Assembly (NCBI GenBank): GCA_035554435.1
Contig: DATMJC010000040.1
Span: forward strand, 42,222-106,221
Source of the DNA: Burkholderiales bacterium
GTDB lineage: Bacteria > Pseudomonadota > Gammaproteobacteria > Burkholderiales > SG8-39
DNA length: 64,000 bases
Direction of reading: 5' to 3'
In this document: in pieces, positions 1 to 64,000 of the stretch
How positions within the stretch are numbered: position 1 is the first letter of the stretch
Layout of the letters: every line of letters begins with the position of its first letter
Notes under the pieces: model-generated
The model's input: only the letters and a program-made list of their open reading frames with translations
What the model was told of the DNA's origin: nothing
Database searches by the model: none
Made by a program: the position numbers and the translations under genes

Positions 1-501
1 AGGACCATCGGGCGAGAGGCTCGCGAACACAAAGCCGCGATAGTTGCCTACGCGCGCGGCGCGCTTCATGCTGCAGTCGGGATTGTCCTTGCCGTAGGGC
101 GTGCCGGCGTAGCCCGATTCCATCATCGGGATGCTTCTTAACCTGCCATCGTGGTGAAAGGTCCAGGCGTGGTAGGAGCAGCGGAAGAACTCGCCGCTCG
201 AGCCCTGGCGGTCGCCGACCATCATGTTGCCGCGGTGGGGACAGCGGTTGTACAGCACGTTCACCTTGCCGTCCGCGCCGCGGACCATCACCATCGGCTG
301 GCGGCCGATCTGGACGGCGTAGTAGTCGCCGGCCTTCGGCACCTGGCTTTCATGCCCGCAGTAGATCCAGACGCGCTCGTGGATGCGCTGCATCTCGAGC
401 TCGAAGATCGCGGGATCGGTGTAAACCTCGCGGCGGACTCGGTCCGGCTCTACGAACTCGGCTAGGCGGCGGGAAAGATCGGGAACGCGCTCTTGCAGCA
501 T
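1..501 (-). CDS. Rieske [2Fe-2S] ring-hydroxylating oxygenase alpha subunit, N-terminal part (gene runs off the left edge of the window)
   Basis: Not in the ORF track because there is no stop in the window. Reverse translation from ATG at 501-499 gives MLQERVPDLSRRLAEFVEPDRVRREVYTDPAIFELEMQRIHERVWIY...NRCPHRGNMMVGDRQGSSGEFFRCSYHAWTF, which carries the CxH...CxxH Rieske motif. The listed 151..465 + ORF is its mirror artefact. Confidence 0.8.
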   Translation of the reverse strand, partial: MLQERVPDLSRRLAEFVEPDRVRREVYTDPAIFELEMQRIHERVWIYCGHESQVPKAGDYYAVQIGRQPMVMVRGADGKVNVLYNRCPHRGNMMVGDRQGSSGEFFRCSYHAWTFHHDGRLRSIPMMESGYAGTPYGKDNPDCSMKRAARVGNYRGFVFASLSPDGP

Positions 502-548
502 GGCAGAAGCCTCGGGGCGGATGCGAACCCCGGGGATTCTACCAACGG

Positions 549-890
549 CTAATTCCTATGGATCGAGCGGCAGCGGGCGATGTCCTCGTCGGTCATCACC
601 GACTTGAACTGGCACTGGGCCTCGTAGGCGGCGCGGGCGCGCAGCACATCGCGCTCTTCTTTTTCCTTGGCGAGCTGCTTCTGGCGCTCCGCCTGCTCTT
701 GCTCGTACGCCTTGAGGACCGCCGCGCGCTTTGCCTCTTCTTCGGCCGCGCGCGCAAGCTTTTCCTCGGCTTCCTTCATCCGCGCCTGTGTCGCGGCGTC
801 GGGCGCCACCGACTTGGGCTGAGCGATAGCCGCGGTTGCGAACGCCAGGCCGAGGAGCATTGCGGCGGCGAGTTGTTTTTGTTTCAGCAT
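549..890 (-). CDS. small secreted protein, Lys/Glu/Ala-rich predicted coiled coil, two C-terminal Cys; family unknown
   Basis: N-terminus MLKQKQLAAAMLLGLAFATAAIAQP looks like a Sec signal peptide with an AIA cleavage site. The rest is charged heptad-like sequence. No family recognised. Confidence 0.45.
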   Translation of the reverse strand: MLKQKQLAAAMLLGLAFATAAIAQPKSVAPDAATQARMKEAEEKLARAAEEEAKRAAVLKAYEQEQAERQKQLAKEKEERDVLRARAAYEAQCQFKSVMTDEDIARCRSIHRN

Positions 891-991
891 TGGATCTTTC
901 CCCCTGGGGACGAGGGGCTTAACCTAACCCACCCCCCGGAAGAGGCCAATTGCATGCTTCACGCGCCCAAGCCAGCAGTGTGCACTTTGTC

Positions 992-1975
992 ATGAAAGTC
1001 ATCGACGTCCACACTCACATGCTGAACGACGCCTACCTCGCGGCCCTGAAGCGCCACGGCGGCGGCTACACGCTCGGCAAGGTCGTCGGCGGGCAGACCG
1101 GCGTGCTGAAGGACGGCGCGCCGTTCATGACCCTGATGCCCGGGATGTTCGACTACGAGCTGCGGCTGAAGGCGATGGACCAGGCGGGCGTCGACATCGC
1201 CATCGTCACGCTCACCAGCCCGAACGTGTTGTGGGGCTCGGCCGCGCAAAGCCTGGAGGCGGCGCGGCTGATGAACACCGACATGGCCGCCCAGCAGCAG
1301 CGGTTCCCGGAGCGCATCCGCTTCATGTGCTCGCTGCCGTGGCAGCACCCGAAGCCCGCGCTCGACGAGCTGAAGCGCGCCTGCGACGAGCTCGGCGCGG
1401 TCGGCGTGATGCAGCTCGCCAACGTCGACGGCTTGTCGCTCACCGACAAGCGGTTTGCACCGGTATGGAAGGAGATCGACCGCCGCGGCCTGCCGGTGCT
1501 CATTCACCCAAGCGCCCCGCCAGGGACCAAGTACCTCGACTTGATGAACTACAACCTGATCGCCTCGGTCGGCTTCATGTTCGACACTTCGCTCTCGGTG
1601 AGCCGCATGATCTTCGACGGCTTCCTCGAGCGCTATCCGAACCTGAAGATCATCGCCGCCCACGGCGGCGGCGCGCTGCCCTACCTCGCCGGGCGCCTCG
1701 ACATCTGCTTCGACACCATGCCGGCGTGCCGCGAGAGGATCTCCAAGCGGCCATCCTCGTACCTGAAGAAGATCTATTACGACAGCGTGGTGTTCCAGCA
1801 GGAGTCGCTCGAGCTCGCGATCAAGGTCGGCGGCGCCGACAAGGTGCTTTACGGCTCGGACTATCCGCACAACATCGGCGACATGAAAGGCTGCCTCGCG
1901 CGCGTCGACGCACTCCCGTCTGCTCAGCGCGACGCCGTGCGCGGCGGCAACGCGATGCGCATCTTCAGGCTCTAA
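992..1975 (+). CDS. amidohydrolase-2 family protein (ACMSD / LigW-like metal-dependent decarboxylase or hydratase)
   Basis: Start trimmed to MKVIDVHTHML (the HxH metal motif of amidohydrolase_2). Later motifs include AAHGGGALPY and GSDYPH. The ORF track start at 950 adds 14 atypical residues. Confidence 0.8.
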   Translation: MKVIDVHTHMLNDAYLAALKRHGGGYTLGKVVGGQTGVLKDGAPFMTLMPGMFDYELRLKAMDQAGVDIAIVTLTSPNVLWGSAAQSLEAARLMNTDMAAQQQRFPERIRFMCSLPWQHPKPALDELKRACDELGAVGVMQLANVDGLSLTDKRFAPVWKEIDRRGLPVLIHPSAPPGTKYLDLMNYNLIASVGFMFDTSLSVSRMIFDGFLERYPNLKIIAAHGGGALPYLAGRLDICFDTMPACRERISKRPSSYLKKIYYDSVVFQQESLELAIKVGGADKVLYGSDYPHNIGDMKGCLARVDALPSAQRDAVRGGNAMRIFRL

Positions 1976-1980
1976 CCTGA

Positions 1981-2412
1981 ATGGCTCGGTACGTCGCATT
2001 TCTTCGGGGCGTAAGCCCGATGAACGCAAAGATGGCCGAGCTGAGGCGCTGCTTCGAGGCGGCGGGAATCACGCATGTGAAAACGAGGCGGTTCGGGCGC
2101 GCCTTCCACACGGTCGTACGATCCAGTGAAGCGCTGCAGGGGATGCTGGACGCGGGCCCGTTCGCGGCGTTTCGGCTGTCGGCAAAGGCGAAGCGCGTCG
2201 TGACCTTCCAGCGCAAGACCCCTCGCCGCCGGCTGTCGTTGCCGATCGAGATGCACGGCGCGCGCATTCTCGCCGCGCGCGGCCGCGAAATCTTTACCGC
2301 CTATGTGCCCAGTGCACGCGGCGCGGCATTCATGGCGCTGATCGAGAAGACCTTCGGCAGGGAGGTCACTACGCGCACCTGGGAGACGGTGAAGAAATGC
2401 GCGGTGGCCTGA
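1981..2412 (+). CDS. DUF1697 family protein (short, divergent)
   Basis: N-terminus MARYVAFLRGV..MAELR and C-terminus TTRTWETVKK match the DUF1697 pattern (LLRGINVGG..MaeLr ... T.RNWnTv.k). The central SGN region is not recognisable and the product is shorter than usual. Confidence 0.5.
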   Translation: MARYVAFLRGVSPMNAKMAELRRCFEAAGITHVKTRRFGRAFHTVVRSSEALQGMLDAGPFAAFRLSAKAKRVVTFQRKTPRRRLSLPIEMHGARILAARGREIFTAYVPSARGAAFMALIEKTFGREVTTRTWETVKKCAVA

Positions 2413-3438
2413 TCAAGCGCTGAGCTTGGGTATCACCTCGCTCACGAAGAGCTCGAGAGAGCGCATCGCGTGCTCGGGAGCGAGGTCGCCGAAGGAGAAG
2501 ACGCACAGCAGGTAGTTGGCGCTCGTGACGCGCAACATGTCCTGCACCTTGTCGAGCACCGTGCGCGGCGAGCCGACGACCAGCGGCTGGGTGGAGTCGG
2601 GGGCGAAGGGCTCGGTCTTGTGCACATCGGGCCGGCCATGCCTGCGCGTGAGGTGGTGGATGTGACTCGCCCAGGTGGCATAGGCCTCGAGCCCCAGGCG
2701 CTCGGCTTCGGCGTCGGTCTCCGCGATTACCATGTGCTGGGTCTTCGCGAGGAACGGCTCGGCGACGTGCGCGTTGTGCCGGTCCGGATCGTCGCGGTGC
2801 TTTGCCCAAAGCTCGCGATAGCGGTCGAAGTGCGGCTTGCAGTCGGCGAGCTTGCCGAGGAACGCGGTGTGGTAGCCGTGGCGCGCCGTGAAATCGATCG
2901 ACTCGCGGTTCGAGCTCGGGAACCAGAGCGGCGGCCAGGGCTTCTGCACCGGCTTGTTGTAGAGCTCGACGTCTTGTCCGCGATAGTTGGCAAGATCTTG
3001 GGTGCAAAAGCGGAAAAACCAATCGAGTGCTTCCCGGTATTTCTCGCGCGACTCGTCGATGCTCTGCAGCCCGAAGATCTTCGATTCGATCGGCGAGACG
3101 CCGCGGCCGACGCCGAGCTCGAGGCGGCCGCCGGACATCTGGTCGAGCATGCAGATCTCGTTGTAGAGACGGTAGGGGTCGTACCACGGCAGGCAGAAGG
3201 TGAGGCCGCCCGCGCGCAGCTGCCGCGTGCGCTGGAACATCGCCGACAGCATGACGCTCGGCGAGCCGTCGATCGAGAGGGGCGTGCCCTGGTGCTCGGC
3301 GACCAGATAGGCGTGGAAGCCCGCGTTGTCGGCCGCCGCCGCGAGCTCGAGCTTGTGCCGATAGACCTCGCCCGGGCTGCGCCGCGAAGCCTCGATCCAG
3401 TCGAACAGGCCGAAGCGCAGCTTTTCGTTCAATTCCAC
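2413..3438 (-). CDS. LLM-class (luciferase-like) flavin-dependent monooxygenase/oxidoreductase
   Basis: This is the C-terminal 342 aa of the composite 2413..4515 ORF: (V)ELNEKLRFGLFDWIE...FHAYLVAEHQGTPLS...GGRLELGVGRG. The GTG start at 3438 overlaps the upstream stop (3429-3431) by 10 nt. Confidence 0.8.
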   Translation of the reverse strand: MELNEKLRFGLFDWIEASRRSPGEVYRHKLELAAAADNAGFHAYLVAEHQGTPLSIDGSPSVMLSAMFQRTRQLRAGGLTFCLPWYDPYRLYNEICMLDQMSGGRLELGVGRGVSPIESKIFGLQSIDESREKYREALDWFFRFCTQDLANYRGQDVELYNKPVQKPWPPLWFPSSNRESIDFTARHGYHTAFLGKLADCKPHFDRYRELWAKHRDDPDRHNAHVAEPFLAKTQHMVIAETDAEAERLGLEAYATWASHIHHLTRRHGRPDVHKTEPFAPDSTQPLVVGSPRTVLDKVQDMLRVTSANYLLCVFSFGDLAPEHAMRSLELFVSEVIPKLSA

Positions 3439-4574
3439 ACCTTGCGCGCGAGCTCGACCACGCGCTCGAGCTTCCTCTTCTGGTCGGCTTCGCTGACCAG
3501 GTTGCCGGCGACGTCGGAGCCGAACCCGCACTGCGGGCTGACGGCGAGGCTTTCGATCGGAATGTACTTCGTCGCCTCGTCGATTCTTCGCAGCAATTGA
3601 TCCAAAGGCTCCAGCGCGGGCACCTTGGTGCTGACGAGCCCCAGCACCACGATCTTGCCCTTGGGCACGAACCGGAGCGGCGCGAAGCTGCCGGCGCGCG
3701 GGCTGTCGTACTCGAGGAGGAAGCGCTGGTGCGGCAGCTCGTTGAACAGGCGCTCGGCGATGGCGTCGTAGCTGCCCTCGCGGTGCCACATGCTGCGCTG
3801 GTTGCCGCGGCAAAGATGGATGCCGAAGGTGACGCCAGGAAATCCCTCGACCACGCGCGCGTTGGCCCGAAGGGAGCGCGAGAAGCTCTGCTGCGGATCT
3901 TCGCCGCGCTTGCGCATTGCCTCGAGCGAAGGCTCGTCCACATAGGCGGTGTAGCCGGGCTCGTCGATGTGGACGTAGCGGCAACCCGCTTCGGCGAGCT
4001 GCCGGATCATGTGTCTTTGAATCGCCACCACATCTTCGGCGAAATCGTCCACGCTCGGGTATACCGCCCTCGAGTTGGCATGGTCGAAGCGCTGCAGCAC
4101 GCGGTCCGGTCCGATCAGCGAGACCTTGAGCGGCTTTTTCGCCAGCGGCAGGGCGCGCTCGAATTCTTCCAGCGGAACGTTTCTCTCGAGCTTCAGCCGG
4201 CGCGACACCGGGCGCCGGTGTACCACCGGCGTGCCCGCGCCGGCGACGTCGGGCATGTCGAAGCGCGCGAGCGGCGTGCCCGCGGCCGCGCGGCCCTCGT
4301 GCTGGGCGAGGCCCTCGGCTCCGCTCTCGTAGCCGGAGACGGCGAGACCGAAGCTGTCCTGGAAATTGAGCCGCCCGACCTCGCCGTCGGTCACGACGTC
4401 GAGACCGATGCTTTCCTGCAGCGCAAGATTCTCGCGCATGCACTCGAGCTCGATCCGCGCGAAATCCGTTCCCGACAGCGAGCCTTGCTCCATTCTGGCG
4501 CGGGCGGCTTTCCACGCCTGCGGCCGCAGCAGGCTGCCGACCACGTCGGTGCGGATGCGATCGAGCTCAGTCAT
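3429..4574 (-). CDS. cobalamin-independent methionine synthase II (MetE C-terminal / UROD-like) family protein
   Basis: MTELDRIRTDVVGSLLRP N-terminus. Zn-ligand-like motifs IHLCRGN and VSPQCGFG. The start at 4574 overlaps the upstream stop by 8 nt. Confidence 0.8.
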   Translation of the reverse strand: MTELDRIRTDVVGSLLRPQAWKAARARMEQGSLSGTDFARIELECMRENLALQESIGLDVVTDGEVGRLNFQDSFGLAVSGYESGAEGLAQHEGRAAAGTPLARFDMPDVAGAGTPVVHRRPVSRRLKLERNVPLEEFERALPLAKKPLKVSLIGPDRVLQRFDHANSRAVYPSVDDFAEDVVAIQRHMIRQLAEAGCRYVHIDEPGYTAYVDEPSLEAMRKRGEDPQQSFSRSLRANARVVEGFPGVTFGIHLCRGNQRSMWHREGSYDAIAERLFNELPHQRFLLEYDSPRAGSFAPLRFVPKGKIVVLGLVSTKVPALEPLDQLLRRIDEATKYIPIESLAVSPQCGFGSDVAGNLVSEADQKRKLERVVELARKVWN

Positions 4575-5496
4575 GCTTGACGCCGGCGCTTTTCGCCGCG
4601 GCACTGTAGCGCTCCAGATCCTCTTTCACGAAGCGCACATAGTCCTCGGTGCCGTTCTCCCTCAGCTCCATCGCCAGGTTTGCCATGCGCTCGGCGACGT
4701 CGCGCTCGCGCAGCGCCTTCGCCACCGCCGTCTGCAGCCGCGCCACTACTTCGCGCGGCGTTCCGGCCGGCGCTTGCAGTCCGATGACGGTCGCGATGTC
4801 GAAGCCGGGATATCCGAGCTCGGCGGCGGTGGGCACGTCGGGGAGCGTGCTGGAGCGCTGGGCAGTGCTGATCGCGTAAACCTTGAGCTTGCCCGCGCGA
4901 ATGTGGGCGAGCACGTTCGGAATCCCGGACCAGCCCGACTGCACCTCGCCCGAAAGGACGGCTGCGACGAGCGCAGTGCCGCCCTTATAAGGGACATGGA
5001 GCATGTCCAGGCCGGCGCGCGAAGCGAATACCGCCATGGTGAGGTGGTGCACCGAGCCGTTTCCTGCCGAGCCATAGCTGAATTTCCCAGGCTGACCCTT
5101 CGCGAGGAAAACGAAGTCCTGCAGGGAAGCGGCGGGCACGGAGGGGTTCGCAACCAGAACTGTCGGCACCGCGGCAAGCGCGGTGATCAGCGTGAAGTCC
5201 TTGAGCGGGTGATAAGGAACCTTGGGATTCAAGGCGACGTTGATCGCCATGGCGCCGGAGTCGCCCAGCATCAGCACGTAGCCGTCCGGCGCGGAGCGGG
5301 CGACGGCCTCCGCGGCGACCACGCCGCCGGCGCCGGGGACGTTTTCCACCACGAACGGGCGTCCGAAGCTCTCCGCGAGCTTCGCCGCCAGCATGCGCGC
5401 GAGCACGTCGGGATTGCCGCCCGGCGCCGCCGCGGCGATGAGGCGCACGGATTTGGCGGGGTAATCCTGCGCGCTCGCCGCCTGCGCAAGAAGCAA
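4567..5496 (-). CDS. Bug family tripartite tricarboxylate transporter substrate-binding protein (TctC-like)
   Basis: YPAKSVRLI..PGG..D..AR, GSAGNGSVHHL and VPYKGG motifs typical of Bug/TctC. The true start is probably upstream at 5523 (see finding), because the TTG at 5496 leaves no signal peptide. Confidence 0.85.
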   Translation of the reverse strand: MLLAQAASAQDYPAKSVRLIAAAAPGGNPDVLARMLAAKLAESFGRPFVVENVPGAGGVVAAEAVARSAPDGYVLMLGDSGAMAINVALNPKVPYHPLKDFTLITALAAVPTVLVANPSVPAASLQDFVFLAKGQPGKFSYGSAGNGSVHHLTMAVFASRAGLDMLHVPYKGGTALVAAVLSGEVQSGWSGIPNVLAHIRAGKLKVYAISTAQRSSTLPDVPTAAELGYPGFDIATVIGLQAPAGTPREVVARLQTAVAKALRERDVAERMANLAMELRENGTEDYVRFVKEDLERYSAAAKSAGVKHD

Positions 5497-5532
5497 AAGG
5501 ACGAAAGCGATGAGCTTGATGATCTTGGCCTC

Positions 5533-6249
5533 CTACACGCCCAGGTACCGATGCCAGAGGCCGCGGTCGGCGTCAAGCTCGGCCGAGGCTCCGTGCCAGG
5601 CGACGCGGCCGCGCTCGATGATGGTGTGGCGGTCGGCGAGCTTCACCAGGCGCTCGATGTACTTGTCGATGACGAGGATGGTCTGGCCCTCGCCGCGCAG
5701 CCGCTCGAGGCAGCGCCAGATCTCCTCGCGCACCAGCGGCGCCAGCCCTTCGGTCGCCTCGTCCAGGATCAGGAGGTGGGGATTGGTCACCAGCGCGCGG
5801 CCGATGGCGAGCATCTGCTGCTCGCCGCCGGAGAGCTGGTTTCCCATGTTGTCCTGCCTTTCATTCAGCCTGGGGAAGAGCTCCAGCACCCGCGCGGGGG
5901 TCCAGGGAGCGGGGCGGCCGCTGCGGTTCGCCGCGAAGGCGGCCAGGTTCTCGCGCACCGACAGGTTGGGAAAGATCTGACGGCCTTCCGGCACCAGCGC
6001 GATTCCCATGCGCGCGATGCGGTCCGGCGCGGCGCGCTCGATGCGCTCGCCGCGGAAGGAGATCGATCCAGCGCGCGTGCGGGTGAGGCCCATGATCGAG
6101 CGGATCGCGGTGGTCTTGCCCATGCCGTTGCGCCCGAGCAGCGACACCGCCTCGCCTTGGTTTACGCGCAGAGAGAATCCGAACAGGACCTGGCTCGCGC
6201 CGTACGCAGTCTCGAGCTCGCGCACCTCAAGCAGCAAGCTCGTCTCCAA
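5533..6249 (-). CDS. branched-chain-amino-acid-type (HAAT family) ABC transporter ATP-binding protein, LivF-like
   Basis: Walker A GRNGMGKTT, signature LSGGEQQML, Walker B LLILDEAT. Confidence 0.9.
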   Translation of the reverse strand: METSLLLEVRELETAYGASQVLFGFSLRVNQGEAVSLLGRNGMGKTTAIRSIMGLTRTRAGSISFRGERIERAAPDRIARMGIALVPEGRQIFPNLSVRENLAAFAANRSGRPAPWTPARVLELFPRLNERQDNMGNQLSGGEQQMLAIGRALVTNPHLLILDEATEGLAPLVREEIWRCLERLRGEGQTILVIDKYIERLVKLADRHTIIERGRVAWHGASAELDADRGLWHRYLGV

Positions 6250-6970
6250 GATAGGCGCGGCGCACGTCCTTGTCGGCGCGGATCTCGGCCGGTCTGCCGC
6301 TTGCGATGACCCGGCCGTTCACCAGCACGGTGATCCGGTCGGCGAGGCGGAAGACCGCGTCCATGTCGTGCTCGACCAGCAGCACCGTCACGCCGCCGCG
6401 GAGCCGGCCGATGAGCGCGATCATGCGCTGCGATTCCTCCGGGCCCATCCCGGCCATTGGCTCGTCAAGCAGCACGAGCCGCGGCTGCGTGGCGAGCGCA
6501 AGTCCGACTTCCAGCGCACGCTGTTCGCCGTGGGCCAAGGTGGAGGCGAGCGCTTCGACCTTCTCCGCAAGGCCGACGCGAGCGGCAAGGCCGCGGGCCT
6601 CGTCGAACAGCGCGCGTTCCGCGGCGACTGGACGCCAGAACGAGAAGCTCGAGCCGCGGCGCGCCTGCACCGCGAGCGCCAGGTTGTCGAGTACGCTGAA
6701 GCGCCTGAAGATGCTGGTGATCTGGTGGCTGCGGGCGAGACCCAGCCTCACCCGCTCGTACGGTTTCGCCTTCGTGATATCGCGTCCCTGGAAGCTGATC
6801 TGGCCTTCGTCGCTCGATACGCTGCCCGAAATCTGGCTGACCAGCGTGGTCTTGCCGGCGCCGTTGGGTCCGATCATCGCATGCACCTCGCCCGGCGCAA
6901 CGTCGAGGTTGACTCGATCCACCGCCACCACGCCACCGAAGCGCTTACTGAGGTTTCTTAGCGAAAGCAC
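6227..6970 (-). CDS. HAAT family ABC transporter ATP-binding protein, LivG-like
   Basis: Start trimmed to GTG giving (M)LSLRNLSKRFGGVVAV. Walker A GPNGAGKTT; LLDEPMAGM. It overlaps the permease stop upstream and the LivF-like start downstream. Confidence 0.9.
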   Translation of the reverse strand: MLSLRNLSKRFGGVVAVDRVNLDVAPGEVHAMIGPNGAGKTTLVSQISGSVSSDEGQISFQGRDITKAKPYERVRLGLARSHQITSIFRRFSVLDNLALAVQARRGSSFSFWRPVAAERALFDEARGLAARVGLAEKVEALASTLAHGEQRALEVGLALATQPRLVLLDEPMAGMGPEESQRMIALIGRLRGGVTVLLVEHDMDAVFRLADRITVLVNGRVIASGRPAEIRADKDVRRAYLGDELAA

Positions 6971-7883
6971 CGGCAATTCCTCGGGGCGCGAAAAGCACCA
7001 CCGCGAGCAGGATGGCGCCGACCGGCAGCTGCCAGTGCAAGGCAAAGGGGCCGAGCAGGGGACTTCCTGAGAACAACTCCTCCAGCAAGAGCAACACCGC
7101 GGCCCCGACCGGGCCGCCCCAGAAGCGGCCGACGCCGCCGAGGATCACCATCACCATCAGCGTGCCCGACTGCACCCAGTGGAGCAGCGCCGGACCGACG
7201 TAGCTGGTCTGGTTGGCGATCAGCGCGCCCGCCAGCCCGGCGATGGCGCCGGAAATGACGAAGCACACGAGCTTGTAGCGGTACACGGGGTAGCCTATCG
7301 CGGTGGCGCGTGTCTCGTTCTCGCGGATCGCCTCGATGACGCGTCCGAACCGCGCGTGCACCAGCCGATGCAGCAGATAGAGCACCGCCGCGAGCAGCGC
7401 GAGCACGAGGTAGTACCACACGAAGTCGTTCGACAGGCTGACGCCGAACCCGGGGGTCGAGCGCGCCGCCAGCGGCAGGCCGTCGTCGCCGCCGTAGGCC
7501 TTCATCGATATGAAGATGTAGTACATCATTTGCGCGAACGCCAGGGTGATCATGATGAAGTACACGCCGCGCGTGCGCAGCGATATCGCCCCGATGACGA
7601 GCGCGGCGAGCGCCGCGACCGCGATCGCGGCGGGCCAGACGAGCCACACGCTGGTGACGCCCTCGACCGCGAGGATGCCGACGATGTACGCACCGGCGCC
7701 GAAGAATGCGGCATGGCCGAAGCTCACCATTCCGCCGTAGCCGAGCACCAGGTTCAGGCTCGCCGCGGCCATCGCGTAGATCAGGATGCGGGTGGCGAAG
7801 CTGATGTAGAAGCCCTGGTCGATGGCCTGCATCGCCAGCGGAAACAGGCAGACGAGGACCGCGATGGCGACGAGCTTCTTCAT
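6945..7883 (-). CDS. HAAT family ABC transporter permease, LivM-like
   Basis: Real gene is MKKLVAIAVLVCLFPLAMQ... (313 aa) within the composite 6945..8333 ORF. ATGA overlap with the upstream permease at 7880-7883. Confidence 0.85.
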   Translation of the reverse strand: MKKLVAIAVLVCLFPLAMQAIDQGFYISFATRILIYAMAAASLNLVLGYGGMVSFGHAAFFGAGAYIVGILAVEGVTSVWLVWPAAIAVAALAALVIGAISLRTRGVYFIMITLAFAQMMYYIFISMKAYGGDDGLPLAARSTPGFGVSLSNDFVWYYLVLALLAAVLYLLHRLVHARFGRVIEAIRENETRATAIGYPVYRYKLVCFVISGAIAGLAGALIANQTSYVGPALLHWVQSGTLMVMVILGGVGRFWGGPVGAAVLLLLEELFSGSPLLGPFALHWQLPVGAILLAVVLFAPRGIAGAFAKKPQ

Positions 7884-8746
7884 CCTCGCGCCGGAAACAG
7901 GCCCTGCGGGCGGAAGAACAGCACCGCGGCCATGAGCACGTAGATCAGGATCGAGGAGAGCGATGGCCCGAGGTTGGACGCTGCCTGCGGCGAGAACATC
8001 TTCGCGAATGCGATCGGCAGCAACGCGCGCCCCATGGTGTCGACCGCGCCGACCAGAAGCGCGCCGACGAACGCACCGCGGATCGAGCCGATGCCGCCGA
8101 TGACGATGACGACGAAGGCGAGGATCAGGATGTTCTCGCCCATGCCGACCTGCACCGCGAGGATCGGCCCGAGCATGGCGCCGGCAAGCGCGCACAGGGC
8201 CGCGCCCAGGGCGAACACCGCAGTGAAAAGACTGCGGATGTTCACTCCCATGGCGAGCGCCATCTCGCGGTTCGAGGCGCCGGCGCGCACCAGCATTCCG
8301 ATCTTCGTCTTGGTGACCAGGACGTAAAGGCAAATGGCGACGGCGACGCCCACGCCGATGATCGCCAGCCTGTAGGACGCATACTGCACGCCACCCGGAA
8401 GCCGGACCGGGCCGGTCAGCGCGGCGGGCGCATTCAGCATCAGCGACTGCGCGCCCCAGACGATGCGCACCGCCTCATTGGCGATCATGATCACCGCGAA
8501 CGTGGCGAGCACCTGTGTGAGGTGGTCTCGCTCATAGAGGTTTCTCAACAGAACGACTTCCAGGACGGCGCCGACCAGGGCCGTGGCGATGAGCGCGAGC
8601 GGCAGGGCGGCCCAGAACGAGCCGGTGGCCTGCGCAAGCGTCGCCATCAGATACGCGCCGATCATGTAGAGCGAGCCGTGCGCCAGGTTGATCATGTCCA
8701 TGATGCCGAACACGAGCGTCAATCCGGCAGCGAGCAGGAACAGCAT
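7880..8746 (-). CDS. HAAT family ABC transporter permease, LivH-like (N-terminus probably extends to 8800)
   Basis: GLTLVFGIMDMINLAHGSLYMIGAY is the conserved LivH block. The family-typical N-terminal helix (FFEQGLNSLQFG) lies upstream of the ATG, with only CTG codons available. Confidence 0.85.
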   Translation of the reverse strand: MLFLLAAGLTLVFGIMDMINLAHGSLYMIGAYLMATLAQATGSFWAALPLALIATALVGAVLEVVLLRNLYERDHLTQVLATFAVIMIANEAVRIVWGAQSLMLNAPAALTGPVRLPGGVQYASYRLAIIGVGVAVAICLYVLVTKTKIGMLVRAGASNREMALAMGVNIRSLFTAVFALGAALCALAGAMLGPILAVQVGMGENILILAFVVIVIGGIGSIRGAFVGALLVGAVDTMGRALLPIAFAKMFSPQAASNLGPSLSSILIYVLMAAVLFFRPQGLFPARG

Positions 8747-8813
8747 CAGCCCGAACTGCAGGCTGTTCAGTCCCTGCTCGAAAAATAGGGTCGGGGTCAG
8801 AGCCCGATCCCCG

Positions 8814-9980
8814 TCACTTCATGTCGCAGTCTTTGGCCCAGTAGTCTCCGAGGCCGGTGACCGCCGTGCCGACCTTCTTGTTGACCAGGCGGCCCTGCTT
8901 GTCCTTGGCCACCACGCGCACGTAGTAGTCCTGCACCGGGGTGCCGTTGTGCGCCATCTTGATCTCGCCGCGCGGTGACTTGAAGCGCGTCGGCGCGCTC
9001 ATCAGCGCCTGGTGGAAGGCCTTCTCGTCCTCGATCTTGCCTTTCACCGTGCGCACCGCGGCATCGATGAAGAGCGCAGTGGTGTATCCCTGCTCGGCGA
9101 AGAGCGACGGCACGCGCTTGTACTCCTTCTCGAACTCGGCGACGAATTTGCGGTTGGCGTCGTTGTCGAGGTCGTAGGCCCAGTGCGAGGTGTCGAAGAT
9201 GCCGAGCATCGGCTCGCCGACGGCGCGGATGATGTCCTGGTCGTCGGCGAACCCGGGCACCACCAGCGGGATCTCGGCGGAGAGGCCGCCGGCCACGAAC
9301 TGCTTGATGAAGTTGATGCCCATTCCGCCCGGCAGGAACGCGTACAGCGCCGCCGGCTTGGCGGCGCGGATCTGGGCGAGCTCCGCCGAGTAGTCGAGCT
9401 GGTTCAGCTTGGTGTACACCTCGGCCGAGATGGTGCCGCCGTAGCCGCGCTTGAACCCGGTAGTCGCGTCCTTGCCCGCGGGATAGTTGGGCGCGATCAG
9501 GTACACGTTCTGGAAGCCCTTCGACTTGGCATACAGCCCGGCTGCCTCGTGGTGCCCCTCGTTCGGCCAGGCGGCGGACACGAAGTGCGGATTGCAGCCT
9601 TTGCCGGTGATGCTGGTCGGCGTCGAGTTCGGCGCGATATAGAACACCTTGCCCTCCTGGATCGTCGGCCACGCCGCCAGCATCACGTTGGAGAAGATGA
9701 CGCCGGTCATCAGGTTGACGCGGTCGCGCTTCAGCAAACGCTCGGCGAGCTGCTTGCCGGTCTCGGGGTTGAGCGTGTCGTCGGCGAAGACCACCTCGGT
9801 CGGCAGCCCGCCGAGCTTGCCGCCCGCCAGCTTCAGCGCGAGGTTGAAGCCGTCGCGGACTTCGACGCCGATCGCGCCGGCGGGGCCGGACAGCGTCGAC
9901 AGGTAGCCGATCTTCAGCTCGTTGGCGGCATGCGCATCGAACGCAAATAAGAGAATTGCTAAAGAAAGGATTCTTCTCAC
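8814..9980 (-). CDS. ABC transporter substrate-binding protein, LivK/Leu-Ile-Val-binding (type I periplasmic binding) family
   Basis: Signal peptide MRRILSLAILLFAFDAHA, then LKIGYLSTLSGPAGAIG. The GTG start overlaps the upstream stop (GTGA at 9977-9980) and is preceded by GAGGAGGAG. Confidence 0.85.
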   Translation of the reverse strand: MRRILSLAILLFAFDAHAANELKIGYLSTLSGPAGAIGVEVRDGFNLALKLAGGKLGGLPTEVVFADDTLNPETGKQLAERLLKRDRVNLMTGVIFSNVMLAAWPTIQEGKVFYIAPNSTPTSITGKGCNPHFVSAAWPNEGHHEAAGLYAKSKGFQNVYLIAPNYPAGKDATTGFKRGYGGTISAEVYTKLNQLDYSAELAQIRAAKPAALYAFLPGGMGINFIKQFVAGGLSAEIPLVVPGFADDQDIIRAVGEPMLGIFDTSHWAYDLDNDANRKFVAEFEKEYKRVPSLFAEQGYTTALFIDAAVRTVKGKIEDEKAFHQALMSAPTRFKSPRGEIKMAHNGTPVQDYYVRVVAKDKQGRLVNKKVGTAVTGLGDYWAKDCDMK

Positions 9981-10927
9981 GGGTCGCTCCTCCTCGATCT
10001 CATTCTACCAATCCAGCGGATCTGGCGTTGATAGGGCGGGGAAGGCTCGGCCATCGCGGCGAGGCGCGCCTCCTTCTCGCGCGTGCTCTCGGGAATCGAG
10101 TCGAGCGCGTCCTTCAGCATCGGCTCGTAGTCCGCGCCCACCGGGCAGACGTCGGCGCAGCGCCGGCAGCCGGTGATCACGCCCGCGCCGCGCAGGATGC
10201 TCTGCCAGAGGTTAAAGCTGTCCTCCGAGCGCAGCATCGCTTTCTTCTGCTTCGCGTCGGGCTCGTCGATCACGCGTCCGAGGTAGTCGGTGAGCTGCGC
10301 GAAGCCGTGCGGCGAGCGGTAGGTGTCGCACGCCTCCCAGTCGCGGTCCCACTGCCGGATCACATCGCCCGGGCAGGCCTTCAGGCAGCGGCCGCATTCC
10401 GGTCCGAGGCAGAGCGCCTCGCTCATCGGCCGGTCGCACTCGACGTCCACCGAGCAGAGCACCGCGGTGAGGATGACGCGCGGTCCGAATTCCCTCGTCA
10501 AGAGTTGCAGATTGAGCCCGAGCGTGCCGAGGCCCGCCTCCACCGCCGCGTGCGGCAGCGAAATCAGCGTGCTTTGGTGCCTCGCGGGGTCACCCTGATA
10601 GCGCCAAGGGTCGACGTGCGTCGGCGGCACGATGATCGCCGGATAGCCCGCGTCCTCCAGCCAGTACACCAGCTCGAGCGACACCTCCTCGAGGAAGGTG
10701 AGCGAGAGCTCATCGTTGTAGTACTTGTTGCGATCGTTCCACCTGGGTATGCGGGAGCTCCCTGCCTGCACGCGCGTCGCCATGACGATCACCCGGCCGC
10801 CGTCGTGCTCGGTGATATGGCTCGTGTCCACGTTCTTGCCGTCGGCGATACCGACCAAGTCCGCGCCAAGCTCACGCGCTTTTTCCTTTATCTGAAGAGA
10901 AGTCAAAGGACGCTTGAAGACGTTCAC
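9977..10927 (-). CDS. QueG/RdhA-superfamily 4Fe-4S protein (epoxyqueuosine-reductase-like), paralog B
   Basis: This is the last 316 aa of the composite 9977..12097 ORF, with a GTG start overlapping the paralog A stop (GTGA, 10924-10927). Motifs: ARELGADLVGIA, EAGLGTLGLN, LTREFGPR, CLGPECGRCLKACP, GCRRCADVCPVG. Confidence 0.75.
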   Translation of the reverse strand: MNVFKRPLTSLQIKEKARELGADLVGIADGKNVDTSHITEHDGGRVIVMATRVQAGSSRIPRWNDRNKYYNDELSLTFLEEVSLELVYWLEDAGYPAIIVPPTHVDPWRYQGDPARHQSTLISLPHAAVEAGLGTLGLNLQLLTREFGPRVILTAVLCSVDVECDRPMSEALCLGPECGRCLKACPGDVIRQWDRDWEACDTYRSPHGFAQLTDYLGRVIDEPDAKQKKAMLRSEDSFNLWQSILRGAGVITGCRRCADVCPVGADYEPMLKDALDSIPESTREKEARLAAMAEPSPPYQRQIRWIGRMRSRRSDP

Positions 10928-11970
10928 TGTTTCTCTTTCTCCTTCTGCAGCCGCTTGAACTCCTGCAGCTGGCGCGCCACGATCCCCTGGTAGCCCTTCT
11001 CTCCGACCCAGCGGATGTTCCATTCGGACAGGCCCGGAAGCTCGTGCCCTTCCTTGCGCGCCTTCTTGAACTCCGCGGCCCTGGCGACTTTCTCCGGCGT
11101 CTTCTCGGGAATGTGCTTCTGGATGTCGGCGAGGTGCGCGTGGTAGTCGTTGCCGACCGGGCACACCGCGAGGCAGCGCGGGCAGTCGCCGAAGGAGCCG
11201 ACCACGCGCAGCAGGCCCTGCCAGAAACCGAAGAGATCGCGCGAACGAATTGCCTTTTTCTGCTCTTCGCTGGACATATCGATGAACCGGCTCATGAAGT
11301 TGGTGATCGTCATGTAGCCGAACTCCTGCGCTTCGGTAGCGCAGCCCGGCTTGTCGAGTCCCCACTGCTTGACCGCATCGGGCGGGCAGGAGTGGAGGCA
11401 CCGGCTGCACGACTCGCCTATGCACACCTGCTCCTCCATGCGCCGGTCCGCCTCGAGCTCGAGCTCGGTAAGAATCCCGGTAAGGTAGAGGCGCGGGCCG
11501 AACTCGGGGGTGAGGATGTTCACCTCCAGCCCGAGCGTGCCGAGGCCCGCCTCGACGCCGAGGTGTCGGGTCGAGAGCTGCCCGTAGCTCGCACGCTTCA
11601 GGTTCCAGTCGGTTTCCTGCGCCGCGAGCGTGAACGAGGGATGACCGGCGCGCTCGAGCTCCTGAGCGAGCTTGAGGGCGATGCGGTCCATGCGCCGCAG
11701 CACCAGCATGTCGAGGTACTGGACCGGAACGTTGGTCTTGCAGCGGAACGCGCCCACCGGGATGCGCTGGACGATGACCACCACGCTCTTGATGTACGGC
11801 GAGATGCGCTCCGGCGTCTGCGGCCAGCGTGGATCGGGCGGAAAGGCGTTGAGCGTCGCGGCCGAGGCGATGCCGCAAAGGTCGGCGCCCAATTCCTTTG
11901 CGCGGCGCTTGACTTCGTTTGAAGTGACCGGAGAAGCCAGCACCGTCCCGCGTCGAAGGGTCCGTGACAT
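10924..11970 (-). CDS. QueG/RdhA-superfamily 4Fe-4S protein (epoxyqueuosine-reductase-like), paralog A
   Basis: AKELGADLCGIA, EAGLGTLGLE, LTPEFGPR, CIGESCSRCLHSCP and DCPRCLAVCPVG. These align by eye to the QueG core (ERAGIGF...TPEYGS...C..C..C...CP...C..C...CP). Confidence 0.75.
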   Translation of the reverse strand: MSRTLRRGTVLASPVTSNEVKRRAKELGADLCGIASAATLNAFPPDPRWPQTPERISPYIKSVVVIVQRIPVGAFRCKTNVPVQYLDMLVLRRMDRIALKLAQELERAGHPSFTLAAQETDWNLKRASYGQLSTRHLGVEAGLGTLGLEVNILTPEFGPRLYLTGILTELELEADRRMEEQVCIGESCSRCLHSCPPDAVKQWGLDKPGCATEAQEFGYMTITNFMSRFIDMSSEEQKKAIRSRDLFGFWQGLLRVVGSFGDCPRCLAVCPVGNDYHAHLADIQKHIPEKTPEKVARAAEFKKARKEGHELPGLSEWNIRWVGEKGYQGIVARQLQEFKRLQKEKEKQ

Positions 11971-11973
11971 ACG

Positions 11974-11987
11974 CTACCGTATGGTAG
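11974..11987. promoter_or_regulatory. candidate TetR operator: inverted repeat CTACC-GTAT-GGTAG in the 26-bp divergent gap
   Basis: A perfect 5+5 inverted repeat with a 4-nt spacer is read directly at 11974-11987. It is the only symmetric element between the start codons at 11970 (-) and 11997 (+). Confidence 0.35.
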
Positions 11988-11996
11988 TCTTTCCCG

Positions 11997-12533
11997 GTGC
12001 GATCGCAATGGCTCGGCGCCGGGCTGGACGCGCTGCGCAAGGGCGGCGTCGGCGCGGTGCGCGTCGAGCGCCTCGCCGCCGACGTAGGCGTCACCAAGGG
12101 CAGCTTCTATCACCACTTCCGCGACCGCGGCGCGCTGCTCGAAGCGCTGCTGGAATTCTGGTCGCGCGAGATGACCGACGCCGAGTTCGAGCGCATCCAG
12201 AGCTTGCGCGGCGGCGACACAGGAGGGGAACTGCGCGCGCGCCTGCTGGCACTCGCCGAGGACGTTCTGGAGAAGGGCATGGGCCGCTACGATCCGGCGA
12301 TCCGCGCCTGGGGGCGCAGCGACCGCAAGGTGGCGGCTGCGGTCGCGCAGGTCGACCGCCGGCGCGTGCGCGCGCTGACGGCGCTGTTCGAGGAAGGCGG
12401 ATTCGGCGCTGCCCAGGCGCGCACCCGCGCACGGACCTTCTATACGTTCCTGCTCGGCGAGCCGCAGGTGCGCGCACCGGTGCGCGAGGCCGGAGAACTC
12501 GCGCGGATGGTCGAGATTCTGGCTCGGCCCTGA
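11997..12533 (+). CDS. TetR/AcrR family transcriptional regulator
   Basis: HTH region VRVERLAADVGVTKGSFYHHFRDRGALLEALLE is the classic TetR N-terminal signature. Confidence 0.85.
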   Translation: MRSQWLGAGLDALRKGGVGAVRVERLAADVGVTKGSFYHHFRDRGALLEALLEFWSREMTDAEFERIQSLRGGDTGGELRARLLALAEDVLEKGMGRYDPAIRAWGRSDRKVAAAVAQVDRRRVRALTALFEEGGFGAAQARTRARTFYTFLLGEPQVRAPVREAGELARMVEILARP

Positions 12534-13835
12534 ATGCCCCTGAGACTCCCCAAGTCGCGCGCCGAGATCCGCCGCCTCCAGAGCGAACGCAAGCGTGCTG
12601 CGGTGGAGCGGGCGACGCGTTCGCCGTTCTGGAAGAAACGGCTTCCCAGCGTAAACCTTGAAAAGCTGGACGACCCGGAGGTGTGGCGGAAGATTCCCAT
12701 CCTCGACAAGGACACGCTGCGCGGGCTGTCGGATGCGCAGTTCTACGGCGAGTTCTGCCACGCGGAGCACGACGGCATCGCCGAGTACTGGCGCTCGGGC
12801 GGCGTCACCGGCCAGCCGCTCTTCTACCCGCGCAGCTTCCGAGACATCGAGGTTGGCCTCGAGTCCTTCGCGCGCACCTTCGACTGCGCCGGGGCCGGCC
12901 GCGGCGAGCGTGCCCACATCTCCTTCCCGCTGGGCATCCACCCGGTCGGCCAGATCTACTTGCGCTGCGCCACTTCGCGCGGCATCACGGTCAACTGGGC
13001 GGGCGCCGGCACGTCGACCCCCTCGCCCCTGCAACTGGAGCTGATCCGGCGCCTGAAGCCGACCATCTGGCTCGGCATGTCGAGCTACGCGCTGCATCTC
13101 GCGAATCTCGCGGAGGCACGCGGCGTTGAGCTGAATTCAATAAAGAAGATCATGACCTCCGCCGAGCCGGTGTCGCAGGCAAAACGAGACAAGATCGAGC
13201 GCAGCTTCGGTGCCAAGCTCACCGACAACTTCGGCATGACCGAGGCCGGCATGATGGGCAGCGAGTGGAAGGAAGATGAGTCCGGGCTTGGTTTCCGCAT
13301 CTGGACCGACCTCTACCTTATCGAGGTGCTGGATCCCAAGTCGCTGGACCCGGTGAAGGAGGGCGGGGTCGGTACCTTGGTGGTCACGGCGCTGCAGACG
13401 AACAACGTTACGCCTTTCCTGCGCTGGAGCTCGGGCGACCTCGTCACCTACGGCGAGGCGGATGATGAAAGGGATGGAAAAAAGGCAGGCCCGTTCTCCG
13501 TGTTCCCGCGCATCAAGCACGCGCACCGCACCGCGGGCTTCTTCAAGGTGCGCGGCGTCAACCTCGGCCACCAGGACCTCGAGGACTTCATGTTCCGCCA
13601 CGTCGAGATCGGCGACTTTCGCGCCGAGGTGCTGAACGAGGGCGGCAACGACATCCTGCGGCTTTCGATCGAGATCCGTCGCGGCGCGGACCGGGAATCC
13701 TTTGCCAACGCCCTTTCCGGGAAGATCAAGGCCGCGTTCGAGCTCGCGCCTCAGGTGGTGGTGCTGGAAACCGGAACGCTCGCCAGGGAATTCGAGGCCA
13801 ACGTCAAGGCGGTGCGGTTCGTAGACCGCCGTTAA
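12534..13835 (+). CDS. phenylacetate-CoA ligase (PaaK)-like / coenzyme F390 synthetase family adenylate-forming enzyme
   Basis: IPILDKDTLR, WRSGGVTGQPLFYP (equivalent to SSGTTGKP), MSSYALHLA, MTSAEPVS, NFGMTEAG, FKVRGVNL. The start abuts the TetR stop (TGA ATG). Confidence 0.75.
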   Translation: MPLRLPKSRAEIRRLQSERKRAAVERATRSPFWKKRLPSVNLEKLDDPEVWRKIPILDKDTLRGLSDAQFYGEFCHAEHDGIAEYWRSGGVTGQPLFYPRSFRDIEVGLESFARTFDCAGAGRGERAHISFPLGIHPVGQIYLRCATSRGITVNWAGAGTSTPSPLQLELIRRLKPTIWLGMSSYALHLANLAEARGVELNSIKKIMTSAEPVSQAKRDKIERSFGAKLTDNFGMTEAGMMGSEWKEDESGLGFRIWTDLYLIEVLDPKSLDPVKEGGVGTLVVTALQTNNVTPFLRWSSGDLVTYGEADDERDGKKAGPFSVFPRIKHAHRTAGFFKVRGVNLGHQDLEDFMFRHVEIGDFRAEVLNEGGNDILRLSIEIRRGADRESFANALSGKIKAAFELAPQVVVLETGTLAREFEANVKAVRFVDRR

Positions 13836-14731
13836 ACCGAGTCGAAGTACTCCACCATCTTCCTCCGCGTGCCGGCGTCCGGGAGGGCGCCGAGCCCGGC
13901 GGCCATGTTGTCGCGGATGTGCTCCGGCCTGGTGGTCGCGGGAATGGCGCAGGTGAGCGCCGGGTGCGACACGATCCACTTGAGGAAGTACTGCGCCCAG
14001 CTCGCGATGCCGAGCTCCGCGGCCCAGGCAGGCAGGGGCTTGCCCTTGACGTGGCTGAAGAGCGCGCCTTCCTGGAACGGCCGGTTCGCGATCACCGCCA
14101 CCTTGAGGTCGCGCGCGAGCGGCAGCAGCCTGTTCTCGGCATCGCGTTCGCCGAGCGAGTAGTTGATCTGGAGGAAGTCGTACGCCTTGGTCTTCAACAG
14201 GCGCTCGATCTCGCCGTAGGCCGAGGCGGTGTAGTGGGTGATCCCGATGTAGCGGACGCGCTCGGCTTCCTTCATGTCCTTGAGGGTGCGCGTGTGCGTT
14301 TCGACGTCGGCCAGGTTGTGGATCTGCATGAGGTCCATGCGCTCGACTCGCATGCGGCGAAGGGACTCCTCGATTTGCCGCACCCCCTGGTCCCGGCCGT
14401 GGGTCCAGACCTTGGTCGCCATGAAGAGCTTGTCGCGCAGGTGGAGCTCCGCGGTGAGGTCGCCGACCACGGATTCGGCTGCGCCGTACATGGGCGAAGA
14501 ATCGACTACGCGGCCGCCCGCCGCGGAGAACGCCTTGAGCACCTCGCGCAACGGCGCGAGCGCGGCGCGATCGCCGCGCACGTCGAAGGTCTGCCAGGTG
14601 CCGATGCCGATGGCCGGAAGCTCCTCCCCCGAGGAGGGGATGCGCTTCAGCACGATGCGCGACTGTGCCCGGGCCGGCCTCACCGCTGCCGCTGCAAGCG
14701 CGGCGATGAGCGCGCGTCGTCGCCGGTCCAT
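13832..14731 (-). CDS. aldo/keto reductase with an N-terminal twin-arginine-like signal peptide
   Basis: MDRRRRALIAALAAAAVRPARAQS followed by an AKR core (IGIGTWQT, DSSPMYG, ATKVW, IGITHY, RPFQEG). Confidence 0.8.
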   Translation of the reverse strand: MDRRRRALIAALAAAAVRPARAQSRIVLKRIPSSGEELPAIGIGTWQTFDVRGDRAALAPLREVLKAFSAAGGRVVDSSPMYGAAESVVGDLTAELHLRDKLFMATKVWTHGRDQGVRQIEESLRRMRVERMDLMQIHNLADVETHTRTLKDMKEAERVRYIGITHYTASAYGEIERLLKTKAYDFLQINYSLGERDAENRLLPLARDLKVAVIANRPFQEGALFSHVKGKPLPAWAAELGIASWAQYFLKWIVSHPALTCAIPATTRPEHIRDNMAAGLGALPDAGTRRKMVEYFDSV

Positions 14732-15915
14732 GCTCTCATTCTAACGCCCAGGAATACCGCGAGCGCCGTCCATGCGGCGGCCACGGCGGCCGCGGCGAAC
14801 GCCGACACGCCTGCAAAGAGCCAGCCTGCCAGCGCGTCGCCGCCGCGGTAGATCACCGTGTCGATGAAGTTCTTCGCCTTGTAGCGCTCCTCGCGCGGCA
14901 CCACCGTGAAGAGCGTCTCGCGCGCGGGCTTGGAGATCGCGAATTCGCCCACCCTGCGGATGACGCCGAAGGCGATGAGCGCGGTCAGCGTGGGAGTTGC
15001 GCCAAGCCAGACGAAGCCAGCCACCGAGAGCACCGGCACGGCGGCGAGCATGCCGGCCGGTCCGAGGAACGCCGCGAGCCGCGAGAAGGCGAGCACCTGG
15101 ATCGCAAGGGTGAGCCCGTTCACCGCGAGGTCGACCGAGGCGAACAGCCGCGTGCGCTCCTGCGGGTCGGGGACCGCGTCGCGCACGATTTCGACCTGCT
15201 GAAAGTAGAGCGCGGTCGAAAGCGCGGTATAGCAGAGGAGGTAGCCGCAGATCGCGAGGAGGAACGGCGAGGTGAGCGCGGCGCGCGCGCCGGCGAGGAT
15301 CGAGCCGCCGAGCGGCGCTTCCGGCGGCGGCTCCGCGGCGCGCGGATGCGCTCTCGCCCAGCGCGCAAGGGCGCGGATGCACACGACGGTGGCGGCGAGG
15401 AGCAGCGCGCTGACGATCAGGAGCGCCCTGCTCTGGGGGACCAGGGCCGCAATCAGCGGGCCGGCGATCGCGCCGCAGCTGCCGCCGGCGGCGATCGTGC
15501 CGTATAGGCGCGCCGCCTGCCGGGTGTCGAAGATGTCCGACATAAAGCTCCAGAACACCGACACAACGAACAGGTTGAAGACGCTGAGCCACACAAAAAA
15601 CACGCGCGCTTCGAGCTCGAGCGCGAATGCGAGCAGGTTGACTACGAAGAACGCGTACACGGCGGGCAGGAGCCGCGCGCGCGGCAGGCGCGACGCCAGC
15701 CAGCCGAACACCGGCACCAGGGCGAGCATTGCAGCGAGGGTGACGGTGAAAAGCTGCTTCAGCGCCTGCGCGCCGAGCTCGACCGCAAGCGCGTCGCGCA
15801 CCGGGCGCAGCACGTAGTAGCTCGAAAGAAGCAGGAAGAAATACGCAAACGCCCAGGCGAGCGCGGGCAGCTCGTGCGGCTCGGCCCGCAGCGCGCGGGT
15901 CAGAAAACGGTGCAT
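14680..15915 (-). CDS. MFS-type transporter with a TLC/Npt (nucleotide exchange transporter)-like N-terminal signature
   Basis: HELPALAWAFAYFFLLLSSYYVLRPVRDAL and VFWSFMSDIF..AARLYG resemble the Npt/TLC pattern (E..K...F....Y..LR..KD ; FW.fan.i....AkRfY). Multiple TM helices. Confidence 0.55.
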   Translation of the reverse strand: MHRFLTRALRAEPHELPALAWAFAYFFLLLSSYYVLRPVRDALAVELGAQALKQLFTVTLAAMLALVPVFGWLASRLPRARLLPAVYAFFVVNLLAFALELEARVFFVWLSVFNLFVVSVFWSFMSDIFDTRQAARLYGTIAAGGSCGAIAGPLIAALVPQSRALLIVSALLLAATVVCIRALARWARAHPRAAEPPPEAPLGGSILAGARAALTSPFLLAICGYLLCYTALSTALYFQQVEIVRDAVPDPQERTRLFASVDLAVNGLTLAIQVLAFSRLAAFLGPAGMLAAVPVLSVAGFVWLGATPTLTALIAFGVIRRVGEFAISKPARETLFTVVPREERYKAKNFIDTVIYRGGDALAGWLFAGVSAFAAAAVAAAWTALAVFLGVRMRAWTGDDARSSPRLQRQR

Positions 15916-15951
15916 GCGCTATAGTAAGCACAAGGCAAAGGAGCCAAGGGA

Positions 15952-16542
15952 ATGGGGGCCTGGATCATCCTCGCGCTTGCGATCGCCGCCGCGGTGTGGG
16001 CGATCGCGGTCTACAACGGCCTGGTCGTGCTGCGCAACCGCTTCAAGAACGCGTTCGCGCAGATCGACGTCCAGCTCAGGCGCCGCTACGACCTGATCCC
16101 GAACCTGGTCGAGTCGGTCAAGGGCTATCTGCAGCACGAGCGCCAGACGCTCGACGCCGTGGTGCAGGCGCGCGGCAGCGCGGTCAGCGCGGCGCAGCGC
16201 GCGCTCGCGGCGCCGGGCGATCCGGCTGCAATGCAGGGCCTGGCACAGGCCGAAGGCGCCCTCGGCGGCGCCCTCGGCCGGCTGGTCGCGCTGTTCGAAA
16301 ACTATCCCGACCTCAAGGCGAACGAAAGCGTCGCCACGCTGCAGGAGGAGCTCACCAGCACCGAGAACAAGGTCGCGTTCGCCCGTCAGGCCTACAACGA
16401 CTCGGTGATGCAGTACAACACCCGGCTCGAGTCCTTCCCGGACAACCTCTTCGCCAGGCTGCTCGGCTTCGCGCCGGCGGAGCTCCTGCAGGCGACCGAG
16501 TCCGCCGACCAGCGCGCCGCGCCGAAGGTGTCGCTCCGGTAG
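15952..16542 (+). CDS. LemA family protein
   Basis: N-terminal TM helix, then YNGLVVLRNRFKNAFAQIDVQLRRRYDLIPNLV and ENYPDLKA, FARQAYNDSV..YN, which are LemA hallmarks. Confidence 0.9.
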   Translation: MGAWIILALAIAAAVWAIAVYNGLVVLRNRFKNAFAQIDVQLRRRYDLIPNLVESVKGYLQHERQTLDAVVQARGSAVSAAQRALAAPGDPAAMQGLAQAEGALGGALGRLVALFENYPDLKANESVATLQEELTSTENKVAFARQAYNDSVMQYNTRLESFPDNLFARLLGFAPAELLQATESADQRAAPKVSLR

Positions 16543-16543
16543 C

Positions 16544-18331
16544 TTGGATTTCTTCGAACAGCAGGAGCGCAGCCGCAGCACCTCGCGCTGGCTCGTGCTC
16601 TGGTACCTCGTTGCGGTGGCGCTTACCGTGGCGAGCTATGCCGCGGTGGGCGCGCTCCTGTCGTGGCGGCTCGCCGGCGCCATCGCCGTGCTCGTCGCGG
16701 TCTGCATCCTTTGGGTCTCCGCCTACCGCATGTGGCAGTTCCGCGAAGGCGGACACGCGGTGGCCGACCTGCTCGGCGCCTCCTACGTCGATCCGGAGCG
16801 CGCCTCCCCAGCGGAGCGCAAGCTCCTCAACGTGGTGGACGAGATGTCGATCGCGTCGGGCGTCTCGGTTCCGCCGGTATACGTCATCCGCCGCGAGGAC
16901 GCGGTCAACGCGCTCGTCGCCGGCTACTCGCCGAACGAAGCCGTGATCGTGGTCACTGCCGGGGCGGTCGAGAAGCTCTCGCGCGACGAGCTGCAAGGGG
17001 TCATGGGGCACGAATTCAGCCACATCCTGAACGGCGACATGGCGCTCAACCTGCGCCTCGCCGCGCTGCTTGCGGGCCTCACCTGGGTCGGCGACCAGGC
17101 CGAGCGGCTCTTTTTCGCCTCGGCACGCGCCCAGCGGGCGGCGGGCGACGAGGGCAGCCCGGCGGCGTTCGCCGCGGTCTTCGCCGCGGCGGTGGCGTTC
17201 ATCGGTTTTCCCGGCACGCTGGCCGCGAGCGCGATCCGGGCTGCCGTTTCGCGCCAGCGCGAGTTCCTCGCCGACGCGGCGAGCGTGCAATTCACGCGCC
17301 ACGCCGACTCGATCGCGGGCGCCCTCGACTCGATCGTGGCCCTGCACGCCCGCACCGCCGTTCTCGCAGCCAACGCGCCCGGGCTTGCGCACATGTTCTT
17401 CGCGCCGGCCGTCGGAACCTGGTTCGGCTTCGCCACCCACCCGCCGATCGACGAGCGAATCCGGCGGGTGCATCCCCGCTTCCAGCGCGAGGACTACCGG
17501 GTCCGGCGCCACGGCCGCCGCGCCGAGGTCGCGGTGCTCGACGGCGCGGGGAACATCGTCAAGAACGTGCGCATGGCGCCGGCCGGAGTGGTGGCGAGCG
17601 TGGGCCGGCCGACCCGCGAGCACCTCGATTTCAGCAGACGGCTGCTCGAGAGCCTGCCTCCGCGGCTGCGGCAGGCGCTGCGCAGCGCGCCGGAAGCCGA
17701 ACGGGTGCTCTATGCCCTGGGCGGATTTTCCGATCGGGCGGGCGACCTCGCCGGCGACGTCCGGGCGCTCGCACGGCAGTCGGTGTTGATGCTTGCCGAG
17801 CTCGCGCTTCCGGCGGTGAAGGCCCAGCCGCAATCGCAGCGCGACCGGTTCCTGACGGAATTCGCGTCGCTGGTGGAGCGCGACGCCCGCGTGACACTGA
17901 ACGAATTCGTCCTGCTGACTCTTCTGCGCCAGCGCCTGCGCGAGGGCGCGGGCGAACCGATTGCAGCTCGCTATCGCAAACTCGGCGAGATTGCGGAAGA
18001 TGCCAGGACGCTGCTGTCCCTGGTGGCGCGCGTCTCGGGTGACGCCTCGGGCAAGGCCTTCGCCGCTGGCGCGCGCGTGCTCGAGCTGGGATGGGATGCG
18101 CCGTCGGAAGGCGAGAAGCTCACGAGCGCGAGCGTTTCGGCGTCCCTCGAGCGGCTGCGCCTGCTCGCGCCCTTCGCCAAGCCGGCGTTGCTGCGCGCTT
18201 GCGTCGAGACCGCCATGGCCGACGGCAGGCTGCGCGTCGCGGAAGCCGAGCTGCTGCGCGCCATCGCCGCGACGCTCGACTGCCCGGTTCCACCGCTAGT
18301 CGCTACTTTCCAGACAGGCGTCGACGAATAG
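16544..18331 (+). CDS. M48 family (HtpX-like) zinc metallopeptidase with a long C-terminal TerB-like extension
   Basis: Two N-terminal TM helices; HEFSHILNGD (HExxH). C-terminus ...CVETAMADGRLRVAEAELLRAIAATLDCP resembles a TerB/co-chaperone-like domain. The TTG start lies 2 nt after the LemA stop. Confidence 0.75.
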   Translation: MDFFEQQERSRSTSRWLVLWYLVAVALTVASYAAVGALLSWRLAGAIAVLVAVCILWVSAYRMWQFREGGHAVADLLGASYVDPERASPAERKLLNVVDEMSIASGVSVPPVYVIRREDAVNALVAGYSPNEAVIVVTAGAVEKLSRDELQGVMGHEFSHILNGDMALNLRLAALLAGLTWVGDQAERLFFASARAQRAAGDEGSPAAFAAVFAAAVAFIGFPGTLAASAIRAAVSRQREFLADAASVQFTRHADSIAGALDSIVALHARTAVLAANAPGLAHMFFAPAVGTWFGFATHPPIDERIRRVHPRFQREDYRVRRHGRRAEVAVLDGAGNIVKNVRMAPAGVVASVGRPTREHLDFSRRLLESLPPRLRQALRSAPEAERVLYALGGFSDRAGDLAGDVRALARQSVLMLAELALPAVKAQPQSQRDRFLTEFASLVERDARVTLNEFVLLTLLRQRLREGAGEPIAARYRKLGEIAEDARTLLSLVARVSGDASGKAFAAGARVLELGWDAPSEGEKLTSASVSASLERLRLLAPFAKPALLRACVETAMADGRLRVAEAELLRAIAATLDCPVPPLVATFQTGVDE

Positions 18332-19304
18332 TATCTCGCGTCTCGAGCACGGCCTTCGCATAGGGGCCCGTCGAGCCCGAGCGTTCGACGGCGCGCTCGA
18401 TGAGGGGCAGCGCCTCTTCGTTCTTGCCTTGATCGGAAAGCGTCTGGGCGAGGTTGTTGAGCACGATCACCGAGTCCGGAGCCCGCTTCATGGCGTCGCG
18501 CAGCACGCGCTCGGCCTCGGGCAGCGCGCCCAGGGCGTAATGCGAATTGGCGAGCCCGATGGCCGCGTTGACGTTCCCGGGCCAGCGCTTGAGAAAGCTG
18601 CCGTACGCGACGCGGGCGTTTGCCGCTCCTCCTGTGCGCTCCACGGCCGCCACGGCGCTCAGCCAGCGACCCTCGTCGGCCGTGGCCGGTATGCGATCGG
18701 GCGGCAGCGCGACCATCGCCCAGTAGTTGCCGCGCTTCCAGACGACCTCGTGCACAGTGAAGGGCATCAGGTCCCGCTCGGTGGTGCCGGAGCGCAGGAC
18801 GAGCATGCCGGCGTCGTAGTCGTAGCCGACGGCGACGGCGTAATGCCAGCCATCGCCCACGCCGAGGTTCTGCAGCACGATCACCGGGTTTCCCGCGGCG
18901 AGCTCGCGCAGCAGGTCTTCGAAGCGCGGCGCGAGCTGGTACGAGACCAGGCCGTGCCGGCGTGGCGCCGCGAGCATTTCCACCTGCAGGCTCCCTTTGC
19001 GCTCCGGAAGGTAGACCTGCGCTACGAGATCCTCCGGCGTGACCTTGACGCCGGAGGCCGCGAGCACGGTCGCGAGCGCGGCCGGGCCGCACTGGAATTC
19101 CTCCTGCGGGAAGAACGGCACCTCGCGCAGCTCGGTCCGTTCCGGAAGGCCCTGCGGCAGCGCGCGGCGCAGCTCCGCGGTCTGCGGCCACATGCTCGCG
19201 CAACCCGACAGCGCGAGCGCACAGGCGCAAACAAGAACGCCCGCGACTACGCGGGCGTTCTGTGCGGTCTTTCGGCCGAGTTGCGCTAGCGTTTCCAGAC
19301 CCAC
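18303..19304 (-). CDS. PA2778 family cysteine peptidase (C39-like peptidase domain + TPR), lipoprotein
   Basis: Lipobox ALALSGC. FFPQEEFQCGPAALATVL (catalytic Cys context), GWHYAVAVGYD (His), C-terminal TPR-like repeats. Confidence 0.7.
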   Translation of the reverse strand: MGLETLAQLGRKTAQNARVVAGVLVCACALALSGCASMWPQTAELRRALPQGLPERTELREVPFFPQEEFQCGPAALATVLAASGVKVTPEDLVAQVYLPERKGSLQVEMLAAPRRHGLVSYQLAPRFEDLLRELAAGNPVIVLQNLGVGDGWHYAVAVGYDYDAGMLVLRSGTTERDLMPFTVHEVVWKRGNYWAMVALPPDRIPATADEGRWLSAVAAVERTGGAANARVAYGSFLKRWPGNVNAAIGLANSHYALGALPEAERVLRDAMKRAPDSVIVLNNLAQTLSDQGKNEEALPLIERAVERSGSTGPYAKAVLETRDTIRRRLSGK

Positions 19305-19645
19305 CAGATCGCGGCGATGATGACGATGAGGAGGATAACACCGGCGGTGTCGCCGCCCGCGGGCAGCCGCTCGATTCTCCCGGCGAGGTACGCTACCTCG
19401 GTGTCGCTCATCGCGGCGACGCGGTCCTTCGCCGTCGCGGCGTCGAGGCCCATGGACTGGAGCTGGCCCGCCACGTCGGCGCGCGAGACGAAGCTCAGCA
19501 CCGCGGCCCGGTCAGCCTGCGACGAAGGCGCCGCGGCCTGATCCGTACCGATCATACCGGCCTGGGACACCTGGTACGGCGTCCAGACCATCAACACGAT
19601 CAGCAAACGGCATATTGTTCTTGCCCAAACGGATTTCATTTGCAC
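19286..19645 (-). CDS. PA2779 family small membrane-anchored protein
   Basis: Signal-like N-terminus, central LQSMGLDAATAKDRVAAMSDTEVAYLAGRIE, C-terminal TM GVILLIVIIAAIWWVWKR. It sits immediately upstream of, and overlaps, the PA2778-like gene. Confidence 0.6.
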   Translation of the reverse strand: MQMKSVWARTICRLLIVLMVWTPYQVSQAGMIGTDQAAAPSSQADRAAVLSFVSRADVAGQLQSMGLDAATAKDRVAAMSDTEVAYLAGRIERLPAGGDTAGVILLIVIIAAIWWVWKR

Positions 19646-19787
19646 TCCTAGGATGAGATTTGGCGAACGATTGAGATGATGAGGGACTGAAAGACAGAAC
19701 GAGCACTAGCAGGAATCAAGCCGTCCGCAATCTAGCGTCCGGCATCCGGCCGATCTAGCGGACACGCTGTGCCAGAATGGCTATCGA

Positions 19788-22583
19788 ATGGTAGCGGTTG
19801 AACGACTCGGCGTAGCGCTCGGCTCCGCGATTGCGGGCGAGGTTCGCTTCGATGATGCGGCGCGTGCAGCGTACGCGTCCGACGCTTCGAACTATCGGCA
19901 GGTGCCGGTCGGCGTGGTTCTGCCGCGCAGCCCCGAGGATGTCGTCGCAGCGGTCGCGCTCTGCCGCGCGCACGATGCCGCGATCCTGCCGCGCGGCGCC
20001 GGCACCTCGATGTGCGGCCAGAGCGTCAACGCCGCCGTGGTCATCGACTGCTCGAAGTACCTCGACCGCGTGCTGGCGGTCGACCCGGTCGCGCGCACGG
20101 CGCGGGTCGAGCCGGGCGCGGTGTGCGACGCCCTTCGCGAGGCGGCGGAGGCGCATGCCCTCACGTTCGCTCCGGACCCGGCGACCCACTCGCGCTGCAC
20201 GCTCGGCGGCATGATCGGCAACAACTCCTGCGGCCCGCACTCCGTGATGGCGGGCAAGACGGTCGAGAACATCGAGCGCCTGGAGGTGCTGACCTACGAC
20301 GGCGCGCGCTTCTGGTGTGGTCCGACCGACGCTGTCGAAATGCAGCGCATCCTGTCGCTGGGCGGTCGACGGGCCGAGATCTATTCCGCGTTGCAGCGCA
20401 TCGCCCAAAAGTACGCTCCCTTGATCCGCAGCCGTTTCCCGCGGATCCGCCGGCGGGTCTCGGGATACAACCTGGACGAGCTGCTTCCGGAAAAAGGTTT
20501 CAATGTTGCGCGCGCTCTGGTCGGCTCGGAGGGCACCTGCGCGCTCACTCTGCAGGCCGAGGCGCGCCTGGTGAAAAGTCCGCGCCACCGCGTGCTCGTG
20601 GTGCGCGGCTTTCCCGACATCTTCGCCGCCGGCGACGCGGTGCCCGAGGTGCTCGCTGCCGCGCCGATCGCCTGCGAAGGCCTCGACGACGCCATCATCG
20701 GCGGCCTGCGCGAACGCGGGCTGCGACTGGCGGACATCGCGCTGCTGCCGCCCGGCAGGGGCTGGCTCATGGTCGAGTTCGGCGGCGACTCGATCGAGGA
20801 GGCGCTCGAAAAGGCGCGCGCGCTGCCGGGGCTCCTGGTGACCGACCCCGACCTCATGACGCGTCTGTGGACCATCCGCGAGACCGGCGCGTCGGCCACC
20901 GCGCTCAATCTCGCCGGCCGCGCGCCGGACCCGGTCATCGGTTGGGAGGACGCCGCCGTCGACCCGCTGCGCCTCGGCGCCTACCTGCGCGAGTTCAGCG
21001 GCCTGGTCGGGCGCTACGGTTATCGAACCTCGATCTACGGCCACTTCGGCGACGGCTGCGTCCACGCGCGCATCGACTTCGATCTGCGCAGCCACGAAGG
21101 CGTGGCCCACTGGCGCAGCTTCCTGCGCGAAGCCTCCGAGCTGGTCGTGAAGTACGGCGGCTCGCTCTCCGGCGAGCACGGCGACGGTCACGCGCGCGCG
21201 GAGTTCCTGCCGCTCATGTTCGGCGAGGAGCTGATGCAGGCGTTTCGCGAGTTCAAGGCCGCGTGGGATCCCTCGAAACGGATGAATCCTGGGAAGATCG
21301 TCGACGCGTTCCGGGTCGATGAGCATTTGCGCCTGGGGCCCCAATACAGGCCGGTCACGCTTGCCACGAAATTTTCGTTCGTTACGCCCGAGGGAAACGG
21401 CTTCGTGCGCGCGGTGGGGCACTGCGTTGGGATGGGGAAGTGCCGCGCGTCCAAGGGCGGCACCATGTGCCCGAGTTACCGCGGCACGCGCGAAGAGCGC
21501 TACTCGACCCGCGGCCGCGCGCGCCTGCTCGCCGAAATGCTGCGCGGCGAGCTCATCACGACCGGCTGGAAGAGCGAGGAAGTCAAAGAGGCGCTCGAGT
21601 GGTGCCTCGGGTGCAAGGGCTGCCGCAGCGACTGTCCGACGCACACCGACATGGCGGCCTACAAGGCCGAGTTCATGTCGCACTACTACGAGGGACGCAG
21701 GCGTCCGCGCCAGGCCTGGTCGATGGGACGCATCGGCGAGTGGGCGCCGCTCGCCTCGTCGGTGCCCTGGCTCGCCAATGCCGTTTCCAGCATGAGTCTT
21801 TCCAAACGTGTCGCGGGCGTGGCGGCCGCGCGCTCGCTGCCGAAGTTCGCCGCCCGGACGTTTCGCGCGGATTTCAAGTCGGGAAAGCGGGGCGAGCCCG
21901 CAGTGCTGTTCGACGATACGTTCAACAACCATTTTCGTCCGCAGACCGCCGCGGCGGCGCAGAAGGTGCTCGAGGCCGCGGGCTGCGCGGTGGAGCTGCC
22001 TCCCGAACACGTGTGCTGCGGCCGGCCGTACTACGACTTTGGCATGATCGAGCGCGCCAGGTCCGCGCTGGCGAGGGTCCTCGATACGCTCGCGCCGCAG
22101 CTCGAGCGGGGTCTTTCGGTCGTGGTGCTCGAGCCGGGATGCCTTTCCGTGTTCCGCGACGAGCTGCACCAGCTCTTCCGCGGCGATGCCCGCGCCGCGC
22201 GGCTCGCGACTGGCTTCGTCTCGCTGGGCGAGTTCTTGAACCGCAGGGGTTTCCGGGCCAACCTGCCAGGGAAGGTTCTGGCGCATGCGCACTGCCACCA
22301 GAAAGCGCTCTGGGGCAGCGGCGACGACGTGGAGCTCATGCGAAAGACCGGCGCCGAAGTGCTGTCGCCGGACACCGGCTGCTGCGGCATGTCGGGGTCG
22401 TTCGGCTACCGTCCCGAGTTCTATCAGACCTCGCGGCGGATCGCCGGGCTCGAGCTGCTGCCGGCGCTGCAGGCGGCAAGCGACGCGACGGTGGTGGCAA
22501 ACGGATTTTCCTGCCGCGAGCAGATCGAGGGCCTCGCCGCCAGGCCGACCCTGCATCTCGCCGAGCTCCTCGCCAGGGCATGA
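19788..22583 (+). CDS. FAD-binding (GlcD/D-lactate dehydrogenase-like) and Fe-S/CCG-domain fusion oxidoreductase (YdiJ-like)
   Basis: N-terminal PCMH-type FAD domain (ILPRGAGTSMCGQS); central CxxCxxCxxxCP (CLGCKGCRSDCP); C-terminal cysteine-rich CCG-type repeats (HVCCGRPY, TGCCGMSGSFG). Confidence 0.85.
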   Translation: MVAVERLGVALGSAIAGEVRFDDAARAAYASDASNYRQVPVGVVLPRSPEDVVAAVALCRAHDAAILPRGAGTSMCGQSVNAAVVIDCSKYLDRVLAVDPVARTARVEPGAVCDALREAAEAHALTFAPDPATHSRCTLGGMIGNNSCGPHSVMAGKTVENIERLEVLTYDGARFWCGPTDAVEMQRILSLGGRRAEIYSALQRIAQKYAPLIRSRFPRIRRRVSGYNLDELLPEKGFNVARALVGSEGTCALTLQAEARLVKSPRHRVLVVRGFPDIFAAGDAVPEVLAAAPIACEGLDDAIIGGLRERGLRLADIALLPPGRGWLMVEFGGDSIEEALEKARALPGLLVTDPDLMTRLWTIRETGASATALNLAGRAPDPVIGWEDAAVDPLRLGAYLREFSGLVGRYGYRTSIYGHFGDGCVHARIDFDLRSHEGVAHWRSFLREASELVVKYGGSLSGEHGDGHARAEFLPLMFGEELMQAFREFKAAWDPSKRMNPGKIVDAFRVDEHLRLGPQYRPVTLATKFSFVTPEGNGFVRAVGHCVGMGKCRASKGGTMCPSYRGTREERYSTRGRARLLAEMLRGELITTGWKSEEVKEALEWCLGCKGCRSDCPTHTDMAAYKAEFMSHYYEGRRRPRQAWSMGRIGEWAPLASSVPWLANAVSSMSLSKRVAGVAAARSLPKFAARTFRADFKSGKRGEPAVLFDDTFNNHFRPQTAAAAQKVLEAAGCAVELPPEHVCCGRPYYDFGMIERARSALARVLDTLAPQLERGLSVVVLEPGCLSVFRDELHQLFRGDARAARLATGFVSLGEFLNRRGFRANLPGKVLAHAHCHQKALWGSGDDVELMRKTGAEVLSPDTGCCGMSGSFGYRPEFYQTSRRIAGLELLPALQAASDATVVANGFSCREQIEGLAARPTLHLAELLARA

Positions 22584-23935
22584 GCGCCGAGCTCGGGCCG
22601 GCCGTGATCGCCTTCGTCGTCTTGGCGTGCCTGCTCGCGGGTTTCGGCCACGGCGCGCTTGGCTTCGGCTTCCCGATCGTCGCCACGCCGCTCGTGGCGC
22701 TCGCGATCGACATCAGGTCCGCGATCGCGCTGCTCGCGCCGATCACGCTCGTGCTCACGGTGATCTCGGCGCTGCGCGGCGTCGCCCTCTCGTCGATAGT
22801 GCGCGAATTCTGGTTCCTGCCGCTCGCTACGGCGCTCGGGGCCTGGCTCGGCACGCGCATCCTCCTTGCGATGCCCCCGGAGCCCTTTCTCCTCATACTG
22901 GCGGGGGTGATCCTTCTTTACCTCAATCTCGACCGCGTCGGCCGCGGCCGCAGCGCGCTGGTCCAGCGGCTGCGCGTGCCGTTCGGCGCAGCGTTCGGCT
23001 TTGTCGCCGGCGTGTGCGAGGCGGTAGCCAACGTCGCCGGCCCGATCCTGCTGATCTACTTCATGCTGCTCGGCCTCGCGCCGGCGCAGGTCGTGCAGAC
23101 GCTGAACCTGTGCTTCTCGCTCGGCAAGGGCGCCCAGACCGCCACCTGGGCGATGTCGGGCGAGATCAGCGTGGGTGGCTGGCTCCTGATCGGCGCGCTC
23201 ACCGTGCCTTCGGTGGCGGCGCTTTTCGCCGGCATGCGTGTGCGCAGCCGCATCGACGCACCGACGTACCGGCGCTGGCTCCGCGGCGCGCTATGGATCA
23301 TGGCGGTTCTCCTGCTCGTCCAGTTTTCGACCCGCGTGTCGGCGTCCGAGGAAGCCCTGTGGCGCGCGATCGAGCAGGACGACGAAGCCGCCGCGCTCGC
23401 GCTGGTGCGCGCCGGAAACCTCGACGTCAAGGCGCGCAACGCGGCGGGCGACACGCCGCTGCACCGCGCGGCGGAAAAGGGGATGCGCTCCCTCGCCGAG
23501 TCGCTGCTCGCGCGTGGCGCCGAGGTCAACGCGCGCTCCAAGAACGGCGAGACCCCGCTTCACTTCGCCGCGCTGGACGCAGACGTGTCGGTCGCCGAGC
23601 TGCTGCTCGACGCCGGCGCCGACCCGGGCGCGCAGAACAACGACGGCGAGTCGGTCCTGATGTGGGCGGCCCTGAGCGGCCATGTCGCGGTGGCGCAGCG
23701 CCTGCTCGCGCGCGGCGCCGACGCCAACGCCCGGGACCGCAAGGGCAGCCTGCCGCTGCACGCGGCGGCCGACGGCGGCCATCTCGAGCTCGCTCGCATG
23801 CTGTTGCCCCGCACCAAGGAGCCGCAGGCGAAAAACGGAGCTGGCAGGAGCGCGCTCGATTACGCGCGCGCCAACGGCTATGCCCAGATCGAGAAGCTGC
23901 TAGAAGGCCCGACCAGCCTAGAAGGCCCCAATTAG
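22580..23935 (+). CDS. TSUP (TauE/SafE) family membrane transporter fused to C-terminal ankyrin repeats
   Basis: ATGA overlap with the upstream stop. About 250 aa of polytopic membrane domain (GFGHGALGFGFPIVATPL...). This is followed by at least 4 ankyrin repeats (GDTPLHRAAEKG, GETPLHFAAL, GESVLMWAALSGH, GSLPLHAAADGGH). Confidence 0.75.
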   Translation: MSAELGPAVIAFVVLACLLAGFGHGALGFGFPIVATPLVALAIDIRSAIALLAPITLVLTVISALRGVALSSIVREFWFLPLATALGAWLGTRILLAMPPEPFLLILAGVILLYLNLDRVGRGRSALVQRLRVPFGAAFGFVAGVCEAVANVAGPILLIYFMLLGLAPAQVVQTLNLCFSLGKGAQTATWAMSGEISVGGWLLIGALTVPSVAALFAGMRVRSRIDAPTYRRWLRGALWIMAVLLLVQFSTRVSASEEALWRAIEQDDEAAALALVRAGNLDVKARNAAGDTPLHRAAEKGMRSLAESLLARGAEVNARSKNGETPLHFAALDADVSVAELLLDAGADPGAQNNDGESVLMWAALSGHVAVAQRLLARGADANARDRKGSLPLHAAADGGHLELARMLLPRTKEPQAKNGAGRSALDYARANGYAQIEKLLEGPTSLEGPN

Positions 23936-24904
23936 CCGCTCGTACGACCGGGTGCGCGAGGCGTAGTCGCCGGTAATGGTGAGGACCATCATCTCATCGG
24001 CGCCGTAGCGTCCAGCCATCGCCTCGAGCTCCTCGCGCACCCGCCGCGGGCCCCCGATGACTGCCCGGGCCCGCTGCCCGGCGACATATTCGCGCTCCGC
24101 AACGGTGTACTGGTGGGCTGCGGCCTCCTCGGCAGTGGGCACGGGCGAGTCGATATTGAGCGCCATGTGCAGCCGCCGCAGGTCGATGGGCCGCGCCAGC
24201 CGCTCGGCGTCTTCATCGTCCTCGCCGCAGATGGCGAACGCGCAGACCATGGTTCGGGGCGAGGGCTCGTGACCAGGGCGGAAATGCTCGCGATAGGCCT
24301 GCATCACTTCCTCGCCGCCGCGCGGGTTGATGAAATGAGCGAACGCGAACGCCATGCCGAGCTGCGCGGCGAGTGCGCCGCTGTAGTCCGAGGAGCCGAG
24401 GAGCCAGATCTCCGGCGCCGTCGGGACTTCGGGCTGGAGGCGCACGCGCTTGTAGGGATGGTCGGGGGGCAGCCTGCCGGCGAGGTGGGCGGCGAGCTCC
24501 CATACCTGCTGCGGAAACTGCTCGGCGTCCGGAAACCCGCCGCCGGCGACTGCCTGCGCGGTCCTGGCGTCGCCGCCGGGGGCGCGCCCGACACCAAGGT
24601 CGATGCGCCCGGGATAGAGCGCCTCGAGCATGCGAAATGCCTCCGCGGTCCGGAAGGCGGCGTAGTAGGGCAGCAGGATCCCGCCGGTCCCTATGCGCAG
24701 CCGGGAGGTCTCTGCGCCCAGGCGTGCCACGAGCACCTCGGGGCAGGGGTCTGCGAGTGCGGCGATCGCATGGTGCTCGGCCAGCCAGTAGCGGTGGTAG
24801 CCCAGCGCCTCGGCGCGGCGGGCGAGCGCCAGCGTCTCCAGGATCGCGCGGCGCGCGTCATGGCCGGCGATGACGGGCGACTGATCGAGGATCGAAAGCT
24901 TCAT
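23918..24904 (-). CDS. LLM-class flavin-dependent oxidoreductase (luciferase family, YhbW/MsnO8-like)
   Basis: MKLSILDQSP...GYHRYWLAEHH...GTGGILLPYY...IDLGVGRAPG. Confidence 0.8.
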   Translation of the reverse strand: MKLSILDQSPVIAGHDARRAILETLALARRAEALGYHRYWLAEHHAIAALADPCPEVLVARLGAETSRLRIGTGGILLPYYAAFRTAEAFRMLEALYPGRIDLGVGRAPGGDARTAQAVAGGGFPDAEQFPQQVWELAAHLAGRLPPDHPYKRVRLQPEVPTAPEIWLLGSSDYSGALAAQLGMAFAFAHFINPRGGEEVMQAYREHFRPGHEPSPRTMVCAFAICGEDDEDAERLARPIDLRRLHMALNIDSPVPTAEEAAAHQYTVAEREYVAGQRARAVIGGPRRVREELEAMAGRYGADEMMVLTITGDYASRTRSYERLIGAF

Positions 24905-25076
24905 CGTTTGCCTGAGCCGTCGTGGACGGGCGACACGAAAGACACTTGTGGATCAAGGCCGTTCGCACGCATGTGCCACTGTACGTCGTTACGCGGCGAC
25001 GCTTTTCGCATGAATGACTTGTAATGCTTTCTCCGACCCGTCTGCAATGCGCTGATCGTACTAGGTAAACGATTCT

Positions 25077-25092
25077 TGGCACGCTGATTGCA
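25077..25092 (+). promoter_or_regulatory. sigma-54 (RpoN) promoter, -24/-12 elements TGGCACG-N4-TTGCA
   Basis: The sequence cTTGGCACGCTGATTGCAg is read directly. It matches the consensus TGGCACG-N4-TTGCW at every conserved position (GG at 25078-79, GC at 25090-91). It lies in a lower-GC gap about 30 nt upstream of the 25123 ATG. Confidence 0.6.
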
Positions 25093-25122
25093 GGGGGATG
25101 TGCAAGAACTCTTTACCCCGTC

Positions 25123-25233
25123 ATGGACCCCAAGTTCATCCAGCACGTTCATCCGGCATTGTCGATTGCCACCATGGTGCTGCTCGCGCTTGCGGTCGCG
25201 GGCGTGCTGCTGGCGACCGGGTTGCTCCAATGA
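25123..25233 (+). CDS. 36-aa hydrophobic micro-protein (single TM helix)
   Basis: Not in the track (too short). MDPKFIQHVHPALSIATMVLLALAVAGVLLATGLLQ. 30 of 36 codons end in G/C, like real genes here, whereas the overlapping frame of the listed 25098 ORF is poor in G/C at position 3. The stop overlaps the next start (ATGA, 25230-25233). No obvious Shine-Dalgarno sequence. Confidence 0.45.
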   Translation: MDPKFIQHVHPALSIATMVLLALAVAGVLLATGLLQ

Positions 25234-25556
25234 GCGAAATGCGAGTCAAGCAGGAAGCGTTCGCCTTGGCGCAAGCCTGCCTTGGGTTCGTCATCCTCGC
25301 GCTCGTGCTCCTTGGCATTGGCGGCACCATCTACAAGATCATTTCGCCCGACGGCTGGGTGGCGCAGGCGTTCGGCCGCAGCCTCTCCGCCGGCGCGGCG
25401 GCGCTCGGCTCCCTGATCATGGTAGTCGCGCTTGCGTGGTTCTCGCGCGGCAGCTCCCCCCGCCGGCGCACGCAATTCGCCGACGTCGCGATCTATGGGT
25501 TCGCGGCGGCCGGGCTCCTCTACGTCGTGCAGCTCTGGATCCGAGGCAGTTTCTGA
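25230..25556 (+). CDS. 108-aa integral membrane protein (3 predicted TM helices), family unknown
   Basis: Trimmed from the 25098 ORF to MSEMRVKQEAFALAQACLGFVILALVLLGIGG.... The upstream 44 codons of the track ORF have non-coding-like composition and lie upstream of the predicted sigma-54 transcription start. Confidence 0.6.
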   Translation: MSEMRVKQEAFALAQACLGFVILALVLLGIGGTIYKIISPDGWVAQAFGRSLSAGAAALGSLIMVVALAWFSRGSSPRRRTQFADVAIYGFAAAGLLYVVQLWIRGSF

Positions 25557-25594
25557 TGCGCTGACCGGTCCAAAGCCGCAGTACCGTCTCCCCT

Positions 25595-25634
25595 GGGCCC
25601 GCGCTGCCCCCCCATAAGCCGGGCCCTTTTTTTT
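25595..25634 (+). terminator. Rho-independent terminator
   Basis: GGGCCCG (25595-25601) pairs with CGGGCCC (25620-25626) and is followed by T8 (25627-25634). It sits 39 nt after the stop at 25556. Confidence 0.65.
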
Positions 25635-25668
25635 GCCTGCAGGAAATTCGACGAAACCTGAGCGTCGG

Positions 25669-26766
25669 TCAGCGCGAGGTCACGACTACCCTCAATAGGG
25701 CGCCACCGAGGAACGCTGCTGCCACCGTCGCGCCGAACAGACCCTTGCGCTGGAGTGCGTGGACCAGCACGTTTTGCGAGTCCCACGCTCGCCGCCGCTC
25801 GCCGAGCGGCGCGGTGCGGGGCGACACCGCAGGTGAAGCAGCCTTCGCGGGCGTCGTCGCTTCGCCGAGATTCGGCTTCTGCGGCTGCTCGCCGCGGCGC
25901 GATCCCCGCGCGTGCGCGTACACCCAGGTGAACTCGGCGCCGAGCAGGAAGATCTGCGCCGAATAGTAGACCCACACCATCACGATCACGATCGAGCCGA
26001 AGGCGCCGAAGCTCGAGCCCACGTCGCCCTTGCCGAGGTACAGCCCGATCAGGAACTTGCCGATGACGAAGAGCAGCGCCGTCACCAGAGCGCCCACCCA
26101 CACGTCGCGCCACTGGATGCTCGCGCGCGGCATCAGCTTGTAGATCGCGCCGAACACCACCGTCAGAACGCCGAAATTCACCACGATGTCCGAAAAGTGC
26201 GCGATGGCTTCCCATTGGCCGAAGAAGGGCCCCCACCATTTGCCCAGGGCGCTCAGCGCCGCACTGAGGAGAAGCGACACCGTCACGAGGAAGGCGAGGC
26301 CGAGCACCATGCCGAACGTGAGCAGGCGAGAACGCAGGAAGCTCCAGACGCCGTTCGCCTGTTCCTTGCGCTTCTGCGACTCGGGAACCCGCCAGATCGT
26401 GTCGAGCGCGGTTTGGAGCTGCCCGAAGACGCTGGAGGCGCTGAAGAGGAGCACTGCAATGCTCACTGCCGTCGTCATGGCCCCGGTCTTGGGCTCGCTC
26501 ACGTGCGCCAGCATCTCGCGGATGGCCTCCGCTCCGCTCTGCCCCATGAGCGCGGCGACCTGCTCGAACACCATGCCGCGCACGGCGTCGGGACCGACGA
26601 CGAGGCCCGCGATCGAAATGATCAGGTAGAGCAGCGGCGCGATCGAAAACATCGAGTAGTAGGCGAGCGCTGCTCCCTTGCTCGGGGCCTGGTCGTTCCA
26701 CCACGCGGTGAAAGCGTTCACCAGCATGCGCACGTACTTCTTTTGCAGCAGGCCCTTGGCGTTCAT
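25669..26766 (-). CDS. YihY/BrkB (virulence factor BrkB / former RNase BN) family membrane protein
   Basis: MNAKGLLQKKYVRMLVNAFTAWWNDQAPSKGAALAYYSMFSIAPLL... (366 aa) within the composite 25669..27834 ORF. ATGA overlap with the upstream gene at 26763-26766. Confidence 0.85.
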   Translation of the reverse strand: MNAKGLLQKKYVRMLVNAFTAWWNDQAPSKGAALAYYSMFSIAPLLYLIISIAGLVVGPDAVRGMVFEQVAALMGQSGAEAIREMLAHVSEPKTGAMTTAVSIAVLLFSASSVFGQLQTALDTIWRVPESQKRKEQANGVWSFLRSRLLTFGMVLGLAFLVTVSLLLSAALSALGKWWGPFFGQWEAIAHFSDIVVNFGVLTVVFGAIYKLMPRASIQWRDVWVGALVTALLFVIGKFLIGLYLGKGDVGSSFGAFGSIVIVMVWVYYSAQIFLLGAEFTWVYAHARGSRRGEQPQKPNLGEATTPAKAASPAVSPRTAPLGERRRAWDSQNVLVHALQRKGLFGATVAAAFLGGALLRVVVTSR

Positions 26767-27158
26767 GGCAGGTGCGGGTTCGCCGGCGTGGCCGTGGCGC
26801 CCTGCAGCAGCTCCAGGGCGCTCGCCGGCTGGTTGTAGAGCGGCAGCGCGCCGTGCTGGTTGAAGTGCAGCCGCAGCAGCTCGCCCGCCCAGCTTCTCGG
26901 CGTGATGGTGATTTCCCAGGTGAAGTGCGTGGCGTGGATGATGCCGCGGCGCTTGAGGCCGAGGAGCTCGCCAAGGGCGTCTGGCAGGAAAACGCTGCGC
27001 GCCGTGGCGCCGATGTACACGATGCGCCCCTCGTCCCACAGCCCGAACACCCCTTGGGTGCGCGGCGTGCCCCGGATCGATTCGGCGTCGAGCTTCCACT
27101 TCAGGCTGGTGATGAACATCGCTTGCTCTACGAGCGAGCAATCGCCATGCCGCAGCAC
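26763..27158 (-). CDS. stand-alone GIY-YIG nuclease-domain protein (UvrC N-terminal-like)
   Basis: GVFGLWDEGRIVYIGAT fits GIY-x9-YIG. It is followed by an Arg (ATARS) and later AGELLRLHFNQHGALPLYN, which fits E..LI....P.YN. No DNA-binding extension. The start could instead be the Met at 27119. Confidence 0.5.
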   Translation of the reverse strand: MLRHGDCSLVEQAMFITSLKWKLDAESIRGTPRTQGVFGLWDEGRIVYIGATARSVFLPDALGELLGLKRRGIIHATHFTWEITITPRSWAGELLRLHFNQHGALPLYNQPASALELLQGATATPANPHLP

Positions 27159-27218
27159 GGTCGGCGACAGGCCTACATCGGGTCAACTCCGCGCGACAGC
27201 CTTGACTCCGAACCTCGT

Positions 27219-28025
27219 TTAAACCGCGATCGGCGCCTTGATCGCCGGATACGGCTCGTAGCCCTCGAGCGTGAAGTCCTCGTAGCGGAAATCGGCGAGC
27301 TCGCCGGCCTGCGGGTTGAGGAGCATGCGCGGAAAGGGGCGCGGCGCTCGCGCGAGCTGCTCGCGCGCCTGGGCCACGTGGTTGAGATAGAGATGCGCGT
27401 CGCCCAGCGTGAGCACGAACTCGCCCGCCGCGAGCCCGGTAACCTGCGCCACCATGCGAGTGAGCAGGGCGTAGGAGGCGATGTTGAAGGGCACGCCCAG
27501 GAAGAGATCGGCGCTCCTCTGGTACATCTGGCACGAAAGCCGGCCGTCGGCGACATAGAACTGGAACAGCGCATGGCACGGCGGCAGCGCCATGCGCTCG
27601 ACGTCGGCGGGGTTCCAGGCGCTGACGATGTGGCGGCGCGAGTCGGGCTTCTTCCTCAGGGACTCGATGACCTTCGCGATCTGGTCTATTTCCCTGCCCT
27701 CGGGCGTGCGCCAGTGGCGCCACTGGTAGCCGTAGACCGGCCCGAGCTCCCCCGCAGCGTCGGCCCACTCGTCCCAGATCGTCACGCCACGCTCCTGCAG
27801 CCACTTCACGTTGGTGTCGCCGCGCAGGAACCACAGCAGCTCGTAGATGATGGATTTGAGATGCAGCTTCTTCGTCGTGAGCAGCGGGAAGGTCGGCTCG
27901 AGGCTGAAACGCAGCTGCCTGCCGAACACCGATCGCGTGCCGGTTCCGGTGCGGTCGCTCTTGCGCGCGCCGTGCTCGAGCACTTCGGCGAGCAGGTCGA
28001 GATACTGGCGCTCTTCCGGATTCAT
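27219..28025 (-). CDS. thyA: thymidylate synthase (ThyA, folate-dependent)
   Basis: [63 protein letters not shown]. Unmistakable ThyA. Confidence 0.97.
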
Positions 28026-28810
28026 CGCGAGATCAGGCGCGCCACAGCGTCGGCAGACTGGAATCGCGCCTCGGGTTTCTTGGCGAGCAGACCGTCGAGC
28101 AGGGCCTGGTGCTCGGCGAGGTGCGCGGGCAGCTTCGGCACCGGGGCGTTCACGTGCATGTTGACGACGCTGGCGGGGTTGGCGGAGTCATACAGGCGCA
28201 GGCCGGTCAGCATCTCGTAAAAGATCACCCCGAGACTGTACAGGTCGGAGCGGCCGTCGACCGGCAGGTTGAGGCACTGCTCCGGGCTCATGTAGCGCGG
28301 CGTCGCGAGGAGCTGGCCGGCGATTGTCAGGGTCGAGTGGGCGCCTAGATCCTTGGCGAGCCCGAAGTCGACGATCACCGGGCGGCCATCCGCGCGGAAC
28401 AGGATGTTGGCGGGCTTGAGGTCGCGGTGCACGATCCCGGCGGCGTGAATGGCCTCGAGCGCGTGCGCGATCTGCTCTACGAGCCGCAGCGTGTCGCGCA
28501 GCTCGAAGCCGTCGCGCATGCGCCCCGCCAGCGTGCCCGACGGCACGAATTCCATGGCGATGTAGGCGAGCTCGCCGCCGAAGTCCTGGTCGTAGATCTT
28601 GGCGACGTACGGATTGTCGATCGCCGCGAGCACCCGGTATTCGCGCTTGAGCCGCTCGAGGTAGACGCCGTCCTGGCGCGCGCGGCGGTCGAGGACCTTG
28701 AGCGCGACGGTGACGCCGTCGGCGGCGCGCTCGGCGAGATAGACCATCGCCTGGCCACCCTGCCCGATCGGATGCAGCACCCGGTAGCCCGGGATGCTCG
28801 GCTGCGCCAT
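28022..28810 (-). CDS. Ser/Thr protein kinase, catalytic domain only (263 aa)
   Basis: Trimmed to [24 protein letters not shown] (Gly loop). VALKVL (Lys), [23 protein letters not shown]. The stop overlaps the thyA start (ATGA, 28022-28025). Confidence 0.85.
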
Positions 28811-28827
28811 CGCGCGATTTTGCTCCC

Positions 28828-29466
28828 TTACAGGATCTTCCGCAGGAACGCCGAAATGTCGGCGATTTCCTCCGGGCAGACGGAATGCGGCATCGGATAG
28901 GTCTGCCATTGCACCTTGTACCCCAGCCGCTCGAGGAGCTGCCTCGACTGCTCGGCGCGCTGGAGCGGGATGATGTCGTCGTACTGCCCGTGCGCCATGA
29001 AGATGGGCACGTCCCGGTTCGCCGCGCTGCCTTCGGCTTCGAGCGTTCGGTGCAACGGAAGGTAGGTCGACAGCGCGAGCACGCCGGCGAGGCGCTCGCC
29101 GTGGCGCAGAGCGGTCTGCAGCACGATCGCCCCGCCCTGGGAGAATCCGGCAAGCACGATGCTTCCGGCGCCGCGCGCCCTTTCGGCGGCGATCAGCGTC
29201 TCGAGGAGCTTCTGCGAGGCGCGCACGCCGGCCTCGTCCTCGGGCCCCGGGCCGAACTGCAGGATGTCGTACCAGGCGCGCATGCGCATGCCCTGGTTGA
29301 TCGTGACCGGGCGCACCGGCGCGTGGGGGAAGACGAAGCGCACCGGCTGGTCGAGCTCGAGCTCGGAAACGATCGGCTCGAAGTCGTGGCCGTCGGCGCC
29401 GAGGCCGTGCAGCCAGATGACGCTGGCTAGTGGATTCGCTCCGGTATTGATTTCGACCGCTTCCAT
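28828..29466 (-). CDS. alpha/beta hydrolase, phospholipase/carboxylesterase family
   Basis: Trimmed to MEAVEINTGANPLASVIWLHGLGADGHDF. Nucleophile elbow GFSQGG; HGQYDDIIP; MPHSV. Confidence 0.85.
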   Translation of the reverse strand: MEAVEINTGANPLASVIWLHGLGADGHDFEPIVSELELDQPVRFVFPHAPVRPVTINQGMRMRAWYDILQFGPGPEDEAGVRASQKLLETLIAAERARGAGSIVLAGFSQGGAIVLQTALRHGERLAGVLALSTYLPLHRTLEAEGSAANRDVPIFMAHGQYDDIIPLQRAEQSRQLLERLGYKVQWQTYPMPHSVCPEEIADISAFLRKIL

Positions 29467-29476
29467 GGGGTTCACT

Positions 29477-29911
29477 ATGAACGAAGTGGAACAAACCGCT
29501 ATTTTCCTACCAATGGCCGCGCTCGCCGCGTGGACGTTCGCGGTGCTGTTGGTCATCCCGCTCGCCCGGTTCCGCGCTGGGGCACGGGGCGAGGTCAACG
29601 TCGGCGATTTCCGCTACGGCGAGTCCGCGCGCGTGCCAGGCCCGGTATCGCTGCCGAACCGCAACTTCATGAACCTGCTCGAGCTGCCGATGCTCTTCTA
29701 CGTGGTCTGCATCGCGCTCTACGTCACCCTCAGCGTCGACGCCTATGCGCTCGCCCTGGCATGGCTCTACTTCGCGTTGCGCGTGGGCCACAGCCTCGTG
29801 CATCTCACCTACAACAACGTGTTCCATCGACTGGGGGTCTACGCCGCGAGCGGCGTGGTGCTCGCCCTGCTGTGGCTGCGTTTCGCCGCCGGCCTCTTCA
29901 GAGACGGTTGA
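29477..29911 (+). CDS. MAPEG family membrane protein
   Basis: Trimmed to MNEVEQTAIFLPMAALAAW.... NRNFMNLLELPMLFY and LRVGHSLVHL match the MAPEG pattern. 4 TM helices. Confidence 0.6.
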   Translation: MNEVEQTAIFLPMAALAAWTFAVLLVIPLARFRAGARGEVNVGDFRYGESARVPGPVSLPNRNFMNLLELPMLFYVVCIALYVTLSVDAYALALAWLYFALRVGHSLVHLTYNNVFHRLGVYAASGVVLALLWLRFAAGLFRDG

Positions 29912-30938
29912 ACCAGAGGAGCGAGAAGCCGCCCGCCGCGAGCGCGAGCAGGGCCGCCAACGCGGCGGCGAGCGCGGTGACCTCGCGCTCTTCCTTCGCG
30001 AGCACGAACTTGCCGCTCAGCGCCTGGTAGACCTTCTTCAGCTCGTCCGAGCTCGCGGCGTGGAAATAGTCAGCCTCGGTGAGCTCCGCGATCGCCTTGA
30101 GCGTGGCCTCGTCGAAAGCCATGTAGATGGAGTAGCCGTCCATCATCGCCGGGCCGCCCGCGGGCGAGCCGAAGCCGACGGTGAACACGCGGATGCCGTG
30201 GTCGGCGGCCATGCGCGCCGCTTCCAGCGGATCCGGGCCAGTGGTGCGCCGCCCGTCGGTGAGGAGCACGATCGCCGAAGAGGTGTTGGAGCCCGGCGGT
30301 ACCGGCTTCAGCTCCTTCTTCTCGACCTTCTTCTCCGCAGGCCGGTTCGTGCGCCAGGACTGGCGGCTGCCGAGCACCATCGACTCGAGGTCGATTCCCT
30401 CGTCGGGGAACAGGGTCGCGAGCGACATCACGATGCCGCTGCCGATCGCGGTGTGGCGGTCGAGCTGTAGTCGCTCGAGCGCCGCGATGAGGTCGTCCTT
30501 GTTGTTCGTGGGCTTCTGGATCAGGAGCGCGGTGCCGGCGAACGACACGATGCCTACGCGCAGGTCGGACGGCAGCTCCTCGATGAAGGACTTCGCGGCC
30601 GCTTGCGCCGCGGCGAGGCGATTGGGCTGCACGTCGGTGGCACGCATGCTGAGCGAAACGTCGATCGCCATGATGATGGTGCGCTGCTGCGAGGGCAGGG
30701 TGATGACCGCGCTCGGCCGCGCGAGCGCGAAAATCGCCGCGGCGAGCGCTGCGAGCAGCAGCGCCGCGGGCAGGTGGCGCCGCCAGCGCGCCGAGCCGGG
30801 CATGGCCGCGCGCGCCAGCGCGAGGCTCGCGAAGCGCACGGCGCGGCGTTGATGCCGCCGCAGGATGTACAGATACAGGGCGATCAGCACCGGAAGCAGC
30901 GCCAGGAGCAGCAGGAGCTCCATCCAGATGAAGTTCAT
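29898..30938 (-). CDS. VWA domain-containing membrane protein (BatA-like)
   Basis: Trimmed to MNFIWMELLLLLALLPVLIALYLYILRR. MIDAS-like IIMAIDVSLSM...TAIG...LLTDG. C-terminal TM helix. Confidence 0.8.
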   Translation of the reverse strand: MNFIWMELLLLLALLPVLIALYLYILRRHQRRAVRFASLALARAAMPGSARWRRHLPAALLLAALAAAIFALARPSAVITLPSQQRTIIMAIDVSLSMRATDVQPNRLAAAQAAAKSFIEELPSDLRVGIVSFAGTALLIQKPTNNKDDLIAALERLQLDRHTAIGSGIVMSLATLFPDEGIDLESMVLGSRQSWRTNRPAEKKVEKKELKPVPPGSNTSSAIVLLTDGRRTTGPDPLEAARMAADHGIRVFTVGFGSPAGGPAMMDGYSIYMAFDEATLKAIAELTEADYFHAASSDELKKVYQALSGKFVLAKEEREVTALAAALAALLALAAGGFSLLWFNRL

Positions 30939-31513
30939 GCCGGCTTTCTCTGGGCGGACTTCGGCCTGAACGCCTTCACGACCGATTCGTGCGTCTCGAT
31001 GTACGGGCCGCCGATGAGGTCGACGCAGTACGGCACCGCGGAGAAGATGCCGTGTACGCCCGCGTCTTTCAGGCCTTCCAGCGTCTCGCGGATCGACTTG
31101 GGCTGGCCCGGCAGGTTGATGATCAGCGCGCGCCCGCGGATCACCGCCACCTGGCGCGAAAGGATCGCGGTCGGAACGAATTTCAGGCTGATCTGGCGCA
31201 TCTGCTCGCCAAACCCGGGCATGACCTTGTCGGCGACCGCGAGCGTCGCTTCCGGCGTCATGTCGCGCGGCGCGGGCCCGGTGCCGCCGGTGGTGAGCAC
31301 GAGATGGCAGCCCGCGCGGTCGACCAGCTCCTTCAGGGTCGCCTCGATCAGCGGCTGCTCGTCGGCAATGAGGCGGGTCTCGTCGCGCCATGCAGGCGCG
31401 GCGATCGCCGAGCCGAGCCAGGCCTTCAGCGCTGGAATGCCTTCGTCCTTGTACACACCGGCAGAGGCGCGGTCGCTCACCGAAACGAGGCCTACGATCA
31501 GCTCTTCCTTCAT
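30935..31513 (-). CDS. mog: molybdopterin adenylyltransferase MogA (MoaB/Mog family)
   Basis: VGLVSVSDRAS.GVY.D.GIPAL, LVLTTGGTGPAPRDMTPEAT, PGFGEQMR, LPGQPKSI. ATGA overlaps at both ends. Confidence 0.85.
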   Translation of the reverse strand: MKEELIVGLVSVSDRASAGVYKDEGIPALKAWLGSAIAAPAWRDETRLIADEQPLIEATLKELVDRAGCHLVLTTGGTGPAPRDMTPEATLAVADKVMPGFGEQMRQISLKFVPTAILSRQVAVIRGRALIINLPGQPKSIRETLEGLKDAGVHGIFSAVPYCVDLIGGPYIETHESVVKAFRPKSAQRKPA

Positions 31514-31959
31514 AGGACCTCGAACACCTCCAGCTCCACCGCAGTGGGGCGGCGCGCGCCGCTCGCCACGCAGACGATGCGGTTCAGCCAGGCGTAACGC
31601 TCGTCGCCCGTCTCGAAGAGCGGCGTGGTGCGCATGTAGTATTGGGCCGGGTCCATATTTTCCCCCGCCGCGAGGCGCTTGAGGACCTCCGCGGGACCGT
31701 GACGGTAGCCGCGGTTGCGTACGTAGACGAGCGCTCCGTCCGCCGTCTCGAGGGTGTAGCGCGCGTCCAGATCGGCGACCCCGTCGGCGCGAATCACCTG
31801 CCAGTCGGCGCCGCCCGGAAGCACCCGGCCCGAGAGGCGTTCGCCGAAGAAACGCCCCCCGGTGATGGCGATGATGCGCCTGCGCCCGAGCGGCCCGGCG
31901 CCCAGCTCCTGCGCCGGCGCAAGCTCGATGTCAGCCTTGAAGAGAGCCTGCAGTTTCAA
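31510..31959 (-). CDS. DUF3237 family protein
   Basis: GGRFFGERLSGRVLPGGADWQVIRADGVADLDARYTLETADGALVYVRNRG matches the DUF3237 beta-barrel pattern. Confidence 0.6.
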   Translation of the reverse strand: MKLQALFKADIELAPAQELGAGPLGRRRIIAITGGRFFGERLSGRVLPGGADWQVIRADGVADLDARYTLETADGALVYVRNRGYRHGPAEVLKRLAAGENMDPAQYYMRTTPLFETGDERYAWLNRIVCVASGARRPTAVELEVFEVL

Positions 31960-32440
31960 GGGTTTTCAGCACCCTGAAGAGCTCGCGGTAGGCGCGTGGC
32001 GGCTTGCCTTCCTTCTGCTCCTTCCGCGCGTTGCGGATGAGCGAGCGGATTTCCTGCAGGTCGGCGCGGGGATGCTCGGAGGCGAAATGCGTAAGCGCGG
32101 CATCGTCCGCGAGCAGGCGCTCCCGCCACGCCTCCAGCCGCCGGTGCGCGGCCGCGGCCTGCGACGAGCGGCCTTCGACCGCGGCGAGCCGCGCCCGGAT
32201 CGGCTCGGGATCGACCTCGCGCATCAGCCTGCCGATGTACTGCAGCTGGCGGCGCTTCGCCTCGTGGCTCGTGATGCGCTTCGCGTCGAGCACCGCCTGC
32301 CTCAGCGCGGCTTCGAGCTGGATCTGGTCGAGCTGCGATTCGGGCAGCCCGACCAGCGCTGCGCCGAGCGACTGCAGCTCGGTCATTTCGCGCTTCCTGC
32401 GGGTCTTGCTGACGGGTTCGTCTGGCACGCGAGTTATCAT
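31931..32440 (-). CDS. yjgA: ribosome-associated protein YjgA (DUF615 / DarP)
   Basis: SKTRRKREMTELQSLGAALVGLP..QLD...L...LR.A......I.SHEA.RRQLQYIGRLMR. It is divergent from pmbA with a 9-bp gap, the same arrangement as in E. coli. Confidence 0.8.
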   Translation of the reverse strand: MITRVPDEPVSKTRRKREMTELQSLGAALVGLPESQLDQIQLEAALRQAVLDAKRITSHEAKRRQLQYIGRLMREVDPEPIRARLAAVEGRSSQAAAAHRRLEAWRERLLADDAALTHFASEHPRADLQEIRSLIRNARKEQKEGKPPRAYRELFRVLKTLETAGSLQG

Positions 32441-32449
32441 AGCGCCCCC

Positions 32450-33805
32450 ATGCCGAAGCACCACGGCTTCACCTGCGAGCCCGGCGAACTGGAGAGCCTC
32501 GCGCAGGCGGTGCTAGACCAGGCGCGGCGCGCAGGCGCCTCCGGCTGCGATTGCGACGTGTCGGAGAGCTACGGCCTGTCGGTGACGGTGCGCAAGGGCA
32601 AGCCCGACACCGTCGAGCACAACCGCGACCGCAGCCTCGGCGTCTCGGTCTACTGGGGCGCGCGCCCTAAGGCGCGCCGCGGCCACGCCAGCACCTCCGA
32701 TTTCTCGCCCGCGGCCGTCAGCCAGACGGTCGAGGCGGCGGTCGCGATTGCGCGCCACACGGCCGAAGACGACTGCGCGGGCCTGCCCGACCCGGACATG
32801 CTCGCGCGCGGCGCCGCCGACATGGACTTGTTCCACCCGTGGGCGTTGTCCACCGAGGAGGCGATCGACCTCGCCACGCGCTGCGAGTCGGCGGCGTTCG
32901 CGGTGTCGAAGAAAATCCGCAACTCGGAAGGGGCGAGCGTCTCGGCGCAGCATTCCCAATTCGTGACCGCGAACAGCCTGGGATTCGTCGGCGGCTATCC
33001 CGGCTCGCGGCACTGGCTGTCGTGCTCGGTGATCGCCGAAGACAAGGGGCTGATGCAGCGCGACGACTGGTACAGCGCATCGCGCAGCCCGGAACAGCTT
33101 GCCGATCCCGTGGTGCTCGGCCGCTACGCCGGCCAGCGCACGCTCGCCCGCCTGGGGGCGCGCAAGATTCCCACCGGCAAGGCGCCGGTGCTGTTCGAGG
33201 CGCCGGTGGCACTCCAGCTCATCGGCCACTTCATCTCCGCGGTGAATGGCGGCAATCTCTATCGCAAGACCTCGTTCCTGGCGGAGAGTCTCGGTCAGAA
33301 GCTGTTCTCGCCGCTCGTAGATATCGAGGAGCGCCCGCACGTGCCCGGGGCGATGGCGAGCGCTCCCTTCGACGAGGAAGGCGTGGCGACGCGCGATCGC
33401 ACCATCGTGCGCGCCGGGGTGATCGAGGGCTATTTTCTCGGCACCTACTCGGCGCGCAAGCTCGGCATGAAGAGTACCGGCAACGCCGGCGGCCACCACA
33501 ACCTCTTCGTGCGTTCGAAAGGGCCCGATTTCGCAGGAATGCTCAAGCAGATGCGCAAAGGGTTGCTGGTGACCGAGCTGATGGGGCAGGGCGTCAACCT
33601 CGTCACCGGCGACTATTCGCGCGGCGCGGCCGGCTACTGGGTCGAGAACGGCGAGATCCGCTTCCCGGTGGAGGAGATCACCATCGCCGGCAACCTGCGC
33701 CAGATGTTCGGCGCGATCGTCGCCATCGGGAGCGACGTCGTGACGCGCAGCGGGCGCTCTTGCGGCTCGATCCTGGTCGAGAGCATGACCATCGCGGGGG
33801 ATTAG
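32450..33805 (+). CDS. pmbA: metalloprotease PmbA (TldE)
   Basis: Trimmed from the composite 31862..33805 ORF to MPKHHGFTCEPGELESLAQAVLD.... PFDEEGV, GNAGGHHNL, GVNLVTGDYSRGAAGYWVENGEI. Confidence 0.9.
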   Translation: MPKHHGFTCEPGELESLAQAVLDQARRAGASGCDCDVSESYGLSVTVRKGKPDTVEHNRDRSLGVSVYWGARPKARRGHASTSDFSPAAVSQTVEAAVAIARHTAEDDCAGLPDPDMLARGAADMDLFHPWALSTEEAIDLATRCESAAFAVSKKIRNSEGASVSAQHSQFVTANSLGFVGGYPGSRHWLSCSVIAEDKGLMQRDDWYSASRSPEQLADPVVLGRYAGQRTLARLGARKIPTGKAPVLFEAPVALQLIGHFISAVNGGNLYRKTSFLAESLGQKLFSPLVDIEERPHVPGAMASAPFDEEGVATRDRTIVRAGVIEGYFLGTYSARKLGMKSTGNAGGHHNLFVRSKGPDFAGMLKQMRKGLLVTELMGQGVNLVTGDYSRGAAGYWVENGEIRFPVEEITIAGNLRQMFGAIVAIGSDVVTRSGRSCGSILVESMTIAGD

Positions 33806-33855
33806 AACCAGAGCGTCGTCGGCTGGCAACGAACCAACCATGGGCGTACTGTCTA

Positions 33856-34113
33856 ATGTCCATGGTCGCCTGCACGCAAGAGGATTTCCCGCAGCCGCCC
33901 AAAGACGAGCATCCGATCGTCGCGATCCTTGCGGTCGTCGCCATCGTCGCCGCCATCGTGTTGATTATGTGGGCACGGGTCGCGCTCCACGGCACCGAGG
34001 ACATCGAGGCGACGCTCACCGACGGCCCGCTCGCGCAGGGCACCGACGAGCAACGCGAGCTCGACGCCGCAGTCACGTCGAACCGGTTCGCGGGCGGCAT
34101 CTCCCCGCAATAA
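33856..34113 (+). CDS. 85-aa single-pass membrane protein, family unknown
   Basis: This is the tail of the 32839..34113 frame: MSMVACTQEDFPQPPKDEHPIVAILAVVAIVAAIVLIMWARV.... It has high G/C at codon position 3, unlike the Arg-rich 33840..34127 frame. Confidence 0.4.
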   Translation: MSMVACTQEDFPQPPKDEHPIVAILAVVAIVAAIVLIMWARVALHGTEDIEATLTDGPLAQGTDEQRELDAAVTSNRFAGGISPQ

Positions 34114-34134
34114 ACCCTCAGGCATAATTTCCGC

Positions 34135-34710
34135 ATGAAGATCCTGATCGCGCTCGGAGCGGCGTGGAGCCTCGCCGTACCCCTGCCGCTGCTCGCGCAG
34201 GCGCAAAAGCAGCCGGCGACGCAATACCCGGATGTCATCTTCGTGCCCACGCCCCAGGAGGTGGTCGAGGACATGCTGCGCCTCGCCAACGTGCAGAAAG
34301 GCGACGTGCTCTACGACCTCGGCTCGGGCGACGGCCGCATCGCCATCACCGCGGCGCGCAAGTACGGCATCAAGGCGACCGGCATCGACATCGATCCCGA
34401 GCGCATCCGCGAGGCGAACGAGAACGCGAAGAAGGCCGGCGTCACCAACCTGGTCCAGTTTCGGCAGGAGAACCTCTTCACCGCCGATTTCAGGGACGCC
34501 ACGGTCATCACGCTCTACCTGCTGCCCGATCTCAACGTGAAGCTGCGGCCCAAGCTCTGGAACGAGCTCAAGCCGGGGACGCGCATCGTCTCGCACCAGT
34601 TCGAGATGGGCGCGTGGAAGCCGGAGAAGCGGCTCGAATCGAACGGGCGCACCATCTACTTCTGGACCGTGCCGCCGAAGGACAGGCAGCCCAAGCTGAA
34701 CGACAAGTAG
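34135..34710 (+). CDS. class I SAM-dependent methyltransferase domain preceded by a signal peptide
   Basis: MKILIALGAAWSLAVPLPLLAQAQ (signal-like). SAM motif I VLYDLGSGDGRIAI; post-I IDID. Confidence 0.7.
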   Translation: MKILIALGAAWSLAVPLPLLAQAQKQPATQYPDVIFVPTPQEVVEDMLRLANVQKGDVLYDLGSGDGRIAITAARKYGIKATGIDIDPERIREANENAKKAGVTNLVQFRQENLFTADFRDATVITLYLLPDLNVKLRPKLWNELKPGTRIVSHQFEMGAWKPEKRLESNGRTIYFWTVPPKDRQPKLNDK

Positions 34711-34715
34711 AACCC

Positions 34716-34738
34716 AAAATAGGGTCTGTCCCTATTTT
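34716..34738. terminator. hairpin between convergent genes (possible bidirectional terminator)
   Basis: AAAATAGGG-TCTGT-CCCTATTTT, flanked by A and T runs. It overlaps the stop codon (34732-34734) of the minus-strand gene. The stem is AT-rich, so the hairpin is weak. Confidence 0.4.
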
Positions 34739-35448
34739 TTCCGGCGGTACGCATCGCCGGCGGCGGCGATGCCGTTCAGGTAGTGCTCCCACACGTGCAG
34801 GTTGCGCTCGCACGCGGCAACCGCGGCGTCCTCCATGCGGAGCTTTTTCGCGAATTTCTCGACGGCACGCCAGCCCATGTCGGAATGCTCGATGTCGGCC
34901 TCGGTGTGCAGCTCGAAGAACTCGAGCTCGTCGTCGCCCAGTCCGAAGAGCCTGCCCCAGCGGCCGCGTTCCATGCCGAACCAGCCGCGCCGCCTGAACT
35001 CGCCCTTGCCGTAGCCGGGCACGTTGATGCGCTCGGCGCAGGTATTGGCGACGATCCCCTCCAGCCAGTGCTTGTTCGCCATCAGGCCTTCCCACGCGTT
35101 CCACGCGAGCTGGGTGGAGGGCAGGGGCTTCGCGGCGGTGAGCTCGCCGCGCCTGAGGCCGATGCGCGTGCCCAGCTCCTCGAGGATCGCCCAGTGCGGC
35201 CGGCCGCCGCCGTGCGCATGGTCGGCGATGACCTCCTCGCTGCACGCCTGGAGGATGCGCATGCGCGTGTCCCAGTCGTCGCAGTTGGTGGCCACCTTGA
35301 GCTTCAGCACCGAGTTGCGCTGCCGCGTGTTGAGCCGGTGCTGCATGGCGAACATCTGCGCCCGGCCCTCGGTCAGCGGCTCGTGGAACCAGCGGCAGCG
35401 CGCGACGAAGTCGTTCACCACCCGGTCCATGCGCGCGACCACGCTCAC
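34732..35448 (-). CDS. heme-oxygenase-like fold protein (TenA/PqqC / iron-containing redox enzyme superfamily), tentative
   Basis: All-helical 238-aa product with scattered His/Glu (EEVIADHAHGG, ELHTEADIEHSD). The assignment is by overall resemblance only. Confidence 0.4.
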   Translation of the reverse strand: MSVVARMDRVVNDFVARCRWFHEPLTEGRAQMFAMQHRLNTRQRNSVLKLKVATNCDDWDTRMRILQACSEEVIADHAHGGGRPHWAILEELGTRIGLRRGELTAAKPLPSTQLAWNAWEGLMANKHWLEGIVANTCAERINVPGYGKGEFRRRGWFGMERGRWGRLFGLGDDELEFFELHTEADIEHSDMGWRAVEKFAKKLRMEDAAVAACERNLHVWEHYLNGIAAAGDAYRRKK

Positions 35449-35617
35449 GGCAGCACGGGGTTTTCGTGTTCAGTCAACGAGAAAAAGCAGCGCGAGCACC
35501 GTCACGACGAGCGCGCCTGCGGCGAACATCATGAGCGTGGCGTCGGACATCAGCGGCAAGTCCGGATCGCGCGCCACGGGTGCAAGATCAGGCGCGGGAT
35601 GCGCGTCCGCGTGCCCG

Positions 35618-36085
35618 TCAGCCGGGCGGGTTGCTCTTTCCATGCAGCTCGCCCACCTTCTGGTTGAAGTTGCGGAAGAAGTCGCCGGCGACCTTCTTCG
35701 CCGCGGCGTCGACCAGGCGCGAGCCGATCTGCGCCAGCTTGCCGCCGACGCTCGCCTTGACGTCGTAGGCGAGCCGGGTCGATTCCCCCTGCGGCGAAAG
35801 GCGCACCTGCGCGCCGCCCTTCGCGAACCCGGCGGCGCCGCCCTGGCCCTCGAAGGAGATCGAGTACGAATTCGGCGGCTGGATGTCGGAGAGCGTGAGC
35901 TTGCCCTTGAACTTGGCGCTCACCGGCCCGACGCGCGCGACCATCAGCACCTGATACTGGTTGTCTCCGATCGGATCGATCGATTCGCAGCCCGGCACGC
36001 ACTGCTTGAGCACCGCCGGGTCGTTCAACGCGTCCCAGGTCTGCTGCTGGGAGGCCGGGATCACCTGCTCGGCGCTCATTTCCAT
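35618..36085 (-). CDS. coxG: CoxG family (SRPBCC) carbon monoxide dehydrogenase subunit G-like protein
   Basis: W..L.DP..L..C.PGCES; VGPV.AKFKG...L; GGKLAQIGSRL.D..AKK....FF..F. Confidence 0.8.
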   Translation of the reverse strand: MEMSAEQVIPASQQQTWDALNDPAVLKQCVPGCESIDPIGDNQYQVLMVARVGPVSAKFKGKLTLSDIQPPNSYSISFEGQGGAAGFAKGGAQVRLSPQGESTRLAYDVKASVGGKLAQIGSRLVDAAAKKVAGDFFRNFNQKVGELHGKSNPPG

Positions 36086-37269
36086 GCGCGGGTCTCCTGT
36101 TGTCTCGTCATCGGTCCGCTCAGCGCCTTGGCCAGGTCGAGCAGGCTGTCGAGATTATGCACCGGCAAAAAAAGATCCACGTGCGGCAGCATCGCGCGCA
36201 CGCCGGCGGGGCGCGCCTCGAACTTCTCGTAGCGCAGCAGCGGGTTGAGCCAGGCGAGGTAGCGGCAGGACTTCGCGAGGCGCTCCATCTCGTCGCCGAG
36301 CCCCTCGCCTGCCTCGCGGTCGAGGCCGTCGGACACGAGCAGCACGCAGGCGTTCTGGCCGAGCACGCGGCGGCTCCAGCGCCAGTTGAACTCGCGCAGG
36401 CTGGCGCCGATGCGCGTGCCGCCGGACCAGTCCTTGATCGCCTCGGCCACGCGCGCCATCGCCACGTCGACGTCGCGATGGCGCAGCTGCCGCGTGATGT
36501 TGGTGAGCCGCGTCCCGAACACGAACACCGACACCCGGTCGCGGTCGTTGGTGATGGCGTGCAGGAAGTGCAGAAACATCCGCGAGTACGGGTTCATCGA
36601 CCCCGAGATGTCGCACAGGACGACGAGCGGCGGGTGCAGCTCGCGCGGCGCGGCGCGCACGAGCGGGATCACGTCGCCGCCTCCGCGCAGGGATTCGCGC
36701 AGCGTTTTCCTCAAATCGATCCGCCTGCCGTTGCGCTCGACATGGAATCTTCTGGTCTTGATCACGGGTAGCGGGAGGCGCAGCTCGGCGATCAGCTTCT
36801 TCGCCTCGGCCAGCTCGGCCGCCGACATGGTGTCGAAGTCCATGCGCTGCAGCACCTCGCGCGAGGAGAAAGTGAGCCGGGCCTCCAGCTCGACCTTCTC
36901 GGTTTTCGCTTCCTGCTGTTTTTGACTGAACAGCGCGTCGGTCAGGCGCTGGCTCTGCTGCTCCTCGGGCTTGGGCGCGCGGCCGTAGGCCTGCGGCAGC
37001 ATGAGCTGCATCATCCGCTCGGCGAGCTTCGGGTCGCGCCAGAAGATGCGGAAGGCCTGGTCGAAGATCGGCCGCTGCTCGTTGCGCGAGAGCAGCACCG
37101 CCGACATGGTCCAGTACCAGTCTTCGCGCCGCAGCGGAAATTCGCTCGCGCCCGCCATCTCCAGCGCCTTGACGCAGTCGACCACCCGGTCGGGGCCGAT
37201 GCGCAGGCCTGCCGCGCGCAGCAGGCGCGCGAAATGCATGACGTTTTCTGCTAGACGACCTTCGGTCAA
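36076..37269 (-). CDS. coxE: VWA domain-containing CoxE family protein
   Basis: FARLLRAAGL.IGP.RV.D...AL; LCDISGSM; SDG. Overlaps coxG (10 nt) and the upstream gene (ATGA). Confidence 0.8.
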   Translation of the reverse strand: MTEGRLAENVMHFARLLRAAGLRIGPDRVVDCVKALEMAGASEFPLRREDWYWTMSAVLLSRNEQRPIFDQAFRIFWRDPKLAERMMQLMLPQAYGRAPKPEEQQSQRLTDALFSQKQQEAKTEKVELEARLTFSSREVLQRMDFDTMSAAELAEAKKLIAELRLPLPVIKTRRFHVERNGRRIDLRKTLRESLRGGGDVIPLVRAAPRELHPPLVVLCDISGSMNPYSRMFLHFLHAITNDRDRVSVFVFGTRLTNITRQLRHRDVDVAMARVAEAIKDWSGGTRIGASLREFNWRWSRRVLGQNACVLLVSDGLDREAGEGLGDEMERLAKSCRYLAWLNPLLRYEKFEARPAGVRAMLPHVDLFLPVHNLDSLLDLAKALSGPMTRQQETRAWK

Positions 37270-38555
37270 GCAGCCTTGCCCTTTTCGGCGGCCGGCGCCG
37301 CCTCACGGGCGAGTTTCTCCACTGCGGGAGCCGCGACGACCGCGTGCTCCCGGAAATAGCGCTCGTGGTTGCGTTCGACCTCCGCGAGCCAGTAGACGTA
37401 GTTCACCATCAGGCCCGCCGAGCGCGCCATGCCCTGCTCGGAGGTGTCGCCCATCCAGTTCAGGCGCTCGAGCGAGGCACCGTTCCCCAGGTGAAAGCGC
37501 GCCACCGGATCGAGCGGCTCGTCGCCCTGCTTGGCGTGCAGCAGGTAGCGGGCGCACAGGCGCGTGAGCTGCGCCTGCACAGCCTCGGGGACCTCGCCCA
37601 GGTGCCAGGCCGGGTCGTCGATCCTCTTCAGGAGCTCGGGGCCGCCGTGCTCGCCGAGCCAGCGCCGGAATCCCGGCACCGGGGAGAGCGTGGCGAAGCG
37701 CCGCAGGTGCGGAAACTCGCGCTTCAGCTCCTCGGCGACCTGCTTTATGAGCAGGTTGCCGAACGATATGCCGCGCAGCCCCTCCTGGCAGTTGGTGATC
37801 GAGTAGAACATCGCGCAATCGGCGTTCGCCGGCACCGCCACCGGCGACTTGAGGTCGAGCAGGGGCTGCACGTGCGCGCTCATACCGCGCGTGAGCGCGA
37901 CTTCGATGAAGATGATCGGCTCTTCCGGCAGCTGCGGATGGAAGAAGGCGAAGCAGCGCCGGTCCGACTCGAGGCGCCGGCGCAGGTCGCGCCAGCCCTG
38001 GATCGCGTGCACCGCCTCGTACTGGATCAGCTTCTCGAGCACGATCGCGGAAGTGCGCCAGTCGATGCGCTCGAGGCGCAGGAACCCGCGGTTGAACCAC
38101 GAGCGCAGCAGGTGCATGAGGTCGTAGTCGATCACCCGCCAATGGGCATGCGCCTTCATGCCCTTGAGGAGCTGGCTGCGCATCTCCACCAGGGTGGCGG
38201 TCCCGCCTGGGGCCATGTTGAGGCGGCGGAAGATCTCCTGCCGCGGCGGCTCGACCGTCTCCTGCAGCCGCGCGAAATTCGCCGGTGACGGATCGGCCTG
38301 GTATTCGGCCGCGGCGCGCGACACCGCCTCCGGGGAGGGCGAGTAGTGACGCGCCAGCACGTCGAAGAAGTCCTCGCGCGAGCGCTCGTCGAGCCCCTGG
38401 CAGGCGGCGAGCGCGTCGCGCGCGAGCGCTGTGCTCGTGTACTCGCCGCGCTCGGCGAGCAGCGCCTCGCACAGCCCGACCAGCTCGCGCGTGCGGCGCT
38501 CGACCGCGCTCTGGCCGCCGCCGAGGAGCTTTCTCAGGAACGAGGCCGGATTCAC
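37266..38555 (-). CDS. malonyl-CoA decarboxylase (MCD family)
   Basis: LLRSWFNRGFL.L.RIDW.TSA..LEK.I.YEAVH.I..W.DL.RRL...RRCFAFFHP..P.EPLIF.EVAL; FYSI.NCQ.GL.GISFGN.LIK.V; ATLSP.PGF. Confidence 0.8.
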   Translation of the reverse strand: MNPASFLRKLLGGGQSAVERRTRELVGLCEALLAERGEYTSTALARDALAACQGLDERSREDFFDVLARHYSPSPEAVSRAAAEYQADPSPANFARLQETVEPPRQEIFRRLNMAPGGTATLVEMRSQLLKGMKAHAHWRVIDYDLMHLLRSWFNRGFLRLERIDWRTSAIVLEKLIQYEAVHAIQGWRDLRRRLESDRRCFAFFHPQLPEEPIIFIEVALTRGMSAHVQPLLDLKSPVAVPANADCAMFYSITNCQEGLRGISFGNLLIKQVAEELKREFPHLRRFATLSPVPGFRRWLGEHGGPELLKRIDDPAWHLGEVPEAVQAQLTRLCARYLLHAKQGDEPLDPVARFHLGNGASLERLNWMGDTSEQGMARSAGLMVNYVYWLAEVERNHERYFREHAVVAAPAVEKLAREAAPAAEKGKAA

Positions 38556-39466
38556 GCCGCGGCACTCGCTTCTGCCAGCATGCGCTCGGCCTCGGCGCCG
38601 GCGACGCGCTCGAGGTCGTCCCGGTACTTGAGCAGCACGCCGAGGGTGTTGTTGACGGTTTCCGGGTCGAGCGCCACGCGGTCAAGGGCAACCAGGCAGT
38701 TCGCCCAGTCGATGGTCTCCGCGACGCCCGGCTGCTTGAAAAGGTCGCTCGTGCGCAGGCGCTGCACGAACGCGACCACCTCGCGCGAGAGGCGCTCGGC
38801 CGCGCGCGGCGCCTTGCGGCGCAGGATCTCCAGCTCGCGCTTCGCGTCCGGATAGTCGACCCAGTGGTAGAAGCAGCGCCGCTTCACCGCGTCGTGGATC
38901 TCGCGCGTGCGGTTGGAAGTGATCACCACCACGGGCGCCTCGGCGGCGCGCACCGTGCCGATCTCGGGAATCGTGATCTGCCAGTCCGACAGGACCTCGA
39001 GGAGGTATGCCTCGAAGGGCTCGTCGGTGCGGTCGAGCTCGTCGATCAGCAGCACCGGCGCCGCGCCGGCCGACTGCAGCGCGCGCAGCAGCGGCCGCCG
39101 CACCAGGAAGCGCTCCGAGAAGATGTCCTGCTCGAGACCCTCGCGCGACTTGACGCCTTCGGCTTCCGCCATCCTGATCTCGATCATCTGGCGGGGGTAG
39201 TTCCATTCGTAGGCCGCCTGCGCGATGTCGAGGCCCTCGTAGCACTGCAGACGGATCAGCTCGCGTCCCAGCGCTTCGGACACCACCTTCGCGATCTCGG
39301 TCTTGCCCACGCCTGCCTCGCCCTCGAGAAACAGCGGCCGCTTCATGGCGAGCGCGAGAAAGAGCGAGGTGGCGAGGCTACGGTCGGCGACATAGTCGCC
39401 CGCGCCGAGCAGAGCCTGGGTCTCGTCGATCGACCTGGGGAGCGGTTTCGTCATGGCGCCGAGCAT
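38552..39466 (-). CDS. coxD: MoxR-type AAA+ ATPase (CoxD-like)
   Basis: Walker A LEGEAGVGKTE; LQCYEG; Walker B LLIDELDR. The start could be 39466 or 39454 (MTKPLPRS). Confidence 0.85.
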   Translation of the reverse strand: MLGAMTKPLPRSIDETQALLGAGDYVADRSLATSLFLALAMKRPLFLEGEAGVGKTEIAKVVSEALGRELIRLQCYEGLDIAQAAYEWNYPRQMIEIRMAEAEGVKSREGLEQDIFSERFLVRRPLLRALQSAGAAPVLLIDELDRTDEPFEAYLLEVLSDWQITIPEIGTVRAAEAPVVVITSNRTREIHDAVKRRCFYHWVDYPDAKRELEILRRKAPRAAERLSREVVAFVQRLRTSDLFKQPGVAETIDWANCLVALDRVALDPETVNNTLGVLLKYRDDLERVAGAEAERMLAEASAAA

Positions 39467-39555
39467 TTTGCGGGATTTGCCGGGGTGCCGCCAGCCCGTT
39501 TCGGCCGGCTCGGCATAGCGCTTGCTCGCGGACCGGACTAACCAAGGAGGCGCGA

Positions 39556-40149
39556 ATGGAAATGGCAATGGTCAAGGAGCTCCTGCTCCAGTCCCTGGAG
39601 CACGAGAAGGGCGGAGTCAAGGTCTATGAGACGGCGCTCAAATGCGTCATCAACGAGGACTTGAAGGAAGAATGGGAGAAGTACCATCAGGAAACCGAGC
39701 ACCACGTGCAGGTCTTACAGGACGTCTGCTCCCAGATGCAGCTCGATCCCGAAGAACTGACCCCTGGCCGCAAGATCGTGCACGACATGGGGGAGTCCCT
39801 AGTCGAGGCCATGGAAGCTGCGCTGGCCACGGGTGACAAGGAAGCCGCGCAAAGCGTGGCATGCGACTGCGTTGTCATCGCCGAGACCAAGGACCATGCC
39901 AACTGGGGGCTGATCGGCGAGGTGTCCAAGAAGGCGACCGGCGCCGAAGGCAAGGCGCTGAAAGAAGCCTATGCCGAGGTCGAGGACCAGGAGGACGAGC
40001 ACCTTTACCACTCGAAGGGCTGGGCGCGCGAACTCGCCCTCGAGGCGCTCGGCCTCAAGGCGGTGCTGCCGCCGCCCGAGGAGCGCAAGGACGTTCACTC
40101 GGCGATCGGCGCCGCGCGCGCGAAGGCCGAGCGAACCAAGATGCGCTGA
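39556..40149 (+). CDS. acidic four-helix-bundle / ferritin-like protein, family not resolved
   Basis: Good SD (AAGGAGG) 7 nt upstream. Helical, rich in E/H (EKYHQETEHHVQ, EDQEDEHLYH). No family recognised with certainty. Confidence 0.35.
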   Translation: MEMAMVKELLLQSLEHEKGGVKVYETALKCVINEDLKEEWEKYHQETEHHVQVLQDVCSQMQLDPEELTPGRKIVHDMGESLVEAMEAALATGDKEAAQSVACDCVVIAETKDHANWGLIGEVSKKATGAEGKALKEAYAEVEDQEDEHLYHSKGWARELALEALGLKAVLPPPEERKDVHSAIGAARAKAERTKMR

Positions 40150-40155
40150 GAGGCG

Positions 40156-40956
40156 TTACTTGAGCGCGGCTTCCACGGCGCGCTTGCACATCACCGCGAT
40201 GAGGTGGGCACGGTACTCGGGCGAGGCGTGCAGGTCGTTGTTCAGCCCGTCGGGCTTCACCTTGATTCCGGCGACCGATTCCGGCGCGAACTTCTGCGAC
40301 AGGGCTTTCTCCATGTCGCCCTGGCGGAACGCGGACGCTCCCGCCCCGGTCACGCCGACGCGCACGTTGCCGCCGCCGAAGTCGGCCACGAACGCGCCGA
40401 CCAGCGCGAAGCGCGAGGCCGGGTTCTTGAATTTCATGTACGCGGCCCGCTTGGGCGCCGGGAACGTGACCTGGGTGATGAGCTCGCCGGGCTCGAGCGC
40501 CGTCTCGTAGAGCCCCATGAAGAACTTGTCGGCCTCGATCTTGCGCTTGTTGGTGGTGATCGTGGCTCCGAGGCCGAGCACCGCCGCCGGGTAGTCCGCC
40601 GCCGGGTCGCTGTTGGCGAGCGAGCCGCCGATCGTGCCCATGTGGCGCACCTGCCGGTCGCCGATGATGCCGGCGAGCTGCGCCAGCGCTGGAATGGCCT
40701 TCTGCACCGCCGGGGAGGCGGCGACTTCGGCGTGCCTCACCATCGCGCCGACCGTGACCGAGCCCGCATCCGCGGACAGCGCTTTTAGATCGCCGATGGC
40801 GGCGAGGTCGATGAGATCGCTGGGCGAGGACAGGCGCAGCTTCATCGCCTGCACCAGGCTTTGCCCGCCGGCGAGGTAACGGCCCTCGGTCTTCTGGGCG
40901 CCGAGGGCGAGGGCGTCCTTGGTGGTGGATGGACGGTGGTACTCGAATGCATGCAT
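40156..40956 (-). CDS. coxM: xanthine dehydrogenase family FAD-binding medium subunit (CoxM-like)
   Basis: MHAFEYHRPST...LAGGQSL...IGGSLANSDPAADYP. Confidence 0.85.
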   Translation of the reverse strand: MHAFEYHRPSTTKDALALGAQKTEGRYLAGGQSLVQAMKLRLSSPSDLIDLAAIGDLKALSADAGSVTVGAMVRHAEVAASPAVQKAIPALAQLAGIIGDRQVRHMGTIGGSLANSDPAADYPAAVLGLGATITTNKRKIEADKFFMGLYETALEPGELITQVTFPAPKRAAYMKFKNPASRFALVGAFVADFGGGNVRVGVTGAGASAFRQGDMEKALSQKFAPESVAGIKVKPDGLNNDLHASPEYRAHLIAVMCKRAVEAALK

Positions 40957-40968
40957 GGGTGGGTTCTC

Positions 40969-43796
<2,828 letters not shown>

Positions 43797-43921
43797 GCAA
43801 GCCTCCGGGGATAGGGTGCCTCTGACGAGCAGCCATCCTAGCCTCGCCGTAGCGGGGCGGCAATGGTGCGCTGCGAAAGCCGCGCGCATAATGGCGGATC
43901 GCTTATCATCCCGAAATCCCT

Positions 43922-44602
43922 ATGAGACTGCTCATCGTCGAGGACGACGCACCGCTCGCTTCTGGCCTGTCCCGCATCCTCGAGGCGGAGGGCCATGCCG
44001 TCGACGTCACCGAGCGCGGCGAGGACGCGGTGCTCGCCGCCTCGCAGGAGCACTTCGACCTGGTGATCCTCGACATCGGCCTGCCGCGCATGGACGGCTA
44101 CGAGGTGCTGCGCCGCCTGCGGGCGGCGGAAAAGCCGATTCCTGTCTTGGTGCTGACGGCGCGCGACGCGGTCGAAGACCGGGTGCGCGGCCTGGACCTC
44201 GGCGCCGACGACTACATGGTGAAACCATTCGCGATGCCGGAGCTCACGGCGCGGGTGCGCGCGCTCCTGCGGCGCTCGCAGGCCCACGGCGGCCCGCGCA
44301 TCGTGCACGGCCCGCTCGCCCTCGACACAGTGGCGCGCCGCGCCTTCCTCAGGAACGAGCCGCTCGAGCTCGCCGCGCGTGAATGGGCAGTGCTCGAGGT
44401 CCTGCTCGCGAAGGTGGAGAAGATCGTGTCGAAGGAAGCGATCAACCAGGCGGTCGCGGGCTGGGGCGAGGATCTCTCGCCGAACGCCATCGAGGTGTAC
44501 GTGTCGCGGCTGCGCTCGAAGCTCGAGCCCGCCGGAATCAAGATCCGCACGGTGCGCGGTTTCGGCTACATGCTCGAAGAGTTCAAGCCCGCGCCGCACT
44601 AG
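43922..44602 (+). CDS. OmpR-family response regulator (TctD/QseB-like)
   Basis: MRLLIVEDD...DLVILDIGLPRMDG...LTARD; C-terminal winged helix ...IRTVRGFGY. Confidence 0.9.
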   Translation: MRLLIVEDDAPLASGLSRILEAEGHAVDVTERGEDAVLAASQEHFDLVILDIGLPRMDGYEVLRRLRAAEKPIPVLVLTARDAVEDRVRGLDLGADDYMVKPFAMPELTARVRALLRRSQAHGGPRIVHGPLALDTVARRAFLRNEPLELAAREWAVLEVLLAKVEKIVSKEAINQAVAGWGEDLSPNAIEVYVSRLRSKLEPAGIKIRTVRGFGYMLEEFKPAPH

Positions 44603-44612
44603 GCCAGAAGCA

Positions 44613-45950
44613 ATGCCCGCGCGCAGCCTACGCGCACACCTGCTGCGCCTGCTGCTGCCGCCGATCGCGGCCCTCCTCGCGGTCGGCGCGGTGGTCGGCT
44701 ACTACTCGTCGATCGAGCCGGCCAACGAGGCCTACGACCAGGCGCTCTCCGACATCGCCGCCGCCATCGCCGCGCATGTGCGCACCGACGACACCGACTA
44801 CCGCCTCGATCTGCCGCCCGAGGTGGAGACAGCACTGCGCACCGACCGCTACGACAAGATGTTCTACCGCGTCCTGTCGCCGAGCGGCGCGCACATCGCG
44901 GGCGACGACAAGCTGCCGGTTTCCGAGCGCAGCACCGCGTACGACGCCAGGTTCAGGGGCGAGGCGGTGCGCATCGTCACCGCGCCGGCGCCGTGCGGCA
45001 ACCTGACCTGCACGGTGCTCGTCGCCGAGACCATGGTCAAGCGCACGCGGCTCGCGCGCGAGTTCCTGATCTCGAGCCTGCTGCCGGGCATCCTGATCGC
45101 GCTCGCCACGCTGGTGCTCCTGTGGTTCGGCGTGGGGCGCGGCCTCGGGCCGCTCGCACGCCTTTCCGAGGAGCTGAAGGCGCGCTCGCCGCGCGACCTG
45201 CGCCCAATCGACGCCGCCGGCGCGCCGGAGGAGACGCGGCCGCTGGTGTCGGCGCTGAACGGCCTGCTCGACGAAGTGGCGCTTGCCGCGCGCAACCAGC
45301 AGCGCTTCATCGCCAACGCGGCGCACCAGCTGCGTACTCCGCTCGCCGGGCTGCAGGCGCATACCGAGCTCGCGCTCGCCCAGCCGCTGCCGGAGTCGAT
45401 CCGCACGCAGATCGAGCAGGTGCACCAGGCGACCATGCGCACCGCGCGCCTTGCCAACCAGCTGCTCGCACTCGCGCGCGCCGAGCCTGGCGCGCGCGGC
45501 AGCTCCTCCGACGTGAACCTGCGCAGCGTGGTGGAGGCCGAGGCCGACGGCTGGGTGCACCAGGCGCTCGAGCGCGACGTCGACCTCGGCTTCGAGCTCG
45601 GCTCGGCGCCGGTGCAGGGCGATGCGCTGCTGCTGCGCGAGGCGCTCGCCAACCTCGTGCACAATGCGATCCAGTACTCGAACAACGGCGGCCGCGTCAC
45701 CGTGCGCACCGGCCAGCGCGACGGCCAGTCCTTCGCCGAGGTCGAGGACGACGGGCCGGGCATCGCGCCGCAGGAGCGCGAGCGCGTGCTCGAGCGCTTT
45801 TACCGCGTGCCGGGTACGCGCGGCACGGGCAGCGGCCTCGGGCTCGCCATCGTGCGCGAGATCGCCGGCGGGCACGGCGCTCGCATGGAGCTCACCGAGG
45901 GCGCGGGCGCCCGGGGCTGCCGAGTTGCGCTAACATTTCCGCATGGATAG
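44613..45950 (+). CDS. sensor histidine kinase (periplasmic sensing domain, HAMP, HisKA, HATPase)
   Basis: Trimmed to MPARSLRAHLLRLLLPPIAALLAV. H-box FIANAAHQLRTPL; N box NLVHNAIQYS; G boxes DDGPGI, GSGLGLAIV. Confidence 0.9.
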   Translation: MPARSLRAHLLRLLLPPIAALLAVGAVVGYYSSIEPANEAYDQALSDIAAAIAAHVRTDDTDYRLDLPPEVETALRTDRYDKMFYRVLSPSGAHIAGDDKLPVSERSTAYDARFRGEAVRIVTAPAPCGNLTCTVLVAETMVKRTRLAREFLISSLLPGILIALATLVLLWFGVGRGLGPLARLSEELKARSPRDLRPIDAAGAPEETRPLVSALNGLLDEVALAARNQQRFIANAAHQLRTPLAGLQAHTELALAQPLPESIRTQIEQVHQATMRTARLANQLLALARAEPGARGSSSDVNLRSVVEAEADGWVHQALERDVDLGFELGSAPVQGDALLLREALANLVHNAIQYSNNGGRVTVRTGQRDGQSFAEVEDDGPGIAPQERERVLERFYRVPGTRGTGSGLGLAIVREIAGGHGARMELTEGAGARGCRVALTFPHG

Positions 45951-45966
45951 GTTGCCGCATGGATAG
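45939..45966 (+). repeat. 12-bp direct duplication CCGCATGGATAG x2 (period 16) spanning the kinase stop and the xdhC start
   Basis: Read directly. Copy 1 at 45939-45950 ends with the kinase TAG stop. Copy 2 at 45955-45966 contains the xdhC ATG. Confidence 0.8.
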
Positions 45967-46972
45967 CGTAGATATCGAAGTGTTGAGGACCGCCGAAGGC
46001 TGGCGCAAGAGCGGGCAGCGCGTCGCGCTCGGCACGATCGTCAGAACCTGGGGCTCCGCGCCGCGCCCGGTGGGTGCGATGGTGGCGATCCGGGGTGACG
46101 GGCAAATCGTAGGCTCTGTCTCCGGCGGCTGTGTCGAAGATGACCTTGTTGACAAGGTGCGCGAGAACCTGGTCGCGGCAAGCAAGCCCGAGCTCATCAC
46201 CTATGGCGTCACCAACGCCGAGGCCACGCGCTGGGGACTGCCCTGCGGCGGCACGCTCGAACTCGTCATGGAGCCGCTCTCGGATGCGAGCGGCGTCGCG
46301 GAGCTCCTGAAGCGCATCGGCACGCAGCAGCTCGTGCGGCGCCGCCTCGACATGGAAAGCGGCCGCAGCGCGCTCGAGCCCGGGCGCTGGCAGGACGTGC
46401 TTGAGTTCGACGGCCTCGTGCTGACGACGGTGCACGGCCCGAGATGGCGCCTCGTGCTGATCGGCGCCGGCCAGCTCACGCGCTATCTCGCCGAGATGGC
46501 GCACATGCTCGACTACCACGTAGTGGTGATCGACCCGCGCGAGGAGTACGCCGCGGGCTGGGACCTGGCCGGGGTGCCGCTCGACCGCGGCATGCCAGAC
46601 GACGTGGTGCGCGAGCTGAACCTCGACGGCCACAGCGCAGTGGTCGCGCTCACGCACGACCCCAAGCTCGACGACCTTGCGCTGATGGAGGCGCTGAAGT
46701 CGGCGGCGTTCTACGTCGGCGCCATCGGCTCCAAGAAGAACAACGACGCGCGCCGCGAGCGGCTGAAGGAATTCGACGTCTCGGCGGACGAGATCGCGCG
46801 CCTGCGCGGGCCGGTGGGCCTGTACATCGGCTCGAAGACCCCGCCCGAGATCGCGCTGGCGATCCTCGCCGAGATGACCGCGGTGCGCCATGGCGTAAGC
46901 GAGCCCTCGTGGGCCGCGAAGCCCGAGCGGCGCTACGATCCGTCGGCCTGCGAAGTCAAGACCGAGACTTGA
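45959..46972 (+). CDS. XdhC/CoxI family molybdoenzyme maturation protein
   Basis: Trimmed from the composite 44993..46972 ORF: GQRVALGTIVRTWGSAPRPVGA...GSVSGGCVE...LVLIGAGQL...GPVGLYIG...PEIA.AILAE. Confidence 0.85.
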   Translation: MDSVDIEVLRTAEGWRKSGQRVALGTIVRTWGSAPRPVGAMVAIRGDGQIVGSVSGGCVEDDLVDKVRENLVAASKPELITYGVTNAEATRWGLPCGGTLELVMEPLSDASGVAELLKRIGTQQLVRRRLDMESGRSALEPGRWQDVLEFDGLVLTTVHGPRWRLVLIGAGQLTRYLAEMAHMLDYHVVVIDPREEYAAGWDLAGVPLDRGMPDDVVRELNLDGHSAVVALTHDPKLDDLALMEALKSAAFYVGAIGSKKNNDARRERLKEFDVSADEIARLRGPVGLYIGSKTPPEIALAILAEMTAVRHGVSEPSWAAKPERRYDPSACEVKTET

Positions 46973-47547
46973 ACATCGTCGGGCTCCTGCTCGCCGCGGG
47001 GTCCGCGACTCGCTTCGGCTCCGACAAGCTGTCGCACCGGCTGCCGCACGGCGTCCCGATCGCGGTGCAGGCGGCGCGTCACCTCCGTGCCGTAGTCCCG
47101 AACGTATTTGCCGTGGTGAAGCCTGGAACCGGCAATCTCATCCCCGTTCTGGAGAAGGAGGGCTGCCGGATCGTGGTGTGCGAGCAAGCGGCCGAAGGCA
47201 TGGGCGCGAGCCTCGCCTGCGGCGCGCGCGCGGCGGGGCAGGCCGAGGGCTATCTCGTCGCGCTCGCCGACATGCCGTTCGTGCGCACCGCGTCCATCGC
47301 GGCGGTGCGCGACGCGCTCGCCGCGGGGGCGCCGCTCGCAGCGCCGTACTGGCGCGCGCGGCGCGGCCACCCAGTGGGAATCTCGGGCGTATTTTTCGAG
47401 CGGCTGCTCGCGTGCGGCGGAGACGAGGGCGCCAAGGGGCTGCTGACGGAAAACGAAAAGCGGCTGGTGAAGATTCCCGTCGGCGACCCCGGCGTCCTGC
47501 GCGACATCGACACGCCGGGCGACCTCGCGCCGCCGCTCAACGTCTAG
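46969..47547 (+). CDS. mocA: molybdenum cofactor cytidylyltransferase (MocA family nucleotidyltransferase)
   Basis: The TTG start overlaps the xdhC stop (TTGA). (M)[20 protein letters not shown]...LADMPFV...DIDTPGDL. Confidence 0.8.
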
Positions 47548-48136
47548 CCGCTTCCTTGCGCTCTTCGACGCGGCCCATGAGATAGAACTCGTCGTTCGGC
47601 CTCATGTCGAGGAAGTTCGCCATGCGGTTGGACAGCGCGAAGAAGGCGCTGATGGCGGCCACGTCCCAGATATCCTCGTCGGAGAAGCCGTGCGCGCGCA
47701 GCGGCTCGAAGTCGGCGTCGCCGACCTCGTGCGAACGTTGCGAGACCTTCATGGCGAAGTCGAGCATCGCGCGCTGGCGCGGCGAGATGTCCGCTTTGCG
47801 ATAGTTGACGGCGACCTGATCCGCAACCAGGGGATTCTTGGCGCGGATGCGCAGGATCGCACCGTGCGCCACGACGCAGTACTGGCATTGGTTGGCGCCC
47901 GAAGTCGCGACCACGATCATCTCGCGCTCGGCCTTGGTGACCGGGCCGGCCTTTTCCATCAGCGCGTCGTGGTAGGCGAAGAACGCCCTGAACTCGTCGG
48001 GGCGATGCGCAAGCGCCAGGAACACGTTCGGCACGAAGCCCGCCTTGTCCTGCACTGCCAGGATCCGCTCGCGGATATCCCGAGGCAGATCCTTGAGTTC
48101 CGGCACCGGAAACCGGCTGATCGGCTTTTGATTCAT
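47537..48136 (-). CDS. peroxidase-related / carboxymuconolactone decarboxylase (AhpD-like) family protein
   Basis: Trimmed to [29 protein letters not shown] (CxxC-type AhpD core); [16 protein letters not shown]. Confidence 0.8.
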
Positions 48137-48161
48137 GATGCTCCTAGGATACCGGTAAAAT

Positions 48162-49409
48162 TTGACGATGCTATCGCCCGACCTTCTGGCCCAGTCCGAC
48201 CCCGAGCTCTGGAACGCCATCCGCCTCGAGAACCAGAGGCAGGAGGACCACGTCGAGCTCATCGCCTCGGAAAACTATGTCAGCCGCCAGGTGCTGATCG
48301 CGCAGGGCAGCCAGCTCACCAACAAGTACGCGGAGGGCTATCCCGGCAGGCGCTACTACGGCGGCTGCGAGTACGTCGACATGGCCGAGTCGCTCGCCAT
48401 CGAGCGCGCGAAGAAGCTCTTCGGCGCGCCCTGGGCGAACGTGCAGGCGCACTCCGGCTCGCAGGCGAACCAGGCGGTGTACACGGCGGCGCTCAAGCCC
48501 GGCGACACCATACTCGGCATGTCGCTCGCGCATGGCGGCCACCTCACGCACGGCTCGCCGGTGAACCTCTCCGGCAAGCTCTATCGCGTGGTTTCGTATC
48601 AGTTGAACGACAAGGAGGAGATCGACTACGAGGCCGCGGAAAAAATCGCAATGGCGGAAAGGCCCAAGCTCATCGTGACCGGCGCCTCGGCGTACTCCCT
48701 CGCGATCGACTGGAAGCGTTTCCGCGAGATCGCCGACAAGTGCGGCGCGCTGTTGATGTCCGACATTGCGCACTACGCGGGGCTCATCGCGGTGGGTCTC
48801 TACCCGTCGCCCATCGGCGTCGCCGACTTCGTCACCACCACGACGCACAAGACGCTGCGCGGGCCGCGCGGCGGAATGATCTTTGGCTTGCCCGAATTCG
48901 AAAAGACCATCAACAGTTCCATCTTCCCGGGCCTGCAGGGCGGTCCGCTGATGCACGTCATCGCGGCGAAAGCCGTCGCCCTGGGCGAGGCGCTCAAGCC
49001 GGATTTCCGGACCTATCAGAAGAAGGTCCTGGAGAACGCGCGCGCGCTGGCCGCCGTGCTGACCGAGCGCGGACTGAGGATCGTCTCGGGACGCACCGAC
49101 TGCCACATGTTCCTGCTGGACCTGCGCAGCAAGGGCATCACCGGCAAGGACGCCGAGGCCGCGCTCGGGCGCGCGCACATCACGGTGAACAAGAACGCGA
49201 TTCCCAACGACCCCGAGAAGCCTGTGGTCACGAGCGGCGTGCGCATCGGCTCGCCAGCCATGACCACCCGCGGGTTCGGCGCCGCCGAGGCCAAGGAGCT
49301 CGCGCATCTCATCGCCGACGTGCTCGAGCGCCCGGGCGACGAGAGGAACGTCGCGCGCGTCGCGGAGCAGGTCAAGGCGCTCTGCGCCCGGTTCCCGGTC
49401 TACGTATGA
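48162..49409 (+). CDS. glyA: serine hydroxymethyltransferase
   Basis: [41 protein letters not shown]. The start may be the ATG at 48168. Confidence 0.97.
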
Positions 49410-49873
49410 AATGTCCTTTCTGCGGCTCGGACGACACCCAGGTCGTCGACACGCGGGCGAGCCTCGAGGCGAACACCATCCGCCGCCGCAGGAAGTGCGT
49501 GCAGTGCGAAAAGCGCTTCACCACCTACGAAAGGGTCGATCTCAAGATGCCGCGCCTGGTGAAGAAGGACGGCAGCCGGACCGATTTCGACCGCGACAAG
49601 CTGATGGGCAGCATGATGCTCGCGCTGAGGAAGCGGCCGGTCGCCACCGAGGAGGTGGAAGGCGCGGTGGATCGCGTGATCGAGCGGCTGCGCTCGCTCG
49701 GCGAGCGCGAGGTGCCGACCAGCCGGGTGGGCGATTTCGTCATCCGCGAGCTGGCGAAGCTCGACAAGATCGCCTACATCCGCTTCGCCTCGGTGTACCG
49801 CAGCTTCGAAACCCCAGACGACTTTCGCGAAGCGGTGCAGGAGATCAAGGCGACGCGAAAGAAGAAGCGTTAG
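49406..49873 (+). CDS. nrdR: transcriptional repressor NrdR
   Basis: [17 protein letters not shown]...[16 protein letters not shown] (zinc ribbon) plus an ATP-cone. ATGA overlap with glyA. Confidence 0.95.
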
Positions 49874-49877
49874 AGCG

Positions 49878-50942
49878 GTGTTTTCGGCGTTCGACGAGGC
49901 GATGATGCGCCGCGCGCTGGCGCTCGCGGAGAAGGGCCTGTTCACCACCACCCCCAACCCGCGCGTCGGCTGCGTCATCACCCAGGGCGAATCGATCGTC
50001 GGCGAGGGCTGGCACGAGAAGGCGGGCGAGCCCCACGCCGAAGCGCTCGCCCTGCGTGACGCAGGCCCGCGCGCGGCGGGTGCCACGGTGTATGTAAATC
50101 TCGAGCCCTGCAGCCACCACGGCCGCACGCCGCCGTGCGCCGGGGCGCTAATCAACGCAAAAGTCGCCCGCGTAGTGGCCGCGCTGCGCGACCCCGACCC
50201 TCAGGCGGCGCGCGGCGGCGACGCGCTCGCGGCCGCGGGCATCGGCTTCGAGCATGGCCTGCTCGAGGGGGAGGCGCGCGAGCTCAATCTCGGCTTCCTG
50301 TCGCGGGTGCAGCGCGGCCGGCCGTGGGTTCGCCTCAAGGTCGCCGCCACGCTCGACGGTCGCAGCGCGCTCGCGAACGGCGCCTCGCAGTGGATCACCG
50401 GTCCAGAGGCGCGGCGCGACGGGCACCGCTGGCGCGCCCGCGCCTGCGCGCTGCTCACCGGCATCGGCACGGTCGCGGCGGATGATCCGCGGCTCACGGT
50501 GCGGGAAGTCGACACGCCGCGCCAGCCGCTGCGGGTGATCGTCGACAGCCGGCTGGAAATTCCGCACGCAGCGCGAGTGCTGCAGGGTCCGAAGGTACTC
50601 ATCTTCGCGGCGCGTGCGGCGCCCGCGCCCAAGAACGCCGAGGTAGTGCTGCTGCCGAATGCGCACGGGAAGGTGGAGCTGCCGAGCATGCTGGAGGAGC
50701 TGGCGCGCCGCGGTGTGAACGAGCTGCATGTCGAGGCGGGCTTCCGCCTCAACGGCTCGCTGGTGCGCGAGGGCTGCGTCGACGAGTTTCTGGTCTACCT
50801 CAACCCGAGCTTCCTCGGCGACGGCGCGCAGGGGATGCTCGACCTTCCGGCCGTCGGCGCCCTGGAAGAGCGGCTCAAGCTGAAGCTCGTGTCGCTGGAG
50901 CGGCTAGGCGACGACCTGAGGATTCTCGCGCGTCCCGCATAG
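49878..50942 (+). CDS. ribD: bifunctional diaminohydroxyphosphoribosylaminopyrimidine deaminase / 5-amino-6-(5-phosphoribosylamino)uracil reductase
   Basis: HAEALAL, EPCSHHGRTPPC (deaminase zinc site); C-terminal reductase domain (KVAATLDGR...). Confidence 0.92.
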   Translation: MFSAFDEAMMRRALALAEKGLFTTTPNPRVGCVITQGESIVGEGWHEKAGEPHAEALALRDAGPRAAGATVYVNLEPCSHHGRTPPCAGALINAKVARVVAALRDPDPQAARGGDALAAAGIGFEHGLLEGEARELNLGFLSRVQRGRPWVRLKVAATLDGRSALANGASQWITGPEARRDGHRWRARACALLTGIGTVAADDPRLTVREVDTPRQPLRVIVDSRLEIPHAARVLQGPKVLIFAARAAPAPKNAEVVLLPNAHGKVELPSMLEELARRGVNELHVEAGFRLNGSLVREGCVDEFLVYLNPSFLGDGAQGMLDLPAVGALEERLKLKLVSLERLGDDLRILARPA

Positions 50943-51791
50943 CGCCGCGAGCAGCAGGTCGATCGCAACTCGGGCGCTGCGCCCATCGGGGTCCAGGCGC
51001 GGCAGGTATTCGGCGAGCTCGAGGGCGACGAGATCCGGCCTCGAGCCGAGGCGCTGCAGCGCGCGCGCGAGCTCGCCCGCCGCGATGCCCTCGGGCACCG
51101 GAGTGCCGACGCCGGGCGCTTCCTCCGGCGTGACCGCATCGAGGTCGATGCTGATCCCGAAGCCCGAAGTGCCGGCAGTCGCGATCCTCAAAGCCTCGTC
51201 GCACACCGTGTCGAGGCCGCGCCTGCCGACTTCCTCGATGTGGAACACCCGCACGCCGAGCCGGTCGAGGCGCTCCTTCTCCTCGGGCTCGTAGCTGCGC
51301 ACCCCGATCAACGCGACGCGCTCGGGATCGACCACGCCGGCGGACAACCCGTAGAGGTCGTCGTCGGCTTGTCCCAGTAGCCATGCGAGCGGCATGCCGT
51401 GCAGCCTGCCGGTGTGGCTCGTGCCGGGGGTATGGCTGTCCATGTGGGCGTCGATCCAGATGAGGCCGAGCTCGCCCTGCACCATGCGGGCGACGCCGAC
51501 CCATGTTCCTCCGGCACAGCTATGGTCGCCGCCGATCACGCAGGGCACTCGCGCCTGCCGCATCGCGGCGACGACCGCCGATGCGAGCGCGGCGTTGAGC
51601 TTGCTTACCGCGGCCTCTTTGCGCCGCTCCGTGGGCGAGGGGCGAAGCATCGGTCCCAACGAGACCTCGGCCCCGCTGTGCGCAAGCCGCTCCCGGACAC
51701 GCGGGATCAGCGCATCCGGAGCCTCCGCGCAGCCGGGATCGGCGCCCCCAAGGCCCCAGGCCGCACCGATCAACTCGATGTGTCGCTGCAT
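50904..51791 (-). CDS. arginase family hydrolase (arginase/agmatinase/formiminoglutamase type)
   Basis: IGGDHSCA, WIDAHMDSHTP, SIDLDAV are the Mn-binding motifs of the ureohydrolase family. Its 3-prime end overlaps ribD convergently by 39 nt. Confidence 0.8.
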   Translation of the reverse strand: MQRHIELIGAAWGLGGADPGCAEAPDALIPRVRERLAHSGAEVSLGPMLRPSPTERRKEAAVSKLNAALASAVVAAMRQARVPCVIGGDHSCAGGTWVGVARMVQGELGLIWIDAHMDSHTPGTSHTGRLHGMPLAWLLGQADDDLYGLSAGVVDPERVALIGVRSYEPEEKERLDRLGVRVFHIEEVGRRGLDTVCDEALRIATAGTSGFGISIDLDAVTPEEAPGVGTPVPEGIAAGELARALQRLGSRPDLVALELAEYLPRLDPDGRSARVAIDLLLAALCGTRENPQVVA

Positions 51792-51842
51792 CGCTACAGG
51801 TGTTTCAGCCAGTCAACGACGCTTGACCCCCGAACGGCAAGT

Positions 51843-51872
51843 AACTTGCTGGGTCCAAACTTACTGGGTCCA
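51843..51872 (+). repeat. tandem 15-bp direct repeat AACTTGCTGGGTCCA / AACTTACTGGGTCCA in the promoter region of the SPW-repeat gene
   Basis: Read directly; 14 of 15 positions identical and the copies are contiguous. Overlapping inverted repeats: CAAGT-A-ACTTG (51838-51848) and ACTGGGT...ACCCAGT (51863-51885). Confidence 0.7.
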
Positions 51873-51900
51873 ATCGTAACCCAGTGAGGATGAGGTCACA

Positions 51901-52278
51901 GTGAAGGACGCGGCGGCGGCGAGATGGCAGGGCTGGGTGAGCTTCGCGCTCGGGCTGTGGCTCGCCATGTCGCCGTGGATCTGCGGTTACGCCGACGACG
52001 AGCATCTCGCGACCGGAAACGCGGCATTCATCGGCATCGCGCTCGCGCTGGGGTCTCACTTCGAGGTCGCTTTCGACACGGAATTTGCGGAGTGGCTGAA
52101 CCTCGCGGCCGGCACCTGGCTTGCCGCCGCGCCGTTCTTCTTCGGGTTCGCCACCGCAGCGGTGCCGGCGGTCAATTCCATTGCGGTGGGCACGCTCGTG
52201 ATGGCGCTCGCCGCTTCCGCCCTGTCGCTCGACAAGCAAATCGAGAAATGGTGGCATAAGCAGTTCGTCGAGGACTGA
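51901..52278 (+). CDS. SPW repeat membrane protein
   Basis: WQGWVSFALGLWLAMSPWICGY contains the eponymous SPW motif in a TM helix, with a second repeat half (WLNLAAGTWLAAAPFFFGF). GTG start. Confidence 0.55.
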   Translation: MKDAAAARWQGWVSFALGLWLAMSPWICGYADDEHLATGNAAFIGIALALGSHFEVAFDTEFAEWLNLAAGTWLAAAPFFFGFATAAVPAVNSIAVGTLVMALAASALSLDKQIEKWWHKQFVED

Positions 52279-52314
52279 AGCCCGTCGCGCGCGCTTTGCG
52301 GTAACCTGCGCGCC

Positions 52315-52878
52315 ATGTTTACCGGGATCGTGCAGGCCGTCGGCGAGATCGTCCGGGCGCAGCCGTTCGAGGTCGACAGCCGCGCCCTGGACATGGCCGA
52401 CGTCGGCACCGGCGACTCCATCTGCGTGCAAGGCGTGTGCCTCACCCTCACTTCGCTCACCGCGCGCGGCTTCACCGCCGACGTGTCGCCAGCCACCCTC
52501 GCCGTGACGGTCGGCCTCGACCGCGCCGGCCCGGTTAACCTTGAGAAATCGCTTGCCGTGGGCAAGCCCCTCGGCGGCCATTTCGTCGCCGGCCACGTCG
52601 ACGGCGTGGGTGAAGTGACGCGCTTCGAGAAGGGCGTGCTCGAGGTGCGCGCCCCGCACGAGCTCGCCCGCTACATTGCCCGCAAGGGCTCGATCTGCAT
52701 CGACGGCGTGAGCCTGACGGTCAATCGCGTGGAGGGCAGCGTATTCGAGGTCTACCTAATCCCGCATACGCTGGAAGTCACGACGCTCGGCCGTCTGCGG
52801 GCGGGCGTCCGCGTGAACCTGGAGGCCGATCTGATCGCCCGCTACGTTGCGAGGCTGCTCGAAGCGTCCGACCTGTGA
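52315..52878 (+). CDS. ribE: riboflavin synthase (alpha chain)
   Basis: MFTGIVQAVGEI...GDSICVQGVCLT (first barrel) and GHVDGVG...GSICIDGVSLTV (second barrel). Confidence 0.9.
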   Translation: MFTGIVQAVGEIVRAQPFEVDSRALDMADVGTGDSICVQGVCLTLTSLTARGFTADVSPATLAVTVGLDRAGPVNLEKSLAVGKPLGGHFVAGHVDGVGEVTRFEKGVLEVRAPHELARYIARKGSICIDGVSLTVNRVEGSVFEVYLIPHTLEVTTLGRLRAGVRVNLEADLIARYVARLLEASDL

Positions 52879-52923
52879 CTTCCTTTATAGGGTGCTAGAC
52901 GCTCCTGGCGGTAGGCTCCGCTA

Positions 52924-53343
52924 ATGCTGATCGCGGCCGCCAGGCGCCTGGAAAACACCACCACGCTGTTTGCGCGCAAACGCGAGTTCGGCTTTGTCTG
53001 TCCTTCGTTCACCATCGGCCTCTCCGGAGACGGGTTCCTCCTGCCGCGCTCGGCGAAGCAGCTGCTGCGCCGCTCGCTCATCACCGTGAAGGTGCCGACG
53101 CGCGACATCACCGGCCGCTACTTCATGGCCATCCATCACCAGGGAGCGCAGGTGTGCAACGTCGCGGTGATCGTCGCCTGGGCGAGCCATCCTTCCCATG
53201 CCAGCGCATTCCTGGCCGTCAAGGCGCCCGACGAGCACAAGCTGCAGCGCTCCCTCAAGTCTCTCTCGGGCGAGGACGTCGAGCTCGTGTTCCGACCGCG
53301 GCTCGCGCCGCACATGGCACGTCCGGCGGGCCTGCGGGCATAA
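52924..53343 (+). CDS. hypothetical protein, 139 aa, no family recognised
   Basis: Codon position 3 is overwhelmingly G/C, like neighbouring genes. No recognisable motif, signal peptide or TM helix. Confidence 0.4.
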   Translation: MLIAAARRLENTTTLFARKREFGFVCPSFTIGLSGDGFLLPRSAKQLLRRSLITVKVPTRDITGRYFMAIHHQGAQVCNVAVIVAWASHPSHASAFLAVKAPDEHKLQRSLKSLSGEDVELVFRPRLAPHMARPAGLRA

Positions 53344-53372
53344 AAAAAATGGGGGCGCGCACGCGCGCCCCC
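53342..53372 (-). terminator. strong intrinsic terminator oriented on the minus strand, with no annotated minus-strand gene upstream of it
   Basis: The minus strand reads GGGGGCGCG-CGTG-CGCGCCCCC, then A, then T8 (plus-strand A8 at 53342-53349). On the plus strand the hairpin has no trailing T run. Confidence 0.6.
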
Positions 53373-53573
53373 GAACCGGAAGAGGCGCTGGGGCGCCTCC
53401 CCTTTCCCCCGCTGATCCCCCCGCTGTGCTGTAAGTCGCGGCACCACTGTCGCTCCGCGGGAACGCTGCGTCCAGCCGAATCGGCGCCGTAGCGTCGGGT
53501 AATACCGCGCGACTTGTCGCCGTGTACGTCAGGGCAGTCCTGCGCGAGCGACCTAGTACGATTCGGCGAATCG

Positions 53574-56500
53574 ATGAGCCGCGAAATCCGCTTTGACCCC
53601 GCGCTTCCGGTGAGCGCACGCCGCGAGGAAATCCGCGCGGCGCTCGAGCGTCACCCGGTGGTCGTGGTCTGCGGCGAAACCGGCTCGGGCAAGACCACGC
53701 AGCTGCCCAAGATCCTGCTCGAGATGGACCCACGCCGGCGCATCGGGCACACCCAGCCGCGCCGCATCGCCGCGCGCTCGGTCGCGGCGCGCATCGCCGA
53801 GGAGCTCGGCACCGAGCTCGGCGGGCTGGTCGGATACAAGGTGCGCTTCCAGGACCAAGTCGGCAGCCGCACCGCGATCAAGCTGATGACCGACGGCATC
53901 CTGCTCGCCGAGACGCAGGGCGACCGCGAGCTGCGCCAGTACGACAGCATCATCATCGACGAGGCGCACGAGCGCAGCCTGAACATCGATTTTCTTCTGG
54001 GATATGTGAAGCAGCTGGCGGCTCGCCGGAGTGACCTCAAGGTGGTCATTACATCCGCCACGATCGATGCCGAGCGGTTCTCGAAGCACTTCAACGACGC
54101 GCCGGTGATCGAAGTCTCGGGCCGCCTCTACCCGGTCGATGTACGCTACCGCCCCGTCGGCGGAGACGCCGAAGACACGACGCGCGACGAGGAGGAGCAG
54201 GCGCTCGCCGATGCGGTGGACGAGCTGTGCCGCGAGGGCCCGGGCGACATCCTGGTTTTTCTGCCGGGCGAGCGCGAGATCCGTGACGCCGCCGACACCC
54301 TGAGACGGAAAGGCCCGAAAGGGCTCGAGCTGCTGCCCCTGTACTCGCGGTTGTCCACCGCGGAACAGGACCGGGTGTTCAAGCCGGGCAAGCAGCGCCG
54401 CGTGGTGCTGGCGACGAACGTGGCGGAGACCTCGCTGACCGTTCCGGGCATCCGCTACGTAGTCGATACCGGCGACGCGCGGGTCAAGCGCTACAGCTAC
54501 CGCAACAAGGTCGAGATGCTGCGCGTCGAGGCAATCTCGCGGGCTGCGGCGCAGCAGCGCGCCGGGCGCTGCGGCCGCGTCGCTGACGGCGTTTGTATCC
54601 GTTTGTACTCGGAGGATGATTTCGCAAAGCGGCCGGCGTTCACCGACCCCGAGGTGCTCCGCTCCTCGCTCGCCTCGGTGATCCTGCGCGCGAAGAGCCT
54701 CGGACTGGGGGAAGTCGAGGCATTTCCCTTTGTCGATCCGCCCAACCCTCGAGCCATCGCCGACGGCTATGAGCTGCTGACGGAATTGGGCGCGGTGGTG
54801 GATGAAAGCCGTGAATTGACGGAGGTCGGATCGGAGCTGGCACGCCTCCCGCTCGATCCGCGGGTTGCCCGCATGCTGGTCGCCGCACGCGACGAGGGTT
54901 GTCTCGCGGAGGTGCGCATCATCGCCGCGGCGCTCTCGGTGCAGGACCCGCGCCAGCGGCCGCTGGAACGGGCCGAGGCGGCCGACGAGCGCCACGCGCG
55001 CTTTGCCGACGAGCAGTCGGATTTCCTCTCGTTCCTCAAGCTGTGGAAGCTGCAGGAAGAGTCCGGGCTGCGGCGGCTGTGCCGCGAGAATTTCCTGTCT
55101 TACCCACGCATGCGCGAGTGGCGCGACGTGCACGAGCAGCTCAAGCAGGCGCTCGATTGGCCGGAATCCTCGGTAAAGCCGGAAAAAGCCGATGGCTATC
55201 GCGCGATCCACCGCGCGCTGCTCGCCGGGTTGCTGGGCAACGTGGGACTGCGCGACGAGGAGGGGGCATACACCGGAGCGCGCGGCATCAAGTTCTGGGT
55301 GCACCCGGGATCGTGGACCAAGAAGCCGGGCAAGTGGATCGTCGCGGCGGAACTCGTGGAGACTACGCGCCTCTTCGCGCGCACGGTGGCGAGCGTCGAG
55401 CCGCGCTGGCTGGAGGAAATCGGCGGGCATCTTCTCAAGCGCAGCCGCAGCGATCCGCATTGGGAGAAGGACCGCGGCGAGGTGGTGGCGCTCGAGCGCG
55501 GCACACTGTACGGCCTACCCGTCTACGCCAACCGGCGCGTGCCCTTCGCGCCGTTCGACCCGGACCTGGCGCGCGAGCTCTTCATCCGCTCGGCGCTGGT
55601 CGAGGGCGACCTGGACAGCCGCGCGCCGTTTCTCGCCCACAACCGGCGCCTGGTCGCCGACATCGAGCGCCTCGAGCACAAGTCGCGCCGCCCGGACATC
55701 CTGGTCGACGACGAGCTGATCCATGCGTTTTACGACGAGCGCATTCCCAAGGAAGTTAATTCTTCAAGAAAATTTGAAGTTTGGCGCCGGCAGGCCGAAG
55801 CGGCAAAGCCGCGCCTGCTGCACCTCTCGCGCGAAGACCTCATGCGCCACGAGGCCGCGGGCATCACCACGGAGAATTTTCCGCCGTCGCTCGAGCTCGG
55901 CCCGAACCGCTACGCGCTCGAGTACCACTTCGAGCCCGGCTCGCCGCGCGACGGCGTGACGATGAACGTACCGCTCGCGCTGCTTAACCAGGTCCCGGCA
56001 GCGCGCACCGAGTGGCTGGTGCCCGGGCTGCTCAAGGAGAAGGTGCGCACGCTGGCCAAGTCGATGCCGCAACGCCTGCGCCACAAGCTCGGCACGCTCG
56101 ACGACTTCGCAGCCGCGTTCAGCGCCGCGGCGCCGCCCGTCGACCTGCCGCTGGCCGAAGCCCTGCGCCGCTATGTGCGCGGCGAATTCAACCTCGACGT
56201 CCCGCTCGATGCCCTCCGCCCGGACTCGGCGCCGCCGCACCTGCACATGAACTTCCGGGTGCTGGGCGACGACGGCCGCCAGCTCGAGATGGGACGCAAC
56301 CTGGCCGAGCTGAAGCGCAAGCTGGGAAAGGAAACCGAGGCGATCCTGCAGGAGGAAGCCCCGCTCGACGAAGGCGAGCGCTATACCGGCTGGACCATGG
56401 GCGATCTGCCCGAGTTGATGGAGATCGAGCGCGGCGGCCATACCCTCGTCGGCTATCCGGCGCTGGTCGACGCCGGGGAGGGTGCAAATGCGGCAGTCAC

Positions 56501-57212
56501 CCTCCAGGTCTTCGACTCGCCCGAAAAAGCGCGCGAGCTGCATCGCGCCGGCGTGCTGCGGCTGCTGGCCATCGCCTTCCGCGACCGTATCCGCGACCTC
56601 GAGCGCTCCCTCGCCAGGGATGTAGTGCTCGGCCCGCTGAAAGGCGACGTGATCGCGGCGGCGCTGGCGCGCACCTTCCTGCAAGATTCGGTGCCGACGC
56701 TGCAGGCCCAGTTCGCCCGTCGCGTGGACGAGGGCCGCAGCCGTTTCACGCTGATCGCGCAGGAGATCTCGCGTACCGCGGCCGGCATCCTCGCCGAGCG
56801 CGCGGCGCTGGAGAAGAAATTGAACGCCTCGGAGAAGGCTCATCCGCAAGCCGCGGGCGACGTGAAGCAGCAGCTTGCCCGCCTGCTCGAGAACGGCTGG
56901 CTCGCCCGCACGCCGTGGGAGCGCCTGCAGCACCTACCGCGCTATCTCAAGGCGGCGTCGCAGCGGCTGGACAAGGTGCGGGGCGATCCGGCGCGCGATG
57001 CGCGCCTGGCCGCGGAAGTGGCGGGCCTGGAGCAGCCGTATCGCAGGGAATCTGCCGCGCGCGCGCGGCAAGGCGGCGAGAGCGCGGGCTTCGCCCAGTT
57101 CCGCTGGCTGCTCGAGGAGTTGCGGGTCTCGCTTTTCGCTCAGGAGCTGAAGACGCCGGTGCCGGTGTCGGTCAAGCGCCTGTCCAAACTGTGGGAGACT
57201 CTGCGCCGATGA
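53574..57212 (+). CDS. hrpA: ATP-dependent RNA helicase HrpA (DEAH box)
   Basis: Trimmed to MSREIRFDPALPVSARREEI. GETGSGKTTQLPK, DEAHERS, SATID, TNVAETSLTVPGI, QRAGRCGR. Long C-terminal HrpA-specific region. Confidence 0.95.
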   Translation: MSREIRFDPALPVSARREEIRAALERHPVVVVCGETGSGKTTQLPKILLEMDPRRRIGHTQPRRIAARSVAARIAEELGTELGGLVGYKVRFQDQVGSRTAIKLMTDGILLAETQGDRELRQYDSIIIDEAHERSLNIDFLLGYVKQLAARRSDLKVVITSATIDAERFSKHFNDAPVIEVSGRLYPVDVRYRPVGGDAEDTTRDEEEQALADAVDELCREGPGDILVFLPGEREIRDAADTLRRKGPKGLELLPLYSRLSTAEQDRVFKPGKQRRVVLATNVAETSLTVPGIRYVVDTGDARVKRYSYRNKVEMLRVEAISRAAAQQRAGRCGRVADGVCIRLYSEDDFAKRPAFTDPEVLRSSLASVILRAKSLGLGEVEAFPFVDPPNPRAIADGYELLTELGAVVDESRELTEVGSELARLPLDPRVARMLVAARDEGCLAEVRIIAAALSVQDPRQRPLERAEAADERHARFADEQSDFLSFLKLWKLQEESGLRRLCRENFLSYPRMREWRDVHEQLKQALDWPESSVKPEKADGYRAIHRALLAGLLGNVGLRDEEGAYTGARGIKFWVHPGSWTKKPGKWIVAAELVETTRLFARTVASVEPRWLEEIGGHLLKRSRSDPHWEKDRGEVVALERGTLYGLPVYANRRVPFAPFDPDLARELFIRSALVEGDLDSRAPFLAHNRRLVADIERLEHKSRRPDILVDDELIHAFYDERIPKEVNSSRKFEVWRRQAEAAKPRLLHLSREDLMRHEAAGITTENFPPSLELGPNRYALEYHFEPGSPRDGVTMNVPLALLNQVPAARTEWLVPGLLKEKVRTLAKSMPQRLRHKLGTLDDFAAAFSAAAPPVDLPLAEALRRYVRGEFNLDVPLDALRPDSAPPHLHMNFRVLGDDGRQLEMGRNLAELKRKLGKETEAILQEEAPLDEGERYTGWTMGDLPELMEIERGGHTLVGYPALVDAGEGANAAVTLQVFDSPEKARELHRAGVLRLLAIAFRDRIRDLERSLARDVVLGPLKGDVIAAALARTFLQDSVPTLQAQFARRVDEGRSRFTLIAQEISRTAAGILAERAALEKKLNASEKAHPQAAGDVKQQLARLLENGWLARTPWERLQHLPRYLKAASQRLDKVRGDPARDARLAAEVAGLEQPYRRESAARARQGGESAGFAQFRWLLEELRVSLFAQELKTPVPVSVKRLSKLWETLRR

Positions 57213-57910
57213 ATCTCGTCGGCGCGCTGCTTTACGGCTTCGCCAACCTGCTGCATCCGCGCATGCTCTGGCTCATGGTCTGGCCGATGCTGGTTTCACT
57301 CGTGTTCTGGCTCGCCGTGGCGTTTGCCTTCTGGAAGCCACTTGAGGCTGCGCTGGCCGGCCTCTTCCAGTCTGCCTTGGCCTTCGTCCATCTGAATTTC
57401 GACGGTGCCACGGTCATCGCAGCCGATGTAGTGCTGGTGCTGCTTCTGGTGCCGCTCGTCTATCTGACCGCGCTCTTCATCCTCGGCGCGTTCGGCATGC
57501 AGAAAATGGTGGACCATGTCGCGCAGCGCTCGTTCCCCGCGCTCGAGCGCAGGCGCGGCGGCAGCGTAGCCGGCAGCGTGTGGAACAGCGTCGCGGCGCT
57601 AGGCGGCATGGCTGCGCTTTTCCTGATGGGCCTGCCTTTGTGGCTCCTGCCGCCGTTGTGGCCGCTGATTCCGCTCGCGATCTTCGCCTGGGGGAACCAG
57701 AAGCTGCTGCGCTACGACGCGCTCGCCGAGCACGCCGACGCCGCGGAGATGGGCCGTCTTTTCCGCGAGCGGCGCGGGACGCTGCTCACGCTCGGGCTGC
57801 TGTTCGCGCTCCTCGCCTACGTGCCGTTCGTTGGCTTCATCGCGCCGGTGCTGTTCGGGCTCGCGTTCATCCGCTACCTGTTGGGCGCGCTGCAGGAGCT
57901 TCGCGATTGA
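57209..57910 (+). CDS. EI24/CysZ-like integral membrane protein
   Basis: ATGA overlap with the hrpA stop. The 233-aa polytopic protein is trimmed from the composite 56012..57910 ORF. Family assignment is by overall resemblance only. Confidence 0.5.
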   Translation: MNLVGALLYGFANLLHPRMLWLMVWPMLVSLVFWLAVAFAFWKPLEAALAGLFQSALAFVHLNFDGATVIAADVVLVLLLVPLVYLTALFILGAFGMQKMVDHVAQRSFPALERRRGGSVAGSVWNSVAALGGMAALFLMGLPLWLLPPLWPLIPLAIFAWGNQKLLRYDALAEHADAAEMGRLFRERRGTLLTLGLLFALLAYVPFVGFIAPVLFGLAFIRYLLGALQELRD

Positions 57911-58023
57911 TCGACCCTATGACGCTCATGCGAACAAAAGATTGGTCCGCCGGAACGCCGCTGCGTACACTGTGTCACTCCCTACTTGAACCCCAATTTC
58001 AACTATTTGGATCGGAGCTGACA

Positions 58024-58764
58024 GTGTTCGAGAATCGTGAAGGACAAAGGATCCCCCAGGCGGGCTTCCGTACGCGCACCGAAGGCGGCGAATGGAAGAC
58101 GCTCACCACGGACGAGCTCTTCAAGGACAAGACCGTGGTCGTGTTTTCGCTGCCGGGCGCGTTCACCCCGACCTGCTCATCCACCCACGTGCCGCGCTAC
58201 AACGAGCTCGCGCCGGCGTTCTTCGCCAGCGGCGTGGACCGCATCGTGTGCATTTCGGTGAACGACGCCTTCGTCATGAACGAATGGGCCCGCACGCAGG
58301 AGTGCGGCAACATCACGATGATTCCCGACGGCAACGGCGAGTTCACCGGCAAGATGGGCCTGCTCGTCGACAAGAGCGAGCTCGGCTTCGGCAAGCGCTC
58401 GTGGCGCTATTCCATGCTGGTGCGAAACGGGGTCATCGAGAAGATGTTCATCGAGCCCGAGAAGCCGGGCGATCCGTTCGAGGTGTCCGACGCCGACACG
58501 ATGCTGAACTACATTAATCCCAGGGCGAAGAAGCCCGACCAGGTGGCCATTTTCACGCGCGAGGGGTGCGGGTTCTGCGCCAAGGCGAAGGCCCTGCTGA
58601 AGAGCCTCGGCTACGCGTACTCGGAGGTGAAGCTCGATCACAGCGACCGCTCGCGGGTCGTTGGCGCGATCACCGGTCGCGGCGCCGTGCCGCAGGTGTT
58701 CGTCAACGGCCGGCACGTCGGCGGCCTCGAAGAGCTCCAGGAATGGGCCAAGAAAGCCGCCTGA
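58024..58764 (+). CDS. hybrid peroxiredoxin (Prx5-type) - glutaredoxin protein
   Basis: GTG start giving (M)FENREGQRIPQ. PGAFTPTCSSTHVP (peroxidatic Cys). C-terminal FTREGCGFCAKAK...VPQVFVNGRHVGG (Grx CxxC). Confidence 0.9.
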   Translation: MFENREGQRIPQAGFRTRTEGGEWKTLTTDELFKDKTVVVFSLPGAFTPTCSSTHVPRYNELAPAFFASGVDRIVCISVNDAFVMNEWARTQECGNITMIPDGNGEFTGKMGLLVDKSELGFGKRSWRYSMLVRNGVIEKMFIEPEKPGDPFEVSDADTMLNYINPRAKKPDQVAIFTREGCGFCAKAKALLKSLGYAYSEVKLDHSDRSRVVGAITGRGAVPQVFVNGRHVGGLEELQEWAKKAA

Positions 58765-59526
58765 TTGTTCGGCGCCTATATCATCGGTGACGAGATCCTG
58801 GTTGGGAAGCGCCAGGACAAGCATCTCGCGTTCCTGATCGAAGCCCTCGCGAAGCGGGGGCTTCGTCTTTCATGGGCCCAATACCTGGGCGACGAGCCTG
58901 AAAGGCTTGCCGCAGCGTTTCGCCGCAGCCTTGGCGCCGACGACGCGGTGTTCAGCTTTGGCGGAATAGGCGCAACGCCGGACGATCACACGCGCCAGTG
59001 CGTCGCTGCGGCCGCCGGGATCAAGCTCGTCCTGCATCCGGAAGCGGAGCGCGAGATCCGCGGCCGCTTCGGCGCCGAAACCACCCCGGCGCGGCTGCGA
59101 ATGGGCGAGTTCCCGGAGGGCTCGAGCATCATCCCGAACCCGGTCAACCGGATCCCAGGCTTCTCCTACGGCGAACATCACTTCGTGCCGGGGTTTCCGC
59201 AGATGGCGCGGCCCATGGTGGAGTGGGTGCTCGACTCCCGCTACCGGCACCTTTTCGACCGCGATCGCTGGAGCGAGGAATCGATCTTCGTGTACGAGGC
59301 GGGCGAGAGCCAGCTCATTGCCGCCATGGAGGCCGTCGGCGCGGCTTACTCCGGCGTCAAAGTGTTCAGCCTTCCCTCGATGGGCGAGGACGGCAGCCGC
59401 CGCCACGTCGAGCTCGGAGTGCGCGGCGATCCGGTGCAGGTACGGGAGGCGGCCGAGGCGCTGCGCCGCTCTGTGCGCGACGCCGGCTTTCCCTTTTCGG
59501 CCGTTGAAAAAACAAAGCCCGCCTGA
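58765..59526 (+). CDS. CinA-like molybdopterin-binding (MoCF_BD) domain protein
   Basis: (M)FGAYIIGDEILVGKRQDKH...FSFGGIGATPDDHT. The TTG start lies immediately after the upstream stop. Confidence 0.6.
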   Translation: MFGAYIIGDEILVGKRQDKHLAFLIEALAKRGLRLSWAQYLGDEPERLAAAFRRSLGADDAVFSFGGIGATPDDHTRQCVAAAAGIKLVLHPEAEREIRGRFGAETTPARLRMGEFPEGSSIIPNPVNRIPGFSYGEHHFVPGFPQMARPMVEWVLDSRYRHLFDRDRWSEESIFVYEAGESQLIAAMEAVGAAYSGVKVFSLPSMGEDGSRRHVELGVRGDPVQVREAAEALRRSVRDAGFPFSAVEKTKPA

Positions 59527-59537
59527 AGGCGGGCTTT
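59507..59537 (-). terminator. Rho-independent terminator of the phasin gene (the hairpin also encloses the stop codon of the convergent plus-strand gene)
   Basis: AAAGCCCGCC-TGAA-GGCGGGCTTT forms a 10-bp stem. On the minus strand it is followed by GTTTTTT. It sits 23 nt downstream of the phasin stop at 59560. Confidence 0.75.
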
Positions 59538-59559
59538 GCCTGCTGTCTGCTACCTCTGC

Positions 59560-60102
59560 TTAGGCCGCTTTCTTGGTCTTCGCGAGGCCGCGGGCGGTTT
59601 CGGTCGCGGCGGCGACATTGGCTTCGGCGATTTCGGTCGCCTGCTTCGCCACTTTGGTGAGGTTGTCATAGGCCGAATTCGCGGCCGCGAGCATCGACTT
59701 CACCGCGGCTACCGCCACGTCGGATCCGGCGGGGGCGTTTTTCGACACCTTGTCGAGAAGAGTCACGAAGTTCTCGTTCCACTCCGCGACGCGGCGCTCG
59801 GCGACCTTGGAGAGCTCCGCGTTGGCGCCGGTGGCGACTTCATAGACGCTCCTCGAGTAGGCGATGGCCTTCTCGAGCGCCGGCTGGGCGAACGAGTTCT
59901 GCAGGCCGACGAACTCCTGCACGTCCTTCGCGCCGAGCAGGGCGCGGGTGTTGGCGATCGAGTCTTCGAAGGCGCTCTTCATCGCGCTCGCCTGGATGTT
60001 GGCGAGCTTTTCGAGGGCGGCGAACTGGGCGTTGGCGACGGCCAGGAACGATTCGACGTTCGCTTTGCTGGCCGCTTGAATTTGTTCGGGGGTGACGTAC
60101 AT
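59560..60102 (-). CDS. phaP: phasin family protein (PHA granule-associated)
   Basis: Trimmed to MYVTPEQIQAASKANVESFLAVANAQFAALEKLA.... Ala-rich amphipathic helices. AGGAG lies 9 nt upstream of the ATG. Confidence 0.8.
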   Translation of the reverse strand: MYVTPEQIQAASKANVESFLAVANAQFAALEKLANIQASAMKSAFEDSIANTRALLGAKDVQEFVGLQNSFAQPALEKAIAYSRSVYEVATGANAELSKVAERRVAEWNENFVTLLDKVSKNAPAGSDVAVAAVKSMLAAANSAYDNLTKVAKQATEIAEANVAAATETARGLAKTKKAA

Positions 60103-60299
60103 TTTGTCGGGCTCCTGTGCTTTCGCTGGTGGACGGGCTGCTGAGCTATTTGTGCAATGCAACAATCGGCATTGTAGGCCCATGATGTCGAAAGTCAAGG
60201 GGTTTGGCCGGTAACCGATCGGTCGGTTGTTGTGTCGCACAATCAACTACAGGTCATAAGTTAGGGCTTCCTTACGTGGGCCGGGCTATCCTGCGCGGC

Positions 60300-61514
60300 G
60301 TGCCACTCGAATACCGGCCGAACGATCCCGCCGTAGTCTCCGACCCGTTCCCCCTGTACGTGCGTCTGCGGGACGAGGACCCCGCCCACTGGAGCCCCTC
60401 GCTCAAGGCCTGGGTCCTGACTCGCTACGACGACGTCAGGCGCGTCTGTGTGGACACCGGCGGGATGTCCTCCGACCGGCTGCGCCCCTTCTTCGCCGCG
60501 CTCCCAGGCAGCGAAGCCGCGCAGGTCGCGCAGCTGATGCGCTACCTCACGCTGTGGATGGTCTTTCGCGACCCGCCCGAGCACACCCGCCTGCGCCGCC
60601 TTGCCGCCAAGGTGTTCAACGCGCGCTCGATCCATGCCCTGCGCGGAGAGGTCGAGGCGATCAGCCGATGGCTCCTCGATGCGCTCGAGGAACGCGACGA
60701 ATTCGACTTGGTCGCCGAGTTCGCCGGGCCGCTGCCGGCGCTGGTGATCATGCACATGCTCGGCGTTCCGGAGGGGGAGCTGCCGCGCCTGAAGCGCCTG
60801 TCGGACGAGATGGCGCTCTTCATCGGCAGCGCGCGCGACGCGCCCGACAAATACGCGCGCGCCGAGGCGGCCACCGCGGAGATGGCGGCCCTGTTCCGCG
60901 ATCTCGCCACGCTGCGCCGGACGCGCCCGTCGCGCGACCTGTTGACCGAGCTCGTCCAGGTGGAGGACCAGGGCGAGCGGCTGAGCGACGACGAGCTCGT
61001 CGCCACCTGCGTGCTGCTGCTGTTCGCCGGACACGAGACGACCACGCACCACATCGCGAACGGACTGCGCGCGCTGCTCGCGTTTCCGGCGGAGCTCGCG
61101 CGGCTGCGCGAGCGGCCGGACCTCGCCGCCTCGGCGGTCGAAGAGCTCCTGCGCTACGACGGACCTATCGGTGCGCAGGTCCGCATCGTGCAGCGGCCCC
61201 AGACGGTGCACGGCAAGGCGTTCGCCCCCGGCGAGCGTGTGTTTCTTCTCATGAACGCCGCCAACCGCGATCCGCGCGCGTACGAGGACCCGGATCGCCT
61301 CGACCTGCAACGCCATGGCGTGCCGCATCTCACTTTCGGCTTCGGCGCCCACATCTGCCTGGGCTTCCCGCTGGCCCGATTGGAAGGCCAGATCGCGCTG
61401 CCCGCGTTGCTCGCGCGCTGGAAGACGATCGAGCTCGCCGCGCCGCGCCTGGAATGGATCGACTCGATGGTGTTGCGCGGCATGAAGGCGATGCCGCTGC
61501 GCGTGCGACATTGA
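60300..61514 (+). CDS. cytochrome P450
   Basis: Heme-binding loop FGFGAHICLG; I-helix LLLFAGHETT; ExxR (ELLR). A GTG start at 60300 gives (M)PLEYRPNDP. Confidence 0.9.
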   Translation: MPLEYRPNDPAVVSDPFPLYVRLRDEDPAHWSPSLKAWVLTRYDDVRRVCVDTGGMSSDRLRPFFAALPGSEAAQVAQLMRYLTLWMVFRDPPEHTRLRRLAAKVFNARSIHALRGEVEAISRWLLDALEERDEFDLVAEFAGPLPALVIMHMLGVPEGELPRLKRLSDEMALFIGSARDAPDKYARAEAATAEMAALFRDLATLRRTRPSRDLLTELVQVEDQGERLSDDELVATCVLLLFAGHETTTHHIANGLRALLAFPAELARLRERPDLAASAVEELLRYDGPIGAQVRIVQRPQTVHGKAFAPGERVFLLMNAANRDPRAYEDPDRLDLQRHGVPHLTFGFGAHICLGFPLARLEGQIALPALLARWKTIELAAPRLEWIDSMVLRGMKAMPLRVRH

Positions 61515-62404
61515 GCGGCGAGCCCGATCATCTGCCGCGCCACCTGTGGTGGGTGCTGGCGGCGCTCACTTTCGCGTGGGGCTTCAACTGGACCGCGCTT
61601 AAGGTCGCGCTTAGCGAGGTGCCGCCCTGGACGTTTCGCACCTTGTGCCTGGGTCTGGGCTCGGCGGTGCTCTTCGCCGCGTTGCGCGCCGGCGGCCAGC
61701 CGCTCGCGGTGCCGAAAGGGCAGTGGGGCCGGCTTGCACTGCTTGCGTTCCTCAACATCACTTGCTGGAACATGCTCATCGCGTTCGGCGTTGCGCTGAT
61801 TCCGTCCGGACGCGCGTCGGTTCTCGCGTACACGATGCCGATCTGGGCGATCCCGCTCTCGGTGTGGGTGTTGGGCGAGCGCGTTACGCCGCGGCGTCTC
61901 GCAGGCCTCTCGCTCGGGATGGTCGCGCTTGCCCTCCTCATGGGCGAGAGCCTCTGGGGGCTCGGGGCGGCTCCCGCCGGATCGCTCATGGTGCTCGGCG
62001 CCGCCCTGAGCTGGGCGCTCGGCACGGTGCTGCAGAAGCGCCTGCCCGTGCGCATGCCGCTCGGCGCGTACACGGCTTGGATGATGCTCCTTGGCGGGGT
62101 GCCGATCTTTATTGGCGCGGCGCTCCTCGAGGATGTGCGCGTGCTGCGCGATGTGAGCCTTGCGCCGGCGCTCGGCGTCGCCTACAACGTTTTCGTCTCT
62201 TTCGCTTTCGCGCACTGGGCGTGGATCAAGCTCGCCACCTCGGTGCCGGTCGGCGTGTTCTCCGTCGCCATGCTGATCATCCCGGTGATCGGCGTGCTGA
62301 GCGGCGTGGCGTTCCTCGGCGAGCGGCCGCGCTGGACCGAGGTCGCCGCGCTTTTCTTCGTGCTGGGAGCCCTCGCCACCGTCATACGACGTCGACCGGC
62401 TTGA
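61511..62404 (+). CDS. DMT superfamily (EamA-like) transporter
   Basis: The TTG start overlaps the P450 stop (TTGA). 10-TM-like profile with two EamA halves, trimmed from the composite 60554..62404 ORF. Confidence 0.8.
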   Translation: MSGEPDHLPRHLWWVLAALTFAWGFNWTALKVALSEVPPWTFRTLCLGLGSAVLFAALRAGGQPLAVPKGQWGRLALLAFLNITCWNMLIAFGVALIPSGRASVLAYTMPIWAIPLSVWVLGERVTPRRLAGLSLGMVALALLMGESLWGLGAAPAGSLMVLGAALSWALGTVLQKRLPVRMPLGAYTAWMMLLGGVPIFIGAALLEDVRVLRDVSLAPALGVAYNVFVSFAFAHWAWIKLATSVPVGVFSVAMLIIPVIGVLSGVAFLGERPRWTEVAALFFVLGALATVIRRRPA

Positions 62405-63248
62405 TTCGCTCCCGCGGGATCCGTCCGGGGTCCCAGTCTGCGACAGCTTCGTCGAGGTCGGCGGTGGCGCGCTGGCCCAGAAATGCGAGCACCCGCGGCA
62501 GCAGCTCGTCGCGGCGCGAAGGGTCGAGCGCTCGCGCACCGGTCTGCTTCGAGAGCTTTTCACCGTTTGCGTTTACCGCCACCGGGACATGGAGGTAGCG
62601 CGGTTGCGGATAGCCGAGCAGCCGCTGCAGATGGATCTGGCGGCCGGTCGAGTCGATGAGGTCGGCGCCACGCACCACGTCGGTGACACCCTGTTCGGCG
62701 TCGTCCACCACGACGGCGAGTTGATAGGCGACCTGGCCGTCCGCGCGATACAGAACGAAATCTCCGACCTCACTCGCCAGATCCTGCCGGCGCGGCCCCT
62801 GGACGCGGTCCGCGAACGACACCGTGTGCCGGCCTACGTCCAGGCGCAGCGCCCGCGCGGCCTTGCCCGCCGCCAGCCCGGTGCGGCAGGTGCGGGGATA
62901 GATCTGCGCGCCGTCCGCCGCGAGGCCAAGCGCCGAATCGGCGATCTCGCGGCGCGTGCAACCGCACCAGTACGTGTTCGCCTGCAGCTTCTGCAGCGCC
63001 GCTTCATACCGCGGGCCGCGCAGGCTCTGGTAAAGGACCGCTCCATCCCAGGTGAACCCGAAACGCTCGAGGATGCGCAGGATGTCGTCGGCAGCGCCCG
63101 GCAGCGCGCGCGGCGCGTCGAGGTCTTCGATGCGCAGGAGCCAGCGGCCGCGCGCCGCGCGTGCGTCGAGCCAGCTCGCCGCTGCAGCCGCGAGCGAGCC
63201 GAAGTGCAGCGGTCCGCTCGGCGAGGGTGCGAACCGGCCTACGTACAT
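62382..63248 (-). CDS. gluQ: tRNA glutamyl-Q(34) synthetase (GluQRS)
   Basis: [16 protein letters not shown] (HIGH-type), [13 protein letters not shown]...[15 protein letters not shown]. Confidence 0.9.
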
Positions 63249-63293
63249 GGTTGTCTAGAGTACACTGGCCAATTTCCTGGAAAGGTACGCAGC

Positions 63294-63668
63294 GTGCCCA
63301 CCGTCGATCTCACCAAGGAGAACTTCGAAAAGACCGTCAACGAAAATGCGATGGTGATCATCGATTTCTGGGCGCCGTGGTGCGGCCCGTGCAAGGGTTT
63401 CGCCCCGGTGTACGAGAAGGCCTCCGAGGCGCACCCCGACGTGGTGTTCGGCAAGATCAATACCGACGAAGAGCAGGAGCTTGCCGGCAGCTTCGGCATC
63501 CGCTCCATTCCGACGCTCATGGTGTTTCGCGAGAAGATCATCCTGTTCCAGCAGGCCGGCGCGCTTCCCGGCACCGCGCTCGAGCAGATCATCGCGCAGG
63601 CCAAGGCGCTCGACATGGCCAAGGTGCACCAGGAGCTCGCCGCCCAGCAGTCGCAGCCGGCGTCATGA
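63294..63668 (+). CDS. thioredoxin
   Basis: GTG start. [12 protein letters not shown] active site, with a short C-terminal extension. Confidence 0.9.
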
Positions 63669-64000
63669 TCGAGCTGCGCCGCGCCGGCGAGCGCGGCCAC
63701 GCCAACCACGGCTGGCTCGACTCGTACCACAGCTTCTCCTTCGCCGACTACTACGACCCGCGGCACATGGGCTACAGCGCCCTGCGGGTGATCAACGAGG
63801 ATCGCGTCCAGCCCGGCTCGGGCTTCGGCACCCATGGCCACCGCGACATGGAGATCCTGAGCTATGTCCTGGAGGGCTCGCTCGGCCACAAGGATTCCAT
63901 GGGCAACGGCTCGACCATCGTCCCCGGGGACGTGCAGAGAATGAGCGCGGGCCGCGGCGTGCGGCACAGCGAGTTCAACAACGAAAAATCGGGCGTGACG
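63665..64000 (+). CDS. pirin family protein (N-terminal part; continues past the right edge)
   Basis: ATGA overlap with the thioredoxin stop. [40 protein letters not shown]. Confidence 0.9.

Follow-up and report, generated by a model that had tools for sequence, protein, structure and literature searches.

Two paralogous iron-sulfur proteins, here termed FeS1 and FeS2, form together with an acid-CoA ligase the conserved core of an unstudied gene module, to which a Liv-type transporter belongs in part. The module lies in a 64,000-nt stretch of DNA (the window) from contig DATMJC010000040.1 of a Burkholderiales bacterium (SG8-39, assembly GCA_035554435.1). An earlier note on this DNA could not name a pathway for the cluster, and this still applies: it matches no characterised pathway that we found, nor did we find literature on a module of an Fe-S pair and a ligase. 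Our tentative reading is that of an inducible, TetR-controlled module for uptake, CoA activation and then reductive chemistry on a substituted aromatic (benzoate-type) acid.

Gene organization and candidate operator

All 12 gene calls were upheld by GC3 frame analysis and by Pfam and NCBIfam searches, with GC contents at codon positions 1, 2 and 3 of approximately 0.65, 0.45 and 0.87, respectively, a coding pattern in the proposed frames. HMM searches of each product also agreed with the gene families as first named. On the minus strand, FeS1 (10924–11970) and FeS2 (9977–10927), both with Fer4 domains and partial QueG and RdhA matches, are followed by a LivK-type periplasmic binding protein (8814–9980; Peripla_BP_6, E 9e-71), the permeases LivH (7880–8746) and LivM (6945–7883; both BPD_transp_2), and the ATPases LivG (6227–6970) and LivF (5533–6249; both ABC_tran). 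The last three genes encode a TctC/Bug binding protein (4567–5496 as called; TctC profile, E 5e-73), a single-domain MetE-like protein (3429–4574; Meth_synt_2), and a luciferase-like flavin oxidoreductase, LLM (2413–3438; Bac_luciferase, E 7e-44). The plus strand carries a TetR-family regulator (11997–12533; TetR_N, E 2.6e-10), whose stop abuts (12533/12534) the start of a PaaK-like adenylate-forming acid-CoA ligase (12534–13835; PaaK-type profile and PDB matches). A Rieske oxygenase alpha fragment (1–555, minus strand) and an Amidohydro_2 protein (950–1975, plus strand), both assigned with Pfam/NCBIfam, flank the module.

The ten minus-strand genes had been described as one tightly coupled operon, and every overlap listed for it was found. 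Start and stop overlap at seven of nine junctions, as GTGA at 10924–10927 (FeS1/FeS2) and 9977–9980 (FeS2/LivK), as ATGA at 7880–7883 (LivH/LivM), and further at 6945–6970, 6227–6249, 4567–4574 and 3429–3438. The two non-overlapping junctions measure 67 nt past the binding-protein gene and 36 nt ahead of TctC; the true gaps are probably smaller, as both TctC and LivH seem to begin upstream at non-canonical codons. For TctC, ATC at 5523 or 5520 is a likelier start than TTG at 5496 (the gene would then span 4567–5523), and for LivH the start is apparently a non-canonical codon upstream of the called one. Directly after the binding-protein gene, the 67-nt gap holds a hairpin with a T-run (8791–8807, minus strand), which the related MAGs L001 and L002 also have.

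A palindrome, CATACG-N4-CGTATG (11968–11983), overlaps the FeS1 start codon and is a candidate TetR operator through which the operon may be regulated. The motif, whose perfect form is ATACGGTACCGTAT, was present in all nine aligned loci with a TetR match, and also in L015, where tblastn found no TetR. It was absent from the Burkholderiales loci whose upstream region differs (L001, L003–L005, L007 and L048).

Conservation of the core in related loci

Linkage was scored as presence within 6 kb of FeS1, using 45 related loci whose flanks reach 6 kb or more in each direction. FeS2 was found in 45/45 loci, the PaaK-like ligase in 44/45, and LivK in 22/45; the MetE-like gene and LLM were found in three each, and TctC in one. 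In this gene-neighbourhood check, the earlier idea that all ten genes form one module stood for FeS1, FeS2, the ligase and partly the Liv transporter, and failed for MetE-like, LLM and TctC, which are lineage-specific add-ons. The whole gene order is repeated in L001 and L002 (protein identity 85–96%), and the FeS1/FeS2/ligase trio is still together in a different lineage (L085) at 38–48% identity. In L089, the Fe-S pair and Liv transporter are kept and a classical AMP-binding CoA synthetase replaces the PaaK-like ligase. All carriers found are metagenome sequences, and the module is common in uncultured soil bacteria.

In close relatives, LivF is followed by another PaaK-like paralog, with TctC also present in some, and the MetE-like gene is missing. 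Across 80 loci, a MetE-like gene adjoins the Fe-S pair in seven. The MetE-like protein scored 242 bits against PRK06520 (cut-off 313), and matched PDB 1ypx (E 3e-48). LLM adjoins the pair at more than 60% identity only in Burkholderiales/Betaproteobacteria relatives.

The best PDB relatives of the LivK-type protein were 4evq, 4ey3, 4evs and 4f06, which we take to be R. palustris binders of benzoate derivatives. A putative aromatic-acid importer often accompanies the Fe-S pair and the ligase. Ligands of RPA0668 are given in PMC3223731. TctC is a Bug-type orphan: the region contains no TctAB, so this binding protein does not by itself indicate another complete importer, which corrects the earlier description of two binding-protein systems in one operon.

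Fold and cofactor sites of FeS1 and FeS2

FeS1 and FeS2 are paralogs with 37% identity, and natural FeS1–FeS2 fusion proteins exist elsewhere (P0303 and P0304); the marine fused form has no adjoining ligase, only an enoyl-CoA hydratase. With the confident AF2 model of FeS1 (pLDDT 92.5), Foldseek retrieved from the PDB, at E ≤ 1e-3, only QueG and RdhA, the B12 chaperone CblC being next among the matches listed (E ~2.5e-3), and hhalign scored 99.6% for QueG and 99.4% for an RdhA. The proposed QueG/RdhA likeness of the pair thus extends to the fold, but not to family membership: family cut-offs were failed, and the catalytic residues of both families are absent.

FeS1 lacks a signal peptide and contains two [4Fe-4S] motifs. 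All FeS1 and FeS2 orthologs keep the eight cluster cysteines, and K125, Y129, R135, Y162 and Q215 are likewise invariant in 73/73 FeS1 orthologs; these FeS1-specific residues vary in FeS2, where the R135 position is Pro in 47/59. In QueG, Arg141 sits beneath the corrin (PMC5175355); its equivalent is Arg135, kept in FeS1 and not in FeS2. In the alignment, QueG Asp134 corresponds to Ser128 and His106 to Met88 or Asp87, while PceA Tyr246, Asn272 and Arg305 correspond to Leu91, Ala117 and Tyr162, respectively; the chemistry is therefore not transferable from either enzyme. FeS1 is the putative catalytic subunit, which would probably hold a base-off corrinoid, and FeS2 is its probable partner or electron-transfer subunit. 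There was no cobalamin riboswitch in the window and no cobalamin gene among the products scanned with Pfam or NCBIfam, and the conserved core encodes no electron donor.

The ligase and its CoA and aromatic surroundings

The ligase showed adenylation motifs and a C-terminal lysine, and matched PaaK structures in the PDB with E down to 6e-29. Its assignment as a PaaK equivalog was ruled out by a score of 120 bits against a TIGR02155 cut-off of 646. Because some PaaK-like enzymes use no CoA at all, we infer CoA use by this ligase from neighbouring genes. Beside the Fe-S pair, relatives have a second CoA ligase, acyl-CoA dehydrogenases and enoyl-CoA hydratases, including a PaaF-like one; a protein of the benzoate-CoA ligase family (347 bits) also occurs there, and 4HBT thioesterases lie immediately past the ligase. 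These neighbours strengthen the original suggestion of a CoA thioester, as does one distant copy with a classical acyl-CoA synthetase instead of the PaaK-like ligase. Relatives also carry a protein resembling the N-terminal half of salicylyl-CoA 5-hydroxylase (468 bits) and, near the module, a gentisate 1,2-dioxygenase-like cupin and recurrent BenA/AntA-like Rieske alpha and beta genes.

Proposed function and alternatives

In the proposed mechanism, the acid would be imported by the Liv-type ABC system and converted to its CoA thioester by the PaaK-like ligase. The aryl-CoA would then be acted on by a cytoplasmic heterodimer of catalytic FeS1 and auxiliary FeS2, each predicted to combine a QueG/RdhA-type fold with two [4Fe-4S] clusters, with the base-off corrinoid probably in FeS1. 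The heterodimer would carry out reductive chemistry on this thioester, in which a ring substituent is most likely removed or converted, and the product would pass to oxygenase-based ring cleavage. TetR would repress the operon at the palindrome over the FeS1 start. Several points speak against this reading: the replaced catalytic residues, the lack of an electron donor in the core, the absence of a cobalamin riboswitch from the window and of cobalamin genes among the products scanned, the marine fusion with no adjoining ligase, and the many oxygenases in the neighbourhoods, an unlikely setting for a low-potential enzyme sensitive to oxygen.

The missing QueG and RdhA catalytic residues and the degenerate appearance of FeS2 at FeS1-specific positions would also suit a pair without corrinoid, serving as redox partner or, through the nitroreductase-like domain, as flavin-binding relative; it would exchange low-potential electrons with enzymes of acyl-CoA metabolism, for example acyl-CoA dehydrogenases or OYE-type reductases. 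L040 and L072 carry acyl-CoA dehydrogenase and OYE genes in the pair's operon, and some distant family members, with no ligase adjacent, adjoin acyl-CoA dehydrogenases, others molybdopterin oxidoreductases, enoyl-CoA hydratases and thiolase. We nevertheless consider such a role unlikely, as the ligase (44/45), and not an acyl-CoA dehydrogenase (11/80 loci), is the invariant partner. Moreover, QueG's corrin-shielding arginine is retained, and both the invariant polar pocket (K125, Y129, R135, Y162, Q215) and the ~75% identity of FeS1 across Alpha- and Betaproteobacteria exceed the needs of an electron shuttle.

Several unrelated gene arrangements place a MetE-like gene next to the pair, in the order ligase, MetE-like, FeS1, FeS2 on a single strand in L067 and L070, as a neighbour in L022, L063 and L064, and within the operon in the window, L001 and L002. 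Judged from its translation, the MetE-like protein has His-x-Cys, Glu and Cys of the MetE zinc-binding kind, and core methionine synthases work with methylcobalamin in vitro and, in vivo, probably with corrinoid proteins (PMC7857596). FeS1-Co(I) might thus take a methyl group off a methoxylated aromatic acyl-CoA, for transfer by the MetE-like "core methionine synthase" to a thiol, e.g. homocysteine. This appears quite improbable, since just 3/45 loci have a MetE-like gene inside the 6-kb limit, the QueG/RdhA superfamily has no known methyltransferase, two [4Fe-4S] clusters per subunit indicate reductive catalysis, and PMC7857596 makes no mention of the family studied here.

It is hardly credible that the pair are ordinary QueG (tRNA modification) or respiratory/catabolic reductive dehalogenases, as although fold and Fe-S motifs agree and JGI labels many homologs "epoxyqueuosine reductase QueG", the two proteins scored 51 and 40 bits on TIGR00276 (cut-off 200) and 27 and 36 bits on TIGR02486 (cut-off 160), catalytic residues are not conserved, Tat signal, RdhB and fused NAD(P)H reductase are missing, and PGAP labels both "hypothetical protein". 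No HEAT/tRNA domain was detected, because no Pfam/NCBIfam match or QueG alignment spans the C-terminal part.

Comparison with known systems

The best structural match to FeS1 is QueG (B. subtilis 5d08/5t8y; S. thermophilus 5d6s), with a Foldseek E of 1.7e-10 and the hhalign match covering FeS1 residues 14–279. Both are cytoplasmic and share identically arranged [4Fe-4S] motifs, an AGLG...TPE(F/Y)G motif, the Arg141 equivalent and a Tyr at the Y162 position. In contrast to FeS1, QueG has Asp134 and His106, and FeS1 has no alignment to QueG beyond residue 258, a region that in QueG includes the HEAT domain (PMC5175355). QueG is also a single chain, whereas the Fe-S pair, far under the family cut-off, is a proposed heterodimer of paralogs that adjoins a CoA ligase and never queuosine genes.

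The RdhA proteins (PceA 4uqu; RDH complex 8q4h; catabolic NpRdhA 4ras/6zxx) have the same fold as FeS1. 8q4h ranked first in the profile search (E 9e-14), GADLVGIA and AGLG motifs are common to both, and NpRdhA is likewise cytoplasmic and in aerobic aromatic-acid catabolic surroundings. In contrast, Tyr246/Asn272/Arg305 of PceA are Leu/Ala/Tyr in FeS1, the Fe-S pair is under the TIGR02486 cut-off and lacks Tat signal, RdhB and fused reductase domain, and RdhA substrates are free halophenols or haloalkenes, as opposed to the CoA ester suggested here.

The ligase belongs to the same adenylate-forming subfamily as PaaK (2y27, 2y4n, 4r1l), NatL2 (6siw), AjiA1 (6wuq) and HCL (6hdw), with E values of 6e-29 to 8e-15, but unlike PaaK it has no paa genes nearby. 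Relatives of enzymes from salicylate/2-aminobenzoate CoA routes (salicylyl-CoA 5-hydroxylase family PRK08255, gentisate 1,2-dioxygenase) adjoin the module in L085 and L075, and benzoate-CoA-ligase-family proteins do so in other loci, an association limited to few loci; we know of no published aerobic CoA-dependent route of this kind with a QueG/RdhA-type protein.

The 4-chlorobenzoate pathway comprises a ligase, 4-chlorobenzoyl-CoA dehalogenase and a thioesterase: the CoA ester is formed first, the ring substituent removed, and the thioester hydrolysed. There, the substituent is removed by a hydrolytic crotonase and not by an Fe-S protein, and the window's cluster has neither a crotonase-family gene nor a thioesterase. 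The logic proposed for our module is the same, and in alphaproteobacterial loci a ligase, a crotonase-family protein and a 4HBT thioesterase surround the Fe-S pair.

Organization of the operon and its flanks

On the minus strand, ten genes encode two paired iron-sulfur proteins with a QueG/RdhA-type fold, FeS1 (10924-11970) and FeS2 (9977-10927), followed by a LivK-like binding protein (8814-9980), LivH (7880-8746), LivM (6945-7883), LivG (6227-6970), LivF (5533-6249), TctC (4567-5496), a MetE-like protein (3429-4574) and an LLM protein (2413-3438). Divergent from FeS1, the plus strand carries a TetR gene (11997-12533) and the gene for a PaaK-like adenylate-forming ligase (12534-13835), and beyond the operon lie a Rieske alpha fragment (1-555) and an Amidohydro_2 protein (950-1975). 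The G+C content of the window is ~66%, and the proposed frames show coding-type GC at the three codon positions (GC3 frame analysis). Every gene family named in the earlier note was confirmed by Pfam and NCBIfam, and its observation of an operon held as well: when each junction was read directly, the start/stop overlaps that it had claimed for seven of the nine junctions were all present (10924-10927, 9977-9980, 7880-7883, 6945-6970, 6227-6249, 4567-4574 and 3429-3438). The two non-overlapping junctions span 67 nt after the LivK gene and 36 nt before TctC. Exact sequences of FeS1, FeS2, the ligase and the MetE-like protein were found in NCBI (HWI98773.1, HWI98772.1, HWI98775.1 and HWI98765.1, respectively), with the source label 'MAG TPA: Burkholderiales bacterium'.

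A 113-aa protein encoded at 549-890 (minus strand), flanked by the Rieske and amidohydrolase genes, is predicted to be secreted; it is rich in Ala, Glu and Lys and has no Pfam match. The gene for a 143-aa DUF1697 protein (1981-2412, plus strand), in which only the first 38 of 137 profile positions were matched, is convergent with the LLM gene, and their stops abut with a gap of 0. An aldo-keto reductase with a Tat-like N-terminus (MDRRRRALIAALAAAAV...) is encoded at 13832-14731 (minus strand), convergent with the ligase gene and overlapping its stop by 4 nt; many Burkholderiales relatives show the reductase in synteny with the ligase, often accompanied by genes for an MFS transporter and an isochorismatase-family protein. 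The remaining window content is ordinary chromosomal (thymidylate synthase, SHMT, RibD, HrpA, a CoxL-type molybdoenzyme cluster and a P450). The CoxL/CoxM-type molybdenum hydroxylase genes occur with MoxR-type AAA and CoxE VWA genes at 36076-43707, with a malonyl-CoA decarboxylase gene among them (37266-38681), and a second LLM gene lies at 23918-24952.

Start codons and regulation

Two of the operon genes appear to use non-canonical start codons. The TctC signal peptide (5496-5535, minus strand) requires a start upstream of TTG 5496, for which the sole in-frame candidates are ATC at 5523 or 5520, 5-8 nt past GGAGG. This ATC is kept in two related loci, L001 and L002, and the signal peptide in L002 is without any canonical start, so that TctC looks like a case of a conserved ATC start codon. 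For LivH, a conserved N-terminus (LFFEQGLNSLQFGL) is encoded in frame 5' of ATG 8746 (8746-8821, minus strand), a stretch that contains no ATG, GTG or TTG, and translation may start at CTG 8800, or at ATC in L001 and L002. Directly 3' of the binding-protein gene, a hairpin with a T-run at 8791-8807, also kept in L001 and L002, may act as a partial terminator that lifts expression of the binding protein relative to the membrane components. Apart from this hairpin, terminator-like sites were at chance level; a sigma-70 promoter scan found no promoter, and an Rfam scan of the whole window found no riboswitch or other RNA.

The start codons of FeS1 and TetR are 26 bp apart, and a palindrome, CATACG-N4-CGTATG, at 11968-11983 overlaps the FeS1 ATG. 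Its perfect form, ATACGGTACCGTAT, was present in all nine aligned loci having a TetR match and also in L015, where tblastn found no TetR; it was absent from L001, L003-L005, L007 and L048, which are Burkholderiales loci with a different upstream region. The palindrome is a good candidate for the operator.

A conserved three-gene core in uncultured bacteria

FeS1 had 2,396 homologs in a large protein collection, and the best 120 of these 2,396 were 78-96% identical and all metagenomic. A scan of species-representative genomes gave relatives in 223 stretches, and 80 loci were kept. All 80 belonged to MAGs or uncultured-isolate assemblies, labeled mostly as Burkholderiales/Betaproteobacteria or Alphaproteobacteria (Xanthobacteraceae, Stellaceae, Rhodospirillaceae, Acetobacteraceae and others). 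No cultured carrier of the module and no curated family for it were found, and plasmid searches with the cluster (megablast for DNA, and protein) returned only generic ABC-transporter similarity and true QueG/RdhA at 25-31% identity.

All window proteins were mapped onto the 80 loci, and linkage was counted in those 45 where 6 kb or more was available on each side of FeS1. The earlier note had treated the ten genes as one module. This was borne out within 6 kb of FeS1 for the FeS pair, together with the divergent ligase (FeS2 in 45/45 loci, ligase in 44/45), held partly for LivK (22/45), and failed for the MetE-like (3/45), LLM (3/45) and TctC (1/45) genes. In most alphaproteobacterial loci the core is colinear in the order FeS1, FeS2, ligase, and the full gene order of the window recurred only in L001 and L002 (85-96% identity). 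After LivF, the window carries TctC and the MetE-like gene instead of the second PaaK-like paralog, ~50% identical to the window ligase, that occupies this position in L005, L007, L010, L026, L048 and L060; some Burkholderiales relatives with this paralog also have TctC, and the MetE-like gene is lacking. The linkage counts and gene orders therefore resolve the ten-gene operon into a conserved core, a transporter and a lineage-specific tail. Xanthine dehydrogenase and adenosine deaminase genes upstream in ~10 alphaproteobacterial loci were set aside as lineage-specific synteny, as they lie outside the operon and are absent elsewhere.

The core persists in deeply diverged copies. Among 1.84 billion cluster representatives searched, only 92 reached E < 1e-30. 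Two of the proteins found, P0303 and P0304, are fusions of an FeS1-like half (50-56% identity) and an FeS2-like half (45-50%), an arrangement that argues for the two proteins acting as a complex. P0304, which is marine, adjoins an enoyl-CoA hydratase gene. In L085, FeS1', FeS2' and a PaaK-like ligase (48, 39 and 38% identity) are surrounded by two Rieske oxygenases, a LigB-type extradiol dioxygenase and a meta-cleavage-type hydrolase, and another protein matches the N-terminal half of salicylyl-CoA 5-hydroxylase with 468 bits. Reading L085 as a carbazole-type (car) cluster was dropped because NCBIfam gave only weak Rieske matches, an HsaD/BphD-like hydrolase and a generic class III extradiol dioxygenase. 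In L089, the Fe-S pair (39 and 40% identity) keeps a divergent Liv transporter, and a classical AMP-binding acyl-CoA synthetase follows the pair, replacing the PaaK-like enzyme. No other observation argues as strongly as this non-orthologous swap that the pair requires a CoA (or adenylate) derivative of an acid. A distant lineage, L093 (8001-14066), has three tandem Fe-S paralogs (338, 334 and 317 aa) followed by TetR, uncharacterised proteins and a small ferredoxin, and lacks a ligase.

Fold and conserved residues of FeS1 and FeS2

FeS1 and FeS2 are paralogs with 37% identity, and their only sequence matches in the PDB were partial ones to QueG and PceA-type dehalogenases. A first structure prediction from a shallow alignment reached a pLDDT of 56 and was discarded; the AlphaFold model of FeS1 from a diverse alignment had a pLDDT of 92.5 and a pTM of 0.90. 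All 46 Foldseek matches in the PDB at E <= 1e-3 were QueG or RdhA, and the next ones were the B12 chaperone CblC. Profile comparison of FeS1 with hhalign gave a probability of 99.6% to a Bacillus QueG (FeS1 residues 14-279) and of 99.4% to a Sulfurospirillum RdhA. The model places FeS1 in the QueG/RdhA/CblC superfamily, with a predicted corrinoid-binding fold of the nitroreductase-like type and, C-terminal to it, a domain for two [4Fe-4S] clusters.

Residue conservation was assessed in 73 FeS1 and 59 FeS2 sequences. Both proteins retain the eight cluster cysteines with essentially no variation. K125, Y129, R135, Y162 and Q215 of FeS1 were present in 73/73 sequences, and the same five positions are variable in FeS2 (R135, for example, is Pro in 47/59). 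FeS1 is probably the catalytic subunit, with its own active site and probably bearing the corrinoid, and FeS2 would be a degenerate partner that retains its clusters, perhaps for electron entry.

Ligase, transport and neighboring genes

The ligase scored 120 bits against TIGR02155 (cut-off 646) and 140 bits against NF041878 (cut-off 700), the PaaK equivalogs, and scanning of window gene products turned up no paa genes. It matched the PaaK structure 4r1l over its full length (E 6.5e-29, residues 8-418) and contains the Pfam domains AMP-binding and AMP-binding_C_2, which assign it by sequence to the PaaK-like adenylate-forming subfamily.

The operon encodes a complete Liv-type (HAAT) importer, with two permeases and two ATPases alongside the binding protein. 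The closest PDB entries to the binding protein are 4evq, 4ey3, 4evs and 4f06, which we take to be R. palustris binders of benzoate derivatives. Benzoate, 4-hydroxybenzoate and salicylate are ligands of RPA0668 (PMC3223731). TctC is closest to BugE (2dvz) and terephthalate-binding proteins, and occurs alone in window 1-18 kb, with no TctA or TctB of a tripartite tricarboxylate transporter.

All open reading frames of the 80 loci were clustered and representatives scanned. Recurrent neighbors included a 546-aa benzoate-CoA ligase family protein (347 bits against a cut-off of 375; 18 loci), acyl-CoA dehydrogenases (11 loci), 4HBT thioesterases directly 3' of the ligase (9 loci, and 9 with a second type), PaaF-like enoyl-CoA hydratases, an OYE-type flavoprotein, a PRK07538 FAD monooxygenase related to 3-hydroxybenzoate 6-monooxygenase, a gentisate 1,2-dioxygenase-like cupin, and BenA/AntA-like Rieske alpha and beta subunits. 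In L040 and L072, one strand carries acyl-CoA dehydrogenase, OYE, ligase, FeS1, FeS2, PaaK-like ligase, LivKHMGF and enoyl-CoA hydratase. Together, the neighboring genes and the relatives of the binding protein point to a benzoate-type aromatic acid that is handled as its CoA ester and fed into oxygenase routes.

Proposed reaction and alternatives

Our leading, still tentative, proposal is that an acid would be imported and activated to its CoA thioester, after which an FeS1/FeS2 heterodimer would reductively convert a ring substituent (possibly a halide, hydroxyl, amino or methyl group) of the aryl-CoA. By analogy with other CoA-dependent aromatic chemistry, the thioester would render the ring electron-poor, and oxygenases would finally take over the product. 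A broader reading, which we advance with more reserve, is that the pair represents a third functional branch of QueG/RdhA corrinoid-iron-sulfur proteins: a cytoplasmic heterodimer, widespread in uncultured soil Alpha- and Betaproteobacteria, that would remove such substituents from aromatic acyl-CoA thioesters by Co(I) chemistry in an active site of its own formed by K125, Y129, R135, Y162 and Q215.

The predicted fold of FeS1 and its retained Arg135 are indirect indications that it may bind a corrinoid. That the pair instead has an electron-transfer or flavin-binding role with no corrinoid is unlikely; this reading is supported by distant relatives that adjoin acyl-CoA dehydrogenases or molybdoenzymes.

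The MetE-like protein scored 242 bits against PRK06520 (cut-off 313), and its translation contains a His-x-Cys (IHLC), a Glu (LEYD) and a Cys (PQCG) that are candidate zinc ligands. A corrinoid methyl-transfer system formed by this protein and the FeS pair is less probable again. It is supported by MetE-like genes that lie beside the pair in 7/80 loci, among them L067 and L070 with operons of ligase, MetE-like, FeS1 and FeS2, and by the corrinoid donors that core methionine synthases are known to use (PMC7857596). A link of the MetE-like gene to the MesA-D core methionine synthases was dropped, as the paper on them mentions neither PRK06520/YxjG nor this family.

The earlier note could name no pathway for the cluster, and literature searches agreed: nothing relevant turned up on a CoA ligase paired with a protein like QueG or RdhA, and no published description of the module was found. 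Although common in soil metagenomes, the branch tied to a CoA ligase carries the annotation 'QueG' or 'hypothetical': NCBI names FeS1 and FeS2 'hypothetical protein' and the ligase 'AMP-binding protein', and many homologs carry the JGI annotation 'epoxyqueuosine reductase QueG'. The family analysis corrects a systematic mis-annotation. If B12-dependent, the module brings a requirement for cobalamin and a new type of reaction into aromatic-acid carbon cycling in soil, and a third branch as outlined would mean a new B12-dependent step in aerobic aromatic-acid turnover there. The module is also a candidate gene set for orphan reductive aryl-CoA conversions, such as the NADPH-dependent dehalogenation of 2,4-dichlorobenzoyl-CoA, reportedly described decades ago without genes. 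FeS1, FeS2 and the ligase form a minimal three-gene unit for expression studies.

Comparison with QueG and reductive dehalogenases

To our knowledge, only two chemistries are established in the QueG/RdhA superfamily, reductive dehalogenation and epoxyqueuosine reduction. That the pair is a true QueG or RdhA is very improbable, with scores of 51.0 (FeS1) and 39.9 (FeS2) bits against QueG (TIGR00276, cut-off 200 bits), where only residues ~128-210 align, and 26.7 and 35.9 bits against RdhA (TIGR02486, cut-off 160 bits). In QueG, Asp134 is the catalytic acid with His106 as partner, and Arg141 lies under the corrin (PMC5175355). Arg141 is kept as Arg135 in FeS1, whereas Asp134 corresponds to Ser128 in FeS1 and to Leu, Gln or Met in FeS2, and His106 to Met88 or Asp87 in FeS1. 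A role as reductase of epoxy-CoA intermediates (box/paa routes) was dropped, since no box or paa genes turned up close by and this acid catalyst is missing. The alignment ends at FeS1 residue 279 (QueG residue 258), the C-terminal tRNA-binding HEAT domain of QueG is not matched, and the FeS1 tail had no Pfam match.

The PceA active-site residues, which we take to be Tyr246, Asn272 and Arg305 and mapped on 4uqu and Sulfurospirillum sequences, correspond to Leu91, Ala117 and Tyr162 in FeS1, in an alignment that is less certain upstream of residue 137. Unlike respiratory RdhA with its Tat signal and RdhB anchor, FeS1 and FeS2 have N-termini (MSRTLRRGTVLASPVTSNEVK and MNVFKRPLTSLQIK) without a hydrophobic region, and their operon contains no small membrane-protein gene. 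FeS1 and FeS2 have neither signal peptide nor RdhB partner, and they also lack a HEAT domain and a fused reductase. The module falls within a known superfamily but is set apart from the two characterised branches by its subunit structure, active site and obligatory partner.

Follow-up and report, generated by a model that had tools for sequence, protein, structure and literature searches.

A paired, ligase-associated branch of the QueG/RdhA fold, with a possible role in the catabolism of aromatic acids

Two adjacent genes in the window (the whole stretch of DNA analysed, 64 kb from a Burkholderiales bacterium) encode proteins, here A and B, which form a previously undescribed branch of the QueG/RdhA fold. 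We put the odds at slightly better than even, roughly 55%, that they constitute a cytoplasmic, heteromeric redox enzyme, a third branch of that fold, which would work with a partner ligase on an aromatic acyl-CoA. To our knowledge, the class III cobalamin fold has only two established functions, reductive dehalogenation and epoxyqueuosine reduction. Our search of the literature found no paper describing the A/B family, and the NCBI annotation of both proteins (HWI98773.1 for A, HWI98772.1 for B) is 'hypothetical protein'.

Gene A (10924-11970, minus strand, 348 aa, ATG start) and gene B (9977-10927, minus strand, 316 aa, GTG start) were recovered as open reading frames where the initial annotation had placed them. 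The stop codon of A and the start codon of B overlap in a GTGA (cagTGAacg and caGTGaacg, respectively), a coupling already reported and directly visible in the letters; a second GTGA joins the stop of B to the start of the gene for a periplasmic substrate-binding protein (SBP). The two products had also been said to align along their length. They do so with 37% identity over 324 residues in BLASTP, a likeness far beyond chance in view of its E value of 2e-66, and the shared blocks listed at the time were found again in A and B: KELGADLCGIA/RELGADLVGIA, EAGLGTLGLE/EAGLGTLGLN, LTPEFGPR/LTREFGPR, CIGESCSRCLHSCP/CLGPECGRCLKACP, CPRCLAVCPVG/CRRCADVCPVG and IRWVG/IRWIG. B is a paralog of A, with identical domain order and the same eight cysteines: an N-terminal domain of QueG/RdhA fold precedes a 2x[4Fe-4S] ferredoxin domain, which in A holds a long helical insert (about 65 aa), and the C-terminal tails, of about 70 residues in A and 45 in B, are family-specific helices.

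That the core of the pair is of the QueG/RdhA superfamily, as first suggested, is borne out by profile and fold searches, which match only QueG, RdhA and then CblC. When the AF2 model of A (pLDDT 91, pTM 0.89) was compared with the PDB using Foldseek, the top 46 matches were all QueG or RdhA (PceA, NpRdhA), with E values from 9e-11 to 5e-8; the next were CblC, a B12-processing enzyme, not FMN nitroreductases. The profile of the A/B family matches the RdhA 8q4h (E 1.2e-27), Bacillus subtilis (Bs) QueG (1.1e-24), PceA (1.7e-21) and NpRdhA (6e-16), with hhalign probabilities of 99.7% and 99.6% over the cofactor and ferredoxin domains; in Pfam, A and B match ferredoxin motifs only. The segment that they have most in common with QueG and RdhA is AVEAGLGxxGxNxxLxTPEFGPR. 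Eight cysteines (C183, C188, C191, C195, C210, C263, C266 and C270, numbered as in A) do not vary among the homologs of A and B, and in the wider family they are either invariant or reach a conservation of at least 90%; their spacing, C-x4-C-x2-C-x3-CP ... C ... C-x2-C-x3-CP, is the split two-[4Fe-4S] pattern described for QueG (PMC5175355, PMC4646009). By the model of A and the profile matches, A and B belong to the class III cobalamin (QueG/RdhA) fold, in which a 2x[4Fe-4S] ferredoxin domain comes after a nitroreductase-like one. Conserved sequence begins so early, with a first strand at about residue 20 in A and the core at residue 8 in B, that a signal peptide would not fit, and both proteins are predicted to be cytoplasmic; no Tat signal peptide is present in either.

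At 90% identity, homologs form more than 2,000 clusters for A and as many again, more than 2,000, for B. A relative is present in at least 424 scanned species genomes, and the exact A sequence recurs on 64 contigs. All carriers found are uncultured MAGs, the hosts being aerobic soil and marine organisms. Among 80 loci, identity of A remains at 69-89% across classes, with residues 120-160 nearly invariant (59 sequences). B lies directly downstream of A in 73 of these loci, and in 67 of them, from MAGs of three or more classes of Proteobacteria (Alpha-, Beta- and Gammaproteobacteria), A and B occur together with a PaaK-like adenylate-forming ligase, whose gene mostly follows B directly and in the same orientation; in another locus (L081) the ligase adjoins a fused A-B gene. 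A, B and the ligase are a conserved triad, and the ligase, not the transporter, is the real conserved partner of the pair. The triad has no gene for an electron donor as a conserved companion. Neighbours at other loci comprise a benzoate-CoA ligase family protein, an enoyl-CoA hydratase, an acyl-CoA dehydrogenase, a Rieske oxygenase of the benzoate/anthranilate type, an OYE-type reductase and a CoA-transferase.

In the window, the ligase gene (HWI98775.1; 12534-13835, plus strand; 433 aa; Pfam AMP-binding and AMP-binding_C_2) is divergent from A and B, behind a TetR gene; its standing as their conserved partner had been overlooked in the initial annotation. The best PDB match of the protein is PaaK 4r1l (E 6.5e-29). 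It aligns over its full length with the PaaK models TIGR02155 and NF041878, at 120.3 and 140.1 bits against equivalog cut-offs of 646 and 700 bits, and because these scores fall so far short, the identification of the ligase as a PaaK ortholog was ruled out.

The claim that A and B head an operon stands: they are succeeded on the minus strand, with genes overlapping or only narrowly spaced, by those for SBP, LivH, LivM, LivG and LivF and then for a TctC-type receptor, a short MetE-like protein and a luciferase-like monooxygenase. The SBP (8814-9980, minus strand; Pfam Peripla_BP_6) is part of an ABC importer, whose Liv-type membrane/ATPase block spans 5533-8746 on the minus strand (LivH, 7880-8746; LivM, about 6945-7883; LivG, about 6227-6970; LivF, 5533-6249; all assigned from open reading frames, translation features and synteny). 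With homologs syntenic with A-B in 17-22 of the 80 loci, this transporter often accompanies the pair without being a fixed neighbour. The best solved relatives of the SBP are 4evq/4evr (E 7e-47), then 4ey3, 4evs and 4f06, which we take to be the binders of benzoate derivatives from R. palustris studied by Michalska et al. (2012). RPA0668 is a benzoate binder (PMC6079105). The closest kin of the SBP are benzoate-derivative binders, and the transporter is of the aromatic-acid type. The distal genes (2413-5496), identified with Pfam and NCBIfam, are accessory, without conservation alongside the triad: the TctC/Bug-type solute receptor (4567-5496), the short MetE-like protein (3429-4574) and the luciferase-like monooxygenase (about 2413-3420), all on the minus strand, are syntenic in three, eight and seven of the 80 loci, respectively. 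On the other side of A, a gene for a TetR-family regulator (11997-12533, plus strand; Pfam TetR_N) is divergent from it, with 26 bp separating the two start codons, and the same layout is found in loci L001-L005. A stem-loop search located a perfect 6+6 inverted repeat, CATACG-nnnn-CGTATG (11968-11983, assigned to neither strand), which overlaps the start codon of A; the motif ATACGnnnnCGTAT is kept at the equivalent position in L001-L005, and the repeat is likely to be the TetR operator.

The scenario that we favour would unfold as follows. The Liv-type ABC system would import a benzoate-type aromatic carboxylic acid, which the PaaK-like ligase would activate to a CoA thioester (or acyl-adenylate). 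A/B, drawing electrons from a general ferredoxin or flavodoxin, would then remove or rearrange a ring substituent (for instance a halide, hydroxyl or epoxide/oxygen function) in a two-electron reduction, and the product would enter ordinary CoA-dependent catabolism. The TetR repressor, bound at the palindrome over the start codon of A, probably controls expression. We infer the reaction type and the CoA-thioester substrate, the substrate being a guess from gene context. A bolder version, which we hold only tentatively and rate as unlikely, would make A/B and the ligase the founders of a class of class III cobalamin enzymes with a third function. This would be a B12/[4Fe-4S] reductase, heteromeric (alpha-beta or fused) and tolerant of oxygen, that is widespread among aerobic soil and marine Proteobacteria; activation of the carboxyl group by the ligase, at the expense of ATP, would enable an aromatic acyl-CoA to lose a substituent other than a halogen in a cob(I)alamin-mediated reduction. 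Dehydroxylation, demethoxylation or de-epoxidation may serve as examples; we know of no B12 enzyme to which such a removal is assigned at present.

Does the pair bind a corrinoid at all? Class III cobalamin enzymes have no cobalamin sequence motif (PMC4646009), which is why this cannot be read from A and B. By analogy with QueG and RdhA, each subunit would most probably carry a base-off corrinoid where its two-cluster wire ends. The rival that survives best, unlikely in our judgement, is that A and B are a corrinoid-free Fe-S pair, in which the N-terminal domain has lost cobalamin, or binds another cofactor or nothing, the pair serving either to carry electrons over its four clusters or to reduce or dehydrate the product of the ligase by means of Fe-S clusters only. 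It would account for the fact that Pfam sees ferredoxin motifs only and that, in the alignments, the Tyr, Asp and Arg with which QueG and RdhA catalyse their reactions have no conserved counterparts. The corrin-facing Tyr conserved in QueG, PceA and NpRdhA falls on L91 of A when taken from PceA (Y246) and on M88 when taken from QueG (Y105), and PceA R305 falls on Tyr162 of A and an Ile of B; identity being 17-21%, the Y246 and R305 alignments may be shifted by a few residues. The invariant Tyr85 and Asp87 of A are one helical turn away, Tyr85 preceding the aligned positions by 3-6 residues within that helix, and a further invariant residue, Tyr129, belongs to the loop that corresponds to the Asp134 loop of QueG. 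Also in keeping with a corrinoid-free pair, a search of the 64-kb window found no cobalamin riboswitch, and no gene for B12 uptake or synthesis was identified among the window genes scanned or the annotated recurrent neighbour clusters. Against it, conservation relative to QueG and RdhA is highest in the N-terminal cofactor domain, not in the ferredoxin part alone; this domain is very strongly constrained, as the near invariance of A 120-160 illustrates, and some 180 residues kept at 70-89% identity across classes are unlikely to be an empty scaffold. Furthermore, it is the B12-binding CblC that follows QueG and RdhA among the fold matches.

Another rival, which we consider improbable, holds that A/B are a divergent catabolic RdhA dehalogenating halobenzoates or their CoA esters; it does not contradict our favoured explanation, a reductive step on an aromatic acyl-CoA, but is a special case of it. 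The likeness to NpRdhA and PceA in fold and cofactor scaffold, the aromatic-acid-type transporter and the aerobic soil and marine hosts, which resemble those of catabolic RdhAs (PMC10463259), would all fit. A genuine RdhA (TIGR02486, 199.9 bits in locus L069) is even encoded about 6 kb upstream in seven alphaproteobacterial loci. On the same model, however, A scores 26.7 and B 35.9 bits for a subfamily cut-off of 160.35 bits, and the proton-transfer Tyr-Arg pair of RdhA is not aligned in A/B, so that their assignment to RdhA by family model was rejected. We know of no RdhA with an obligate ligase partner or paralogous hetero-oligomers, and the abundance of the family, together with the conservation of A in different classes, points to a substrate that is natural and common, not to rare organohalides. 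Neither an rdhB-like gene nor another small membrane-anchor gene is present among the conserved neighbours, and none separates A, B and SBP, the start and stop codons of which overlap.

As to the heteromer, the initial annotation had proposed either a heteromeric or a sequentially acting reductase with a non-tRNA substrate. The first proposal gains from natural A-B fusion proteins (P0241, 670 aa; P0242, 678 aa, on at least 24 contigs) that occur in two separate lineages and, in our tree, group with the A clade by their N-terminal half and with the B clade by their C-terminal half, from the B-type proteins forming their own clade, sister to that of A, both conserved, and from the synteny with a ligase and an aromatic-acid-type transporter. 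In distant relatives, two to three modules are arranged in tandem or fused. From such arrangements of sequence we infer that A and B would form a physical complex. The second proposal, that they are independent enzymes acting in sequence on related intermediates, is disfavoured by the fusions, and we give it little credence. Each of the two could be catalytic, since the set of cofactor ligands is complete and the pocket loops are conserved in either protein, and these loops differ between the A and B clades. Fusion in two lineages is compatible with sequential action, but it favours physical association; translational coupling through GTGA implies equal dosage of A and B, and multi-module fusions recur in the wider family.

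The idea that A/B are a duplicated true QueG acting on tRNA can be dismissed almost outright: most homologs bear the JGI/IMG label 'epoxyqueuosine reductase QueG' and TIGR00276 (QueG) is the best single NCBIfam match of both, but it scores 51.0 bits for A and 39.9 for B, over residues of about 128-210 only, against a curated equivalog cut-off of 200 bits, NCBI gives neither protein that name, and the pair shares its operon with a ligase and a transporter. The same conclusion, already drawn in the initial annotation, follows from the architecture. The hhalign alignment with QueG, at 99.7% probability, covers residues 14-279 of A and ends at QueG residue 258, ahead of the C-terminal HEAT-repeat tRNA-binding domain (Bs Leu257-Leu385; PMC5175355), and a Pfam search found neither a HEAT nor a DUF1730 domain in A or B. 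QueG relies on a catalytic Asp (Bs D134, St D130) and a DYH motif (PMC4646009, PMC5175355). The former is aligned with Ser128 in A and a Gln in B, the latter with D87-M88-L89 in A and D-E-L in B, where the Asp alone is retained, and in the phylogeny that had been called for, QueG branches outside the A/B family.

The authors of the QueG structure anticipated further uncharacterised families combining B12 and [4Fe-4S], hidden because no sequence motif betrays them (Payne et al.; PMC4646009). A/B are a concrete and abundant candidate for such a family, directly testable by co-expression since the gene set is defined (A, B, ligase, transporter, repressor and operator). If they depend on B12, they would add a new cobamide-requiring catabolic step in aerobic bacteria of soil and ocean. 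The 'QueG' label in IMG is, for these homologs, a systematic mis-annotation that could inflate queuosine-pathway and B12-dependence calls in metagenomes.

Among known systems, NpRdhA (4RAS, 6ZXX) and JtRdhA share fold and cofactor scaffold with A/B and are likewise cytoplasmic, from aerobic proteobacteria, with aromatic acids as substrates or context, whereas the active-site Tyr/Lys/Arg of NpRdhA have no aligned equivalents in A/B. NpRdhA-type enzymes act on free halophenolic acids and are not known to need a ligase. Each consists of one polypeptide, to which a reductase module is fused in some of them (PMC10463259). With PceA (4UQU) and the RDH complex 8Q4H, the best profile match, A/B have the AGLG...TPEFGPR core in common; respiratory RdhAs are exported by Tat and membrane-associated via RdhB, PceA being a homodimer (PMC4646009). 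The partner ligase shares domain architecture and fold family with PaaK, whose structures are its best PDB matches. QueG (5D08 and 5T8Y from B. subtilis, 5D6S from S. thermophilus), the best Foldseek match of A (E 9e-11), is cytoplasmic too and has the same cofactor and 2x[4Fe-4S] domains with split cysteines. Yet it is a monomer encoded by a single gene, whereas A and B are paired paralogs, sometimes fused, with a longer ferredoxin insert (about 65 aa) and a genomic context of ligase and transporter.

Proteins A and B have the fold of epoxyqueuosine reductase (QueG) and of reductive dehalogenases (RdhA), as the initial annotation had proposed for their core. A first AlphaFold model of A, with 31 close homologs in the alignment, reached a pLDDT of 56 and was discarded; with 58 diverse family members, 50%-cluster representatives having been added, pLDDT rose to 91 with a pTM of 0.89. 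When this model is compared with the PDB using Foldseek, all 46 matches at E <= 0.001 are QueG, PceA/RDH-complex RdhA or NpRdhA (E 9e-11 to 5e-8, TM about 0.45-0.49, identity 14-21%). The family profile agrees, matching RdhA 8q4h (E 1.2e-27), BsQueG (1.1e-24), PceA (1.7e-21) and NpRdhA (6e-16). These values are comparable for QueG and RdhA, which places the A/B family at about the same distance from each of these two known branches. A and B share eight invariant cysteines with the topology found in QueG (four in C-x4-C-x2-C-x3-CP, a single isolated one, then C-x2-C-x3-CP), and these serve as ligands of two [4Fe-4S] clusters. Conservation with QueG and RdhA is highest in AVEAGLGxxGxNxxLxTPEFGPR, a segment of the cofactor domain. 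Both subunits are under strong constraint, the top residue at a position having a mean frequency of 0.81 in A (59 sequences) and 0.755 in B (41 sequences).

In NCBI records A and B each appear as 'hypothetical protein'; IMG labels them QueG. They are neither QueG orthologs nor members of the RdhA family. Against the QueG equivalog model TIGR00276 (NCBIfam), A scores 51 bits and B 40 bits for a cut-off of 200, and against the reductive dehalogenase model TIGR02486, 27 and 36 bits for a cut-off of 160. In a profile alignment (hhalign), A residues 14-279 match QueG residues 4-258, ending ahead of the HEAT-repeat tRNA-binding domain (domain limits in PMC5175355). Catalytic Asp134 of QueG is replaced by Ser in A and Gln in B, while the Asp alone of the QueG DYH motif is retained in both. 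Likewise, the position of PceA Tyr246 is occupied by Leu91 in A and Leu in B, and that of PceA Arg305 by Tyr162 in A and Ile in B (roles of these residues in PMC4646009). In a rough neighbour-joining tree drawn without bootstrap, A-type and B-type proteins are sister clades within a larger family, with QueG and RdhA outside; the loop ahead of the AGLG motif is near-invariant inside each clade and different between the two. The suspicion that this is no genuine queG is thus borne out. As for a characterised ferredoxin-like family, Pfam gives weak ferredoxin motifs only, on a fold that is that of QueG and RdhA. A tblastn search of a plasmid collection with A retrieved distant QueG, RdhA and SCP2-fused relatives only, and zero orthologs. 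Some of these plasmid proteins (H2-H4 and H6, from Nostoc and Priestia megaterium), annotated 'SCP2 sterol-binding domain-containing protein', match A residues ~90-290 with about 25% identity; they may represent another offshoot of the fold, fused to a lipid-binding domain.

The two genes are tightly coupled on the minus strand. Gene A, from 11970 to 10924, starts with ATG and codes for 348 residues; gene B, from 10927 to 9977, starts with GTG and codes for 316. The GTG start of B overlaps the TGA stop of A, as seen in AAACAGTGAACG, forming the GTGA overlap previously proposed, and a second GTGA overlap joins the stop of B to the start of the next gene, seen in CCGTGAGAAG. The products align along their length (BLASTP, 37% identity over 324 residues, E = 2e-66), and all the shared blocks quoted by the initial annotation are found in the translations. 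That annotation also suggested a heteromeric reductase, a reading favoured by naturally occurring fusions. Among 1.84 billion cluster representatives, searched exhaustively, 1,703 clusters match at E <= 1e-3, and the two best matches (P0241, 670 residues, and P0242, 678 residues) each join an A-type N half and a B-type C half in one polypeptide. Both are real genes, P0242 being carried by at least 24 contigs, and in the tree without bootstrap the N halves group with the A clade and the C halves with the B clade. Distant family members are also multi-module: three tandem paralogs (L089:73-2961), a single-module gene beside a double-module gene (L091:5299-7413), P0329, and two proteins of 760 and 793 residues (P0337 and P0383) that look like triple-module fusions from reading their sequences. 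Paralogous hetero-oligomers therefore appear as a hallmark of the A/B branch, and we infer that A and B form a physical complex. The distant members at L091 are accompanied by a TctABC transporter, a beta-lactamase-fold protein and an aminotransferase, with no ligase pairing.

As delimited by codon-position GC with Pfam and NCBIfam scans, the pair does head a transport operon on the minus strand, its genes connected via overlaps or short gaps: A, B, a substrate-binding protein (SBP; Peripla_BP_6, 8814-9980), LivH, LivM, LivG, LivF, a TctC-type receptor, a short MetE-like protein and a luciferase-like monooxygenase. The start codon of the TctC-type receptor (4567-5532, minus) is tentative since a signal-peptide-like stretch, KIIKLIAFVLLLLAQAASA, begins upstream of the first ATG/GTG/TTG of its ORF; only 36 bp separate this start from the LivF stop. 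Divergent from A are a TetR regulator gene (11997-12533) and, beside it, a gene for a PaaK-like AMP-binding ligase (12534-13835). The start codons of A and TetR are only 26 bp apart, and this gap holds a perfect inverted repeat, CATACG-CTAC-CGTATG (11968-11983), which takes in the ATG of A. Its core, ATACGnnnnCGTAT, is kept in L001-L005, the five other loci where these genes are arranged in this way, and this repeat with its CATACGnnnnCGTATG palindrome is likely to be the TetR operator. A sigma-70 promoter scan gave no match, an uninformative result at 65-70% GC. Farther along the window lie genes for a molybdopterin hydroxylase large subunit (902 residues, xanthine/CO-dehydrogenase family), a MoxR-type AAA ATPase, a CoxE-like VWA protein and malonyl-CoA decarboxylase (35618-43677, minus), as well as a 931-residue fusion of FAD-linked oxidase (GlcD-like), 4Fe-4S dicluster and CCG cysteine-rich domains (GlpC/HdrD-like; 19788-22583, plus).

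What travels with the pair is revealing. Scanning one genome per species uncovered at least 424 loci, and tblastn of the window proteins over the best 80, where A is 69-89% identical, scored the recurrence of neighbours. B is present in 73 of these loci and the ligase in 67, commonly directly after B on the same strand, while many loci without it are contigs ending shortly after A or B. The SBP recurs in 28, Liv components in 17-22, the MetE-like protein in 8 and the luciferase-like monooxygenase in 7. The conserved unit is therefore a triad, A, B and ligase, with the transporter as a common add-on. A fused A-B gene (L081) also adjoins the ligase, at 43.6% identity. The best PDB match of the ligase is PaaK-like 4r1l (E 6.5e-29), but it scores 120-140 bits against PaaK-model cut-offs of 646-700, so that it is PaaK-like in fold and not a PaaK ortholog. 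The best 80 loci are all from metagenome-assembled genomes of Burkholderiales, diverse Alphaproteobacteria (soil and marine) and one Chromatiales; among them and in the plasmid collection no cultured carrier was identified. The idea that the ligase is an ATP-driven corrinoid activase was set aside: to our knowledge, corrinoid activases belong to a different fold family.

The substrate class is suggested by the transporter and the neighbours. The closest solved relatives of the SBP are 4evq/4evr, 4ey3, 4evs and 4f06 (E 7e-47 to 4e-35), which we take to be the benzoate-derivative binding proteins of Rhodopseudomonas palustris, reportedly the subject of work by Michalska et al. in 2012. PDB 4EVQ is presumably RPA0668. 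RPA0668 binds benzoate (PMC6079105). Clustered without bias, neighbours in other loci include a benzoate-CoA ligase family protein (14 loci, often directly upstream of A), enoyl-CoA hydratase (13), a Rieske benzoate/anthranilate-type oxygenase subunit (9), an OYE-type reductase (7), acyl-CoA dehydrogenase (6) and family III CoA-transferase (6); this set of genes is typical of the CoA-dependent breakdown of aromatic or alicyclic acids. Neither A nor B has a signal peptide, consistent with a cytoplasmic CoA-thioester substrate. Xanthine-dehydrogenase-type neighbours (9 loci) were dismissed as a link to a 4-hydroxybenzoyl-CoA-reductase-like enzyme, since they are accompanied by XdhC, lie about 7 kb from the pair and are confined to one lineage. 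In one alphaproteobacterial lineage, a genuine RdhA homolog is encoded some 6 kb upstream of the triad (L041, L043, L054, L055, L068, L069 and L073), with an amidohydrolase, a CoA-transferase and an enoyl-CoA hydratase in between; that of L069 (4999-6336, 445 residues) scores 199.9 bits against the TIGR02486 cut-off of 160.35.

We propose that a benzoate-type acid is imported and adenylated by the dedicated ligase at the cost of ATP, probably yielding a CoA thioester, on which the A/B heteromer would perform a two-electron reductive step. By analogy with QueG and RdhA, the two clusters would relay electrons to a corrinoid, and the candidate leaving group would be a halide, a hydroxyl or an epoxide oxygen, which are precedents or their nearest extrapolations. 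That A and B bind a corrinoid is itself drawn from this analogy, and the indications are mixed. In its favour, conservation peaks in the cofactor domain, and the second-best fold, next in Foldseek after QueG and RdhA, is that of the B12-processing enzyme CblC, not of FMN nitroreductases. By contrast, the class-conserved Tyr has no aligned counterpart, although invariant Y85, Y129 and Y162 are nearby, nothing recognised as related to B12 is among the window genes scanned or the recurrent neighbour clusters annotated, and Rfam detects neither a cobalamin riboswitch nor any other RNA family in the window. Short 'core' MetE proteins can take methylcobalamin as methyl donor. The MetE-like gene of the window (3429-4574, minus; Meth_synt_2, about 380-390 residues, NF005085 242 bits, below the cut-off of 313), with counterparts near A-B in eight other loci (L009, L020, L033, L034, L036, L039, L067 and L080), sometimes directly adjacent, may thus be a second corrinoid link.

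Payne et al. predicted that there would be more unrecognised families combining B12 with [4Fe-4S] clusters (PMC4646009). We found no model for the A/B family in Pfam or NCBIfam, nor any description of it in the literature on QueG-like proteins and new class III families. The fold and the cofactor scheme are already known; the heteromeric architecture and the conserved ligase partner are new. So is, probably, a non-tRNA substrate, as initially proposed and in line with the ligase and with an alignment devoid of the HEAT domain, and possibly a non-halide one. QueG is monomeric (PMC5175355) and PceA homodimeric (PMC4646009), whereas the A/B branch is built of paralogous pairs, some of them fused.

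Follow-up and report, generated by a model that had tools for sequence, protein, structure and literature searches.

For the QseE/QseG/QseF system (QseEGF; GlrK/GlrR) of enterobacteria, three direct targets are cited here, glmY, glmZ and rpoE. QseF binds TGT-N12-ACA or TGTC-N10-GACA sites, together with IHF, at sigma-54 promoters (PMC3045617; PMC6075780), and qseEGF clusters occur in Betaproteobacteria (PMC12691602). Our literature search retrieved no description of a role for QseEGF in the other lineages that carry it and no QseF regulon of the kind considered here. Small membrane proteins are targets of another sigma-54 activator, PspF: pspG encodes a small inner-membrane protein and has its own sigma-54 promoter, with enhancer and IHF sites, away from the activator gene. 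The sRNAs CpxQ and GlnZ are derived from the 3'UTRs of cpxP and glnA, respectively.

Here we analyzed a 64,000-nt stretch of DNA (hereinafter, the window) from an uncultured soil member of the Burkholderiales, along with about 170 related loci. With a probability of roughly 70%, positions 24918-25634 make up a complete enhancer-dependent sigma-54 transcription unit, and the comparison of the loci indicates a small-membrane-protein operon switched on by a distant QseE/QseG/QseF-like envelope-sensing system. Sequence comparison shows the architecture of the locus, its conservation and helical phasing, the adjacency of regulator genes, and coding selection on both open reading frames (ORFs); the binding of the regulator and of IHF, the dependence on rpoN, the inducing signal, the topology in the membrane and the functions of the proteins are inferred.

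Promoter, putative enhancer palindromes and IHF-like site

All elements listed in a preliminary description of this locus were recovered at their positions. The sigma-54 promoter TGGCACGCTGATTGCA (25077-25092, plus strand; TGGCACG-N4-TTGCA) is, as claimed there, an exact match to the consensus TGGCACG-N4-TTGCW, with the GG (25078-79) and GC (25090-91) dinucleotides 10 bp apart within TGGCAC-N5-TTGCW. The surrounding intergenic region (24905-25122) has a GC content of 0.55, compared with 0.678 for the entire window, and so is indeed the lower-GC gap that had been described. The promoter is intergenic, correctly oriented and located upstream of the operon encoding the 108-aa protein (hereinafter, p108) in all 52 related genome loci. 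The usual distance from the -12 element places the predicted transcription start near 25103. Two further sigma-54-like sequences with one mismatch each, at 17286 and 52427, are antisense within coding regions and were therefore dismissed as chance matches.

That the -24/-12 match is fortuitous, with the operon transcribed by a different sigma factor, is hardly credible. We found no point in support of this explanation, and a consensus scan of 24700-25900 yielded no sigma-70 promoter-like site; an exact match is expected by chance only 0.03 times per window, and every related locus retains the promoter, accompanied by a phased enhancer and an IHF-like site. The rpoN gene is absent from the 64-kb window; a sigma-54-type activator is encoded on related contigs.

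The preliminary description had proposed a search for bEBP-type inverted repeats upstream of the promoter, and two conserved palindromes, not assigned to a strand, were detected there. The putative distal enhancer UAS1, CGTCGTGGACGGGCGACA (24918-24935; yGTCG-N8-CGACr), and the putative proximal enhancer UAS2, CGTCGTTACGCGGCGACG (24984-25001), which starts 66 bp after UAS1, lie 142 and 76 bp, respectively, upstream of the promoter at 25077. An equivalent of UAS1 is present in 52 of the 52 p108 loci, with invariant half-sites and a variable central 8 nt (GTCG-N8-CGAC). The promoter and both palindromes were retrieved with a strict regular expression from 49 of these loci, and were recognized on inspection in the other three. 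Across the approximately 1 Mb of sequence examined, paired palindromes were found only ahead of such sigma-54 promoters.

UAS1 agrees in its core with the consensus published for QseF/GlrR, TGTC-N10-GACA (PMC3045617). The invariance of the GTC-N10-GAC core among the 161 unique sites is a product of how the search was constructed; in 83% of the sites each, UAS2 starts with C and UAS1 ends with A. The two sites in the window read CGTC...GACA and CGTC...GACG, so that three of the four half-sites start with C rather than with the T of the TGTC consensus.

The spacing between UAS1 and UAS2 is 64-68 bp across the 161 sites. The distances between UAS2 and the promoter fall into classes of 58-60, 67-72, 79-84 and 89-94 bp, with almost none in between, even though the metagenome search was open to all distances from 65 to 95; the window, at 92 bp, belongs to the 89-94 bp class. 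These shifts by steps of about 11 bp point to helical phasing of UAS2 to the promoter. Being both conserved and phased, the two palindromes qualify as a putative upstream bEBP enhancer. They were also considered as operators of the divergent gene for an LLM oxidoreductase, a possibility that was rejected because they are retained in loci that lack this gene and keep phase with the sigma-54 promoter.

The IHF-like site, GATCAGCGCATTG (25045-25057, minus strand), has one mismatch to WATCAR-N4-TTR. IHF consensus sequences with at most one mismatch are found in the spacer between UAS2 and the promoter in 99 of the 161 sites, compared to about 9 in shuffled sequences, and 93 of these 99 are on the minus strand, in a single position bin (31-35 nt) before the promoter. 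A site between UAS1 and UAS2 was discarded because strict matches occur there in only 8 of the 161 sites; the IHF-like site proper, as judged by this distribution, is the one between UAS2 and the promoter.

Regulator genes and the candidate regulon

In agreement with the preliminary description, no enhancer-binding protein is encoded nearby: the 64-kb window contains no regulator or kinase gene, and the GAFTGA-type motif is absent from all its reading frames. Nor was an activator gene detected within 10 kb in two of the related loci (L050 and L051). The bEBP-type motif G[AS]F[TS]GA was identified in 25 metagenome loci, and a candidate bEBP ORF was extracted from 23 of these. In about 20 of the 23, the bEBP gene ends just before UAS1, which begins 10-35 nt past the stop codon. 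In L077, the bEBP, which was not typed, is encoded about 4.4 kb away on the opposite strand; all other bEBP genes found adjoin the UAS.

All seven regulators tested have their highest full-length score with the GlrR family (524-636 bits; next family, 380-436 bits), and the proteins contain receiver, AAA+ and Fis-type helix-turn-helix domains. A kinase-lipoprotein-regulator gene order was observed in three loci (L118, L156 and L163). The kinase is a full-length match to Salmonella QseE (PDB 9M08; residues 11-480, E=9e-66). The lipoprotein has no sequence match to QseG or any family in Pfam, NCBIfam or PDB, and agrees with QseG only in gene position and in the lipoprotein signal (...AGC). The window operon is probably activated by a GlrR/QseF-like response regulator whose gene lies elsewhere in the genome, and the source organism would, by extrapolation from its relatives, possess the regulator, rpoN and kinase genes.

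All seven regulators score under the NCBIfam GlrR equivalog cut-off of 763 bits, and other Fis-type helix-turn-helix proteins recognize TGT-N12-ACA-like palindromes, for example, PpsR (TGTcN10gACA). Together with the lack of a regulator gene in the window, these points would fit an explanation under which the sigma-54 promoter is real, some other activator or transcription factor binds the palindromes, and adjacency to GlrR-like genes reflects only a subset of the targets. We consider this quite unlikely given the position of UAS1 right after a GlrR-like gene in some 20 independent loci, the assignment of all seven regulators tested to GlrR as best family, the adjacency of every bEBP gene found, other than that of L077, to a UAS, and the two loci (L117 and L132) where the regulator gene is directly upstream of the p108 gene, making p108 itself the adjacent target.

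Under the preferred, GlrR/QseF-like reading, the phosphorylated regulator, encoded elsewhere together with a QseE-like kinase and a lipoprotein, would bind UAS1 and UAS2, and IHF, at the site immediately before the -24 element, would bend the DNA. The activator ATPase would then open the closed sigma-54 complex at 25077-25092. Transcription would proceed from near 25103 to the hairpin and U8 at 25595-25634, and the mRNA would be translated into a 36-aa single-helix peptide and, from an ATGA-overlapping start, the 108-aa three-helix inner-membrane protein.

The same enhancer-promoter architecture precedes other gene families in soil metagenomes. Thus, what had been described as a self-contained module is, in terms of shared enhancer geometry, one of at least eight kinds of targets of a larger candidate regulon. 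The other targets encode YcfJ-like glycine-zipper proteins, bactofilin, a 69-aa protein that, like p108, belongs to no described family, EF-hand/BON, MlaC-like, OpgG and CsbD-like proteins. The gene directly downstream of the regulator in most regulator-bearing loci belongs to the YcfJ-like family. The kinds of targets that share this geometry therefore suggest that the likely role of the regulon is cell-envelope remodelling or protection under stress sensed by the kinase-lipoprotein pair. The earlier label "stress-inducible" would derive only from the kinds of co-regulated genes (OsmY-like BON, CsbD-like, glycine-zipper, MlaC and OpgG).

The small proteins and the 3' end of the operon

The promoter, the 36-aa ORF, the p108 gene and the terminator are, by the measure of their conservation, one real transcription unit. 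The gene for p108 (25230-25556, plus strand) encodes a three-helix membrane protein of an uncharacterized family, identified from homologues and hydropathy. The exact protein is deposited under the NCBI accession HWI98785.1. It has 691 homologues with E<=0.01, with 36 columns invariant among 24 diverse members; a search of 1.84 billion proteins yielded just 105 cluster representatives at E<=1e-3. For p108, neither Pfam nor NCBIfam gave a significant match, and its distant relatives are likewise without Pfam families. The three helices previously proposed are borne out by three hydrophobic segments in the hydropathy profile and by three helices in a structural model of low confidence (pLDDT 64.7, pTM 0.33; too poor for fold comparison). 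The predicted topology in the inner membrane is with the N-terminus in the cytoplasm and the C-terminus outside, so that the conserved GIGGTIYK...PDGW...FGRSLSAG region would lie on the periplasmic side.

The 36-codon ORF (MDPKFIQHVHPALSIATMVLLALAVAGVLLATGLLQ; 25123-25233, plus strand), with one hydrophobic helix, is present as claimed, and its stop overlaps the start of p108 (ATGA, 25230-25233). The G/C-rich third codon position reported for this frame was reproduced (GC3 of 0.83, against 0.41 in the rival frame of the ORF starting at 25098). The ORF had been called unannotated, which does not hold: the exact peptide is listed as "hypothetical protein" on 116 public contigs. The description of the proteins as new stands, with neither the peptide nor p108 covered by a described family in Pfam or NCBIfam; the only hit of the peptide in the family search, DUF5708, was a chance-level match.

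Five close relatives give pN/pS values of 0.00-0.24 for the 36-codon ORF, the pair L012 and L014 gives 0.26, and the variable columns are distributed 3:1:13 over the codon positions. Relative to L012/L014, the indel preserves the reading frame. The start and stop codons are retained, and seven loci keep the ATGA overlap. These patterns indicate that the ORF is under purifying selection. Conservation in relatives, suggested earlier as a check, was observed for both ORFs and for the promoter. An alternative, which we regard as unlikely, is that the ORF does not encode a functional peptide, being either the decaying residue of an upstream gene that was lost or translated only to bring ribosomes to p108. 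The slot between the promoter and p108 contains no ORF in about 32 of the 52 loci, where p108 usually has its own GGAGG-type ribosome-binding site; the ORF in the window has no Shine-Dalgarno sequence; and elsewhere, longer or truncated YcfJ-like genes occupy the slot. Against this alternative are the low pN/pS, the concentration of changes at the third codon position and the retention of frame, start and stop; for translational coupling alone, the amino-acid sequence would not have to be conserved.

In the other lineages, the slot encodes a protein that starts with a membrane helix, carries a CxxCG motif and, in some cases, a glycine zipper, and ends in a small C-terminal domain. The 36-aa peptide ends after the membrane helix and lacks the glycine-zipper and C-terminal domains. 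When scored against an HMM of the YcfJ-like N-terminus, the peptides of L012 and L014 were equalled by 17 and 9 of 1000 shuffled sequences, respectively, and the window peptide by 293 of 1000, so that homology of the latter to YcfJ-like N-termini is not significant. The ORF may be what remains of a YcfJ-like gene for a glycine-zipper protein.

The GC hairpin and T8 terminator of the preliminary description were located as GGGCCCG...CGGGCCC (25595-25626) followed by T8 (25627-25634), an intrinsic terminator that a simple consensus scan did not report because its loop exceeds 8 nt. The terminator is part of a conserved 3' element (25588-25634, plus strand), delineated by fold and conservation and consisting of CUCCCC, a 7+3-bp GC hairpin with a C-rich loop (CCCCCCCAUAA) and U8. 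The sequence of this element, including the loop, is conserved in the window and in 50 of the 50 full-length genome loci. Among 34 diverse sequences, the CCCC of the loop and the CUCCCC on the 5' side show little or no variation. A covariance model of the element had 13 matches in 661 kb, each directly after p108. No known RNA family was found in 24600-25900 with Rfam, apart from a chance miRNA match (E=0.43). No pair of the terminator stem changed on both sides in the RNAalifold analysis, given that the stem hardly varies and that part of the 3' arm is out of register in the MAFFT alignment. One compensatory stem pair was seen by eye in L044.

The conservation of the terminator down to the loop may reflect a 3'UTR RNA. 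We advance a doubtful joint proposal, under which the 3' end (CUCCCC, the CCCCCC-loop hairpin and U8) would be a short trans-acting RNA with C-rich anti-Shine-Dalgarno seeds, under QseF-like control, and the 36-aa peptide would be a retained membrane-helix subunit of p108, trimmed from a YcfJ-like ancestor. If so, the QseF-like system would control a small RNA, as enterobacterial QseF does with GlmY, but from the 3'UTR of a membrane-protein mRNA.

Comparison with described systems

The locus led to a sequence-defined candidate regulon, with a rigid enhancer-IHF-promoter geometry, in abundant uncultured soil Burkholderiales. It also provides a natural series for examining how truncation of a larger gene may give rise to one for a small peptide, and bears on the question why a terminator would be conserved down to the loop.

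The layout of the p108 operon resembles that of pspG in combining a sigma-54 promoter dedicated to a small membrane protein gene, putative enhancer and IHF-like sites, and a remote activator. The analogy with Psp effectors drawn in the preliminary description does not extend further, and that the operon is a Psp-type (phage-shock) effector module is highly improbable. There is no sequence relationship: neither the 36-aa peptide nor p108 matched the PspA/B/C/D/G families in Pfam or NCBIfam at E<=1. The associated activator is a two-component response regulator with a receiver domain and a partner kinase (608 bits for GlrR versus 236 for PspF), whereas PspF is receiver-less.

The YcfJ-like glycine-zipper 2TM proteins (NCBIfam PRK11280; Pfam Rick_17kDa_Anti), which occupy the slot of the 36-aa ORF in other lineages, differ from the window peptide in that the latter is a membrane helix only. 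Similarly to CpxQ and GlnZ, the 3' element is a short conserved stretch that ends in the mRNA's own terminator and follows a predicted stress-regulated envelope gene, and ribosome-binding sites could pair with its single-stranded C-rich motifs. The element differs in having no Rfam match, and its hardly varying stem gave no covariation.

The closest resemblance is to QseEGF. In both systems, a sigma-54 promoter is preceded by several palindromes of the TGTC-N10-GACA type together with an IHF site (PMC3045617; PMC6075780), with binding in the present case predicted; both include a regulator with receiver, AAA+ and Fis-type helix-turn-helix domains and a kinase-lipoprotein-regulator gene order, the kinase here being a full-length QseE homologue; and both are linked to the cell envelope. 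The differences are that there are two sites here with a fixed spacing of 64-68 bp, whereas E. coli glmY has three; that the half-sites are extended to GTCG/CGAC; that the lipoprotein has no detectable sequence similarity to QseG; that the regulators are under the NCBIfam equivalog threshold; and that, in the window, the target is far from the regulator gene. The targets themselves are small envelope protein genes rather than the sRNAs GlmY and GlmZ or rpoE. If confirmed, the candidate regulon would offer a protein-level output for the study of QseEGF along with a set of reporter promoters, and would suggest that the ancestral function of QseEGF was envelope protection rather than sRNA control.

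Promoter and paired enhancer of the operon

The preliminary description placed a perfect -24/-12 promoter in a lower-GC gap, and both features hold. The element TGGCACGCTGATTGCA (25077-25092, plus strand) matches TGGCACG-N4-TTGCW exactly, with a chance expectation of 0.03 per window. It lies in a 218-bp gap (GC content 0.55 vs 0.678 window-wide) between the first ORF of the module and a divergent gene for an LLM oxidoreductase of the MsnO8 family (23918-24904, minus strand). Two one-mismatch sigma-54 matches, 17286-17301 and 52427-52442 (both minus strand), were rejected as chance occurrences; both are antisense within long ORFs (16544-18331 and 52315-52878).

Conservation of the promoter and the presence of upstream inverted repeats, the two points proposed for examination here, were both borne out. 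The -24/-12 element is found upstream of the operon encoding the 108-aa membrane protein (hereafter p108) in every related locus, with two yGTCG-N8-CGACr palindromes ahead of it, which in the window are the distal UAS1 (CGTCGTGGACGGGCGACA, 24918-24935) and the proximal UAS2 (CGTCGTTACGCGGCGACG, 24984-25001). The five closest sequences have identical GTCG/CGAC half-sites and differ in the central eight bases, a footprint that a dimeric DNA-binding protein would be expected to leave. Many p108 loci, but not all, have the LLM gene as their upstream neighbor, and the palindromes occur with or without it, so they are part of the p108 promoter. Within 24902-24935, the divergent LLM gene has its start codon 14 nt from UAS1; the enhancer must therefore share sequence with the ribosome-binding region and promoter of this gene, which could be affected by activator binding as well.

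Comparison of 161 unique sites shows that this arrangement is constrained. The start-to-start distance between UAS1 and UAS2 is 64-68 bp, and UAS2-to-promoter distances group into four classes (58-60, 67-72, 79-84, and 89-94 bp), with nearly none between; the metagenome search pattern permitted any distance within 65-95. Such steps of ~11 bp are what face-of-the-helix constraints would produce. The spacer between UAS2 and the promoter contains a match to the IHF consensus WATCAR-N4-TTR with at most one mismatch in 99 of the 161 sites, compared with ~9 in shuffled sequences, and 93 of these 99 are on the minus strand in a single position bin, 31-35 nt before the promoter. In the window, the IHF-like site, with one mismatch, is at 25045-25057. 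Spacing between the IHF-like site and the promoter hardly varies, and the changes in spacer length appear to sit between UAS2 and this site. The spacer between the palindromes (24936-24983 and its equivalents in the 161 sites) makes a poor IHF site, with strict matches in 8 of 161; it carries a conserved A-rich run immediately after UAS1 and a conserved (T)CAAG motif ~20 nt beyond that run.

Products of the operon and its 3' element

The p108 ORF (25230-25556) encodes three hydrophobic segments and has three helices in the structural model, in line with the three-helix membrane protein originally proposed. It has 691 homologs at E<=0.01, and 36 columns are invariant across 24 diverse members, among them those of GIGGTIYK, PDGW, FGRSLSAG, and AWFSRG. 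Neither p108 nor its distant members match a family in Pfam or NCBIfam significantly, and only 105 relatives emerged when 1.84 billion cluster representatives were searched with a profile, so the family is narrow and undescribed. All 49 p108-encoding genome loci come from uncultured Burkholderiales or Betaproteobacteria MAGs, with conserved synteny to thyA and often also to the genes for LLM and YihY. The positive-inside rule would place the RRRR-rich loop (residues 72-85) in the cytoplasm and, accordingly, the conserved PDGW...FGRSLSAG region on the periplasmic side.

The 36-codon ORF (25123-25233, plus strand) has a GC content of 0.83 at codon position 3, compared with 0.41 in the rival frame, which some gene calls open at the ATG at 25098, as the preliminary description had maintained; that ATG lies upstream of the inferred transcription start at ~25103. 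The predicted ATGA overlap of the 36-codon stop with the p108 start is present and is retained in all seven sequences compared. The peptide was found in the four closest loci, with a shorter homolog in L012 and L014 (tblastn 3.5e-7), relative to which a 9-nt indel is in frame. Among close relatives, pN/pS is 0.00-0.24 in the peptide frame and exceeds 1 in the other two frames, and variable columns are distributed 3:1:13 over codon positions 1, 2, and 3. The coding constraint that conservation of this frame was to reveal is thus evident, and both ORFs of the module are real genes. The exact peptide is called on 116 public contigs. Its 90%-identity cluster also lists an 892-aa Peribacillus Ca-ATPase, evidently a clustering artifact of a short hydrophobic sequence, as well as 43-47-aa versions of the peptide, which imply alternative upstream start calls.

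The slot between the promoter and p108 is variable. In ~32 of the 52 loci it is empty, and p108 there is usually equipped with a GGAGG-type ribosome-binding site of its own. Elsewhere the slot holds a 30-36-aa peptide (seven loci), YcfJ-like proteins of 99-179 aa (~10 loci), or a 47-aa membrane-helix protein (L020). In L049, a transposase fragment (DUF772-domain ORF, 2362-3312) lies between the conserved enhancer/promoter and p108, apparently an insertion into the operon leader. The small peptides can be aligned to the membrane helix at the N terminus of the YcfJ-like proteins (xHP/YP, helix, TG-LP); the similarity is marginal for L012 (17 of 1000 shuffles) and L014 (9 of 1000) and not significant for the peptide in the window (293 of 1000 shuffles score as well). 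Derivation of the peptide from a truncated YcfJ-like gene is plausible, with roughly even odds. Whatever its origin, its substitution pattern indicates that it is now under purifying selection, which would suit a small membrane protein acting as a partner of p108 better than a pure coupling device.

The anticipated intrinsic terminator folds as described, with a hairpin at 25595-25626 followed by T8 at 25627-25634; a simple terminator scan missed it only because the loop exceeds 8 nt. It is part of a 3' element (25588-25634) that follows p108, past an unconserved spacer of variable length, in every full-length locus, is present in L001-L051 and in 12 metagenome loci, and consists of (C)CUCCCC, a GGGCCCG/CGGGCCC stem, a loop with CCCC(C)UACA, and a U tract. 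Alignment of 34 diverse sequences shows little or no variation in the C-run of the loop and across most of the element, and L044 carries a compensatory change in the stem (GGACCCG/CGGGTCC); the p108 proteins of these loci are only 43-96% identical. In 661 kb of related sequence, a covariance model gave 13 hits to the element, always directly after p108 and never after other genes of the regulon described below, and Rfam contains no match. The conservation of the loop and 5' flank exceeds the needs of termination and could be explained by a putative 3'UTR-derived regulatory RNA with C-rich seeds or by a protein-binding site. Just upstream of CUCCCC, a subset of p108 3'UTRs (L009, L010, L012, L014, L015, L017, L018, L027, L031, L033, L037, and L040) forms an additional small hairpin closed by a GNRA-type loop (CGATC-GAAA-GATCG or GGCC-GCAA-GGCC) and often preceded by TCAAGCGG; its stem sequences vary by lineage, with pairing maintained.

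Candidate regulon

The module had been regarded as self-contained, a view that does not survive the comparison: it is one member of a regulon. A scan of metagenome contigs for the full architecture (two palindromes, gap, GGCAYG-N4-TTGC) returned at least 119 stretches, with 120 sites among the matches listed, of which only 20 precede p108 by HMM search. Clustering of the first ORF after each site gave p108 at 18 sites or more, a 69-aa protein of no known family and YcfJ-like proteins (membrane helix, CxxCG, glycine zipper, and small C-terminal domain) at no fewer than 20 each, and bactofilin at 19 or more. EF-hand/BON (OsmY-like) proteins follow at least six sites, MlaC-like proteins and small glycine-zipper lipoproteins at least four each, OpgG at least two, and a CsbD-like protein at least one; the other sites precede single genes or no called ORF.

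The 69-aa protein (MDRRLTAEDIDWLRKLRNA...) is the most common non-p108 target among the matches listed (L052, L055, L058, L060, and 16 more metagenome loci). It matches no Pfam or NCBIfam family and represents an undescribed one, and its gene has a leader of ~65 nt with a conserved GCGCAGG...CCTGCGC hairpin. Direct evidence of several targets in one genome comes from the 11-kb contig L120, which carries two such promoters (matches at 979-1140 and 6297-6457, minus strand), one between a GlrR-like gene and a YcfJ-like gene and the other before an MlaC-like gene. The glycine-zipper, BON, MlaC, OpgG, CsbD-like, and bactofilin proteins among the co-regulated products suggest a function in envelope protection or remodeling. 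Literature searches returned no account of such a regulon.

By eye, the window ORF 19286-19645 (...AGMIGTDQAA..., within 18303-19645, minus strand) resembles PA2779-family proteins, which in L118 follow the YcfJ-like gene downstream of the regulator; an enhancer pair was not found upstream of the copy in the window. In L050, p108 has DUF6627 and C39-peptidase/TPR genes at a distance of a few kb.

Likely activator and comparison with QseEGF

As the preliminary description had it, no sigma-54 enhancer-binding activator (bEBP) is encoded nearby: the bEBP-type motif is absent from every frame of the 64-kb window. At least 25 of the metagenome loci with the architecture contain it, and a candidate ORF was extracted from 23 of 25 such loci among the matches listed, typically ~446 aa long with receiver, AAA+ sigma-54-interaction, and Fis-type DNA-binding domains. 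Its stop codon lies 10-35 nt before the first palindrome in ~20 of these 23 loci. For all seven regulators tested, the best full-length NCBIfam match is GlrR (524-636 bits, with the next family at 380-436), but none reaches the equivalog cut-off of 763 bits. The regulator is preceded by genes for a 488-aa histidine kinase and then a ~160-aa lipoprotein, giving the order kinase-lipoprotein-regulator. The kinase has by far its best PDB match, over the full length, in 9M08_C (E=9e-66), from the Salmonella QseG-QseE complex; the lipoprotein has no detectable sequence relative. L132 has the order regulator, enhancer and promoter, 179-aa YcfJ-like protein, p108, conserved 3' element, and thyA, and in L117 p108 directly follows the promoter of the regulator, so that p108 itself, not just the motif, is tied to the regulator. 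Judging from these gene neighborhoods and domain matches, a GlrR/QseF-like response regulator is the likely activator.

The literature is consistent with this assignment. At the glmY, glmZ, and rpoE sigma-54 promoters, QseF/GlrR occupies TGTC-N10-GACA (TGT-N12-ACA) sites located over 100 bp upstream and requires IHF (PMC3045617, PMC6075780), and Betaproteobacteria carry qseEGF clusters (PMC12691602). We infer that an envelope signal would most likely be sensed by the QseE-like kinase and the lipoprotein, leading to phosphorylation of the GlrR/QseF-like regulator, which would bind UAS1 and UAS2. With the intervening DNA presumably bent by IHF, the regulator would then remodel the sigma-54 closed complex at 25077-25092, and the predicted rpoN-dependent transcript (~25103-25634) would yield the 36-aa peptide and p108.

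The mechanism is of a known kind, a QseF/GlrR-type sigma-54 promoter, and the likeness to Psp effectors raised at the outset does not make this a Psp module. Unlike the enterobacterial QseF/GlrR system, however, the one described here targets envelope proteins rather than sRNAs or rpoE and has two strictly spaced sites with extended half-sites, and its lipoprotein is unrecognizable.
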